A DNA stretch of 64,000 nt from Octopus sinensis (Eukaryota). Both the position numbers and the translations under genes were made by a program. Position 1 is the first letter of the stretch; each line of letters begins with the position of its first letter. The notes under the pieces are model-generated. The model did no database searches. It was not told the origin of the DNA and saw only the letters and a program-made list of their open reading frames with translations. Location: contig NC_043011.1 of NCBI RefSeq assembly GCF_006345805.1, positions 55,068,464-55,132,463 on the forward strand, in the 5' to 3' direction. Positions 1-64,000 of this stretch are shown one piece after another.

Positions 1-99
1 CTCTCTCTCTCTCTCTCTCTCCCTCCCTCCCTCTTCTCTCTCACACTAAAAGCAACTGTAGGTGGCAGCACCAATGGTCTGCGGTCAAAATAGCATTTC

Positions 100-147
<48 letters not shown>

Positions 148-756
148 TTATAGCAAGAAATAATATTTGTCTCTTTTTATAGAAACAAAAGGGTTTATAG
201 GACTGCAAAAGAAGTGCTCAAATGTAAATGAGATGAAGATGAAGAAGCATTGGTTATAGAGCAAACATTAAATTTGGGTCAATGACTTTACATACAACAC
301 CACCCCTCAAACATGTAATCATATATAAAAATCACCATGGTCTACAAACACAAAAAAAATAACACATATACATAAAATCACAGAAGGTAAAAGTATATAA
401 TCGAATAAAAATACAAATAGAATGGCCTTTCAAAAATTTAAATATACAGAACTAAAAATTCATAAACTACCAAAAAAACCTAATAGATAAATATATAAAG
501 ATAAAAATTAAATTAAAAATAAATGCCCACCGACTAAAGTTTTATCAGACAATTAAAATATTGAAAAAAAAAATTTTTTTTTTAATATTTGAAAAAAGTC
601 TTATACTTCCCTCACACAAGTATGTACAAAGTTCATAAGTAAACACTTTCACAGGTCAAATTTACATACATCTTGAAAAAAGTCTTTTACTCCCCTCACA
701 CAAGCACATCCAAATGTTCATAATAAACTCCACAGGTCAAATTCAACATTTACATA

Positions 757-840
757 TATCTATGGCCATTTCAGGAGCTCTCACCACTGCAGTTTATTTA
801 CAATAAAGTGCATGACAGCGATGACCCCCTCATCAGGATA
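757..840 (-). ncRNA. Type I minimal hammerhead ribozyme motif at the 3' end of a Penelope-like element
   Basis: Minus strand reads TATC-CTGATGA-G(57-nt stem II region)T-GAAA-TGGCCA-TA^GATA: stem I TATC/GATA, palindromic stem III, AUA cleavage triplet. Confidence 0.7.
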
Positions 841-2080
841 AACAGGAAATAAGAAGCACGCACACATAAAACTTTTTTATACTTTAAAAGAAAATCCCAT
901 TAACGAACCAGTCCAAATTTTCTGTAAAAATTTTTTCCGACCAACTGTGACATGGTCAGGTGGTAGACCAGCCATCTTGTTTTTAAATCTCGTGTTAGGT
1001 ATATATGAGATTTTAGTTCTGAAATCGCTTAATTTTAGAGTGCTGTTGTACACTAGCACATGTTGATCGAAAATCTCTTCATTTGCAGATAAATTAGAGA
1101 TTCTGATCGAAATAGTGGTAACGATGCTATCTCTAGTGGATTTTGGGTGATTGAACGATACATTGATATATGAAATGGATTTGTTTGGCTTATGAAATGG
1201 GTAGTATAAACCCGTGCATCATCCTTATACAGTTACCCAGTGAGGAGAGGAAAACTATCCTTAATCTGTGAAAGGAGGTATAGGCCCACTAAGTCAGTCA
1301 CCTGTGCAGAATCAGATGACCCCATGGTTATGTCTATAGCGAAGTTTCATAGACATAGAAAGAAGAACAAGTCATCAATGCAGCCTATGTGGTTATAAAC
1401 AGGTGATCTGGAAGCATTGACCAGACATATTCTCAAACCATGGCAACTCATGGACTCTTCCTCTTCTTTATTGGACAATGCTGACTACTCCATCAACAAT
1501 GTTCACTCTGCTGATATCAGTGCTTGGCCAAGTTACTCATAGAGTTAGGCTAGAAGGGCCAGGCCCCTTATTTTTTTGTTAAGGCTGATGGTAAATTTTC
1601 CTAAGTTACTCCAATCCGAATCCCCAATGCAAATCTTTGAATCAACCTTTTCCAATGCAGATCTCTAATGCAACCTTATCCAATCCAGATCTTTGAGTCA
1701 ACCTTCTTCACTGCAGATCTCCAAAGCAAACCTTCGATGCATCCTTATCCAGTGCAAACCTTCGATGCAACCTTCTCCAATGCTTATCTTTGATGCAACC
1801 TTGACCGATAGTACCCCTAGGAGGGTTTAGGACTAGATTGGGATTAGTCAGTGCCTTTTAGAGGCTCCCAAGCCTCTAGGTTGGCTTAGGTTAAGGCTTA
1901 GTTGTGATCTGAAAATAACCTCTTCTGACACAGGATTGGGAGCCCTTTTGGGCATTCTATTTTCCTTACCGGAAGGGTTCCCAACCCATGGGCCAAGGGT
2001 GGGGTTAGATGATGTGGCAGAGTCGAAAGAGCTGGCATGTGCAACCTGATCACCTCTGCCGGTCAAACTCCCAACCCATG
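760..2080 (-). mobile_element. Decayed, internally deleted Penelope-like retroelement (RT and linker remnants)
   Basis: Minus translation near 1210-1350 gives DITMGSSDSAQVTDLVGLYLLSQI...LYKDDA (PLE RT motif); near 1030-1170 gives YINVSFNHPKS..SIRISNLSANEEIFDQHVLVYNSTLK. The 5' boundary is uncertain. Confidence 0.75.
1620..1805. repeat. Degenerate tandem repeat of about 28-30 bp (CCAATGCAGATCTTTGATGCAACCTT)
   Basis: 6-7 diverged units read directly. Confidence 0.75.
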
Positions 2081-2189
2081 CATTCCTATAGTGACACTGA
2101 TTCTACAGAAGTGGGTTGGGTGTGAAAACCAACTTTAAAGTATAAATATAGATTCTTTGAATCAGCAGTGTTGTGTTTGGTTAAGTCCC

Positions 2190-2629
2190 ATTTGGGGTGA
2201 AAAATCAATAAACTGATTCCTTATGGGATTTTCCATTCAATCAGGATGAAAAAGTGATAAACCGATTCCTTATAGAATTTCCCACTAAAATTGGCTACAC
2301 CACATTTTCAACCATAACTTTTACCAGTTTTGATGTATTTTTTTCAAACTTGATGCTGGCGTTACTTAGGACTCGTGGGATCTTTGAATGCTTTAAGTTC
2401 TCCAAAAAAAAAAACCCCCAGAAAATTGCTGAGTGGAAAAATCGATAAACTGACTCCTTATGGGATTTCCCAATCAAATTGTCTGCAACCCATTTTCAGC
2501 CAAACATTTACCAATTTCAATGGATTTCGCTCAAATTTGATGTCGGTGTAACTTAGTTTGGTTTGAAACAAAGCACTTGATTAGCTTAATAATCCTAATT
2601 TAATCCTGGGCTATGCCAGGCTATACAGC
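2190..2629 (+). mobile_element. Helitron-like non-autonomous element, 3' part
   Basis: Ends with a short CCTGG..CCAGG hairpin then CTAG|T; internal direct repeats at about 2202-2240 and 2437-2477. Confidence 0.4.
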
Positions 2630-2631
2630 TA

Positions 2632-2672
<41 letters not shown>

Positions 2673-2744
2673 TGGATAATAAAATGAATGGTGTATAACA
2701 AATGAAAGACAGAAGATGAAATATACAAGAATATAAGTGTAATC

Positions 2745-2990
2745 ATGTTGCCAGCTTTAGGTCAATCAATAAGAGACATTTGACATCTTTGGCAGATTTT
2801 ATATGGCAACTGAAGGAGGGTAAAACGAAGTACAACATTAATTGATCCATAGTTAGACATGCAAAACCATACAGTGCAATTTCCAGGAGATGCCGTCTCT
2901 GCTCCGAGGAATCCCTGTCTATTCTGTGGACTAACAAGAAGATCATTAATAGAATTTCTGAGTGACTATTGAGATGCCTACACGCATATA
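2745..2990 (+). mobile_element. Penelope-like GIY-YIG endonuclease C-terminal fragment
   Basis: LADFIWQLKEGKTKYNIN*SIVRHAKPYSAISRRCRLCSEESLSIL matches the PLE endonuclease tail pattern. Confidence 0.75.
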
Positions 2991-3690
2991 AATGTACTTT
3001 CGCACAATGCAGTGAGAATGAAATTTGAGTAACCGTTAATTTAGTGTAATTTTATTTTACTTTACTTTAAGGTTTGGATGACTTAAGTCTACTTTTAACC
3101 TCCCCGTTCTTCTAAACACCAAGTAAATAACTGACTCACTTTGTGATCATGAGTGCACCAAATCTTGCGTGTGTGTCTGCTCACATGTTTGCTGATGCTT
3201 CTATGAACATGTGTGCTCGTGCCGTGCAGCTTGCCTGAGGCCGTTTATACATCCATATCTATCAACGGTTATTTTCAATACTTTTCTCACTGGATTACCA
3301 TGTTCGTTTCTCTTTTTGTCTTCTGCAATTTTATTTTCGATCTTCTATATATATATATATATATAAAGATTTTGCCTCCGTCTGGCTGTTTTTCTCTCTA
3401 CAGAAAGTTACATTGTGGAACAGTCATTTTCACGAGTTGCTTTTTTGTTTTTATTTATTTATCACCCAACAAGATACGTCTGTACCACCGGATACTCCTG
3501 AACCAGTTGTTGAGTGTCCCACAAGAGGAATCGATGCTAGATGTGTCGAAACAATTGTCGCGATTAATAATATATTCTCATATATTTCATCTTCTGTCTT
3601 TCATTTGTTATATATATATATATATATTATATATATATATATTATATATATATATATTTTATAAATAGAGATATATATATGTGTGTGTGT

Positions 3691-3743
<53 letters not shown>

Positions 3744-3859
3744 TACAGCCACTATTTAGTAAAAATGGCTCACTAACTGCAGACCCGGGGAAGATAAGTG
3801 AAGTGCTAAATAAACAATTCTGAAGTGTTTTTATTTCTCCACTGGAAAATATGCAAATA

Positions 3860-5480
3860 AACAAGCCGGAGGAGTTTTTCAATGTAATGAATCTTTTCGG
3901 AAAAGGGGCAATCATCGATTACATCAATGTAATATCAGTTATTGATGCGTTGAGATCAAACTCAGCAACAGGCCCAGACGGACTCCCATCTGTTCTCTTA
4001 AAGACATGTAAAAAGGCTCTTGCAAAACCCCTGCAGATATTCTTTCAGAGTTTCTTTGCATGTGGTAAACTTCCCAACATGCTAAAAGAAGGTATAATAT
4101 GCCCTGTCTATAACAGAGGGAACAGAGCAGATGCTAAAAACTACAGGCCCATCTCTCTGACCTCACATGTTAGCAAGACAATGGAACACATTGTCAGAAG
4201 AAGGTTGATCACGTTCCAAGAAGAAAACAACCTTCTCACAAACATGCAACATGGCTTCCATCCAGTCAGCTGTAGACGTGATATACCTCGATTTTGCCAA
4301 GGCTTTCGACAAGGTTGACCATGGCATGATATGTCACAAGCTGTGAAACCTTGGTATTACCGGGAAACTGGGAGAGTGGCTGCATGATTTTCTGAAGGGC
4401 TGGAGTCAGACAGTTGTAGCTAATGGTGCTCACTCTGAAGTGACACCAATTCTCAGCAGAGTCCCACAGGGAACTGTACTGGGGTCACTACTATTTGGGT
4501 GATCCTCTCAGACCTGCCCTCTGCAGTACAGTCAGCCAATCTGACCAGTTAAGCTGACAGCACGAAAGTATCACAGGCAGTTAGGAACCCAGAGGACATC
4601 ATAAAACTGCAGAAAGATCTGAATGAAATCTACAAATGGGCTAACAAAATAACATGCAATTCAATGCATTGAAATTTCAGGCACTCCACTATTGGTCCCA
4701 CACCAGGCTAAAATCAGAATACACTGGACCAGAAGGTAATATGATCCCAGAGTCAGAGTTAGTATGTGTCCTGGGGCTTCACATGAGCAATGATGCAACA
4801 TTCCATGTGCATATTACAAAGATGGCAACACTGGGAAGGTGAGTGGCTGGATGGATTCTGAGGACATTCAGAACCAGGAAATGGGAAGCCCTACTACTCC
4901 TATGGAAGACTTTCGTTCTCAGCCGCTTGGACTACTGCTCCCAACTTTGGTCCCCAGAGAATGTGAAACAAACTGTGGAACTCAAAGCAATCCATCACCA
5001 ATACACAAAGAACATTGACTCGATGCAAAAGATGGGCTACAGGGAAAGGCTAAAGGAGCTGAGTCTCTATTCCCTGGAGAGAAGATGAGAGAGATAAGCA
5101 GTGATATATATTTGGAAGATCTTGGAGGGTTTAGCTCCCAATTTTGGAATTGACAGCTATACCAATCCTCAAACTGGACGGCACTGCATCATACCAAAGA
5201 TCTCTGCAATAGTCTAGGTTTCAAGGGCCTGCAATTGTTCAACATCCTTCCAGGCAACCTTAGAGATCCACATGGTGTTGATGTGGAAATTTTCAAAGAA
5301 CATCTGGACAGGTTTCTGTCTGAGATATGAAATGAACCCACATCGTGGAAGGAGACGCAAAGAAGAGCAGCTCTGTCCAACTTGCTACTTCACCAAAAAC
5401 AATATTGGAAACAACACCGAGTAACTACAGCTGGTGCACCAGCATGACCTCGGCCCTGGGTTGAAACCAGTAAAAGATAA
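3860..5480 (+). mobile_element. 5'-truncated, decayed CR1/L2-group LINE (RT domain to 3' end)
   Basis: SATGPDGLPS, NYRPISLTSHVSK, QHGF, DFAKAFDKVDH, VPQGTVLG and RERLKELSLYSLERR motifs, with frameshifts and stops. Confidence 0.9.
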
Positions 5481-5551
5481 AAGATATATATACATATTTC
5501 GTCTTTGGATTTGGTTTGCAAGATTCTTTATATGAGTTCGTGTGTTGAAGC

Positions 5552-5751
5552 ATATTCTATTGTGTCTGGAGAGAGTCATTTTCTTTTTGTGTCTTATTAT
5601 TTAATACACTCACCAGTAAAATTTCCACTTTTTTCTTATTTTTATTTTCCTGAAATTTTCGTTTATTGAAACGGTTAGAAATTTTACCGGTGAGTGTGTT
5701 ACATTATAAGGCACAAAAAGAAAATGACTCTCCCCAGACACAACAGAATAT
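5552..5751. mobile_element. MITE with about 70-bp inverted arms
   Basis: atattctattgtgtctggagagagtcattttctttttgtg...gtaaaatttc is mirrored by gaaattttac...cacaaaaagaaaatgactctccccagacacaacagaatat. Confidence 0.65.
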
Positions 5752-5770
5752 ATACATACTTATTTATACC

Positions 5771-5809
<39 letters not shown>

Positions 5810-6514
5810 CCTCCTCCCTCCCTGTCCCAACTGACTCCTGTGTCAGTGACTTGTGAAAAGCACCATCTGAATGTGGTCAATGCCAGTGCCGTCTGACTGG
5901 CACCTGTGCCGGTGGCACATAAAAAGCACCCACTACACTCTTGGAGTGGTTGGCGTTAGGAAGGGCATCCAGCTGTAAAAACCTTGCTGGATCAGATTGG
6001 ACCCTGATGCAACTTCCTGGCTTGCCAGCATGGAAAACGGACATTAAATGATGATGATGATGATACCAATCCAATCCCTACCATTCAAATAAATTGTGAT
6101 AATAGTCTATTAGGGCTGGTGCTGTTTTAATACATCTGAATAGTTAGCCTATTGGTTCAATTGATCAGAAATGCAAAGCTGTTTGTTGTAGGCATTGTGT
6201 TATATACTTAAGAAAAAAAATTTTTTTTTTCTAACTTATTACTTATCTCAAAATATTCATTAAAAAAATTCTACACTTGGTGTTAGGGAAAATGCTGAAC
6301 TCTAAAATTTTCCATATCTACTATTACGAATTATTTGGTCTGCAAGAACATTTTTTAAAACTAAAGATTTTATGAAAATTTTTAGTTTTAAATTTTAAAG
6401 TTTTTTTGTTTAAAATTTGCTTTTGCTTCAACTAATGCTAGATTAAGTATTACAAGTTACTTTTAATTACAATAATGTAATTTAACTCTATGTTATTTTC
6501 TTTCAATATTCCAG

Positions 6515-6671
6515 AATTCTTTACTCCCACCATCCCAGAGGTGCAGAGATCAAACATCAAAGCTTCCTACTGGACCTCTGAACAGAAAGAAATTATTAGC
6601 ATTCCTTGAAAAGAAAGCCAAAGAGGAGAAGGACTGGGAAGAAGCAAAGCCTTATACTGGAGAGAAAAAAG
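6515..6671 (+). CDS. TMOD: Tropomodulin, first coding exon visible (NSLLPPSQRCRDQTSKLPTGPLNRKKLLAFLEKKAKEEKDWEEAKPYTGEKK)
   Basis: ccag acceptor at 6511-6514, GT donor at 6672. Peptide matches the recalled tropomodulin N-terminal region (LLP..QR..QT...PTGP..R..LL..LEK.A...KD.E...PYTGEKKG). Phase 0 to 1. Confidence 0.95.
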
Positions 6672-7078
6672 GTTTGGATAGATTTGTCAGTCTTGAAATA
6701 ATTGGTTAACTACCTGTAATATGGGCTGTTGATAGTTAATCACTTGAAATGATGAAATATAATGTGGAGTTAGAGCCAGCAGTGTTTGCTGTTGAATAGT
6801 TAGAGCTTCTTATGCTTAAAATAAATTTAGAAAACCGCTGCATTTATTAATGATAAAAGAATTATGAAAAGATGCAGAGAGTAAAAAATTTAACTTATTT
6901 GATGTACGGGATCGAGTAAGTGCATGTGAACTTATTAAGTGAAATTTAAAGCCTTCTGTGTTAATTATGGTAAGCTTAGCTGCAGGATATGTTGTTATAG
7001 TTTCATATTTGCTCAGGAGTTTTTCTCATTTAAAAAAAAAAATGTATGAATGCTCTTTAATTTCATTTTCTTTAACAG

Positions 7079-7198
7079 GTAAAGCCTATGTTCCCAAGGA
7101 GCCACCCAAGATTGAAAATATTGTAGATGAAGAAGTTCAGACTGAATGGGATGACATTTTGTCTAAAGCTACTGAAGAAGAGCTGGTAGATTTGGCAG
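7079..7198 (+). CDS. TMOD: Tropomodulin exon (GKAYVPKEPPKIENIVDEEVQTEWDDILSKATEEELVDLA)
   Basis: AG/GT bounded, 120 nt, phase 1-1; contains the conserved ATEEELVDLAA motif. Confidence 0.95.
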
Positions 7199-7362
7199 GT
7201 AAGATACCCACTTAAGTACGGTTTGCATTATATTATTAGATGATTTGATATTTCTTTTTCTTTTTAAATGATTTAAATAGTTATGTTACAGTAATAAAAG
7301 ATACAATTCTATGAATTTAAATTCATACTAATAGTGTATTAAATTTCTTTAACGAATTTCAG

Positions 7363-7446
7363 CTGTCCTTGGATTCCATGGAATGTTGAATCAAGTTCAG
7401 TATAATGCATCCATAGAAGACAAGGAAATCGTTGGTGGATTTGCTG
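7363..7446 (+). CDS. TMOD: Tropomodulin exon (AVLGFHGMLNQVQYNASIEDKEIVGGFA)
   Basis: AG/GT bounded, 84 nt, phase 1-1; A.LG.H.M.NQ.QY motif. Confidence 0.95.
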
Positions 7447-9697
7447 GTAAGTGGCAATGCTTTCAAAGTACTTGGCATCTCTTTTAAATAATACAGTTTC
7501 CCACTTTCAACATTTTTTAAAATTTTCTTTTTTTAAATATGTTTTTGAATACAGAACATTTCCATTTGGAAACTTCGTTACAAATTGGTTAATTGGTAGA
7601 CATACTTCATGAGAAATGGTGACTGTTGAAGCACAATATCTTTTTGCGTGAAGTTTACATTTGTATTGAGTGACATATTTCCTAACAACACTTGTTCCAG
7701 TATCCTTGGTCTATGGGATGTCTGGTACACACCTTTAATTTAATGAGTCGTATTTGTGTTAATTCTTCCTCAGTGCTTTGTTCACAATATCAAGACATAA
7801 AGTTTGTTCCTTCAATGGCTGTTTCCCATACTAATATGGCTTAGAAAAGGCAAATATTTGCGGCTTGATTTTTACAACTGGATGCTCCTCTTTGCCTGTT
7901 TTTCAAATAAGGAATTTTTGATTCCTGAGGAATTCAAGAATGCAGAGCTTGCAGATATTTATTGACAGGAAATGTCAACAAACATCACTGATTGCAGTTC
8001 AACTTCAAATGGAGGTGTTACCATCTTTAAGCCATTGTTCAGTGTAGATTGCAAACGTTCATGCACTATGACAGTCTCTCTCTCTCTCTCACTCACACAC
8101 GCACACACATATGCATAACAGGTTTCTTTCAATTAAGGTGTCACAAAGTGGGTGTCTAAGTCACATGGTTAACAAGTGAACTTGTTAACTACACAGCCAG
8201 ACATTTTAATCTGGGTTCAGTTGATTTTTGATGCAGATCTAATCCTGGTTTATTCAGAAGTTATCAGATTTTTTTTATAGGTGTCACATTATTCATACTC
8301 TTTCTCGTTTCCTTTTAGTCCCCCTTTCTCCAAGTTGCTCTGATTAAACGGTTGGTGACAGCTTTAGAATAGCCTCATCAATGGCCTCTGATATAAAATA
8401 AAACCATGGTGTCTTTCAGACCACCACATTTATCACTCTTTCTCAATTTCTTTGTTTCTCAATTTCTTTGTGAAGACATCCTGTTTGCCGCAGATTGTCC
8501 TGAGACACAGGGACAGAATGACCGAGGAGCCGCTGGTTGCCGAAGCAGACACTCCGAGGATTTTCACCTGAGCCCTGTCTGCCAGGTTGTGACCCTAATA
8601 CCACTTGGTGTCAGACCAATCCGCCTTGGGTGGCCCTACCAGGAACCGAAGTTCCTGACGGCATAGCTCTGACACTACCCGTTGCCAGTGTCCCCACCAT
8701 GGTGAGGAGGGGGATGGACTTTGTTTCTGCTTTGGCTATAAACATCTTTGCCATGTTTCAACAAAGTCAGGATCATTCAACACCAATTTACATCCTATTA
8801 AGGACACCTTAGTTATGAAGTAAATAATTCACAGAAACAATTTAGAAAAAGAAATACTTCAGTAAAGAATATGATTTATATGATAAAGAAATAACTATAC
8901 ATAACTGGGTGTTCAGTGTAACTGATATGAAAACAGTTCTGTTAATTGTTTTAACTTAAGGCCATCTTACTCATCAAAGTGGGGAAGGCCTTCTTGTCTT
9001 CAAGACTGATTACCATTGGCTGCCCACTCACATAATTTGCATATATGCATACACAAACACAGAGGAGTTTATTTTGGATAACATTTTCATATTTCTACTA
9101 TAACACCAATCTATTTACAATATGGACTTCAGTTGTATTATTAATAGTAACGGCCTGAAATATTAGGTTGACAGAGTAAAATTGTTGCAGTATTTAGTTC
9201 TGCACATTTATGTTTGAGTAAAAAACCTGCTGAAGTCACTTTTTCTCTTTCCAAGATCAATAAAATATATATCAGTTAAGTAATGGGTTGATTAGATCAA
9301 GTATATATATCCACCGCAGCAAAATAATGTTAGCCTGTCTACCTTTGTCATAATTGATTAATAATATCTTTCGCTTTAGAATATATTTCATGTCCATATA
9401 TTCTCTTGAATGATATCCATACAAACTATTTAATCAACTACTTTGTTATATAATAGCACATACAATGAGAAAATGAGATACTTTTGAAGATTACTATTAA
9501 ATTTTATGTAATCTAGTTGGGTGTCTTTTCTGAGCCCTTTTTAACATTTTTCTAATTTAAACATTGCATTTCTAAATTTTTAAACAAATCTATATCAATG
9601 TTTCTAAGTTTCATATAAAGTTGTTATTGCGTACAATTAGATAACAAAATTGTAATGTTTATGTTGATTTATCATCTTTTTCTCTTTTTTAATTAAG

Positions 9698-9828
9698 GTG
9701 TTGCCAGAGCTGAGGATCTAAGAGTTTTCGAAGAACTGGCTCCTAATACGACTAACTATGAGGAAAGCTTAACAAGACTGAAGGATAATGATCCAAAATT
9801 GAAGCATCTTAATCTTAACAACATTAAG
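9698..9828 (+). CDS. TMOD: Tropomodulin exon (GVARAEDLRVFEELAPNTTNYEESLTRLKDNDPKLKHLNLNNIK)
   Basis: AG/GT bounded, phase 1 to 0; PN.T..EE.L...K.ND..L...NLNNIK start of the LRR domain. Confidence 0.95.
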
Positions 9829-10576
9829 GTAAGGATCATCATCGTCATCATCGTTTAACGTCCACTTTCCATGCTAGCATGGGTTGGACGGTTTGACTGG
9901 GGTCTTGGAAGCTAGGAGGCTGCACGAGGCCCAGTCTGATCTGGCAGTGTTTCTACAGCTGGATGCCCTTCCTAACGCCAACCACTCCGTGAGTGTAGTG
10001 GGTGCTTTTTACGTGCCACCGGCAAGGCTGGCAACAGCCACGATTGGTTGGTGGTTTTTACGTGCCACCGGCATGGAGGCCAATCGAGGCAGTGTTGGCA
10101 ACGGCCACATTCGGATGGTTCTTTTACGTGCCACCGGCACTGGTATCACAACTGCAATTTCCATTGATTGTTGATCGATTTTGATTTCACTTGCCTCAAC
10201 AGGTCTTTGCAAGCAGAGTTTTGTGTCCCAAGAAGGAAAGGGCCACGTTCGGATGGTTCTTTTACATGCCACCGGCACTGGTATCACAACTGCGATTTCC
10301 ATTGATTTTTGATCGATTTCGATTTTATTTCCTATAAACTTAATATTTATTTACAATGTGTATTTTTAAAAATATTTATAAGTCTTCTCTTTCAATTTCT
10401 TAATAAAAATTGTTTTGTAAAATATAAATTTTATTTGTATAAACCAATTCAAGTTTTTGGCCAAATAATTCTGTACCATTGCCTTTTTTGAAACCTCAAA
10501 TATTGTAAGCATATTTTACTTATTTCTTTTAATTACATGTTATTCATCACGAAACTTTTCAAAAAATTTTTTCCAG

Positions 10577-10684
10577 GGCATTCCAAAAGAAAAATTGATA
10601 GAAATAGTTGGAACACTGAAGACAAACACACATCTAGAAATTTTTGAAATGGCTAGTGTGGATGCTACAGATTTTGTGGCCAAG
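10577..10684 (+). CDS. TMOD: Tropomodulin LRR exon (GIPKEKLIEIVGTLKTNTHLEIFEMASVDATDFVAK)
   Basis: AG/GT bounded, 108 nt, phase 0-0. Confidence 0.93.
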
Positions 10685-11153
10685 GTGAAATTTCTCTACT
10701 TTTCAATATTATTCTTCATCAAATATCAAATGAACAGTTTTTACTTTTGTAAGGCAATGACAAATATAGCAAAAGAATGGATCACACATTCTGGACTCTA
10801 AAGTCTTACTGCAAGCATTGCATTACGTATAGAAGTGTGTGTTAATTTTCTTTAGATTGATATTTTTTCTAGTATAGGATATAAATGATATATAAGTAAG
10901 CTCAACTTTTCTATATTAATTAAACCATAATGTATTTAATTTCTTTTGTTCTCCAAACAATTTATTATGATTTTACATCTGCTCTTTTTCTATACTTGCA
11001 CAAGAATTGAAAGAATTACCTCCCTTAAACTAAATTCTAAAAACCTGATGCTGTAAATTTTTTTCATATGATTAGACTATATTAGCTCCGCAGAGAGAGA
11101 CTGTAAACACACAAATCAGCTATTTTCTTAATTTATGTATTTTCTTTTCGCAG

Positions 11154-11297
11154 GCATTAGGAGAAGCCTTGAAAGATAACAAAACATTGCAGATCTTAAA
11201 TATTGAATCAAATTTCATCTCTGGAGAATCAATTGTTGAAATTTTAACTGGCGTTGAAAGCCACAAAGCATTAAAAGAGCTAAGAGTGGAAAACCAG
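11154..11297 (+). CDS. TMOD: Tropomodulin LRR exon (ALGEALKDNKTLQILNIESNFISGESIVEILTGVESHKALKELRVENQ)
   Basis: AG/GT bounded, 144 nt, phase 0-0; LN.ESNFI.G and EL...NQ motifs. Confidence 0.95.
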
Positions 11298-11512
11298 GTA
11301 ACAATGTACTATATTTCTATAGAAATATGTTTTTTTTCGAAATAGTTTCAGACAAGTTGCTGAATGAGAAATAGATAAGACAGAAAAAAAAATATTTCTG
11401 TAGTGTAAATTTTGCTATACCAAATATTATATTGCACCCTTGTTAACATCCAAAATTATGCTTGTGACAGCTCCTCTATACAAATAGCCTGGCTTGTGTT
11501 GCAGAAGCTAAA

Positions 11513-11900
11513 TAATAATGAAATTATTGTATACAGTGCTCAGGTGCCCCACAACTTGTGAAAAGTGCGTATAAAGCATATGCAGTAATGTACAAATGTC
11601 TGGAAAGCGAACAGTGTATGAGTCAGATACATGCTTGCGTGTGTATGGAGGGGAGAAAATCAGGTGTAGTGTTGGCGAATCTCAGGAAGCATGGAAGTTT
11701 TGAAGGATGCAGTGCTCCGACAACTAACAACTGATGCCGGCAGTTTGTTCCTTGCTTCAGCAACTCTTAGCGTGAAAAAATGTTTCCGAAAGTCATGGGA
11801 GCTGTGCTGTTTTCTGACTTTGTAAACATATCCACAAGTGGTAGACGGGTGGAGTTTGAAAAGGTGCTCAGAGTTATTGTTTGTAGAAATAAGTTATGTT
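11513..11900 (-). mobile_element. CR1-group LINE 3' end
   Basis: Minus translation GHVYKVRKQHSSHDFRKHFFTLRVAEARNKLPASVVSCRSTASFKTSML, followed by an (ATT)-type tail. Confidence 0.8.
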
Positions 11901-13360
11901 CTTCAATGAAAGGAATTGGCCATTACTTTAAAAATTGAACTCTGATTTTAATCCTGCTATCTACTGTCTTCTCTCATTGCTTGAGTATTAGAAAGACAAG
12001 CTGTAATTAGTTTTTCAATGATTCTACCTCCCCTACAACATCAACCCTCTGAAATTCCTTTCTAGCCAACATTTTCCTTTCAGACATTACCAACTTAGAA
12101 ATGTAACTGAACAGTAAATGTATAACTCTTTTTATGTCACAAGACTCACGAGTACTGACTCCAAAGAAATAATATATACAGCAGGGTATCTGTGTATGAA
12201 CATAATCCTTTCTAGAGCCCCGTCATTGATTAAGCAAATTGTTTCCTACATTCATTATTGGATTACATATCAATAAAGGTAATTCATTCTAAACCATGAC
12301 CTAACTTCACATAAAGCTATGCAACGATGTTTTATTTGTTCATCTACCAATAGCAGATACATGTGTGTGTGTTTCCCTTGTGTTGCTTCTGTCAATCCAT
12401 GGTTATGTTTTTAGCAAAAAGTATGAGAAATACTATTCATCATCATCATCATCATTTAATGTCCGCTTTCCATGCTAGCATGAGTTGGACGAATGACTGA
12501 GGGCTTGTGAACCAGATGGCTGCACCAGGCTTCAATCTTGATCTGGCAGAGTTTCTATAGCTGGATGCCCTTCCTAACGCCAACCACTCTGATACACTCC
12601 GAGAGTGTAGTGGGTGCTTTTACATGCCACCGGCACGGGGCCAGTCAGGCGGTACTGACAACAACCTCGCTCGAATCTTTTACTCATGCCACTGGCACAG
12701 GTGCCAGTAAGGTGATGCTGGTAATGATCACGCTCGAATGGTGTCTTTTACGTGCCACCAACACGGAGGCCAGATAGCCGCTCAGGCAACGATCATGCTT
12801 GGATGGTGCTCTTAATACCCTACTAGCATGGGGCTCGTGTTCATTGTTCTCTCTGTTCATTTAGTATCCGTGTATGGACAGCCCACTGTATACAAAGATA
12901 TTAGTTCCTAGAAGCAGTTCACAACTTTACCTTGTAACATCAAATTATAACAACTATGCTTGTCTTTCGAAACAGAAGTAGATACGAAAAAAATTTATTA
13001 AGTATGTAAAAAACTTATCAACATTTTGCTGTTAAGGAGTACATCTTTAAAATGCCTGAAAGAAAACATTCAATGTTGATGCTCACAACATCATCATCTG
13101 TCATTTCATTGGTTGTTGTTGTTTAACCCCAGGTCAGGCCTGTTTCAGCAAACCTGTAATCAAAAAGCTTTGTAGCCTTCATCATGCCATCTTGTTGTTC
13201 AAATGAGACTACATTGTATAAGGCAAAAGGATAGGCTGTAACTTGAGGGAATTTGGCTGATATTTCTTGCAGATCCAGTAATTAGATAAAGGCTCTATCA
13301 GTGGTTAGTTATTTCTTCAGTTATTTTCTATTCAATACTCATCTAATATAATAGTAACTA

Positions 13361-13698
13361 CGGAGATGTACTTGCATAGCGAGTGACTTGATCTGAGATT
13401 GTGTGCTGGAACGAAAACAATTGTAGCGTGGAAGGTGTTTATAAGGCATTTAAGAAACACACAAAAACTGTTAGATTCACTTCAACATTTAAATTTGTCA
13501 AAATATTTTCGTCGCTTTGAGACCGTGACTTTTTCACTGACAAAAACTTGGTGATGCAGTACAAAGTTTTTGTCAGTGAACAGGTCACGGTCTCAAAGTG
13601 ACGAAAATATTTTGACAAATTAAATTTATATGTTGAAGTGAATCTAACAGTTTTTGTGTGTTTCTTAAATGGCTTATAAACACCTTCCACGCTATAAT
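13361..13698. mobile_element. Fold-back (palindromic) element flanked by a 14-bp direct repeat
   Basis: Near-perfect palindrome 13420-13698; TATAATAGTAACTA at 13347-13360 and 13693-13706. Confidence 0.75.
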
Positions 13699-13852
13699 AG
13701 TAACTATTATCTTGTTATAGAAATTTGCCTTATCAAAAATCCTGCTACTTGGCTTTCTATTAGCATTTTCTGTTCAATTTGTAGTGAATGATTGATACAA
13801 GAGTATATATATAATATATCAAGCTGAAAAGGATTTATTCTTTTCCCTATAG

Positions 13853-14000
13853 AAACCAACACTTCTTGGAAACAAAGTAGAAATGGCGATTACTAAACTT
13901 ATTGAGGCTAATGACACTTTGCTTCGGTTCGGAATTTGGTTTGAATATCCTGATGCCAGAGTCAGAGTCCAGGAGAAAATCCAGAAAAACAATGATTTAC
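13853..14000 (+). CDS. TMOD: Tropomodulin exon (KPTLLGNKVEMAITKLIEANDTLLRFGIWFEYPDARVRVQEKIQKNNDL)
   Basis: AG/GT bounded, phase 0 to 1; LGNKVEM..A..LE.N.TLL.FG and .NND motifs. Confidence 0.95.
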
Positions 14001-14830
14001 GTAAGCATTTCCATTCCTTTTTGTATTGGCTTCTCTTATTCTTAGAAGTGTGTGTATGCAGTAAATGTACTCAGTGTCTGTATCTGCATTTATGTATATT
14101 GGCAAAGGATGTTCATATCAGCATGAAAACTGGAAAACCAGTTTTTTGTTGAATGAAATTGATAACAGCTTAGAAATACTTTGTTGTTGTTGTCAAAAAT
14201 ATAGTGATTGGCCCTCAATGTGGCTGTTTTTCACTAATTCATCATCATCGTCGTCGATTAACGTCCATTTTCTTTGCTAGCATGGGTTGGACGGTTCGAC
14301 CGGGGTCTGCACCAGGCTCCAGTCTGATCTGGCAATGTTTCTACAGCTCAATGCCCTTCCTAACGCCAACCACTCCATGAGTGTAGTGGGTGCTTTTTAC
14401 GTGCCAGTGGAGGCTGGCAACGGCCACGATCGGTTGGTGCTTTTTATGTGCCACCAGCGCTGGCATCGGCCACATACAGATGGTGCTTTTTACGTGTCAC
14501 CGGCACGGAAGCCAGTCAAGGCGGCGCTGGCATCAGCCATGTACAGATGGTGCTTTTTACGTGCCAGGGGAGGCTGGCAACAGCCACGATCAGTTGGTGC
14601 TTTTTACATGCCACAGGCACAGAAGCCAGTCAAGGCAATTATTATATAAAATTCAATTAAATAAATAAAAATGTGAATATAATTGCTTAATAATAATAAT
14701 TTCAATAACAACTTCAGAAGAGTAAAGTCTTGTAAACAGTTTGTCTTAAAGGTGAATTGCTTTATTAATCCCACAAAAACTTTTCTGTTGTCTAAATGTT
14801 ATTTCACTAATTGTTTTCTTATTTTTACAG

Positions 14831-14865
14831 TTCGCCAAGCTCGTGTGGGCAAGAGTGACTCCTGA
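14831..14865 (+). CDS. TMOD: Tropomodulin terminal coding exon (LRQARVGKSDS*)
   Basis: tttttacag acceptor; phase 1 fits the previous exon; gives the NNDLLR..RV C-terminus; TGA at 14863-14865. Confidence 0.9.
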
Positions 14866-15719
14866 ATCCCTGAATGTAGCAGTAATTCCTGACTAAGTTC
14901 AGGTTAACTCTCTTCCTGTCATTGTCTTCTGTTGCTGCATTTGAGGTTTCCGTCTCCTCCTTCTGCTATATGGCTCTCTCCTTCCCCTCTTACATCTAGT
15001 GCTAATATTCTCTCTGTATATCTATATCTATATATATATATATCTCAGTATGTTTCACTGTGGTGGCTTACCTACTGTCGTCCACTCTGACAATGATAAG
15101 GATGATTGAGGTTGTCTGAATTGGACAGTTTTTACCAAGCACAGTAGCTTTAATTGACATCATCACCATCACAACAACAACAATAACAAAGATTCACAAC
15201 TCTACAAGGCTTTTGTTGTTGTTTCAACTACTTGGCCTCTCAATTTCTTGGCCAGAATATTTTCTTTCACCTTCCTTTCTATAAACTCTGCTTCAAGAGA
15301 CATATTCATTATCACAAAATAAATGCTCTAAAAAGAGAGAGACTCCCCCATCCTACCCAAATCTCTCTATCTCCTAAAAAAAAAACTAAAAAAAAAAAAA
15401 AAACAAAACAATCAAGGAAAGGACTTATACCTTTTATCAACCTTTAAAAATATAAGAAAAATATTATTGAAGCTTGGGCATTTAAGTGGCAAGCTGTCTA
15501 GAATTTTCGATATCTGTATCCAGTACTTTTGAAGTCAATAAAATTATATATATATATGTATGTATATATATATATATATATATATTCAATCTAGGTGGCT
15601 GGATTTTTATTATTGTCCATAGTAGTTACATAGTGACTCTATGTTTCAGCTTAGCATTGCCTACAGGTATATATAACAACTCATAAAGTTCACCTACTTC
15701 TATACACACACACGTTTAT

Positions 15720-15750
15720 ATATATGTATGTGTGTGTGTGTGTGTGTGTA

Positions 15751-15781
<31 letters not shown>

Positions 15782-16795
15782 GGATGCATGTATATGTCTA
15801 TATATATGTATATATATATGGATGCATGTATATGTCTATATATATGTATATATATATGGATTATGTATATGTCTATATATATATGTATATATATATATAT
15901 ATGTATATGGATGCATGTATATGTCTATATATATATATGGATGCATGTATATGTCTATATATATATATATAGATGCATGTATATGTCTATATATATATAT
16001 GGATGTATGTATATGTCTATATATATATATACATGTCTGTATATGTCTATATATATATATATGTATGTATATGTCTATATATATATATATGTCTATATAT
16101 ATACATGTATGTATATGTCTATATATATATATACATATATGTATGTATATGTCTATATATATATATATGTCTATATATATACATGTATGTATATGTCTAT
16201 ATATATATATACATACATGTATGTATATATGTGTATATATATGTGTGTGTATATTTATATACATATGTATGTATATATATAGATAGATGTGTGTGTGTGT
16301 GTGTGTGTATGTGTGTGTGTATATATATATATATATATGGATGCATGTATATGTCTATATATATGTATATATATATATATATGTATGTATATGTCTATAT
16401 ATATGTATATATATATGGATGTATGTATATGTCTATATATATATGTATATATATATATTATATATATATGGATGCATGTATATGTCTATATATATATATA
16501 TGGATGCATGTATATGTCTATATATATATATATAGATGCATGTATATGTCTATATATATATATGGATGTATGTATATGTCTATATATATATATACATGTC
16601 TGTATATGTCTATATATATACATGTATGTATATGTCTATATATATATATGTCTATATATATACATGTATGTATATGTCTATATATATATATACACACATG
16701 TATGTATATATGTGTATATATATGTGTGTGTGTATATTTATATACATATGTATGTATATATATATAGATAGATGTGTGTGTGTGTGTGTGTGTGC
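15720..16795. repeat. Compound TA-rich minisatellite, duplicated as two blocks of about 0.5-0.56 kb
   Basis: Unit about GGATGCATGTATATGTCTATATAT; blocks start at (TG)n near 15724 and 16287 and repeat the same order of variants. Confidence 0.9.
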
Positions 16796-17020
16796 TGCAA
16801 AAACAAATATATTTGTCTCCAGTTGATTTCTTGCATTCTTTTGCTTTCGCTTATTATTTCCAATTTCAGTATTTTTCTCAAAAATGATTTTTTCCTATTA
16901 AAAATTTCCTCTGATCTTACAAAAGTTACAAAGCAATTTTTTTTTTAAAAGCTGTCATGATAATGATGACGATGAGGATAATGATTGATTCCTATATACG
17001 TACTTATAATTTAGAAAGGG

Positions 17021-17059
<39 letters not shown>

Positions 17060-17093
17060 TATATATATGTTTGTGTGTCTGTGCTGATGTATA

Positions 17094-17133
<40 letters not shown>

Positions 17134-17766
17134 TTCTATAATCTCGCAAATGTAATGAAATATTATATGCATGTGCCTTTTTTTTCTTAATGCTTTGTGT
17201 ATATGTGTTTATATACACACAGCAGTGTCTGTGTGTGTTTGTATGTACACATACACATGCTCACACACATACACTCTCTAGTTGAACAATGTGAAGCTGC
17301 AAGTATCGTGGTTCTGTTGCCTTTGCTCGTCAACACAAGGCCCCACAAAATTAAGCCCAGTTTGTTTGCTTCGTTATTTACGTCTGTTGCAACTGAGGAG
17401 ATGACAGCCAGTCATTCATTCCAGTTATAGCACTTCATATATATATATATATATACATACATACATTCATGTGCGCACATATATACACACACACACACAC
17501 TCACACCTATGTGTGTGAGTGTGTGTAATACATACACACAGGTACTCTCTGCATTGCAGAAGCATTTGCATTCTTAAAAATCCCATCAGAACACAGAATT
17601 CTGTAGAAGTCATTTTCTTTTTGGTTTTGGAAATCAATGGAAAAATAGTTTTGCATAACAGACTTTATATTATGGCAAGATTTTCAGGGATACAACACTT
17701 CTATAACACAGGGAATACCTATATATATATATATATACATACATGCATACACATATGTAATTCATT

Positions 17767-17814
<48 letters not shown>

Positions 17815-17890
17815 AATGGTATATAACTACCCCCATTTAGATATGTGTATTGATTCAAATGTGTTTGATTGTGAATGTGTATATATGCAT

Positions 17891-17923
<33 letters not shown>

Positions 17924-20339
17924 TATATATATAATATACTAAAACTATGATTCTACTGATGTATACATGTGTGTGTGTAGAAATATATATGTACTCGTCA
18001 TATACACCCAGATAATTCAGAGTATATATTTTATATGTGGCCCTACTTTTTTTTATCCTCTTCCTCCTGTTTTTTTTATTATTTTTGTTTCAGTATATTC
18101 ATGTCTGTCTCATTTCCGTTGACAATTATTGAAGGAAAATAAATATAAATAAAATGCTACATCCTCTGGTCTGTGGTTTGTTGCTAAACTTGTGTGAAAG
18201 GGGTTTTCATTTCATGCATTTTAATTGTATCTTATTTCATGTGTAATATCTAAAGTTCTCATGTCTTTTGTATTCTTTCTTGGTTCAATGCATTTTACTG
18301 GGAGGTCACTACACCGTTGTCCATTTTTCCTCTCTTCTAACATGTAACACCCGCTTGCAATATTTTTCTCTACTGATAAGCTCTTTTTATGTGAAACTAC
18401 TTCATGGAAAATACAAAAATAATTCTCTGTAAATTAAAATCTTAAACTTTTTTGAAAACATTGTTGACAAGCCCACTTCTTGTGTAGGAATATATATGCA
18501 GTGATGTGCGTTTGAACATATTTCATCATCATCATCATCGTTTAGCGTCCGCTTTCCATGCTAGCATGGGTTGGACGGTTCAACTGGGGTCTGTGAAGCC
18601 AGAAGGCTGCATCAGGCTTGTGTATATAAATGTATATCTTTATGTGTGACTATCTAAATACAAACACACATGGATGAATGTGAATGTGTGTGAAGGCATC
18701 TGTGATATCGTGACTGCTAACTTGTCACTTAAGTGCTGTTGCTTACACAGAGGAAAGAAATTATTTGAAGTATAAATAAGGATTTCTCTGTTAAAATGTG
18801 TTTTATTGTCTAATTTTAGAAGAGGTCAAAAAGGCTTTCTTTAGTATTTCTATGTCAATAGTTTGGATTAAGTTTCTTGTTCCATAACTTTCCAGCTACT
18901 ACAGAGTATTGATATTTGAGTAGATGATTGCTTCTTTAGATATTTACCAAATAAACATCAGGGGAAATCCTTTGGTCTTGTCAGTATGGAGTATTCATTG
19001 GAACATCATCAAAGTACATATTGTTTGGACTGAAAAATAGACAAAATGAAATTCAATCACCTCATGATATTACACACTGTATTTTTCCCACCAAAATCAA
19101 GTTAAATTTAGAGATTCATCATATAATGTACGATATTAAGTTGCAAAGATTTTCTCTGTCTGTTCTTAGTAAGAAAAAACACATTATTATTATTTATAAT
19201 TATATAAAAGTGACAAGCTGGCAGAATCGTTAACATGCCAGGCAAAATGCTTAGCAGCATTTCATGTCTTTCTGTTCTGAGTTCAAATTCTGCCATGGTC
19301 AACTTTGCCTTTCATCTTTTCAGGGTTGATAAATTAAGTTACCAGTGATACACTGGGACTGACCTAATCAACTAGTTCCCCCCTCCAAAATTTCATGCCT
19401 TGTGCCTAAAGTTAAAATTATCATCATCGTTTAGCGTCCGCTGGATGCCCTTCCTAACGCCAACCACTCCATGAGTGTAGTGGGTGCTTTTTACATGCCA
19501 CCGGCATGGGGTCCAAGCGAGGCTGGCAACGGCCACGATTGGATGGTGCTTTTTACGTGTCACCGGCACGAGGCCAGTCGGGGCGGCGCTGGCAACAGCC
19601 ACGTTCGGATACATGAAATTAAATATTAAAGACTAATATATTGGGTCATAATAGATGATCTCTCCTGTAACACTGCTTTCTACCTGGTATTAGAAGTGGT
19701 TTACTATCGTTAAGACCTCAAAATCAAGATGTATTTCATGTGTGCTTTTAGGATTTTTCAAACAGGTTTAGGACATTTTTTTTCTTATACTATAGTGAGG
19801 CAAGCAGAAGAGATGCTTGTTGGTTATGGAAAAAGAGAAAGGAGCTCAGCTGGAAAACAGGAGGGGATTAAGGGGTCAGGATCAAAATACCCAATGAACA
19901 GCCAACATTGTCTGATATCATCAGCTCCTTCTGACCAGGGCCACAGTCAGTATATGGCCCTTTATGTTCAAATCCTTCCAAGATAGTCTTTGCCTTTCTG
20001 CTTTCCAGGGTTAGAATAAATTAGCAATCAATCGACAGTGAATTCAGTGGCACGTGCCGTAAGTGCAAGTGTGAAGAGGCACAGAATTTATGACATTATT
20101 TTAGGTCTGCCTAATAGGGGATAATTAATTCTTTATGTTAATGTCATTAAGTAAGGTAATGAGTGTCAAAACAAATAATGAAAACAATTCAGCAGAGGAG
20201 TGTCAACAGTTTTCTAATTCTGCTGGCAAAGCAATGAACTAAAGCCTATCATATTTATTGATGACAGCAACCCACAGCAGACATAGATTAGTATTGGAGT
20301 CTTAGAACTATGCTCATCCTTCTCCAGGGTACCAAAGCC

Positions 20340-20391
20340 TTAAGACAGTACTAGGGATAGGGAGACCCAGAGGTGTCTTTCTACTGAGACA
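20340..20391 (-). CDS. Candidate terminal coding exon of the minus-strand membrane-protein gene (VSVERHLWVSLSLVLS*)
   Basis: Acceptor gtgttttcag; phase-2 reading reaches TAA at 20342-20340; AATAAA about 80 nt further downstream on minus. Confidence 0.4.
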
Positions 20392-21825
20392 CTGAAAACA
20401 CATGCTAAAACACCGTGTTTAACTTTGTAGCAGTAATTAAGAGAATTTATATTTGGCAAAAGATTCAGAGTAATGCATAATTAAATGTCCTTCTCGGGGA
20501 CATAAGAGGTTGAAACTCAAGATCCCCAAGTTGCTAGGATGATAATCTATCCACTTGGCTTCTTCAATAGCAACTCAATATAACAGCCATCTTTATAAAT
20601 TTCCCAATAGTGTTACTGGGATTGGAGACAATAAGGGTAGTTCACTCTGACTGATGCTTTTATGGGGCATCATTTTAGGGACTGCTATATGGGGGTGGGG
20701 ATGCAAAGGGAATAATTGATTATATTGACCTCTGGTACTTTTTATTTTAACAATCTCAGAAAGATGAATGGCAAATTTAAGCTCAGTGAGGTTTGCATTG
20801 AGAATATAAAGAGCAGGAATAAAAACTAAGATATTTTGTTTAGTGATTCTCATACTTGACTACCTTAACAGTTGGATGATTTGACTGTGGGCTGGCGAAC
20901 CAGATGGCTGCACCAGGCTCCAGTCTTGATCTGGCAGGGTTTCTACAGCTGGATGCCCTTCCTAACACCAACCACTCCGAGTGTGTAGTGGGTGCTTTTA
21001 CGTGCCACCGGCATGGGGGCCAGTCAGGCGGTACTGGCAAAGTTAAAATACAAAGAACTCTTTTGTATATAGTCATCATCATCATTCTTTGGGTCAGATG
21101 GAATTTGAGGAAGCAAATTTCTATGGCTGGTTCCTCTTCTTCTTGCTAACACTCACCTATTTCCAACTAAGATATTTTTATCCCATAACTGGGCATGTTT
21201 TCTCAGAAGACTGGAACGAACAGCATCATTTGTATCATAGTGATGCTACAACTAACATTTATGTCAAGACACACGTGCATACATATACATAAAAACTGGC
21301 CCTCGTGCTGGTGATATGTAAAAGCACCTACTACACTCTCGGAGTGGTTGGCGTTAGGAAGGGCATCCAGCTGTAGAAACTCTGCCAGATCAGATTGGAG
21401 TCTGGTTTGCCAGACCTCAGTCAAATCGTCCAACCCATGCTAGCATGGAAAGCAGACGTTAAATGATGATATGATAGGCGTCTTTCCGTTTCACTCTATG
21501 AAATCCACTCACAAGGCTTTGGTTGTCTCAGAGCTATTATAGAAGACTATTGAATACATTCAGCTGAGTGTATATCATGGATTAAGATCATTAATCACTG
21601 ATCTATAGCATGCTGCACCAACACCTTTGCTCCAAATTATTTCATAGCTTTTCATAAGAATTTCATTTTGTTTAGTTATGCTCCAAACTACAGCTAATTA
21701 ATGAAAGAGTTTATTTATTAAATCCCTTCAAATTCTTGATTATTTTCAAAGTTAATTGAAACATTCAGGTATTTCAAGAGAAATATGGTAATGGAAAAAG
21801 GAACGGAACCTAACAGAATACTTAC

Positions 21826-21870
21826 ACTGGCTTCCAAAGAAATGGATCCCTTCCTTGACGGAGAGCATGC
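21826..21870 (-). CDS. 45-nt phase 2-2 exon (HALRQGRDPFLWKP)
   Basis: Strong acceptor ctcctgtttcttttaatccag, donor GTAAGT, length a multiple of 3. Confidence 0.65.
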
Positions 21871-24714
21871 CTGGATTAAAAGAAACAGGAGAGTTTTATT
21901 TATTTATACACACAAACACACATAAAAGTCTCTTATTTTCCAGTGATTACAATTAATGTTGCCATTCTAATGATGGCTTCTACTGGAGAATCAGCAAGGA
22001 CCCCTCATTCTAACATTGAATCATAGTTTTATATTCTTTTTAATATGACTTCTTAAATTAATGTTTTTGTGTCTTCATATATAAATGCATAATTGCTCTT
22101 CGGTCCTGAGTTAATTGGCAATAAATTCATTTTATATATATAGTTTACTGTTCCATTAAGGTAGGATCAGTGACGCAAGCCACATCAGAGGAGTCTACCT
22201 CACCTCATGTCTCAATGAGTAGCTCTTATTTAAATAGTCTACATTAAATGATATATGTTTATATGGACATATATATATATATATACACATGTATTTTCAT
22301 ATATAATAGGATATAAACAATTTACATATTTATACACAAAAGAGGTGACCTTTGACAGAACACCTTATATGCTACAAAGGGCAGTTAAAGCCCAAACCAT
22401 GAATAAGACCAATTTCAAAGGGAATGAAAAAATATTTTTGTAGTTACCCTCAGACTCGAGTTTTTGTATCAATGTGCAGTGAGGGTGCAAAAATTAATGC
22501 ATATCTATACACCAAAGAACACCGAAAATACACGTGCTACACACTTTTACTTTATAATTTTCAAATCCACAGCACAAGCGCAGTTAACATTCAGCAGCAA
22601 ATAATAAAACAAATTATAAATGCATACCAGAAAGGCTTTGAAACTACGAAAATTTTACTGTGAAAATAATAAGGGTAGAAAATTTAGAAAAATTTGCATA
22701 CCGGTGGCTAGTATGCATAATAAAAGTCAATAGACTATGATGCATGCTAGCCACCAGTATGAAAATTTTTATAAATTTTCTACCCTTATTATTTTCACAG
22801 TATATACACATGTAATGTAATGTAACAGTCAAAGCCACTTACTATGAATACTCTGGGACCATTTTCACTCATTGCTGATAATATTAAGCAAACAGAGTCT
22901 GGGAGAATAATTTTGATAACAATAACTACTTCACAAGCTTCCTAATTATAACAACTCCCATTGTGTTACACCTACATTTATTAAACTGAAGTATTTTATT
23001 GTTAGACTAGCAGAGACACCCAGTGTTGCTCAGGTTTAAAACAGCATAGTTTGTATATTATACTACAGTCATGTTGAAACAGGTGATACAGGAATGCGCA
23101 GCATTGATGACAAAACATTTTGTGGAGTAAATGTTGCATAAATGACAATAGCAAGCCAATTTGGACAGAATTATCAATTTTATGAGAATGGGATGGATCT
23201 TATCTGAAAGCAACTCCAGGTGTTGTGAAGAAGGAATTTCTATGTGGTATGTTTCTGAGAGCTATTCTATTGGACCTCTGTGTAATCTGGTGTGCTAAAC
23301 ATTGTTTTACTGATTCAACATTAAGTGGTGCAGCATGGCCTTTGCTGATCTTGAGAAAGTCTCCCCTCCCTTCTGTCTTGAGACTCCATCTGACATGCTG
23401 CACCGTGCCTTTGCTGATGTTGAGAAAGTCTCAGGTCCCTTATCTCTTGAAACTTTCACCTTCAGTTTTCTGCACTCCTCCTTGCTTTACAGGTATTTCT
23501 GGAGAGATAATGTTTTTCCTTTGACTTTTTTTTTTCAATATTCTAAACAAAAAATTTTGTACGTAGGAAAAAATATACATTAATCTCTATTTTAGTAGGC
23601 AGTATAAATTAACCAAATATAAGCAAATTGTAAATACCTTACAATTGCTGCGATAATTATGAACTATAGATGTGTATTTTTATATAACTTGGACCTTCCA
23701 CGTAATTATTTTTTGTCAATAGTTTGTGTAGAGGTATGTGTGTATTTAATAACATAATAGATGATCTGCTTGGAGAAGGCAATTCAGTTCACTATAGAAT
23801 GATTCCTTTGTAACAATCAGCATGAAAAAGGTTGCAGCATTGATGCTAATGATGGTTGCACACTTGCTGTCTTGTACAAGCCAAACAGACATGATGTGAT
23901 CAGAGTGTCCAAAGGCCCTGAAGCTAGGAAACAGTGGCATTCTTTATCATAAAGCCAACTCTAGACAGCCTTCATTTATTCTTTAGCCTCTATATTGTGG
24001 TTTGTTTCTCTTTCACTTTCTTTTTCTGCAGCAGGCCAACCAGGTGGGGGTTGATGCAAGGTTAAGAAATTTTAATTTCTTATATATGTTGATGACATCC
24101 CATTTATAGGAATAGGGAAACAGAAATGGGATTATAACTGGCTTCCGTGCCAGTGGATCGTAAAAGGGCACCATTCGAGCATGATTGTTACCAACGTTGC
24201 CTTACTGGCACCTGTGCTGGTGGCATGTATAAAAGATTCGAGTGAGGTCGTTGCCAGTACTGCCTGACTGGCACGTAAAAAGCACCCACTACACTCTCAG
24301 AGTGGTTGGCATGAGGAAGGGCATCCATCAGCTGTAGAGACTCTGCCAAATCAAGATTGGAGCCTGGTGCAGCCATCTGGTTCGCCAGCCCTCAGTCAAA
24401 ATCGTCCAACCCATGCTAGCATGGAAAGCGGACGTTAAACGATGATGATGATTCATTTCCCAAAGTAATTTGTGGTCTCAGTGAAGCTGATACATCATGA
24501 AAACAAAATTCGTCTTGGCTTGCTATAGAGAGGAAGGTAGGGTTATAGAGTGGTATTAATGAAGAAGGACTAGTTTATATAATGAAAGTGTTAAGATGTA
24601 TAGAGAAACTCTATGAACCGAATGCAATATTAACATGAGCAATAATATTAATATGAGTCTGGATGAATAGAAAGAACAACAACAGCAATAAAGAATTGGA
24701 TTTTGCTTACTTAC

Positions 24715-24744
24715 ACATTGATTTCATCAAACTTGTATTTATCA
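24715..24744 (-). CDS. 30-nt phase 2-2 microexon (DKYKFDEIN)
   Basis: Strong acceptor ttttttctttctcttcag, donor GTAAGT; phase 0 would begin with TGA. Confidence 0.7.
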
Positions 24745-24974
24745 CTGAAGAGAAAGAAAAAACAGCAACAAAAATAAATCATTAAAGGTGAGTAAAATAA
24801 AGAAAACATTATTAAAGGTGAGTGAACTGCAATTTTGCATTAATGCGGATTTGTTTCTGTCTGATGGGATTTGATTAGATTTGTTCTGCACTCTGTCCCT
24901 CTCAAGTTATCTTAATCCTTTAATTTGAATTTGTAACCTTTCTAACTACATTATTAGGGTGGTTTAACCATCAT

Positions 24975-25160
24975 ATTAAGAGAATCTGGCTTCCAAACCC
25001 AAATTTCTGCTTTAGAGGTGGGTGCAAGAGGGTTTGTGGGCAAATCTGCTCATGATCTCATGAAATAGCTCTCAATTTCTATGAGAAAGAGAACTGGAAC
25101 TCTTAAGACAATGGCAGATGCAGCTGAGATGAGTTCCAACTGGATCTGGCCAAAAGGGAA
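24975..25160 (+). mobile_element. RLE-type non-LTR retrotransposon (HERO-like) C-terminal fragment
   Basis: LEVGARGFVGKSAHDLMK*LSISMRKRTGTLKTMADAAEMSSNWIW. Confidence 0.7.
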
Positions 25161-25587
25161 ATGCAAGATAACATCAAATGCATCATTTACCTTAAAGAGT
25201 ACTGTCCTTGTTTTGATTGTTAGAGTCCCAAAGTTGTGGAAGTTGGATGCTCTAGCATTCTCATGCTGCCTGTCATATTTGGTAATGTTCAGAGAATTTC
25301 AGACTAAACCCTTTCTTAAACTTACAAATACAGATTGCTCTCATTATCATAGAGCAAGTTTTCAAAGTCCAACATTTTTGCTGATTCTTTGATAACCTCC
25401 TTAGTTGGCCAAGCATTGAGATGACCACCACCTGGGAACCTCTAACTCATCAAAACAACTTTCAGACAAAGGCTAAATAAAAATTGGGCTCTAAGCACCA
25501 AATTCTTATCAATTAATTGTTCTATAGGATAATAGAATAACAAGCAGAGGGTTGCTTAAATGTCTCATGTTAAGTGCACTTGTTTAC

Positions 25588-25611
25588 CTAGGGAGTGTCA
25601 GGCAAGTTAAT
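25588..25611 (-). CDS. Candidate 24-nt phase 2-2 microexon (LTCLTLP)
   Basis: tatag acceptor, AG/GTAAAC donor, frame-preserving. Confidence 0.4.
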   Translation of the reverse strand: MNLPDTP

Positions 25612-26039
25612 CTATATAATGTATATAAATCATTTATATTTATAAAGCACCATCCGAACGTGGCCGACGCCAGTGCCGCCCTAACTGGCTTCCGTGTCGG
25701 TGGCACGTAAAAAGCACCAACCGATCTTGGCCGTTGCCAGCCTCCACTGGCATGTAAAAAGCACCCACTACACTCTTAGAGTGGTTGGCGTTAGAAGGGC
25801 ATGCAGCTGTAGAAACACTGCCGGATGAGACTGGAGCCTGGTACAGCCTCCTGGTTCCCAGACCCCGGTCAAACTGTCCAACCCATGCTAGCATGGAAAA
25901 CGGACGTTAAACGATGATGATGATGATGTTGTTCATATATATTCTTTTGCCAATCCACTAAGTTACAGGGATGGAAACACACCAACATCGGTTGTCAAGC
26001 GATGGTGGGTGGGTGGGTTAAACACAAACATAAATATAT

Positions 26040-27065
26040 ATGAATGGGAGGAGGAGAGCCTGCCAAATGTTGATCCAGTAGAGGGACCAGCTGTCTGAAC
26101 AGACAGCACCCTAGTAGATAAAGCAATTAAGGGTATGAAGCCAGGAAAAGCCCCTGGCCCATCAGGAATCACTGCTGAGATGCTTAAAACATCTGGTGGT
26201 GTGGGCTATGGTTAGTTACCTGTATTGTGAACCAGGTAGTTCATGATCGAGTCATACCCAATGACTGGCGTAGCAGCACCATAGTCGACTGCTATAAAAG
26301 TTTTGAATTCCTCTGTGATGCTTTAGATAGAAATAAGTACAGGGGTATCAAACTGCTGGATCAGATGATGATGGTCATAGCCCAACTAATTAGGGAGAGA
26401 GTCTGCTTAGATGATGTGAAGTTCGGTTTTGTGCCAGGTAGAAGCACCACTGATGCTATATTTCTGGTACAGCAACTGCAGGAGAAATACCTAACCAAAG
26501 ATAAACGCCTATATTTGGCTTTTGTGGACTTGGAGAAAGCCTTTGACAGGGTCCTCCAATCCCTTATCTGGTGGGTGATGCAGGAACTGGGGATTGACGA
26601 ATGGTTTAAGTGCTGTACAGGCCCTATACAGAGATACCGTTAATAGGGTTAGGATTCGAAATGAGTATAGTGAAGAATTCCAGGTAGAAGTAGGGATCCA
26701 CCAAGGATCAACCCTCAGCCCCCTCTTATTCATCATAGTCCTCCAGGCAATAACAGAGGAATTCAAGACAGGTTGCCCCTGGGAGCTCCTTCCTCTATGC
26801 TGATGACCTGGCCCTCATGTGGAAGCAAGGTTTAGAATCGAAGGGCCTTAGAGTCAATATTGCAAAGACCAAAGTTCTAGTAAGCAGGAAGGCAAACACA
26901 TCACAGACCCTTTCATGTAGGTGGCCCTGCTCGATCTGTAGAAAAGGCGTAGGTAGAAACTCCATAAGATGTACCCAGTGTAAGCTATGGACACATAAGA
27001 GGTGCTGAAACATCAAAGGAAGATTAACCAGGAAGATGGCTTTCATGTGCAGAGGGACGTGCATA
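26040..27065 (+). mobile_element. RTE-clade LINE RT fragment with C-terminal Cys-rich finger
   Basis: KAPGPSGITAEML, YRGIKLL, QFG-like KFGFVPGRSTTDAIF, AFVDLEKAFDRV, GIHQGSTLSPLLF, YADD, CSICRKGVGRNSIRCTQCKLWTHKRC; frameshifted. Confidence 0.9.
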
Positions 27066-27746
27066 GCTACTAACTCCTAGTATTGAAAGGAAAAGAAGAG
27101 AAAAGGGTCAATAGGAGCTGCAGGATGAGGTGCCCAAGCCAGCCCACAAGGCACAAGTGGGTGGGTGATTTGAGAAGTTGAATGGGGTGGACAAAAGGGG
27201 GAATAAGACAAGAGTTATGAGCTGGTGATGATGGAGGGATGCAGAGGAGTGGGGCAGAGAGGGAGCAGCAAATAGATGTAGTGAAGATGAAACAGTTACT
27301 GATGAGGAGAGGACAAGGAAGAAGGAAGAGGTGGACATAGACATGGAGCATGAGGGTGGTGAGTTTTGAAATACAGTAATCATCATCATCATCGTTTAAC
27401 ATCCGTTTTCCATGCTAGCATGGGTTGGACAGTTCGACTGGGGTCTGGGAAGGAGGCTGCACCAGGCACCAGTCTGATCTGGCAGTGTTTCTACAGCTGG
27501 ATGCCCTTCCTAACGCCAACCACTCCGTGAGTGTAGTGGGTGCTTTTTACGTGCCACCGGCACAGGGGCCAGAGAAGGCTGGCAAACGGCCACGATCAGT
27601 TGGTGCCTTTTATGTGCCACCGGCATGGACGCCAGTCAAGGCGGCGCTGGCATCGGCCATGTTCGGATGGTGTTTTTTTTTACGTGCCACCAGCACGGGT
27701 ATCACAACTAATGTGTAATGTGTAAACAATTTAAAAAACCACTTAC

Positions 27747-27815
27747 AGAGATGGATTCTCCCAGGCAATATTGTATCTTCTTTGTAGTATGGATGGCCTT
27801 GTGGAATCACCTTGT
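27747..27815 (-). CDS. 69-nt phase 2-2 exon (QGDSTRPSILQRRYNIAWENPS)
   Basis: Acceptor tttattattacag, donor GTAAGT; phase 0 is closed by TGA. Confidence 0.7.
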
Positions 27816-27885
27816 CTGTAATAATAAACATATACATACATACATACAGAGAGAGAGAGAGAAAGATAGATAGATAGAGAGAGAA

Positions 27886-27933
<48 letters not shown>

Positions 27934-28056
27934 GTAGAAAGTTCAGAAATGAGTGGCTGACATTACACTTGTTTTCCCATTCACACACAGAAACATGGGG
28001 ACAACAATAGCCACACCCATAAGTAACCAATCTTTACTTTTTGCTATTCTGACAAC

Positions 28057-28092
28057 CTGTCATGTGACTCAGTACATGGAGATAACATGTAA
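28057..28092 (-). CDS. Candidate 36-nt phase 2-2 microexon (YMLSPCTESHD)
   Basis: caacag acceptor, weak donor AG/GTTGTC; if that donor is skipped the frame reads on to a TAG. Confidence 0.3.
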
Positions 28093-29171
28093 CTGTTGAT
28101 GATAATACAGTAATACGATGCCTTCACAGGATTAACACAGCCTTAACTATCACAGCACTTATTCATTTGACACTAATAGGCAGACATCATGGAGAACTAA
28201 TCAAATGCTATACCTGAACTTGTAACCATCTTCAACCAACCAAATTGTAGCTTAATCCATAATTTCTTCATAAAAAATGGAATTTCCCAATTCCATCCAG
28301 AAAAAAATATAGTGTGTTCATTTGGCAAAAGAAAAAAAATCCTTGTCTGGTACCTGATCAATCCCAATGGTAGCCATGGAATGTGAAGGTGGGTGTGTGG
28401 GCCATGATTGTAATGTTGTGTATCATCTGCAGTGGGAACAGGGACAGTTTTCTCTATGAAGGCCTTTTTTCGTCTATTTACTGATATAGTGTCTTTATGA
28501 CCATTAAAGTCTATGGTGAAAAATTTAACCGTGCATGAATGAAAGTGGAAAGTTGCTGCATATGGTACTGTTAACGGAGGTTGAACAACATCGTTGCACA
28601 CAAAAACATGAGTCAAGAAGTAAAACTTCCTTCAAGGCAGAGCCAGAAATGCAATTGTCAAGTAGGGTAGAGGTTTTAAACAGAAGTGATATATTCAAAA
28701 TTGCTAAAACTAAAAATTGTCAAGGATAAATTAAATTTATTATTGTTACTGAATGTGTTAGTGTTATTTAATTTCTGAACAGTTTTGCTGCCATTTGTTT
28801 ATGAAGTTTCTACTAAGATAGAGACATGAGTAAAATTGATAATAGAGAAACAAAAATAAACTTTGGAAACAGCAGCAACGCCATAACTTACGTGGAAACC
28901 ATAAGCATGCTTTCAAGGGAGATGATCAGAGAAAGACTTGAAAATCAACGTAAGATCATAATACTTCATGTAAAGTAAATATAACAAATAATCCAGAATC
29001 CTTGTTTGGAACTGGATCAACTTCAAAATCTAATCAATCCATGCCAATCATGAGGCCAAACATCCCTGAAAGTTTCATCTGAATCCATCCAGTGGTTCTT
29101 GAGATATCTTGTCCATGAACAAACATACAAACACACACAATACCTCCACCTTCGCTAAGGGGCAGATGTAA

Positions 29172-29206
<35 letters not shown>

Positions 29207-29217
29207 ACAATACTTAC

Positions 29218-29295
29218 TGCTCCAGGCTGTCATCTGCTACAGACTTAACCACTGGATTTTCCCCTTGTAAATCTGGAACTGGTTTCTTAGGAGGG
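29218..29295 (-). CDS. 78-nt phase 2-2 exon (PPKKPVPDLQGENPVVKSVADDSLE)
   Basis: Acceptor gtgttttacag, donor GTAAGT; only the phase-2 frame is open. Confidence 0.75.
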
Positions 29296-30747
29296 CTGTA
29301 AAACACAATTGCTTACATAGATCAATTTAATAACATATTTGTCACCTTAATGTAAACATTTTACTTACTCAGGCCATCAATAACCCCTTTTCACTCTCCT
29401 CCACTTTGGGCTGTCATTCCTGCCTGTTTTGTAGCTCTTGTCTCAATATTCTGTCTCCAGTTATTTTCAAGGGGTCCTTTTTTCAATCTCCCTTGTCAGC
29501 CTCTCCTGCTGGTCACTTGACCTTACAGTTTCATTTTTGATTTTGCTGCCCCCATATTATAGGATTCATTGAGAGAAGGCTTTTCACTCCCTTATTTTGT
29601 TGGTTTTGAACTGTCATTCTATAGTTTTGCTTTTCTTTGGTTGGGATGTGACCCTAGGCAATTGAAGTTTCACGCTCGAATGGTGCCCTTTTAGGTGCCA
29701 CTGGCACGGAAGCCAGTTGGCTGCTCTGGCAACGATCACGCTCGAATAGTGCTCTTGGCACCCTACTAGCACGGGCACAAGTGCCAGTAAGGCAAGAATG
29801 AAACACATACATACACACACACTTAAATAAATCTACACCTGATTGTAGAAAAGACTGTTTCAAAGTTCAATTGTTTTGACAATAAGGGACTTTACACATT
29901 TTCCCCAAATCATCCATGTCATATGAATATAGAAAATGTGATGTGAACCATGAATAAAATTAAAATTTTTGAACTCTAGAATTAGGAGTTTACACAGATA
30001 AAGCTTCATTCTGCTCTGTTTTACTATCAAAGACATTTTAACCATGGATATCCTGACATCAATTCTAGTTTAGACAACATCATCCAATATATACCTTTTT
30101 CTAGAAGGTAGGATGGTGAAATTTCAGTGAAATTTGGTTGCTGTTTCTACCAAATCAACTAATGATTTCTTAGAGGCTTCCTTCTAAAATATTAATTTCT
30201 TACTCTGGGGAAAATGGAACCAACCCATGGTCAAACTAACCAACCAACCAAATCCTGGTTCATTTTTGCTGGTTTGTTCAAGTACCATCCGTACGTGGCC
30301 AATGCCAGCACCGCCTTGACTGGTTTCCATGTCGGTGGCACGTAAAAACCACCAACCAATCGTGGCCATTGCCAGCCTCTCCTGGCATCTGTGCAGGTGG
30401 CACGTAAAAAGCACCCACTACACTCACGGAGTGGTTGGCGTTAGGAAGGGCATCCAGCTGTAGAAACACTGCCAGATCAGACTGGAGCCTGGTGCAGCTC
30501 CCTGGCTTCCCAGACCCCGCTCAAACCATCCAACCCATGCTAGCATGGAAAACAGACGTTAAACAATGATGATGATGATGATGACACACACACATATTAA
30601 TCATTCAGCTAATGTTGTCTTTTCCTTACCACATAATTCTGTATAGTTTGATTTTTTATGTTCAATTCGTTAAATGTTCTAACACTGACCTGGCCATCAT
30701 TGTTTTGATTTTATAGAAAGGAATATTATGGGAAACTGAATATTTAC

Positions 30748-30816
30748 CAGTTTTCACTTTCCTTCACACAGTCTTTCCTGATTGTTTCATTGGCTGCCAC
30801 TTCCTCCTTCTGTCCA
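30748..30816 (-). CDS. 69-nt phase 2-2 exon (GQKEEVAANETIRKDCVKESEN)
   Basis: Acceptor taataatttcag, donor GTAAAT; only the phase-2 frame is open. Confidence 0.72.
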
Positions 30817-31821
30817 CTGAAATTATTAACAAACAGGTCAGTTGCCTGATGAAACATCACTCAAGCACTTGGCTCCCTACAAATATTCCTATAAAGTATC
30901 CTAAATGCAAACAAAGGAGGAGGAGGAGGAGGAGGAGGAAACAATGACAATGGCAACAACTTTTATTTAGGTCTTGGGTCCACAATACATGTTTTGTGGG
31001 GAAAAGGGTTTGGTCAGTTTAATTGATCCTCCCACTGCCCCTCCTCTACTCAACTTGTACTTACTTTATGGACACAGCACCCACCAAGTCATGAGTCAGG
31101 GGTTGTCAGAGTTTTTATCAAAACCAAAATCAAATTCGATGACTGGCGTCCGTGCTAGCAGGGTGCAAAGAGCACCATACGAGTGTGATCATTGACAGAG
31201 CGGCTAACCAGCTTCAGTGCCAGTGGCACATAAAAGGCACCATTCGAGCTTCATCGTTACCAGCGTCGCATTACTGGCACTTGAGCCCTGTGCTAGTAGG
31301 TTATTAACAGCACCATCCGAGCGTGATCGTTGCCAGAGCGGCTATCTGGCCTCCGTGCCGGTGGCACGTAAAAAACACCATTCGAGCATGATCGTTACCA
31401 GCATCGCCTTACTGGCACCTGTGCCGGTGGCATGTGTAAAAGATTCGAGTGAGGTCGTTGCCAGTACCGCCTGACTGGTCCCCGTGCCGGTGGCATGTAA
31501 AAGCACCCACTACACTCTCAGGGTGGTTGGTGTTAGGAAGGGCATTCAGCTGTATATCTTCTTAAAATTTCTGTTTGTTTCCATTAAGAACAAAATATTG
31601 TTCATTCAATGTAAAACAATGGCTCTACCTCAGTAAAGAACCATGGACATGTCTCCTCACTCTCCCATCCCCCTCTCTCTCCAGTATACCACATTAAATG
31701 ATTTCACTCACTGATATCTTGTGGAAGGAGATTTGTAGCTTGAAGCTAATGGGGGAAAACCTGAGAAAATAACAACCTGAAGCAATAATATAATTTGAGA
31801 GATAGAACTTCTTATACTCAC

Positions 31822-31881
31822 TTCAGAAGAAATGTTTGTGTTGAACAACTGTATTCACTGGAAGCCTCCCCATTTAGCTGT
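31822..31881 (-). CDS. 60-nt phase 2-2 exon (QLNGEASSEYSCSTQTFLL)
   Basis: Acceptor tttatttatttccag, donor GTGAGT; only the phase-2 frame is open. Confidence 0.75.
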
Positions 31882-31896
31882 CTGGAAATAAATAAA

Positions 31897-32270
31897 TCTC
31901 TATATATTTAAACGGCAAAATGTCTGTCTGTCTGTGTGTGTGTGTCCTTTATACAAATCCACAATTTTTCAGTTAGAGGGCTCGCACTTTCTGTGGTCAT
32001 TCAAAACCGTCCAAGGGTGGTCATGCACATCTTTACATTTCCCCAGTCACACCACAAAGCCATTAAAAAATCAATAGAAGTGACCTTTTTGTGAATTTTC
32101 TATCCAAAACCCAATCAAAATGCCCAAAACTTGATACACCAATTGAATGCCAGCTAGCTGTATGTGATTGGTTGGAGATTTGGACAGTACTCGCGTGTCT
32201 GTGCGCACGCACGCAGCTGTATATACATGCACTAGCACTATGACCTGGCAACGCTGGGTCATAGTGCTAA
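31897..32270 (+). mobile_element. Non-autonomous Helitron, copy 1
   Basis: A|TC start, 3' hairpin TAGCACTATGACC..GGTCATAGTGCTA, ends CTAA|T; about 90% similar to 41086-41457. Confidence 0.8.
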
Positions 32271-32494
32271 TTAAAGATAATTGGATATCAAATGTGAGAG
32301 TATATTTGTTTCAAATGACTTTGTAAAAAGCACCCACTACACTCATGGAGTGGTTGGTGTTAGGAAGGGCATCCAGCTGTAGAAACTCTGCCTGATCAGA
32401 CTGGAGCCTGGTGCAGCCTCCTGGCTGCCCAGACCCCGGTTGAACTGTCCAGCCCATGCTAGCATGGAAAACAGACGTTAAACGATGATGATGA

Positions 32495-33356
32495 AAGTGC
32501 AGGATGTGCTCTGAGAAGGGAGAAAGAATAATCCATATTGTTAGTGAGTGCTGTAAGCTTGCACAACATGAATACAAAAGGAGACGCGACAATGTGGCCA
32601 GATATGCTCACTGGCTGTTGCGCAGTAAAGCAAACTTCAAGAAAGCCGAACAACGGTATGAACACAAGCCAGAAAGAGTAATGGAACATTACAAAAACAT
32701 CACAAAATACTGCGAGATTTTATCATGCAGTGAGACCAAGTCATAGAGGCGAGATGGCCAGATATCATGATCATCCATAAAGATGAAAAAGAAGTAAAGA
32801 TTATAGATGTTGCAATATCAGGTAATTTGAGGGTGAAATGTAAGGAAACAGAAAAGATTGAGAAATACCAGCCACTGCAGGATGAGATAGGAAAGTTATG
32901 AGACATGAGGAAATTAATGGTGATACCAGTGGTAATTGGAGCATTAGGAGCAGTTTCCAAGAGCTTTGAAAAACATTTTAAGAATATTGGAGGTGCTGTC
33001 AGGCTCAAGGTGATCCAGAAGACAGCATTGTTGGGTATAGCTCGCATTCTAAGGAGAATATTGTCTCTTTGAGTCACAGGAGAAGGGACTTCTTGAAACC
33101 TTTGGTGATTTGTTATTGCCTGCTTTCAAGAAAAGAACAACCGCAAATAGAACAGTGAGAAACAAAACAACAACAACAACAATAATAATAGAGCTCCTAC
33201 AGAAAGTTTGCCTCTCAGGGACAGCATGGATTATCAAGAGGGTTCTAAGCACTTGAAAGGCTGCTAAAAACTTGTGGACACGTAAGGTTACAAGTAGTAA
33301 CATAAATCCTACCTGGAATAAGACCAAACTTGAGCTTTGTTTCCATAATAATAATA
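32495..33356 (+). mobile_element. Two tandem R4/Dong-like LINE 3' ends (CCHC knuckle + PD-(D/E)xK endonuclease)
   Basis: CSEKGERIIHIVSEC, RWPDIMII..EVKIIDVAI, PVVIGALG, IQKTALLGIARILRR, then an (AAC/AAT)n tail; a second LQKVCL.GTAWIIKRVL end with its own (AAT)n tail. Confidence 0.8.
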
Positions 33357-33795
33357 ATAATTGTCAAAAAATAATTGTCAAATAATAATTGTCAAATAAT
33401 AATTGCCAAAAAGTAATTGTCAAATAATAATTGCCAAAAAATAATTGTCAAATAATAATTGCCAAAAAATAATTGTCAAATAATAATTGTCAAAAAATAA
33501 TTGTCAAATAATAATTGCCAAAAAATAATTGACAAATAATAATTGTCAAAAAGTAATTGTCAAATAATAATTGCCAAAAAATAATTGTCAAATAATAATT
33601 GGCAAAAAATAATTGTCAAATAATAATTGCCAAAAAATAATTGACAAATAATAATTGTCAAAAAGTAATTGTCAAATAATAATTGCCAAAAAATAATTGT
33701 CAAATAATAATTGCAAAAAATAATTGTCAAATAATAATTGCCAAAAAATAATTGACAAATAATAATTGTCAAATAATAATTTTCAAATAATAATT
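33357..33795. repeat. Minisatellite of alternating 14/15-bp units (ATAATTGTCAAATA / ATAATTGCCAAAAAA)
   Basis: About 30 tandem units read directly. Confidence 0.95.
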
Positions 33796-33865
33796 AAAAT
33801 TAAGAACCTTAACTTTTGTGAAGATTTTGTGAAAGAAACTAATAGAATTTCAAATTAATTTTTAC

Positions 33866-33934
33866 CTGTTTGAAGTTTCCGTGAATGTTTGATTGGTGAA
33901 GTTGTAGTTTTGGGCATTTTGCTTGAATCCCAGA
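33866..33934 (-). CDS. 69-nt phase 2-2 exon (LGFKQNAQNYNFTNQTFTETSN)
   Basis: Acceptor tttattttatatttctag, donor AG/GTAAAA; phase matches the end of the TM exon. Confidence 0.72.
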
Positions 33935-34548
33935 CTAGAAATATAAAATAAATGCCATAAGTGACAAGCTAAGGACAATCAGTTTTAACTAACTATATTT
34001 TGTAAAATTTATTATATTACTGTGACTGAGAGGACCCGGCAAATAAAGTCAGTCCACAGCTGTAACCTACACCAGTGTCACATAACCAGCCCACTCAAAA
34101 GTACCTTGGATTGTAGGGTGACGTGCCGTGCTTAAGGAGGCTCTATGAAGTCAAGTACATCAACATCAACAGCAATATCAAAATCAAATCAAATGGAAAT
34201 TATGGTTGTGAGCCCTGTGCTGGTAGCACGTAAAAAGTACCCACTACACTCTCAGAGTGGTTGGTGTTAGGAAGGGCATCCAGCTGTAGAAACACTGCCA
34301 GCTCAGATTGGGGCCCGGTGCAGCTTCCTGGCTTCCCAGGCCCCAGTCAAACCGTCCAACCCATGCCAGCATAGAAAACGGACGTTAAATGATGATGATG
34401 ATGATACGAGCTGAAGTAGCCATGGAAATTCCACAAGTGATAAATGGTTGATTTATTGTTCATTACTGGATGGAAATATATATATTTACAGGGAGGAATT
34501 GAGAATAGAATATATGTTCCACTTCATCATTTAATTGATAATAAAATA

Positions 34549-35400
34549 TACAGAGTGTTCAGGCTAAATTTGCATCAAAGGGGAAAAAAATAAAATATCC
34601 CAACCAAAAGTGAAAGTATTTTAAAAATTCAAAACATATGAACTAGATTATGGTTGGGAGATAAGTTTACTGCAAGTAACCACTCTCAGCTTTCACCATG
34701 TCCTCAAGACAGCTCTGGAACCTGGTGCAAGCATTCTTCACTGTGTCCCTGGGAAGATCTTCAAACCCCTCCTTGACTTTGGCCACCATCTCAGCCTTGG
34801 TGTTTCAAATAGTGTGGTTAATGTTGTTCCCGACAGTGTCCCACACATAAGTAACCCATGGAATTACAATCAGGGTGTATTAGGAGGCTGGGAGAGTCAG
34901 ATTTCTCTGACAGCCACTTCTGACGCTTTCTAGAAGTATAGCAAGGAGTTGAGTCCTGCTGCCACACATATGGCCTACCAGTGGCAACCCTCTCCAGCCA
35001 GAGTTTCACTATAGTCTCCAGCAGCTTCACATTACCTAAGGCTCTGTTCACTAGTTGGACGGTTTCTGGCAGATGCAGTCAGAATGCCTGCTGTGTCCCT
35101 TCCTGTAGCTTCGTAGTCTCCATTGCAACTGTCCATGTCATGTCTTACAGTCTTTACAGTATTCAGAACACTGAACAGCAGTCATGGTGTCAGTATTTTG
35201 ACACCTGGCATCAGTCATCACGATACAGGTAACTCTCTTCCAGTCCTCTATGTTCAGCTAACTTTTTCTCAACTACAACTTTGAACATGTCAAGCCCTAC
35301 AATCTCAATGTGCTGGATCTGCCCACAACCAGAACACATGACAACCCAAAGACTGTGGCTAAAGTGCATCCAAGAAACTGACTCTATCAGATTTATCAAG
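34549..35400 (-). mobile_element. Decayed Tc1/mariner (maT/DD37D-like) transposon
   Basis: TA|CAGAGTG end; minus translation GRPYVWQQDSTPCYTSRKRQKWLSE..PDCN...YLC. Confidence 0.75.
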
Positions 35401-36671
35401 ATTTATCTCCGACATAATGAAATTAAAACATATTTTACAGTCACACATGTCTCACGTTTCTTCTGCATTTCAGTGTATTATCTTGTTTGGAAATAGGTGT
35501 GGGTTAGCAACAAGTTATCCTGATATAGAAAATCTGTCTCAGTACAATCTGTTTGACTCATGCAAGCATGGAAAAGTGAATATTAAATAATGATGACAAC
35601 GACAATGACCACCACCACCATGAACCATCCTTTCATAAGGTGAAAAGTGTAATTTGAAAGCAATTTGGATGCTGTTTCTAACAAATCAAATAATCACATA
35701 TAAGTGCTCTCATTAACTTTTGTGTAATTTCCTGGTAAAATATCTTAGCTATATACGGGCCTGATGAAGAAATTACATAAATAAGTTCATTCGAACCTAT
35801 TTCTTGAATTGTTGCCCAACTAAAATTAAATCTTTTCTGTCTCTCTTATCTTTTACATTGGTTTGTGGATCTGCTGTAACAACTTATCTGTAATATTTTT
35901 TTCAGTTCTTTCTCGCAGACTATAATATTTGACAACAAATTGCATTTATCGCATTTTGCTCTTACAATGAAAGAAATAATAAAATAATAGTTAAAACTCT
36001 TCCAGTACCATTTATATTTATTGTCAAGAACAATGGAATGGTGGAAAAATCAGAAAAGTTAAGCACTTTAAAACATATAATGTTGACGTCCTTCATCCAT
36101 AGGCCCAGGAACAGGGGATGTGCTTGCAACTCCTAAAATATTTTGGCCATCAAAAAAAAATCTTTTGAACATTCTGGGTTGGATCTGGGTTTGCACCCAC
36201 TAGGCAATTTTCTCTCCCACACATTTGTGCCCTTCTTAATATTGTCATTATTTAGTTTCATCTTTGATAAATTAAGTACAGTCATGTATACAATTCTTAC
36301 GTTCTAATATAATTTACATTCCTACCTGGGACACATTGCAACAATCTAATTTGAGACCAGTACTTGACTGGCTGAGACATTATTTCACTGACCCCAAAAG
36401 GATGAAAGGTGAGCTTAATCTTGGCGGAATTAGAACACAACGTGTAAATGGCCAAAACTGAGCCCCTACCATAAGATATTTCCCATCTTTCCTAACTAAA
36501 ACTGTGGGGGCCTCACCACCCTCAGAAATTAATAAACCATGAAAGGGAAAAAATGACTAACTTCTTCTGTTGTGAATAGGCATGTGAAAATTCCAATGAT
36601 ACAATTTTATTCCCTCTTATAAATCCGAAATTTTGTGTCTGTTCAGAAAACCAAACCCTTTGCACACTTAC

Positions 36672-36822
36672 CCCTTTTCTTGTTCCGGCTTTCCTGTACG
36701 CTTTTTTACCTTAACAATAGTAAATATGAAGACTGCAAGGAGCAAAGCGAAGATTATCCCAACACATAGACCAATGATTAAGTTTCTCTTGTCGAAAGAC
36801 TCTTCTTCTTCTATTTCGGAAA
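36672..36822 (-). CDS. Transmembrane exon of a type I membrane protein (SEIEEEESFDKRNLIIGLCVGIIFALLLAVFIFTIVKVKKRTGKPEQEK)
   Basis: Acceptor tttttgttgcag, donor GTAAGT; about 23-residue hydrophobic helix followed by a KVKKR stop-transfer cluster; phase 1 to 2. Confidence 0.85.
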
Positions 36823-36876
36823 CTGCAACAAAAATGACAGAAAGCTTGTTAGTATAATGAATGCGTTATGGTTACT

Positions 36877-36975
36877 GGCAAAGCTAAAAAATATGCACAC
36901 CACCCGTCTTTGGCATTTAGGGTTAGGATTAGGGTTATGCCGAAAACAGGTGGTGTGCATATTCTTTACCTCGCC
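36877..36975. mobile_element. 99-bp MITE with a TTAGGG-like loop and 9-bp TSD
   Basis: Arms 36889-36916 / 36937-36964; loop TTAGGGTTAGGATTAGGGTT; ATGGTT(A/G)CT on both flanks. Confidence 0.6.
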
Positions 36976-37315
36976 ATGGTTGCTATTGTTGTTTAGAACT
37001 AGTTCAGTTGTAGTGTAGCCTTCCTGTTTTTTTTATGATGGTTGGTTTTTATTCGAAGGAGATATGGTTGCTATTTCTAGTATTTTGAGCAACTGTTCCC
37101 TTTTTGGTTCAATACTGAGAGGAAGAATAGAAAGAGTAAAGTTGTGAAGTTTAGAGAAAGGTAGGGAATGAAATAAGGAGAAACACTGGAAACTGTAAAA
37201 AGTGAAAGGTAGAAATTATGTAACAACTTACTCGCATACAGGTGACCGATGTATAAATCAGTATTTATTTGTGTGTATGTGTTTGTGTGTAAGTGAAGGA
37301 GACCATACGTGTATC

Positions 37316-37542
37316 TGTTTCTTTATTACTCACAAGGGGCTAAACACAGAGGGGACAAACAAGGACAGACAAACGGATTAAGTCGATTACATCGACTCCA
37401 GTTCGTAACTGGTACTTAATTTATCGACCCGAAAGGATGAAAGGCAAAGTCGACCCCGGCAGAATTTGAACCCAGAATGTTACGGCAGACGAAATACGGC
37501 ATTTCGCCCGGCGTGCTAACGTTTCTGCCAGCTCGCCGCCTT
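37316..37542 (-). mobile_element. tRNA-derived SINE family B, young copy with perfect 16-bp TSD (other copies at about 19212+, 36340-, 47393+, 49510-, 56070-)
   Basis: Head GGCGGCGAGCTGGCAGAAACGTTAGCACGCCGGGCG..GGGTTCAAATTC; body GCCTTTCATCCTTTCGGGGTCGATAAATTAAGTACCAG; TSD AGACCATACGTGTATC at 37300-37315 and 37543-37558. Confidence 0.88.
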
Positions 37543-37835
37543 AGACCATACGTGTATCATTTTGACTTTTAGCAGGAAGCAGTGTTGATGCAGACTCAGC
37601 TTTAGTTTTAGTTTGCCTCAAACTAAACAGTCAAGTTGTGTATACAGCATTTCATTGATTTCTAAATAATGACATTGTTTGTTTAAAATTTTGCAACCGT
37701 TGCCTTTCAAAATGACATCAAGAGACACAGGATGTAACCCCAGGTGGACATGTTCTCCAGCTGGTTAACAACCCAACCTGTGTCCGATATATTGCGAGTG
37801 AGGGAGCGAACCCCTACCATCTAGCAGTGACAAGA

Positions 37836-37881
37836 CCAGTTGACCAGTCTGGTTTCAGGGTATTGCCTTCATCAGTACTGG
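37836..37881 (-). ncRNA. Type I hammerhead ribozyme motif, intronic
   Basis: Minus strand reads CCAGTA-CTGATGA-AGGCAATACCCT-GAAA-CCAGACTGG-TC^AACTGG. Complete core, GUC triplet, stem I extended by TCTAGCAG/CTGCTAGA; A.A mismatch at pair 1.1-2.1. Confidence 0.72.
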
Positions 37882-38896
37882 ACATCAGTCTGCTAGACAT
37901 GGCAGTCGTTTGTCCCAAAAAAAATGGTAATAATGTAGTTCTGTATGGAATAGCCATATTGAAGAGGCAACAAACATTATTTTTCAGTATTGTTACTACT
38001 TACATCTCTCAGAGAGATTTTAGAAGGAGCTGCTTTGCTCTACTGCATATTGTATCAGGGTTTTTTTGTTGTTGTTTTTACATTAAAAACACAAAACGTG
38101 GCCTCTGAATTACTTTTGATTTAACGGGCTTCTAGCATTAATGAAAAAACCTTGTCTTCCATTGGCCCATAGAACTGGGGATTCACTGTGTGTGCATGTG
38201 TGTTGAGAGAGAAGAGAGAGAGAGAATAGGGAGAGAGAGAGGAGAGAGAGAGAGAGAGAGGAGAGAAGAGAGAGAGAGAGAGAATAGGGAGAGAAGAGGG
38301 AGAGAGAGTGAAGGGGGAGAGAGAGGAGAGAGAGAAGGAGAGAGAGAGGAGAGAGAGAAGAGAGAGAGAGAAGAAAGAGAAAGAGAAAAGAGAGAGGAGA
38401 GAAGAGAGAGAGAGATAGAGAGAGAAAGGCTTGATGGGACAAAAGTGATAAGGTACATGTACAAAGCTCTCGTCCCTTACAGTCACTTGCATACACACAC
38501 ACACACTCACAAATGTTTGTGTCTGTGTAGTGGTGAAGGAGCTCAGTGACAAGGAGACCAAAAGCATAGGTTAGAAGATCGATTCTGGCACATGTTGAAA
38601 CGGTGCAAGATATCCTAAACTATGGGAAGAACTCGCAAACAATCACATTTCCTGGTGCTCAACCCATTGATGCCAAAAAAATATACAAGGTACTGACTAC
38701 AAAAACACAAACTGACAAAGATTAATTTGCAGAGCTGAAAGGTCACGACACTCGTTAGCTGTCACGATTCCCATTGTGCATCCCAAAAAACCATGTGGAT
38801 TCTGAAGAGGTTTGTACGTACCCAGGTGCACTCACACCCAAACGACAGTATCGAGTTATTATTCATGGCACTGGCATATGGTTAAGAACAAATATT

Positions 38897-39299
38897 GGAT
38901 CTTTTCAGTTTGAACGGCAGTTTTTTCTAGCGGTGTCATATGAAATTGTCACCCATAATTATGATCCTAGTATCAATCTATTGCATTTCAATCTGTTTTC
39001 GGTTAGGGTTAGGGGTGGGGGGAAGGTATCTTTTTTCTTCACAAATGTAAATAAACCCAATCTGTTTCTTAAACGAGGGACATAGTCATACGGCATAGAA
39101 TGCTTTTTTTTACCTCAATAGACGTCATTGATTGGTTGAAATTGTAGAAATTGAAGAAAAAAAAAACAACAAATATCTTACAAACCATAGAATTTTCTCA
39201 ATAAAACTAAGAGAAAAAGATGTTTTATAAACACATTCTACCAGTATACGAAGTTTAAAAGTGTTTAGTTACGTGGAAATTATTTAACCAAAAAGATCC
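38897..39299. mobile_element. GGATC-TIR MITE, copy 1 (8-bp TSD CAAATATT)
   Basis: TSD at 38889-38896 and 39300-39307; GG termini with 8-bp TSD are compatible with Merlin-type elements (inference). Confidence 0.85.
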
Positions 39300-39461
39300 C
39301 AAATATTTGAGTGGTTAATTGGCCACCATACCGTGACGAAATTTGGATATTCTTGTTTCCTTATTCATTTGTTATACGCTTATCTTTATTTGTTTGTTTG
39401 TTTACTGTTGCTATTTAGAATATTAGTCGTAAAATATTTTCTCACGGGTTTTCTCTCTTAC

Positions 39462-39521
39462 GTTTTCCCACTGGATAAATTGACATGTCGCAGGATTCAA
39501 CAGCAAATATTTTTGAAAGAA
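39462..39521 (-). CDS. Candidate 60-nt extracellular exon (phase 1: LSKIFAVESCDMSIYPVGK; phase 0: FFQKYLLLNPATCQFIQWEN)
   Basis: cacttcag acceptor, GTAAGA donor; open in two frames; the phase-1 reading joins the TM exon in frame. Confidence 0.45.
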
Positions 39522-39601
39522 CTGAAGTGATAAAGCCTAAACTGCAATTGTAGATAATGAAGTAACTACTCGCATACTTAATGTAAGGAATATGACAATT
39601 T

Positions 39602-40012
39602 GCATCTTTTCGGTTTGACCGGCAGTTTTTTTTAATAATTTCCACATAACTAAACACATTTAAACTTTGTATACTGGTAGAATGTGTTTATAAAACATCT
39701 TTTTCTCTTGGCTTTATTGAGAAAATTCTATAGTTTGTAAGATATTTGTTGTTTTTTTTCTTCAATTTCTGCAATTTCAACCAATCAATGATGTCTATTG
39801 AGGTGAAAACATTCTGTGCCGTATGACTATGTCCCTCGTTTAAGAAACAGATTGGGTGTATTTACATTTGTGAAGAAAAAAAGATACCCTTCCCCCCACC
39901 CCTAACCCTAACACAGATTGAAATGCAATAGATCTATACTAGGGTCATAATTATGGGTGACAATTTCATATGACAACGCTAGAAAAAACTGCCATTCAAA
40001 CCGAAAAGATCC
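39602..40012. mobile_element. GGATC-TIR MITE, copy 2, inverted relative to copy 1
   Basis: TSD GACAATT(T/C); reverse-complement match to copy 1 over about 400 bp. Confidence 0.85.
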
Positions 40013-40539
40013 GACAATTCTAATTACTGGTGATTTTTCTCGTATCAAGGTGGGAGTAAGCATAGTTTACAATACCAAATACAGGTATGCAAACTCAGAA
40101 TGTAGTTTTAGAAAATTCTTGAAATGGACTAAGGCATCAGAGTTTCAACAAATCAAGATTCAAAGTCATGTGGTGGTGGAACAGCGATAACTCTTGACAT
40201 ATTTCGATCTTGATAAGTTTCTTCAGTGAAACAGTAATTTCCTGGTTAGCAAGAACAGGAAAGAGGTAGAAATAGACAGATAAACTAATGTTTGACAAAT
40301 AGATAAGTATGAATTTGAGACGACAGTTGTACAATGCAAAACAGGACAAGTCTCGGCAAGATTTAAAAGATATAGACGTAGGAATGGCTGTGTGGTAAGT
40401 AGCTTGCTTATGAACCTCATGGTTCCGTGTTCGGTCCCACTGCATGGCACCTTGGGCAAGTGTCTTCTGCTATAGCCTCGGGCCCACCAAAGCCTCATGA
40501 GTGGATTTGGCAGACGGAAACTTAAAAAGAAGCCTGTCG

Positions 40540-40578
<39 letters not shown>

Positions 40579-40939
40579 GTTTGTGTGTCTGTGTTTGTCT
40601 CCCCAACATCGCTTGACAACCGATGCTGGTGTGTTTACGTCCCTGTAACTTACCGGTTTGGCAAAAGAGACCGATAAAATAAGTACTAGGTTTACAAAGA
40701 ATAAGTCCTGGGGGGCGATTTGCTCGACTAAAGGTGGTGCTCCAGCATGGCCACAGTCAAATGACTGAAACAAGCAAAAGAGTATATATCATATTTTAAA
40801 AAATGAATTGCTGTTAAAAATATAATACTTCTTAAAAGAGAAACTTACACAAACAAGTGGCGTTTGTTGACCATAATTTGTTTGATAAACATGTGAGTGT
40901 TCTCTCTCCTTCAAGAACATATGGATATGGACAGCTTAC

Positions 40940-41052
40940 GTTTACTTTGGTACCAACATGGATGTTATAATTACTCAGTCGTAATATGTGTGCATTCTCT
41001 TCAGTTATAATTTGTGGATTTTCTGTCAGATTGTTCAGTGGAGGGCAGCCAT
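40940..41052 (-). CDS. Exon encoding the first half of a Sushi/CCP-like module (GCPPLNNLTENPQIITEENAHILRLSNYNIHVGTKVN)
   Basis: Acceptor tatttttctctttcag, donor GTAAGC, phase 1 to 0; CPPL....VGT.V pattern resembles a CCP N-half (judged by eye). Confidence 0.65.
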
Positions 41053-41085
41053 CTGAAAGAGAAAAATATTTTGAAATTAAACAAA

Positions 41086-41457
41086 TCTCTCTCTATATAT
41101 ATAAACGGCAAAATGTCTGTGTGTGTGTGTGTCCTTTATACAAATCCACAATTTTTCAGTTAGAGGGCTTGCACTTTCTATGGTCATTCACAACCGTCCA
41201 AGGGTGGTCGTGGACATCTTTATATTTCCCCAGTCACCCTGCAAAGCCATTAAAAAGTCAATAGAAGTGACTTTTTTGTGAATTTTCTATCCAAAACCCA
41301 ATCAAAATGCCCGAAACTTGATACGCCAATTGAATGCCAGCTAGCTGTATGAGATTGGTCGGAGATTTGGACAGCACTCGCGTGTATGTGCGCATGCACG
41401 CAGCTGTATATGCATGCACTAGCACTATGACCTAGCGTTGCTGGATCATAGTGCTAG
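41086..41457 (+). mobile_element. Non-autonomous Helitron, copy 2
   Basis: A|TC start, same 3' hairpin, ends CTAG|T, no TSD. Confidence 0.82.
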
Positions 41458-41569
41458 TATATTATAAATTATAAATTTCCAAGACACTCAGCTATTAGCG
41501 AGGATTTTCTAAAACTTTGAATTTATTTCTAAAAGATTTGCAAAGCACACACTTTGATACTTTTTGTAG

Positions 41570-42060
41570 CACACAAAAGCGCTGTGGTGCCCCGTTTATG
41601 AATCGATTTCATGAAGCATGGACGTTTTGAAGTATGTAGTGTCTCAACAGCTAACAACTGATGTGGGTAGTTTATTCGATGCTTCAGCAATTCTGAGCAG
41701 GAAAAAAATGTTTCCAAAAGTCATGAGTGCTGTGTTGTTTTTTGATTTTATAAGCATGCTCGTGACTCGCGAGTTTTTGTCATACGGAATTCAAAAAGGT
41801 GCCCAAGGTTATTGTTGGAAAGATGGTGGATAATCTTGTGGGTGTCAACCAAATCAGTTGCCAAATGCCTGAGCTTCAACGTATCCATGCCCAGGGAAGC
41901 AAGACGCTCAGAGTATGGTAAGATGTCTGAAGGTGGGTATTTGTTTTGTTGCATGTTTCTGAACAGTTTCCTGGAGATTTATATGCCGAGTAAGATGGGA
42001 GTTCCATACTGGTGATGCAAATTCCAAGTGTGGACGTACCACTGTCATATACAGTTTTAA
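41570..42060 (-). mobile_element. CR1-group LINE 3' fragment (same family as 11513-11900)
   Basis: LPYSERLASLGMDTLKLRHLATDLVDTHKIIHHL; shares the downstream KQHSTHDF.KHFF segment. Confidence 0.8.
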
Positions 42061-42323
42061 ATAGATAGCTGGAGAGTGCTAAACTAAATTCATCGCCCGG
42101 TTTAATTCCATCATCTGGTCCTTGTGTGACCCCAGATGGGGCTAATTCTGTTGCAAGATTTGGACCAGATCTCCAGCTTAAGGATATCTCCCTCTCTCCC
42201 TCCCACCAGTCTCGGAGATCCTAAAAAGGGTCATGGACATCGCTCCTTCCACCTTGCCCCAAATAAAAAGTGAAAAAATAGCAAAACCAAAGAAAAAGTA
42301 CGGCCAAATAAACAACTGCAACA

Positions 42324-42357
<34 letters not shown>

Positions 42358-42638
42358 GCTCACTTTTTGATATTTTGCTAACGCCTTTCTGTGTAATTAT
42401 TTTTCAAGCTCTCGAAAGAGATTACTATTGTGTTGATTAATGTTTTATCAGTGAAATGCCATTGTTAAGATCAAGAGTTCAGAGCAAAATACCATCGTCT
42501 CCATTACTGGTTCACAACGAAATACTCTTGCTTTCTGTTAATGGTTTATCATCAAATACCGCCGTCAAGACCAGCCGTTCATTACTTTGCCTAGAACATT
42601 ATTATCGTATACTTAAATTTTGTATCAAATTAGAGAAT

Positions 42639-42925
42639 TGTAGTGTGATGGGGGAAAAGGGCAACAGAAAAAAAGAAGCAAACGGGAGAAAGAAATACAA
42701 AAGGCCTTACCTGTTGACCTTGGTGAAATCAGCGGCCGCTCTCACGAATTAAACGTCTTGTCTCTCCGCCGTCTTTGCTCGCACTGACCCCACGTGCTTC
42801 CAGCTCACACATGTCCTCTGCCTGTCACCGGCCCCTGCAAGCCTTACTTCCGTCCACCTCATCTGCAATCCCCTCCACCAACACCACATAGCTCCATCAC
42901 AGCCCATAACACCGCTAACACCACA
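42639..42925. mobile_element. Solo LTR (TG...CA, 287 bp, 5-bp TSD AGAAT)
   Basis: AGAAT at 42634-42638 and 42926-42930; the paralogous arm near 46750 has the empty site with a single AGAAT. Confidence 0.8.
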
Positions 42926-43483
42926 AGAATATTTATCACTTGTATCAATATTTTCTTTTTATCAGCCACACAGTTATTTAATGCTGGGTTAAGCTACCAC
43001 AGTCTTCGACATTTACGATATGACAGTTCAAAACTACAGAATATTTCCGTTACGCTCTTGTTAATCAACTTCCCTCATTATAAACTAATTTACATAGTTA
43101 GATAGTTGATATTTATTTCTATCGTGGATATTACAGAAACCTTTATAGATTCTATTAAGCTAAACAAAACATTCGATAAATTGTCGGAGATTTATCCCAG
43201 AAATTCAGAATATGAAATCCAATCATGGAAATCTTAGCAGAATATAGAAACATGGCTTCAACATAAATTTGGTTTCCTGGACGGCAGACACGAAATAAAA
43301 GAGAATAGAATTCTTCACTATTGAGGTGCTTCCGTATATTCATGCCAGTTTAGTCTACATCAAATTGTTTAAATTAAGGTCTTTTGATGGCTTCGATAAG
43401 CAACTATTAAATAATGCTGCTGCGTAAATTACTATTTTCATTCCGATTTCTTAACAAATATGGACACCTGTATAACAACTGAG

Positions 43484-43650
43484 AGATCTTTTCGCTTTGA
43501 CCGGCAGAATTTTAAAATAATTTCTGCCGGTCAAAGCGAAAAGATCCAAGATGTTTTATGTAACACATTCTACCAGTATACGAAGTTTAAAAGTGTTTAT
43601 AGTTACAAAGAAATTATTTTAAAAATCTGCCGGTCAAAGCGAAAAGATCC
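43484..43650. mobile_element. GGATC-TIR MITE, short rearranged copy with an internal 64-bp palindrome
   Basis: TSD CAACT(G/A)AG; three TIR-like segments. Confidence 0.75.
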
Positions 43651-43699
43651 CAACTAAGTCTTAGAGAGCATTAATTGTAAAACGATGCTTTTGACAGAA

Positions 43700-44520
43700 A
43701 TATTTAGTTATGAACCACTGCATTAGACATTGATGTGTGTTACATTCCCACATCATAAGCAGCTGTCCGAAAATGTCATCACGGTATTATCTACCGGTGA
43801 GACATGATGTTGTATGTGGGACATTATATAATGAAATCCGTTGCAAGGATAACCCCAAAGACAAAGAAATAAGAACCTACAGTATGGTAGAAGTCATAGC
43901 CACTCATGATAAAATGGAGTACTAGTGGATTGCCCTGGGGGAAAACCTCAATAAAATGTAAGCACAACAGACTTGATATAATGATTTGGGATAGGGAAGA
44001 GAAACTGTGAACAGTTGCCAGCGGATGTTAATACAAAGCTGAAGATCAGTGAAAAAGAGAACACCTACGCTGAACTATTGGGAAATCTGCAGTTACTCTA
44101 TTCAGATTACAAGTTCAGGTTTATACCTGTAATTATTGGAGCACTTGCATATGATGTGGGTGATATCTTCGGTGTTAACTCCACAAAGTCTGCATCGGTT
44201 GTCACATTTTACTGTTTTTCCTGCATCTCTATCCTTTTTTACTCATCAGGTATTCGGTGGGAGATGGCAATCCGGTTGTTAGTCCATGATAGACTGCTTT
44301 GATGATCAATGTTACTACCATCTCGGAGCTTTCTACCAACATATCCATGCTGCATGGTCTTCTGCTCATATAGGCTCATCCTTTCATCTGATACGTTGGG
44401 GTAGAGTCGGGCGACTTCTTTGGGCACGTATTTAAGATTATCAGACGAGGAATGCTGCTCAAGGAGCTGCCTTCCAAGTCTTATGATATTATCAGTCTCA
44501 TGTATGCAAACTTGGTCAAG
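43700..44520. mobile_element. R4/Dong-like LINE fragment with an internal inversion
   Basis: 44152-44520 reads on minus up to CRLCGVNTEDITHII; the continuation HIISSCPKMSSRYYLPVRHDVV...IPVIIGAL reads on plus at 43745-44150. Confidence 0.75.
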
Positions 44521-44704
44521 GGACTCTTAGTGGTTAAAAGATGTTGTCAAAGGCATTTTGAATCGATATTAAGCCTCTGCCGCCATGTTTACGTTTTAGG
44601 TAGAGACGGTCTACGTCACTGCTTATTTAGTTTTCACATCAATGGCTCGGATTTATGCATGTACGTATGTATGTATTATGTATGTCCGAGTGTGTATGTG
44701 TACA

Positions 44705-44787
<83 letters not shown>

Positions 44788-44918
44788 AATCTATCTATCT
44801 ACCTGTCTATCTTTTTATCTCTCTAACTATGTGTGTTGTGTTATTGAGAAAAACACTTCATTTCACTTTTGTTCTGAAATCACTTCGACATGTGACGTGT
44901 AATACACCGTGCACCGTT

Positions 44919-44950
<32 letters not shown>

Positions 44951-45121
44951 CACCTCCAACAATAAAGAGCAGTCACCATTCGGCTTCCTCTAATGAGCGT
45001 AGGGTTATATAAACGGATTGTTATCTAACACTCTGTTGTATCTCACTCGCGAAACCGATTGGTAAGATCAGCCGTGATGGATTACTGTACATTTCGGAAA
45101 ACATGTGTATATATGTGTGTA

Positions 45122-45154
<33 letters not shown>

Positions 45155-46967
45155 ATGGGGGGAGGGTAAAGGCTCCCCCCTCCACTCGGTCATGAAGGAC
45201 CGTGAGATTGCACCAAGAAAGTTACCTGACAAAGGTTGTGTATGGAAGACCAGCAGTCGCCCATGCACACCACCCTCCGATGTCATCCAAGAGAAAGGCA
45301 AAGGGGCCGATACAGCTTGGCACCAGTGATGTCGCAACTCAATTCTACAGCTGAGTGAACTGGAGCAACGTGAAATAAAGTGTCTTACTCAAGAACATAA
45401 CTCACAGCCTGGTCCGGGAATCGAACTCACAACCTCATGATTGTGAGCTCGACGCTATAACGACTGAGCCATGAGCCTTCACACATACACACGAGTGTGT
45501 GTATATAATGTGTGTGTGTTTGTGTGTGAGTGTGTGTGTGTGTGTATCTACCAAATCCATTTACAAGGCTTTGGAGGACCCAGGGCTTTAGTAAAAAGCA
45601 CTTATTCAAGGTGTTGTGCAGTAGAACTGAACCCGAGATCACATGGTTGGGAACCGAGCTTCTTAACCACACAGCCACACCTGTTCGTGCGCGCACACAC
45701 ACACACCAGCAATAACATTTTACTGTGAAAATGAAGATTACAATTTTATTATCTTACATATTAGAACTGAAAATATCTGCATGAATGTGTGTGTGTATCG
45801 GTATGTCCACGTTCTGCGCCAAAACGGCTTCTCCTAAACAATTGATCCACTTATTTCCGTTAGTGACTTATTCACGAATATACCATCACTAGCGCTGCTG
45901 AGGGTAATATTCTCTGGGAAGGCACAAAGCTTTTTTCCACAGTTAATTACTTGGAATTGTTATCTCATATCTGATTAGACTGTTATTACGTAACATGTTT
46001 CACGATTTTAGTATACATACCTTATTAGTATTTCCTCCTAAAATCTATATACTCTGGGAACGTGTTAAAGCCCTTTTTGGGGCTACTTTATTTGAATTCT
46101 TACTATAGGGTAATTAAATTCCTGTTATTACATAAGTGACTTCACAATTTGGGTATTCATAACTTATTGGGAATTCCTAAAAACAAAATCCTTTGTAAGA
46201 CAGTTCGGTATTCGCAATAAATACACAAAAACCGTTTTAAGGGCTACATACTTTGTATCGTTGTTACTGGATTAGCGAAACGATTATGAGAACGGAACCA
46301 AGGGATAAACCCGCCTTCATGCAGACTAAACTGGCATGAATATACGGAAGCACCTCAATAGTGAAGAATTCTATTCCCTTTTATTTCGTGTCTGTCGTCC
46401 AGGAAACCGAATTTACGTTGAAGCCATGTTTCTATATTCTGCTAAGATTTCCATGATTGGATTTCATATTCTGAATTTCTGGGATAAATCTCCGACAATT
46501 TATCGAATGTTTTGTTTAGCTTAATAGAATCTATAAAGGTTTCTGTAATATCCACGATAGAAATAAATATCAACTATCTAACTGTGTAAATTGGTTTATA
46601 ATGAGGGAAGTTGATTAACAAGAGCGTAACAGAAATATTCTGTAGTTTTGAAGTGTCATATCGTAAATGTCGAAGACTATGGTAGCTTAACCCAGCATTA
46701 AATAACTGTGTGGTTGATAAAAAGAAAATATTGATACAAGTGATAAATATTCTTTAATTTGATACGAAATTGAAGTATACGATAATAATGTTAAGAAGCA
46801 ACTTGGTGTGGGGGTAGAAGTGATGCGGAGGTAATGTATATTTGCTCACCAACAAGAAACTAAACGTATTGATACATTTTTATCGCTAAAGGACAGTGTT
46901 GATGATGATGCTTGCGAGGAATGGCGGGGGTGGACAGAGGGGAGGTGGTGGGATAGAGATGGGGTAG

Positions 46968-47010
<43 letters not shown>

Positions 47011-47939
47011 ATGGGGTGGTAGAAGAATTAGAAATATATGGTGGAAATCTGGTTCAAAGACAGCCAAGGGCCAGGTGGTGGTGTTAAACGAACAATGGAT
47101 GAAGTTCTGGCCATGCCTTACTGCTTAAAGTATCAATGTTAGAAAGAAAATATTGTCCTGTATTAAAAAGATGAAATTTTTTCTTCGATTTCCAGTCGTA
47201 AACGTACCCCTCCCTCCCCCTCCACAAACACATCCAGAATTTCTCTTTTGTCTTACAATCATTGTTTTATTTTTGTTGATTAGCTTCAAGTCAGCCTTGA
47301 TTGACTAGATTTATAATTAAACTTGATTGACCAAATCTATAATGAAAGACGCTCTACCCAAGCCATCTCGTCTTACATTCTTGGAGTTAAAGCGGCGATC
47401 TGGCAGAATCATTAGCAGGTCGGACAAAAGTAATAAGCGGCATTTCGTCTGTCCTTACGTTCTAAGTTCAAATTCTGCTGAGGTCGACTTTGCCTTTCAT
47501 TCTTTCGAGGTCGATAAATTACCAGTCAAATGCTGGATCGATTTAATCAACTTCTCTCAATCCGCTAAAACCTCCTGGTTCTATGTCAAATTCGAAACCA
47601 TTATATTCCTGGAGTGAACACATTTTCCGATGTAGCTGTTTTTTTTTTCTTTTATTTTATTTTCTTTCTTTTTTTTTTTAGACGGCAAAACGTGATTTCT
47701 AACCAGTCCAGCAACCATGTGGAGGTTCCTTTGTTTTTTTACTTCATCGAGATTGCTTTTATTATCGATAATGTAACAAGACCATCACTTCCCACTGCTA
47801 TATTTTACTTGTGTATGGGGGGGGGGTGTTTAATGAAGAAAAGCAAAACATAGATAGAAAAGAGTGACAAGATTAGATGGGAGAGCAAATGATAACTTGT
47901 TTCCGTATAAATGTGAATTAAGTGAAGAGAATAAATTCG

Positions 47940-48346
47940 GGATCTTTTCGGTTTGACCGGCAGTTTTTTAAAATAATTTCCACGTAACTAAACACTTTTA
48001 AACTTCGTATACTGGTAGAATGTGTTTATAAAACATCTTTTTCTCTTGGCTTTATTGAGAAAATTCTATAGTTTGTAAGATATTTGTTGTTTTTTTTCTT
48101 CAATTTCTACAATTTCAACCAATCACTAAAACATTCTGTGCCGTATGAATATGTCCCTCGTTTAAGAAACAGATTGGGTTTATTTACATTTGTGAAGAAA
48201 AAAAGATACCCTTCCTCCCACCCCTAACCATAACCCTAATCCTAAAACAGATTGAAATGCAATAGATCGATACTAGGGTCATAATTATGGGTGACAATTT
48301 CATATGACACCGCTAGAAAAAACTGCCGGTCAAACCGAAAAGATCC
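47940..48346. mobile_element. GGATC-TIR MITE, copy 3
   Basis: Perfect TIR of about 29 bp GGATCTTTTCGGTTTGACCGGCAGTTTTT; TSD (T/C)AAATTCG. Confidence 0.88.
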
Positions 48347-49304
48347 CAAATTCGGCCATGATAGTTTGTAAGTATCCAATACAAAGATGGATCAGGCGGA
48401 ACTTTTATAAAAAGATATGTCTTCTTACCTATATCTTCTTGAAACATTGTTAATCCAATTCTGTCGTTGTCAGAGGAGCAAAAATTTGAACTCCAGCAGT
48501 TGAAATATTCAGCACAAAAACTGGAATGTTGTTGTTTTAGACAAGTCTTTATATATTTTTGTGGAGTTTTCGTTGTATTTTTTTTTATTTGAACGAATTA
48601 TTTGGCCATCAATACTTTCATTAGAAATGCGCTTTTAAAACAAACCAAATATTTTATCGAGAACAAAGTAGAAGCGATTTCCAACCTCTGGTAAATAAAT
48701 CTCTCTAGTTTTATACAACACAACTGAAATCTTTGTTCATTGATCAAATCATAAACTCAAATACAAAGAAAGCAATACTACATTCTTGTGTTTTTTCACC
48801 TCTTCTTCTCCTTCTTCTTCTTCATCCTCTTCTTCTACTTCCTCCTCCTCCACCTCCTCACTTTCATTTTTGTCTTTCCTCTTTAAACCGGGATCATACA
48901 AAAAATGTTGCTGCTATGCCTAATCACTCCCACCACACCATCATACTCCTCGTCCTCCCCCTCCTTTTAATCATCATCATCGTCATCATCATCATCATCA
49001 TCATCACCTAACCGTTACAGCTACAATAGTTTAATGTCTTCGCTATTCCTGTTCTTCTCCTTATTCATTTGGCCATAAAAACAAGATTCCAACATTTCTT
49101 CAAGCATGAGATATTTGTTATCATTTCCTCCATCAACCAAAAATATATTACCATTCATTCCTGAAGAAAAATCAAGAAATTTTACCTCCAAAACTTTAAT
49201 TTCTTCTTTCCTCACCCTGTTAGCAACGTTGTAACTGCTAGCAATTAATCATAGCTACAGCAAAAATATTCAAGAATGTTAAACTGACGATGACGATGAC
49301 GATG

Positions 49305-49346
<42 letters not shown>

Positions 49347-49759
49347 TAATAATAATAATAATAATAATAATAAATGTGCCTGGTGTACCCTTATCAGACG
49401 GGTAGTCATGATGGGTATATTGGGCTTCGTATATTTTACCCCAGTGTCACTTTGATGGCATGCACTGCTCTCTCACTCAATAATAATAATAATCTTTTCT
49501 ACTCTAGGCACAAGACCCGAAATTTTGGGGAGTGCCAGTCCTACGCAACTGGTACTTAGTTTATCGACCCCGAAAGGATGAAAGGTAAAGTCGAACTTGG
49601 CGGAATTTGAATTCAGAACGTAAAGACAAACGAAATACTGCTAAGTATTTCGCCCGGCGTGCTAACGTTTCTGCCAGCTCGCCGCCTTAATAATAATAAT
49701 GATAACAACAACAACAATAATAAAAATGGAAGTTGTAAAAAAGGATGTAAACGTTGGTC

Positions 49760-50850
49760 TATAAAAAAGCTTTTGATAGTCTGACCACATAGCTGGATTA
49801 AGAAATGTCAAGAAATGTATTAAAAAAGCACCTACTCTGCGAAACTTCTAGTCTGTAAGTATGAGATAATGGAAAATCACACTGATTTTGAACACTGACA
49901 ATGAATCTCTCAATGCTGGAGATGTAAGAATTCCATGTGGCATTTTACAGGGTGATTCTCTATTACTGCTCCTCTTTTGTCTAGCCTTAATACCTCTCTC
50001 GAAATTGCTCGGTGATGTGCAATATGGCTATGAAATGTTTGATGAAAATATAAACCATCTCTTTTACACGGATGATTTAAAGCTCTTAGCAAAAAATGAC
50101 CAACAGCTACAGGGCTTACTAGCAATTGTTAAACAATTCAGCGATGACACCAGGGTGCAATTTGGCCTCGATAAATATGCAAAAGCTACTTTTATCAAAG
50201 GAAAAATGACAGAAATTCCGAACGTTAATCTTGACTGTCATAAAGGAGTTAGAACCAGCGGAGAGATACAAATATGTAGGGGTATTTAAAGGGGATGAAA
50301 TCAAACATTCAATGATGAGGGAAAGGATCAGAAGAAAATGTTATTGCAGGGTAAGGACAAAACTCAAGACAGAGCTGAATGAAAGAAACAGGATCGAAGC
50401 GATCAATACTTTAGCCATACCGGTTGTGACTTACAGTTTCAATATCATTAACTGGTCGATTACTGAAATATGTAATCTTGGCAGAAAAATACGAAAATTG
50501 TTGGCAATGCAGAGATTGCACAACCGTAAGGCAGATATAAAACTACTTTACCTGCCAAGAAAAGAGGGTGACCGCGGACTTTTACAACTGGAATTAACAA
50601 TGAAGATTGCCACAATTGGCCTAAACACCTGACTGAAAAAATTTGATGACTGGATGTTAAAACTTGCCTTAAAGCACGAAAACAAGAAAGCATCATACTC
50701 AGTTACAAAACAGCCAAAGGAATATCTAAGTGAATTCCAAATACAACAAATTCCAGTAAACAAGTACAGAAAAAGCTAAGCGTATGAAAACCAGATCTAA
50801 AACTGCTGCCTTAGATATTCTTACTGATAAATGGCAAGAAAAACCTCTCA
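49760..50850 (+). mobile_element. R4/Dong-like LINE RT fragment
   Basis: GILQGDSL..LLFCLALIPLS, INHLFYTDDLKL, QFGLDK, YKYVG, IEAINTLAIPVVTYSF, LYLPRKEGDRGL. Confidence 0.85.
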
Positions 50851-51900
50851 ATAGCAGTCGAGCTTATTTCAGGTACTCTCATCTTAAAATTCATCTCTGG
50901 CTAATCGTTGAGAGGACGTTGGTGTTGCCTTGGTGGAGGTTTGGGCTCTCTCAATGCTCTTGTTATTATTATTATCATCACTGATAGTATTTTCGTGTTT
51001 TTTTTTACTATTTGTCATTGTTAATATTTCCTCTGGTCGGACATGAGTTTTGGTTAATTGTCATTAACACTTTCGTGTTAGTACTAGGGTCTTATCTATT
51101 ATCCATATGGTGCTCATATCAGGGGATACCGACAACGTATTTATGATCAGTGGAACAGAGATTATGTGATCGATCTAGAGCAATAAGAAAAAGTCGTTGG
51201 TTCACAGAAGTAGCCCATCCTGCTCAAAAGGTCCCTGAATAAGGGTTGTTTAAGGATGTTGAACGAAACACCCATGTTTCCAGAGGTGAATTATTCAAAC
51301 CCCAAAGAATCCCTCTCAACACATGGCTATGATGCTTCCCCACTACTTCTACTCGTGATCAGAGATACACATACTGCCAGTCAACAAAGAATATGCCCAA
51401 CTGGTTAAGGTCAAACAACTGACAAGCACATCTGTGGTTCTGATCAGATTATTTACTGTGGTGCATCTTTTACACCAATGCAAAATATGTACACGATAAC
51501 ACTTCCAATCAGTTAAGATCAGAAGCCATGAGAGCCACTGCCTGGTACTGCTTCAGGGCATTTATTATTATTATTTCTCTTTACCACATGTTTTGTTGGA
51601 GCTTCTGGAGCCTTACATGCGTAACGGGCTTGCTACCTGCAGCCTACGGCACAAGAAGTCTGCACATGGAGACAACATGACCAATGGCTTCATTTTGTTG
51701 TTTACTTACGCGACATGTTGGGCTACTGCCGTTCTTTAATATGTTGGCCTGGTAGCTCCCTGTAGGTAGGCATTGGTCTTGGGCTGTTATGATAAACCCC
51801 TCTGCGTCTGATTTTAAGCTAGATTCCTGATTTTAACCATTGATGGGAAAGGACTTTGTCAACATCAGCATTAATAGCTCTCTTTTTGAGAGATAATAAT

Positions 51901-52073
51901 AATAAGCTCGACTGCTCTCTTTTTGAGAGCGGTCGGGTTCATTTTTAATATTCTCGTTTGTGAGAGCAGTCGAGTTTATTTCAGATATTCTCATTTTAAA
52001 AATCATCTCAGGTTAATCGTTGAGAGGACTTTGGTGTTGCTTTGGCAGAGGTTTGGGCTCTCTGAGTGCTCTT

Positions 52074-52075
<2 letters not shown>
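51901..52075. mobile_element. Helentron/HINE-like short element (related piece at 50850-50975)
   Basis: Inverted repeat AATAAGCTCGACTGCTCTC / GAGAGCAGTCGAGTTTATT; end TTGGC.GAGGTTTGGGCTCTCTGAGTGCTCTTGT shared by both copies. Confidence 0.4.
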
Positions 52076-52122
<47 letters not shown>

Positions 52123-52167
52123 TCGTCATCGTCATCATCATCATCATCATCATCATCATTATTATTA

Positions 52168-52213
<46 letters not shown>

Positions 52214-52759
52214 GTTTGTTCTGATATTAAGATTGAAAAAATCGAGCTTGTTTGGACCTGGGTTTGAAACCCCAAAGCAAATTTTGTTCTCGCGCTTCTG
52301 CCGTCGTATATGAATGTAACGGTAGAAGTTTCCAGTTCTGTTTAGAAGTCGTTTCTTGTTTGTAACGTTGAGGCATTGAACTTTAAATGTCCTGAAACAA
52401 TTTATTCGTCAGTTGTTATTCAACGAAGCAATGTATGAAGACGAGACGAGGTATCCGTAGAAATCCTTCAGATTTCATTTTCTCTTCTGCAAAGTCGAAC
52501 ACAATAAATCATTTTGAATAGTTTCAAGAAAGAGAAATACGTCGCCATTTCTCTCCTTTTCTTTCTCTCCTTTTCTTTCCCTCCTTCTCTCCCTGTCCAT
52601 CTCTCTTTCACTCCCCCGTCTCCTCTTCTTCCCCTCTTTCCATCTGTATATCCTCCTCCTCTCTTCCTCTCGCCGTCCGTCTTTCTCTCTTCCTTTCCCT
52701 CTCTCTCTCTTTCTCTCTGTCTTGTTTCTCTGTGTCCCTCTCTCCTCTCTCTCTCTTTC

Positions 52760-52793
<34 letters not shown>

Positions 52794-53340
52794 AACCTCT
52801 CTATCCCTTTCCTTCTTTAACCATCCTCCCCTTTTACTTGCTCTCTTTTTCTCCTCTCTCTTCAACCGAATATTGCATTTTTCCCCCTCTCTCATCCTTT
52901 TCTCCACTTCCTCTTCCTTTCTCTTCATCTCTTTCCCCATATCTTTCTATCTCTCCCTCCCCCTCTCTCTCTCTATTTATCTATCTATCTCGTTTTTCTT
53001 CTTTTCTCTTTTTCTATCGCTTCCCCTTGATATCTTCACCGCTGTCTTAATACAATCTGAATGGTTCGAACTGTTGCTATACAAGCCAAGGATATTATAT
53101 TTAATCACCTCTGCTCACTTCACAGATCTGTCGTTGCTTATCTTCACAAAGAGGAATCAAAGATATTCACAAATGAAGAGATTCCACTCACTCTGGTGTT
53201 TACCAGGAATCGACTGGGTGCGTGCCATTTCCCCCACCCAACTCATTGTCATTAAAATGCTCTTCTGGGGTAGAGCAGCGTTCTTTGACCTGTGTTTCTC
53301 ACCTTTTACCGGTTCAACTCTCCGATTTTCCTTCTGTGTG

Positions 53341-53544
53341 TTTTTTTTTTACTTGTTTCAGTCATTTGACTGCGGCCATGCTGGAGCACCGCCTTTAGTC
53401 GAGCAAATCGACCCCGGGACTTATTCTTTGTAAGCCCAGTACTTATTCTATCGGTCTCTTTTGCCGAACCGCTAAGTGACGGGGACGTAAACACACCAGC
53501 ATCGGTTGTCAAGCAATGCTAGGGGGACAAACACAGACACACAA

Positions 53545-53614
<70 letters not shown>

Positions 53615-53778
53615 GACAGGCTTCTTTCAGTTTCCGTCTACCAAATCCACTCACAAGGCATTGGTCGGCCCGGGGCAATAGCAGAAGACACTTGCCCAAG
53701 ATGCCACGCAGTGGGACTGAACCCGGAACCATGTGGTTGGTAAGCAAGCTACTTACCACACAGCCACTCCTGCGCCCT
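53341..53778 (-). mobile_element. tRNA-derived SINE family A with internal (TA)n/(TG)n (other copies 40376-40783+, 45540-45690-, 57367-57600+)
   Basis: A box TGGCTGTGTGG, B box GGTTCAGTCCC, CORE-like TCTTGGGCAAGTG segment, central microsatellite. Confidence 0.85.
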
Positions 53779-54029
53779 ATTTCGTAAGAAAAACAAAATG
53801 TCGTCTTGAATATTACACAGTTTATTACATTAACAGTCTTAAAAGTCAACAAGACAAAAAAAAAAAAGAAGTATATTTAAGCAAGATCTGTCAAAGTTCG
53901 TGAGGCATTAGTCGATCTGTAAGTCAGGGCAATACAGTGTTAGAACGAAGACTGGACCCTTTTATAACAATGATGACAGACCTGTTCCTATTTACAGTTC
54001 AGAGTGCTGTAAAGAGGTGAAATGGGACA

Positions 54030-54210
54030 TGAATAGGATCAATGTTTTCCATGATGAGTGGCTGAGGAAAATCTACCGCATCTTCTGGCCCAACTAAGCG
54101 TCGAATGAGAAGCAGTGATGTAGTCCATGAAATAAAACAGCGGCTGCTCAGATTGTTTGACCACTGTCTCGAAATGGACTGAAACAGAGTGTCAAAGGTA
54201 CCGTAAAGAG
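54030..54210 (+). mobile_element. RTE LINE C-terminal fragment
   Basis: VFHDEWLRKIYRIFWPN and EIKQRLLRLFDHCLEMD, resembling RTE FH..CLR.IL.I.W...RW.GHV.RM. Confidence 0.55.
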
Positions 54211-54430
54211 AGAGAGACACCATTTAGAGAGTAAAAATCTGGACGATCAAAGACTGTTTGGTGTAGAACAGTTGAAAGTTGCAAGAAATGGAAAGTAAAT
54301 GGGGCAAGGGCACATGGTTTTACTAAATACCAGATTGAACAGCCTCTATTCATTAGAAGTTGATTTTTCAAGCGAAAGAAGAGGAATAAAAATGTTGCTG
54401 TTGCTGCTGTTGTTGTATTTATTGCTATTG

Positions 54431-54810
54431 TTGTTTTGTTTGTTTGTGGAGCGAAGCGGTCTTCGTCCCAGAGCTCGCAAGATGGGAGAAGTCCGAAACG
54501 TGGTCCTTTGCTATTCGTAAGACCCGCAGAAGAGAAGGCAGGTCAACCCCCGACACCGAGAGCATCGACGGATGGATGAATGCGCATCCAGGCTCAGCGG
54601 TTGCGTAGGACGTCGGGGACAAGAAACAGGAAAAAAGAGTGAGAGTACAAAGAGTACAACAGGGGTCGCCGCCACCCCCTGCCGGAGCCTCGTGGAGCTT
54701 TAGGTGTTTTCGCTCAATAAACACACACACGCCCGGTCTGGGAATCGAAAACGTGATCCTCCGACCGCGAGTCCGCTGCCCTAACCATTGGGCCATTGCG
54801 CCTCCACTTA
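54431..54810 (-). mobile_element. tRNA-derived SINE family D with an about 30-bp flanking duplication
   Basis: Head TGGCCCAATGGTTAGGGCAGCGGACT...TTCGATTCC; CTGTTGCTGCTGTT(GTT)GTATTTATTGCTATTG at 54398-54430 and 54811-54840. Confidence 0.75.
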
Positions 54811-55064
54811 CTGTTGCTGCTGTTGTATTTATTGCTATTGCTGTTCTTATCGCTATTGTTGTTGTTGTTGTGACGGTGGGCGGATGGATGGGGGGATCGA
54901 CGTCGTTATTGGTCTTGTAAGCTATGACGTCATTCCCAATTTAGTTCCCTCAATTCAGACCAATGTTGACAGCATCATTTCTCTGGTAGGTTGGTGACTT
55001 GGTGGGTTGTTGCAGGTCTTTTCCCTCTCAACCTGCACACCTTGAATGGCTTTAGTATACACAC

Positions 55065-55428
55065 ACACACGCACATACATACATACATACATACATATAT
55101 ACATACATACATACATACATACATACATACATGCGTACATACATACATACATACATGCAAGCATTCACACACACACACATACACACATATATTTATATAT
55201 ATTTACGCATATATATATACATATATATATATATACATATATATACACATATATACATACATCCCTACATACATAAATACATATATACACACATGTATAC
55301 ATACATACATGCATAAATACATATATACACACATGTATACATACATACATACATACATACATACATACATACATACATACATACATACATACATACATAC
55401 ATACATACATACATGCGTACATACATAC
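55065..55428. repeat. Long compound (TACA)n/(TA)n microsatellite; similar simple-repeat blocks at 38200-38425, 44705-44800, 49285-49372, 52070-52212, 52520-52990, 58930-59245, 60460-60990
   Basis: Read directly from the sequence. Confidence 0.95.
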
Positions 55429-55479
55429 AAAACGAAATCAAGGGGACGGAAGCTTAACGTCGATCCAGACTGCCTATGA

Positions 55480-56050
55480 GCATCATTTCACATCCCTTCA
55501 TCAGCATCTTTTAATCCGCATCCGAAGCAGTTGTCCAAAAATGTCATCGCAGTATTGACTCCCGAGTGGGACATGATGTTGTAGCCGGGACACTGTATAA
55601 TGAAACCCGTCGGTAGGATAACACTGAGGCCAAAGAAATTAGGACCCACAGTATGGTAGAGGTCATAGCTACTCATAATAAGGGGTAATGGTGGAATGTT
55701 CCAAAGAAAGCCCCAATAAAATGTAAACATAATAGGGCTGGCACAGAGATTTGAAACAGAGAAGAGAAACTATGTACAGTAGAAGAAATCAGCTGTCCAG
55801 CAGATGTTAACATAAAGCAAAAAAGGAAAACACCTACGCTGACCTATTCAGAAATCTGCATTTACTCTACCCAAAATACAATTTTAGGATTATACCTATA
55901 ATTATTGGGATACTGGGGTATGTAACACACTGTACTAAGCTTGAGAAAATAGGACCTTCAAATCCAGAAAGGAGAAAGCTGATTCGAAGACTACAGCCAT
56001 CACTGGAACTGTAAAAATCTGTAAAGCTTTCCAGAAGTTTATCATTTAAG
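55480..56050 (+). mobile_element. R4/Dong-like LINE 3' fragment (knuckle + RLE), same family as 43745-44150
   Basis: SCFGQLLR-type overlap aside, plus reading gives WWNVP..PIKCKHN, EISCPADVN, IIPIIIG.LGYVTH, GTVKICKAFQKFII. Confidence 0.75.
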
Positions 56051-56515
56051 TATATATATATTTATTTCTTTACGACCCACAAGGGGCTAAACACAGAGAG
56101 GACAAACAAGGACAGACAAAGGGATTTAAGTCGATTATATCGACTCCAGTGCGTAACTGGTACTTAATTTATCGACCCTGAAAGGATGAAAGGCAAAGTC
56201 GACCTCGGCGGAATTTGAACTCAGAACGTAGCGAAGCGCATGTCTAGACACGCAATTATACGCATGAGAATGCATACATAAAACAATACATACAAATCTG
56301 CGCATGCGCTGACCCCAAATACTACACATATATACACATACAAACAAAAATACCCTGTTGTTGATGTTGAAATTGCAATGAAGGAACCTTGGTTCTAGGT
56401 TAGCAACCGGGTCTTTCTCTATTGACAAGAAATCTTGAGATAAAACCGAATAATGTCATACATAATTACATATACCACACACACACACACACACACGTAC
56501 ACACACACGTACACA

Positions 56516-56566
<51 letters not shown>

Positions 56567-57514
56567 GTACACACACACGTACACACATTCATACTTCATA
56601 CACTGCATACATAGACACATTCCAACAAGACAGCCCTGTTTGAAAATGTCTAAATTCCAAGAGAATGTCTTGTTTCCAGTTTAGAAACCAGTTCTTCCTC
56701 CTTTATAAAATAAAAACAAGAATGTGCGTGTATGTGTGTGTGTATCTCAGTATCTTAAGTGTGTGTGTATATATGTGTGTGTGCGTGAAGTAAAAAAAAG
56801 CAAAAGGATCTCCGTCGATTCCAACGATGACCATTTCAACTGTTTAATCAACTGAATTATTGCTTAACGAATTCTAGTAGAAACGGGCTGAGTATTTCGC
56901 AGATCCTTGCGTGCGACAAAGCTGAGCTGTTGTATTACTCGTAGAGTTCATCCCACGAGGCTTCCGCGCAGGCTCCGTCGATCCAACTTCACTCACAAGA
57001 TTTCGGCTGATCAGAAAGAGGACCTCTGAGAGATATTTGGCCAATATGAACAAAATTGCCCTCAGTTCCCGGTAGGTTGATTCCTCTCACAATTCAAGGG
57101 GACTCTGGGGTTTATTTTCTTTTCAGAGATCTGGCACATGATAAGAAACTTCTTGCTTCTTGGAGCCCCACTTTGCTTTCTCGGGTCCCTGCTTGTTTCC
57201 CGAAGTCCCTATTTGTTTTTTTTTTTTGTTCGTCCTTGTTTTCCCGGGCCTCTCTTTGGTCCCGTAGGTCCTTTCTTTGTTCCTGGGTCACATCTCAGAA
57301 ATGGCAACCAAATCTTCCTTCAGTAACGCATTATTATCTTTAAAAAAAGAACTCTGCGGAATCGGCGTAGGCATGGCTGTGTGTTGCTTCCCAACCTCAT
57401 GGCTCGTGGTTCAGTCCTACTGTGTGGAGCCTTGGACAAATGTCTTCAGCTCTAACCACGGAGCGATTAAAGTCTTGCGCATTTGGTAGTCGAAAACTGA
57501 ATGAAACCCGTCTA

Positions 57515-57589
<75 letters not shown>

Positions 57590-57761
57590 AAGCACGAAAC
57601 CATTGGGATGTCTTGGACTTTGACTGACGAGGATATCAGCAGCTAATTTTCCGTGTATCGTCTGTTTTGTCTAATTTTCTGTTGGTTGTGTTTTTGGTTG
57701 ATTTTCCGTTTGCTAATTTTTCTCTATGTTATGTTCTTTCTCTACATCCCTTGATGTATAC

Positions 57762-57800
<39 letters not shown>

Positions 57801-57804
57801 GTGT

Positions 57805-57836
<32 letters not shown>

Positions 57837-58161
57837 AAGAAGAAGAAGAAGAAAACGGAGATTGGGAAATTAATAATCGTTTATTACTAATAACAAATTA
57901 ATCATCATTGAACCGGTATTTCTTCGGATGAAACCATCCCTTCATGAGGTTGAGACAACCGATACGTTCTCTCTCTCTCCGATTTGCTGGAAATAACAGC
58001 CAAATCTCTCTCAATGTCACACGCTAACATTATATAAACGAAGGACACATTGGATAAGATGGAAAAAAATGCACACGTATGTATTCCCTATAAAAGAACT
58101 TTCTATTTTTCTCACCCACCTTTCTTATCGTTTATACTTTTCTCCCACCTCTCTCTCTCTC

Positions 58162-58221
<60 letters not shown>

Positions 58222-58500
58222 ATGACCCAATGACCCAGAAGTCGTTGCTCTTTCATTACTTTCGCAAACGGTAGTAACGTTCTTCAGCCGAATACACATC
58301 ATTGATTGGTTAAAATTACCCAAATACGACAACTTTAACACGAAATAACTTCTAGAATACAAAGTTTTGTCAAACCGTGTTCTACGTGACACTTTCAACC
58401 AGTATCCGAAGTTTGAAACTGTTTAGTAAAAAAAAAATCATAATTTAAAAAATCTGCGACTGAGATTGAAAAGATCCTGAAAAGATCCATAATGTCTCCT

Positions 58501-58531
<31 letters not shown>

Positions 58532-59075
58532 GAGGTAAACATAGTTTGAATTCCTTTGATTATAATCTGATCATAATCAGCGTTGGTGATGGTGGAGATG
58601 TCTAAAAGACGACGACACGATAAGGATGGCTGAACTCTACGACATCGCTTCTTCCGTTACCTGACAATTGTGTCTTGTTTATTTACTCCAACATTCCTGA
58701 ACAACCACGAACCTGAGACTTCCTCCACTAACGATGACAAAAATCATGCCACAGGAATTTCTTTCCAGTTATGTCGTCTGTGAGTTATGATTAATTTTCA
58801 TTCTCCTATCAGCAGAATCTATTTTCGTACCTCACCCACCTGGCAGCAGAACCGACAACTTCCTGCTTACTTACTAAAATGTTCACTTATCTCGTCTTTT
58901 GAAAATCAGTATGACTTAGAGGCGTAGGTATGCATACATACATACATACATACATACATACATAAACATCTATACAAATATACGAATATGTTTGCATGTA
59001 TGTATGCATATGTACATGCGCGCATGTATATATGTATGCGTGTATGTATGTGTGCGTGTGTTTGTTTGTGTGTGT

Positions 59076-59144
<69 letters not shown>

Positions 59145-59155
59145 ATATATATATA

Positions 59156-59198
<43 letters not shown>

Positions 59199-59247
59199 TA
59201 GATAGATAGATAGATAGATAGAAGATAGATAGATAGATAGATAGATA

Positions 59248-60470
59248 CAGGGTGCGGTGAATAAATTGTCTAATTGGCGCAAAAATGAAAATAACACTGA
59301 CATCTCATTTTAACATATACCGTAAATCTTCGAGTATAGTCTGCTCTTGAGTATAATACGCAGGGGATTTTTAGGGGACTGTACTTCTGAAAAACCTAAA
59401 CCTTGTGTATAATACGCGCCCCTTCTCTAACTTGGGTCGTGCGTAATAAAACCAGCAGCACCTAGTCGAACAAACACTTCCGCGCATGCGTAATACAATA
59501 ATGGTGATGTTCTTAACTGTTATATGGGAATGTAAATATGTTTGCAAATTGTTTTTGTTACATGTTATTCTGTGTCTGAATACTTTTATTTTAATAAATG
59601 TTGCTTACTGCAAGTTATGGATGATTCTTTTATGACTTCATTGCTTTCAGGCTTAGCTTAAGGTATTTTCGTGCCCGACATCACAAAATGCGTCTGAATA
59701 AACTTTGCCGGACAGCAAATAGAGACTCGGACATTGCTGAGAAAATATTTTTCACTTTTAACCTCGTATATAGTACGCACTAGGGATTTTGACTATTAAA
59801 TTTTGGGGGAAAAGTGCGGATTATACTCGAAGATTTACGGTATTTACCAAAACTACATAAAAATATCTTGAAATACTAAAGTAAATTTATTCGATAAAAT
59901 CGCCATTGTCTTCAACCACGGCCTCCCGACGCACCTGCAACTCTTCTGGACGGTCTCCTTGTTTAAGTTGGTGAATGCTGCCATAATCCTTGCCTTCAGT
60001 TCATCTTTGGTGTTACAAGGAGTTTTGTTGGTCTCTCACTCAACTGCGCCCTATACATAATAATCAAGGGGGTTGCAGTCTGAGGAGTAGGTGGCCAGAT
60101 GTTAGGGGTCATGTGGTCGCAGAAATTGTCTGACAGCCATGACTGGGTTCTCCTGGTTGTGTAGCACGGTGTAAAGTCCTGTTACCAGACAAAGGGTCTT
60201 CCAGCAGACACTCTCTTGACCCAGGGCAGCACTACCTCCTCCGGGCACTTGATGTAGGCCTCCATGTTGAGTCTGAGGCTGTGTGGGAAGATGAATGGAG
60301 GCGTAACGTTGCCATCACTAGTGATGATCTGGAATGGATGCTTGAATGTTATCACTCTTGGTATATGTTTTGGGGACATGGCAAGCCAATGGTTGTTCTG
60401 TGTGTTCACCATCGGATCCTGGCAGAAATTCTTCTCGTCTGAGAAAAAACTAAAGCATGTCCAGTATATA
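59248..60470 (-). mobile_element. Tc1/mariner (maT/DD37D-like) transposon, truncated
   Basis: TA|CAGGGTG end; minus translation PPFIFPHSLRLNMEAYIKCPEEVVLPWVKRVSAGRPFVW*QD...WPPTPQTATPLII / SSDCNPLDYYV. Confidence 0.8.
59320..59840. mobile_element. Tc1/pogo-type MITE nested in the maT element
   Basis: Perfect TIR CCGTAAATCTTCGAGTATA / TATACTCGAAGATTTACGG with TA duplication on both sides. Confidence 0.85.
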
Positions 60471-60626
60471 TGTATATATAGACAAACACACACACACACA
60501 CACACATATATATTATATATATATATTATATATGTGTGTGTGTGTTGTGTGTGTGTGTGTGTGTGTGTGTTTGTGTGGTGTGTGTGTATGTATATATGTA
60601 CGTATGTATATACGTTTATATATACG

Positions 60627-60668
<42 letters not shown>

Positions 60669-60895
60669 TATATATATATTATATTATATATATATATATA
60701 TATAATATATATATTATATATATATGTATATATGTATGTGCGTGTGTGTGTGTGTGTGTGTGTTGCTAGAACAAGAAACAAAGACTCTAAGAGCCACAAA
60801 AAGCATACTGTCAGTACATACACAATTAAATGTTTTCCTTTTTCGTTTTATATTGCGTCTAGCCACCTTCGATATATATATATGTGTGTGTGTGT

Positions 60896-60931
<36 letters not shown>

Positions 60932-61292
60932 TAGGTTGGCAACTCATAATAAATAAATAAATGAATAAATAAATAAATAAATAAATAAATGGGAAATTGT
61001 GGTTATATAAGAATTTTGGGTGATAACGTTTTTACCACCCAAAATTAGAAACTGTTCAAACAGCATTCGTTGTAAGCTAAAATTTAAAAAAAATTATAAA
61101 TATTTTGTAAAACATTACTATTTGTTTTAAAATGATATACTTTTTATTCTCTAATGAAGCATAAAGCAAATTCAGCAACAAAAAAAATTCATAAATTTAT
61201 TTGAAACAAGAATGAGGTTCATAACTATACACTCCGTACAATATGGTCGGGTCTATTTAGATATTACAAAAAAATAACCACTGCATTTACTC

Positions 61293-61610
61293 AGTGAAGG
61301 CGCATGGCTCAGTGTTTAGAGCATCGGGCTTACAATCGTGAGGTTGTGGGTTCGTTTCCCGAACCGGCTGTGTTCTGTTCTGTTCTTAAGTAAAACACTT
61401 TGTTTCACGTTGCTCCAAGAAATGAGTTGCGACGTCATTGGTGCCAAGCTGTATCGGTCCCTTTGCCTTTTCCCGTGGACAACATCGGTGACGTGGAGAG
61501 AGGATATTGTTATGCATGAGCGATTGCTGGCCTTCAATACACAACCTTGCCCGGACTTGTGCCTTGGATGGGAACTTTCTAGATGCAATTCCATGGTCAT
61601 TCGTAACAGA
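61293..61610 (+). mobile_element. tRNA-derived SINE family C (second copy 45170-45482, minus)
   Basis: Head GGCGCATGGCTCAGTG.TTAGAGC..GGTTCG.TTCCCG, then shared body TTCTT.AG.AA.ACACTTT.TTTCACGTTGCTCCA. Confidence 0.8.
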
Positions 61611-61783
61611 CTTAGTTATGAGATATTGACTAAAGTTATGTTAATGATTTCGTATTTGTCACTAACTGTATGTCACTCAAACGTAACGTTTCGCCTACAC
61701 AAATGAGGAAAAATTGAAGAACATAGATCGAAAATACGGAAGCAAACGGCAATCGAGCCAATTGTTGAGCATATTAAGAGACC

Positions 61784-63045
61784 TTACTGACACCCACAGT
61801 GTGTTGTCGGACAATAGTTATTAGCACAGTTTATCTGACACCAAACTGTAGAACCAGGAACTATTCTGAAAAGGCCGATAGCTCCACACGAGATTATTTG
61901 TCGACAATCGCAGTTACACACAGATAATTGGCAGCCCTGATTCCTACACGTTTTCTCACACCAAGACGATATTCCTTTCATGTAACGATAGATACCACGT
62001 CCTCTGCATCTAAGTCTTTTACGATGACCACTACAATGCGGTAATCCCTGAAAAATATCTGTTATCAAAGAACAGGATTCCACAGTCACACACTGTATAG
62101 TTCCGTTCCGAGTTTGGCTACATTCAATTTTTTTTTCGCATTCATGCTTCGTCACGGCACAATTCTCACCATCTGTACAATTATTCTCCTCTTTTGTTTT
62201 CGTCGTATCAGAACGTTTAGGAATGGAATCATTCGTCCCCGTTGAATGCTGTCGTATTGCTGTTGTTGGAATTATTGTTAAATCAATCTTTTCTGTTGCC
62301 GTGAGTTGTTTATTTGTCTCATCTATTTTCGATGAAACCATTGTATTGGTTTTGCCAATCGGACTATCTAGAGAATTGTTTGTTTTTTCAGCCCCTGGGT
62401 AGTTATTTTTTGTTGACAACTGGGGTGGGGCTGTGATGGGAAGTAATTCCTCTGAAACCAAAGAATCTGAAAAAGAACCTGGAGGTTCGGTTGCAGTTTT
62501 TTGCCGCTCACCCTTCTTTCGAATTTGATTTATCGCATTCAGTTTTTGTGAATCCAAAATAGTTGTAGATGGTTCAACAGAAAACGCATTTGACCTATGG
62601 TCACCTGATTGTACGTCACCTGATCCGTAGTCACTGAAATCGCTTGGTTCCAATAGATTTAAATAATGCCCTGATGCGGAGCCAGGCTCAGACATACTTA
62701 ATCGATTCTCATGAAGAGCTCCGTGCGATGCTAGTAAATTTTCTGACATTAGCAATGGGGCCGAAATACTTTTGGTCCCAACTGAACTGGAATCGTTTTT
62801 GCTAAACTGTGATTGCAGCGCACTTCGTTGCCTGCATATCTCATTTGGTTTACAAATTTTAGAAGATAAGCGTAACGCATTTCTTTTCTTTCTTCTTTTC
62901 CCATTCTTTCTAGTATTTTGGAGTTTCGTCTCTTCTTCTTCAGCGCCATTATTGGGGATTAATTTATCAAAAGCAATATCTGCACAATTGTAAAACTGCA
63001 TTTCATAACCACAAACACGTCCCTCACTGCCACTTCTACAACGAC
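61784..63045 (-). CDS. Last exon of an AA15-type LPMO (chitin-binding type-4 domain) gene: domain C-terminus, Ser/Thr linker, tandem Cys modules
   Basis: Acceptor tttcatatttcag at 63046-63047 extends the 405-aa ORF upstream in frame to (G)RCRSGSEGRVCGYEMQFYNCADIAF, which matches the recalled AA15 ending WG.C......CG.QE.F..CADI.I. The C-terminus has two C-x14-WC-x3-C-x4-C-x4-C-x-C repeats. Confidence 0.75.
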
Positions 63046-63149
63046 CTGAAATATGAAATCAAAAATCCTTATTTATAGACAAAATAAAAATACATATTTA
63101 TAGACTAAACAGAGACACTTATTTAGGTTAAAGCTAACCAGAGTAAAGT

Positions 63150-63760
63150 CAGAGCAAGGTTCACCCAATTTGATAGAGTAGATTTTTATCTGTATCTATC
63201 GAAAGGGTTTCTAGTTAAGGCGCTTATGTTCGCTAGGAATTTTACTGAGATTAGTGCTAAGGACATAGACGTGATTATGCACGCTAGGAAAATGCTGCTG
63301 TTCGACAAAGGTTTGGTCTGGGTCAAAGAAACCAACCCAGTAAGCTCCTTCAATGTGATGATTCGACAGCCCGAATGTCTGCGATCTCATAGGATTGTAT
63401 ATACTAGACACCTTAACGAAGGGGTTCCCGTCAGTCATTTTTGGTCTGTACAGCGATGTTTGTCAAATTAAAAAGGTTGGGGAGAGAAATAAAACACGAA
63501 GCAGCAGAAATGCACAGAATAGCAATGAAATATTTGGTCATTGCGTTGTCAGGGACTGTACAGGTAAAAATCTGCGGTGGCGATGAAACCGTTGAAGATA
63601 TGAAAGGTCGTAGACGATCTTCTGCGTTTAACAGCAACCGTTTAAGAGATAATATTGAAATTGACCAACGCAAAACAAGTCAGGAGTTTGTAGTAGAAAT
63701 AGAATATTGACCATTCAAAAGTTGGTCAATAATTGCATCGCCTTGGGCATTGTAAAAAGT
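63150..63760 (+). mobile_element. Penelope-like RT fragment in the LPMO intron
   Basis: FDRVDFY..LVKALMFARNFTEISAKDIDVIMHARKMLLFDKGLVWVK..FNV....DLIGLYILDTL...FGLYSD. Confidence 0.85.
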
Positions 63761-64000
63761 ACTCGGATTTAATTAAACTGATTCACATAATATGTAATTT
63801 TTAAAAAAGAAGTAAAACTTTGGACATCGGTTATAATAATGTAGTTTTTCAGTCTTATTGCTATGAATGTATGATGTTATGGAGGAAAAAGTTACACAGG
63901 TTTAAAAATCGAAAAAAAAAACTGTATATTTTTAGTCAATAGCGAGACAGAAATTTTCTGCGTTTAGCGGAGCGGTGTCAACTATAAGGTTTTATAGCTT

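What the first reader, a model, noticed from the sequence alone, without database searches (positions are those of the whole stretch)
20340..36822. Hidden receptor gene whose cytoplasmic tail is built from an array of symmetric phase-2 mini/micro-exons
Seen: downstream of a clear TM exon that ends in phase 2, AG/GT-bounded minus-strand exons of 69, 60, 69, 78, (36), 69, (24), 30, (30 at 22869-22898) and 45 nt follow, all multiples of 3 and all open in phase 2. For the 60-, 69- (30816) and 78-nt exons, phase 2 is the only open frame, which is hard to get by chance. None appears in the ORF track. The tail is disordered-looking and carries several tyrosines (NYNF, EYSC, HYML, RYNI, KYKF). Known: equal-phase exons can be skipped in any combination without frameshift. 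Inference: a lineage-specific signalling or immune receptor whose intracellular motif content could be diversified combinatorially by splicing.
Basis: partly seen in the sequence, partly recalled or inferred. Interest (0 to 1): 0.75.

Follow-up and report, generated by a model that had tools for sequence, protein, structure and literature searches.

The report
Octopus sushi-receptor gene with mini-exon tail

Summary
The seven unbracketed exons are real.

- **Gene:** minus strand, 48447-18981, 11 coding exons: a tiny ATG exon, one Sushi/CCP exon, one TM exon, then 69/60/69/78/69/30/45-nt exons (all phase 2-2) and a terminal exon.
- **Bracketed exons:** the three bracketed exons, and the "HYML" tyrosine, are not supported.
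- **Chance:** Homology validates the exons.
- **Conservation:** O. bimaculoides has identical exon lengths. Argonauta has 72/60/78/66/30/45. Limpet, abalone, scallop and a freshwater mussel all have TM exon → four phase-2 symmetric exons, ending in an invariant 45-nt exon (…GRDPFLWRP…). The layout is therefore ancestral.
- **Family:** it spans molluscs plus a brachiopod, and members start directly at the Sushi domain with no signal peptide.
- **Splicing:** gene models skip the 30-nt exon (two species), the 60+69-nt exons and the 45-nt exon. This is modular splicing at model level only; no reads were examined.
- **Immune motifs:** the tail has no ITIM, ITAM or ITSM motif.

The parts
48429..48447 (-). 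Coding exon 1 (19 nt): ATG + MFQEDI, ends in phase 1, donor gtaaga
   Evidence: Exact match to the N-terminus of XP_036365653.1. The spliced translation was verified. The same exon is present in O. vulgaris and O. bimaculoides.
40849..41052 (-). Exon 2 (204 nt, phase 1->1): single Sushi/CCP domain with 4 Cys, an invariant Trp and 3 N-glycosylation sequons
   Evidence: Sequence read. Pfam Sushi scores 21.4 bits against a cut-off of 20.7. AF2 pLDDT is 91-97. Foldseek hits are nearly all CCP modules. Nucleotide identity to Argonauta is 77%.
36672..36822 (-). Exon 3 (151 nt, phase 1->2): acidic juxtamembrane stretch, TM helix LIIGLCVGIIFALLLAVFIFTIV, basic stop-transfer KVKKRTGK
   Evidence: AF2 predicts a helix at residues 83-117 with pLDDT about 96.
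33866..33934 (-). Exon 4 (69 nt, phase 2->2): LGFKQNAQNYNFTNQTFTETSN
   Evidence: It is 69 nt in O. bimaculoides and 72 nt in Argonauta. Its positional equivalent is the 57-75-nt phase-2 exon of other molluscs.
31822..31881 (-). Exon 5 (60 nt, phase 2->2, only open frame): RQLNGEASSEYSCSTQTFLL; skipped in the O. vulgaris model
30748..30816 (-). Exon 6 (69 nt, phase 2->2, only open frame): NGQKEEVAANETIRKDCVKESEN; skipped in the O. vulgaris model, with no counterpart found in Argonauta
29218..29295 (-). Exon 7 (78 nt, phase 2->2, only open frame): CPPKKPVPDLQGENPVVKSVADDSLEQ
   Evidence: It is 78 nt in O. bimaculoides and Argonauta.
27747..27815 (-). Exon 8 (69 nt, phase 2->2): QGDSTRPSILQRRYNIAWENPSL; an internal AG acceptor gives a 33-nt version in the O. 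vulgaris model
   Evidence: It is 66 nt in Argonauta.
24715..24744 (-). Exon 9 (30 nt micro-exon, phase 2->2): DKYKFDEINV; cassette exon skipped in isoform X2 of two species; read-through of its donor (GT|g taa) would give isoform X3
   Evidence: Nucleotide identity to Argonauta is 92%.
21826..21870 (-). Exon 10 (45 nt, phase 2->2): HALRQGRDPFLWKP, the family's signature motif; exon length is 45 nt in every mollusc checked; skipped in the O. vulgaris and Mytilus trossulus models
   Evidence: AF2 shows a local pLDDT rise to 77.
18981..19029 (-).

Best explanation
**Shown**
- The finding is the tail-encoding part of a genuine, already annotated but functionally uncharacterised gene. It matches O. 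sinensis LOC118766363 and its O. bimaculoides orthologue LOC106881043.
- The product is a small (280 aa) single-pass membrane protein. It has a few residues after the Met, one Sushi/CCP domain, an acidic stalk, a TM helix and a roughly 169-aa disordered cytoplasmic tail.
- The tail ends in a conserved ...F/INxxALRxGRDPFLW(R/K)P... motif.
- The tail is encoded by seven symmetric phase-2 exons plus a terminal exon.
- This phase layout is not an octopus invention. Gastropods and bivalves have TM exon (phase 1->2), then four symmetric phase-2 exons (about 57-75 [246 in Pecten], 258-312, 57-63 and 45 nt), then a terminal exon.
- In cephalopods the large central exon and the 57-nt exon correspond to five smaller exons.

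**Inferred**
- Any exon split or inserted inside a run of phase-2 introns must itself be 2-2 to keep the frame. The uniform phase is therefore largely an inherited constraint.
- The constraint has a useful by-product: individual tail segments can be dropped without a frameshift.
- Gene models indicate a limited set of such events: a 30-nt cassette, skipping of the 60+69-nt exons, skipping of the 45-nt exon, an alternative acceptor, and an early stop by donor read-through.
- These events would change which short linear motifs the tail offers to cytosolic partners. In particular they change the presence of the conserved GRDPFLW segment.
- The N-terminal Sushi domain is probably exposed outside the cell without a cleavable signal peptide (type III topology), with the TM helix acting as a reverse signal anchor.
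- The ligand and the pathway are unknown.
For: - The spliced translation equals XP_036365653.1 exactly.
- Exon lengths and phases are identical in O. bimaculoides. Argonauta hians has the same organisation: 72/60/78/66/30/45 nt.
- All 11 exons lie in the 49% of the locus that aligns to O. bimaculoides.
- Phase-2 symmetric tail exons with an invariant 45-nt exon occur in Lottia, Haliotis, Pecten and Sinanodonta.
- The family spans bivalves, gastropods, cephalopods and Lingula, and every member is annotated 'uncharacterized'.
- Isoforms: X2 lacks exactly DKYKFDEINV in two species, and X3 ends ...EINV, as donor read-through predicts.
- The O. vulgaris model joins E4-E7, uses a 33-nt E8 and joins E9-E11.
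- Mytilus models differ by exactly the 15-aa RALLHNRDPFLWRPV segment.
- Sushi is above the Pfam threshold and matches 19 of 20 relatives. AF2 and Foldseek support a CCP fold, a TM helix and a disordered tail.
- Members start M-x(1-8)-C. One assembled transcript (L007) has an in-frame TAA three codons upstream of the ATG.
Against: - No RNA reads were available here. All splicing evidence consists of gene models from annotation pipelines, and the O. vulgaris and Mytilus skips are seen only across species or pipelines.
- It cannot be resolved whether the cephalopod mini-exons arose by intron gain, exon insertion or duplication. E4/E5 similarity is marginal (shuffle p about 0.05).
- Exon 6 has no detectable Argonauta counterpart.
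- Type III topology is inferred, not shown. An unannotated upstream signal-peptide exon in octopus cannot be formally excluded, because the frame upstream of the ATG is open within the genomic ORF.
- The function of the DPF/NxxY-like motifs is speculation.
Confidence: 0.8

Rival explanations
1. One reading: the exon array exists in order to generate many tail isoforms combinatorially. Exons would be included independently, in a tissue- or stimulus-specific way, diversifying the signalling-motif content of an immune or signalling receptor.
For: - All seven internal tail exons are 2-2 symmetric, so any subset is frame-preserving.
- At least four different skipping or alternative-site events appear in gene models.
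- Cephalopods have more and smaller exons than other molluscs.
Against: - Only three RefSeq isoforms exist per species, and they differ at one exon (E9).
- Phase symmetry predates the cephalopod exon multiplication, so it needs no adaptive explanation.
- No ITIM, ITAM or ITSM motifs are present.
- No expression or read data were available.
Confidence: 0.12
2. The tail exons are spliced constitutively. The annotated variants (X2, X3, the O. vulgaris short model, the Mytilus 45-nt skip) would be low-level splicing noise or annotation artefacts. The symmetric phase would be purely historical.
For: - The phase pattern is ancestral.
- The skips of E5/E6/E10 are each seen in a single model from one pipeline.
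- Micro-exons are often missed by gene predictors, which would mimic skipping.
Against: - The same E9-minus isoform is annotated independently in two Octopus species.
- Loss of exactly the 45-nt exon recurs in models of Octopus and Mytilus.
Confidence: 0.25
3. The exon-like segments are chance AG...GT open stretches in AT-rich, repeat-filled intronic DNA. There would be no gene.
For: The formal criterion is met equally often on the control strand: 48 against 53. The three bracketed candidates do appear to be of this chance kind.
Against: - There is an exact 280/280 match to an annotated protein.
- Orthologues with the same exon chain exist in four cephalopods.
- Protein-level conservation extends to bivalves and gastropods.
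- A relative's single assembled transcript carries Sushi, TM, tail and GRDPFLW in one ORF.
Confidence: 0.01
4. The protein is a distant orthologue of the vertebrate MYCT1/SUSD3 group. Its tail would then function like theirs.
For: - A sub-threshold Pfam Myc_target_1 match covers the TM helix and tail (E 3e-5, 24.5 bits against a cut-off of 31.1).
- The architecture resembles SUSD3: one Sushi domain, a TM segment and a cytoplasmic tail (PMC11968365).
Against: - Only 1 of 20 family members gives that Pfam match.
- Among the hits whose source was looked up, two profile searches returned only mollusc or brachiopod single-Sushi relatives.
- TM-plus-low-complexity matches are typically spurious.
Confidence: 0.07

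Closest known systems
RefSeq gene models LOC118766363 (Octopus sinensis; XP_036365653.1/54.1/55.1) and LOC106881043 (O. bimaculoides; XP_014786733-35)
   Same: This is the same gene. Isoform X1 is reproduced exactly from the window, and X2 and X3 are explained by E9 skipping and by read-through of the E9 donor.
   Different: Nothing differs structurally. The records carry no function, no family name and no comment on exon phase.
PECAM-1/CD31 cytoplasmic domain (exons 9-16), the classic tail built from many short, alternatively spliced exons
   Same: Both are single-pass receptors whose cytoplasmic domain is encoded by a series of short exons. Alternative splicing of those exons yields isoforms with different motif content and behaviour (PMC2132561).
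   Different: The two are not homologous. PECAM-1 has an Ig-domain ectodomain and tyrosine motifs that recruit SH2 phosphatases. The octopus tail has no ITIM or ITSM, and its ectodomain is a single Sushi domain without a signal peptide.
Vertebrate small single-Sushi membrane proteins (SUSD3, also SUSD6)
   Same: The overall architecture matches: one Sushi domain, a TM helix and a cytoplasmic tail on a cell-surface protein (PMC11968365).
   Different: No sequence relationship was detected beyond the Sushi domain. Apart from the two cephalopod queries, all 18 single-Sushi hits whose source was looked up are mollusc or Lingula proteins or unnamed assembled transcripts. The GRDPFLW motif was not looked for in vertebrate proteins. 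SUSD3 exon phases were not examined.
Animal micro-exon programmes (short, frame-preserving exons that tune protein-interaction surfaces)
   Same: E9 (30 nt) and E10 (45 nt) are short, symmetric exons in a disordered region, and they appear as cassettes in gene models. Short conserved alternative exons are discussed for bilaterians, including O. bimaculoides, in bioRxiv 10.64898/2026.09.05.749416.
   Different: Tissue specificity and regulation are unknown here. Most exons of this array (60-78 nt) are mini-exons rather than micro-exons.

Membership tests
Sushi/CCP/SCR domain proteins (PF00084) | Pfam model score above the gathering threshold | tested here: met
   Octopus scores 21.4 bits and Argonauta 22.6 bits against a cut-off of 20.7. 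19 of 20 family members match, with a best E-value of 1e-9.
Sushi/CCP/SCR domain proteins (PF00084) | Four conserved cysteines, an invariant tryptophan and a beta-sandwich CCP fold | tested here: met
   C9, C47, C61 and C73 are nearly invariant or invariant, and W67 is invariant, in the 20-sequence alignment. AF2 pLDDT exceeds 90 with four strands. Foldseek top hits are almost all CCP modules (C4BP, CR2, beta2-GPI, factor H, CD55, CD46) at probability about 1.0, but with weak E-values of 2e-3 to 3e-2.
Single-pass type I membrane receptor | Cleavable N-terminal signal peptide | tested here: not met
   The protein starts MFQEDID-GC..., and relatives start M-x(1-8)-C. Transcript L007 has an in-frame stop three codons upstream of the ATG. 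The data point to type III (signal-anchor, N-out) topology instead, which is inferred and not shown.
Single-pass type I membrane receptor | One hydrophobic TM helix followed by basic residues | tested here: met
   LIIGLCVGIIFALLLAVFIFTIV is followed by KVKKRTGK. AF2 predicts a helix at residues 83-117.
Immunoreceptors signalling through tyrosine motifs (ITIM/ITSM/ITAM) | At least one [SIVL]xYxx[IVL], TxYxx[VI] or YxxL/I-x6-12-YxxL/I in the tail | tested here: not met
   A regex scan of the X1 tail finds none. It also finds no YxxPhi, NPxY or PPxY. Only DPF (residue 258) and NxxY (residues 267 and 277) are present.
Myc_target_1 (PF15179; MYCT1-like) | Pfam score above gathering, and a match shared by relatives | tested here: not met
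   The score is 24.5 bits against a cut-off of 31.1, and only 1 of 20 family members matches.
Modular, alternatively spliced cytoplasmic tails (PECAM-1-like organisation; a functional class, not a homology family) | Tail encoded by several short exons | tested here: met
   There are seven internal exons of 30-78 nt plus a terminal exon.
Modular, alternatively spliced cytoplasmic tails (PECAM-1-like organisation; a functional class, not a homology family) | Experimentally observed isoforms that differ by tail exons | tested here: inconclusive
   Only predicted isoforms and gene models are available: X2, X3, the O. vulgaris model and the Mytilus models. No reads were accessible.
Mollusc/brachiopod signal-less Sushi-TM family with a C-terminal GRDPFLW motif (unnamed; defined here) | Architecture M-x(1-8)-C-Sushi, TM, low-complexity tail, ALRxGRDPFLW(R/K)P motif on a 45-nt phase-2 exon | tested here: met
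   See the alignment and the exon maps.

The most novel reading that the evidence does not exclude
This would be an unrecognised, lophotrochozoan-wide family of signal-peptide-less (type III) Sushi receptors. Its cytoplasmic tail would have been kept in an all-phase-2 exon organisation for more than 500 million years because regulated exon choice controls which docking motifs the receptor displays. That choice would include on/off switching of the invariant 45-nt GRDPFLW exon, seen skipped in both Octopus and Mytilus models. The system would have been expanded into a finer-grained exon array in cephalopods.
Probability: 0.15. Interest if true: 0.55.

Novelty: new member of a known kind. Interest (0 to 1): 0.3.

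Why it matters
- **For the scan:** an unaided reader can recover real 30-78-nt exons that ORF tracks miss (7 of 7 unbracketed calls were correct). The stated rule alone has no specificity, and the weaker bracketed calls were wrong.
- **For biology:** the gene belongs to a conserved but entirely uncharacterised mollusc and brachiopod family. Three features are testable:
  - a Sushi ectodomain apparently exported without a signal peptide;
  - an invariant C-terminal GRDPFLW motif carried on a length-invariant 45-nt exon;
  - a tail whose exon phases have stayed uniform across molluscan classes.
- **If regulated:** exon choice would make this an invertebrate counterpart of modular receptor tails such as that of PECAM-1.
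- **If not regulated:** it is a clean example of intron-phase constraint shaping how exons are subdivided.

Tried and rejected
1. **Wrong 78-nt exon.** My first guess (28092-28015) contains a stop. The real exon is 29295-29218.
2. **MYCT1/SUSD3 homology.** The sub-threshold Pfam hit was rejected because only 1 of 20 relatives matches.
3. **Argonauta exon 6.** A search with blastn, tblastn and a splice-site scan found only a low-complexity E/K-rich stretch.
4. **Exon duplication as the origin of the array.** Pairwise exon comparisons against shuffles are at best marginal. E4/E5 share a Yx4QTF pattern with p about 0.05 before multiple-test correction. The two nucleotide 'hits' are short and AT-rich.
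5. **Second profile search through the word-indexed database.** It returned only 7 proteins and no non-mollusc names.
6. **Lingula and Saccostrea loci.** These could not be fetched, so exon phases outside Mollusca remain untested.
7. **RNA scans of the window.** Rfam and tRNA scans found nothing.
8. **Upstream 424-aa ORF.** Pfam and PDB sequence searches found nothing.
9. **First spliced-mapping script.** It failed on Argonauta and was replaced by diagonal-block mapping.
Full report
**What is in the sequence**

The window is AT-rich (about 26-46% GC), repeat-laden eukaryotic DNA.

On the minus strand, 36822-36672 is a textbook transmembrane exon. Its acceptor is ttgttgcag and its donor is gtaagt. 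It encodes an acidic stalk, a 23-residue hydrophobic helix and a basic stop-transfer segment. It ends with two bases of a split codon, i.e. phase 2.

Upstream, at 41052-40849, lies a phase 1-1 exon encoding a Sushi/CCP domain.

**Identity of the gene**

That query hit, at 100% identity, 'uncharacterized protein LOC118766363' isoforms X1 and X3 of Octopus sinensis. It also hit an O. vulgaris model at 99% and an Argonauta hians orthologue at 54%.

Splicing eleven minus-strand segments reproduces isoform X1 (280 aa) exactly, with a canonical AG at all ten acceptors and GT at all ten donors:

| Exon | Window coordinates | Length (nt) | Phase |
|---|---|---|---|
| E1 | 48447-48429 | 19 | 0->1 |
| E2 (Sushi) | 41052-40849 | 204 | 1->1 |
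| E3 (TM) | 36822-36672 | 151 | 1->2 |
| E4 | 33934-33866 | 69 | 2->2 |
| E5 | 31881-31822 | 60 | 2->2 |
| E6 | 30816-30748 | 69 | 2->2 |
| E7 | 29295-29218 | 78 | 2->2 |
| E8 | 27815-27747 | 69 | 2->2 |
| E9 | 24744-24715 | 30 | 2->2 |
| E10 | 21870-21826 | 45 | 2->2 |
| E11 | 19029-18981 | 49 (incl. stop) | 2->0 |

The window is most likely O. sinensis. Its protein is identical to the O. sinensis record, whereas the O. vulgaris model differs (for example NAQNYNF against NTQNYNF), and exon-plus-flank nucleotide identity to the O. vulgaris locus is 90-100%.

**Check of the observation**

For the 60-, 69- (30816) and 78-nt exons, phase 2 is the only open frame.

The three bracketed exons are in no model:
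- The '(36)' exon is most likely the 39-nt candidate 28092-28054, the only source of 'HYML'. In O. bimaculoides its AG acceptor is AA, and there is a 1-nt indel.
- The best 24-nt candidate does not align to O. bimaculoides.
- 22898-22869 lies in sequence with no O. bimaculoides counterpart. By contrast, all 11 real exons lie in the 49% of the locus that aligns.

With the same moderate splice-site filters it gives 53 hits on the gene strand and 48 on the control strand. What makes the exons real is identity to annotated proteins and conservation, not the rule.

**Conservation of the exon architecture**

The table gives the symmetric phase-2 tail exons of each species in order. The first three columns are grouped by position, not by strict exon-to-exon homology; the cephalopod E8 overlaps the region of the 57-63-nt exon of other molluscs. 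Each gene then ends in a short terminal exon (phase 2->0).

| Species | After the TM exon | Central region | Before the 45-nt exon | 45-nt exon |
|---|---|---|---|---|
| O. sinensis (window) | 69 | 60, 69, 78, 69 | 30 | 45 |
| O. bimaculoides | 69 | 60, 69, 78, 69 | 30 | 45 |
| Argonauta hians | 72 | 60, 78, 66 (no exon-6 counterpart) | 30 | 45 |
| Lottia | 63 | 300 | 57 | 45 |
| Haliotis | 57 | 312 | 57 | 45 |
| Pecten | 246 | 291 | 57 | 45 |
| Sinanodonta | 75 | 258 | 63 | 45 |

- In the non-cephalopod molluscs the order is Sushi exon (ending in phase 1), TM exon (phase 1->2), four symmetric phase-2 exons, then a short terminal exon.
- The 45-nt exon, encoding ...ALRxGRDPFLW(R/K)P..., has the same length in every species examined.
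- The all-phase-2 tail is therefore ancestral to at least conchiferan molluscs.
- Cephalopods have five smaller exons where other molluscs have the large central exon plus the 57-nt exon.
- Within a run of phase-2 introns, any new or subdivided exon must be 2-2 to keep the frame. The uniformity therefore needs no special adaptive explanation. This step is inference.
- A test for exon duplication was at best marginal.

**What the protein is**

- *Ectodomain:* Pfam finds Sushi just above threshold, and it matches 19 of 20 relatives.
- *Structure:* AlphaFold2 run on the family alignment gives a confident CCP domain (pLDDT 91-97) and a TM helix (residues 83-117). The tail is low-confidence (41-60) except around residues 250-260, the conserved motif, where pLDDT reaches 77.
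- *Fold matches:* Foldseek matches are almost all complement-control-protein modules.
- *Family range:* an exhaustive HMMER search found many multi-Sushi proteins plus a set of 200-420-aa proteins that align across the Sushi domain and TM helix. Many of these also carry the C-terminal motif. They come from Mytilus, Saccostrea, Crassostrea, Pecten, Mactra, Mya, Dreissena, Sinanodonta, Lottia, Haliotis, Babylonia, Lymnaea and the brachiopod Lingula. All are annotated 'uncharacterized'.
- *N-terminus:* nearly all members start M-x(1-8)-C, i.e. directly at the first Sushi cysteine, with no signal peptide. An assembled transcript of a relative (L007) has an in-frame TAA three codons before its ATG.
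- *Topology (inferred):* with basic residues after the helix and N-glycosylation sequons in the N-terminal part, a type III (N-out, signal-anchor) topology is the best reading.
- *Rejected match:* a sub-threshold Myc_target_1 match is not shared by relatives and is rejected.
- *Tail motifs:* the tail has no ITIM, ITSM, ITAM, YxxPhi, NPxY or PPxY. It has DPF (inside GRDPFLW) and two NxxY. The 'immune receptor with tyrosine motifs' reading is not supported.

**Alternative splicing**

- RefSeq lists three isoforms in each of O. sinensis and O. bimaculoides:
  - X1 includes all exons.
  - X2 lacks exactly the 30-nt exon E9.
  - X3 ends ...EINV. This is what read-through of the E9 donor gives (AAT GT|g taa -> V, stop).
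- The O. vulgaris model joins E4 to E7, skipping the 60- and 69-nt exons. It uses an internal AG in E8, giving a 33-nt exon, and joins E9 to E11, skipping the 45-nt exon. Every junction stays in frame.
- Mytilus models differ by exactly the 15 residues of the 45-nt exon.
- These are annotation-level observations. I could not examine reads.
- They support a modest, modular use of the symmetric exons. They do not support, and do not exclude, true combinatorial diversification.

**Comparison with what is known**

- The gene itself is already in public annotation.
- Functionally, the closest known arrangement is PECAM-1. [quoted passage not shown] The two are not homologous, and the octopus tail lacks PECAM-1's motifs.
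- By architecture it resembles small vertebrate single-Sushi membrane proteins such as SUSD3 (PMC11968365). I detected no sequence relationship beyond the Sushi domain.

**Verdict**

It is wrong on 'hidden', on 'lineage-specific' and on the immune-motif reading.

This is a new, uncharacterised member of a known kind of organisation. Two mildly interesting family-level features emerged: signal-less Sushi export, and a length-invariant 45-nt motif exon that appears optional in two distant molluscs.

Interest: 0.3.

Noticed in passing
window 61787-63058 (-): A 424-codon open frame, probably the last exon of the upstream neighbouring gene. It ends in a cysteine-rich repeated module (...CxAIGxFRIVPGSTVWCQINCANNYCPTTHCGCQ). 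It has no Pfam or PDB sequence match. In O. vulgaris a 384-aa gene product sits at the equivalent upstream position (L003 1-2421).
   Followed up: partly
window 5897-34405, e.g. 9835-10024, 25748-25931, 27379-27572, 30380-30600, 32323-32494, 34215-34405: A roughly 190-bp interspersed (SINE-like) repeat gives about 20 HSPs in the window (roughly 15 copies) at 80-92% identity, on both strands. Many copies sit inside the introns of this gene. Copies of the same element also occur in the Argonauta locus. No tRNA or Rfam match was found.
   Followed up: partly
window 26227-26643 (+) and 3851-4318 (+): Reverse-transcriptase (RVT_1) fragments. The first lies inside intron 8 of the gene on the opposite strand, with E 2.9e-8. 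It explains the GC and skew bump at 26-28 kb.
   Followed up: partly
family-wide; transcript L007 153-164: Members of this Sushi-TM family begin M-x(1-8)-C with no signal peptide. L007 has an in-frame TAA three codons upstream of the ATG. A folded, disulfide-bonded Sushi domain exported by a reverse signal anchor would be unusual and is worth a topology experiment.
   Followed up: partly
Mytilus proteins P0037 vs P0153/P0151: The models differ by exactly RALLHNRDPFLWRPV, the 45-nt exon. This mirrors the skip of octopus E10 in the O. vulgaris model.
   Followed up: partly
L001 14352-16718 (Argonauta intron): No counterpart of octopus exon 6 (69 nt) is detectable. The exon may be an Octopus-lineage gain or an Argonauta loss.
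   Followed up: partly
window 34818-35051 (-) and 59999-60314 (-): These open frames read like Tc1/mariner-type transposase remnants (...WQQDSTPCYTSRK......VWQDFTPCYTTRR...). That is by eye only; the first frame and a frame overlapping the second (60185-60667) gave no Pfam hit at E<=0.01.
   Followed up: partly
window 15728-16826; 38110-38570; 52011-52408; 55055-55487: Long microsatellite and low-complexity tracts (TG/TA-rich, CT-rich and trinucleotide runs) create many spurious long ORFs in the ORF track.
   Followed up: no
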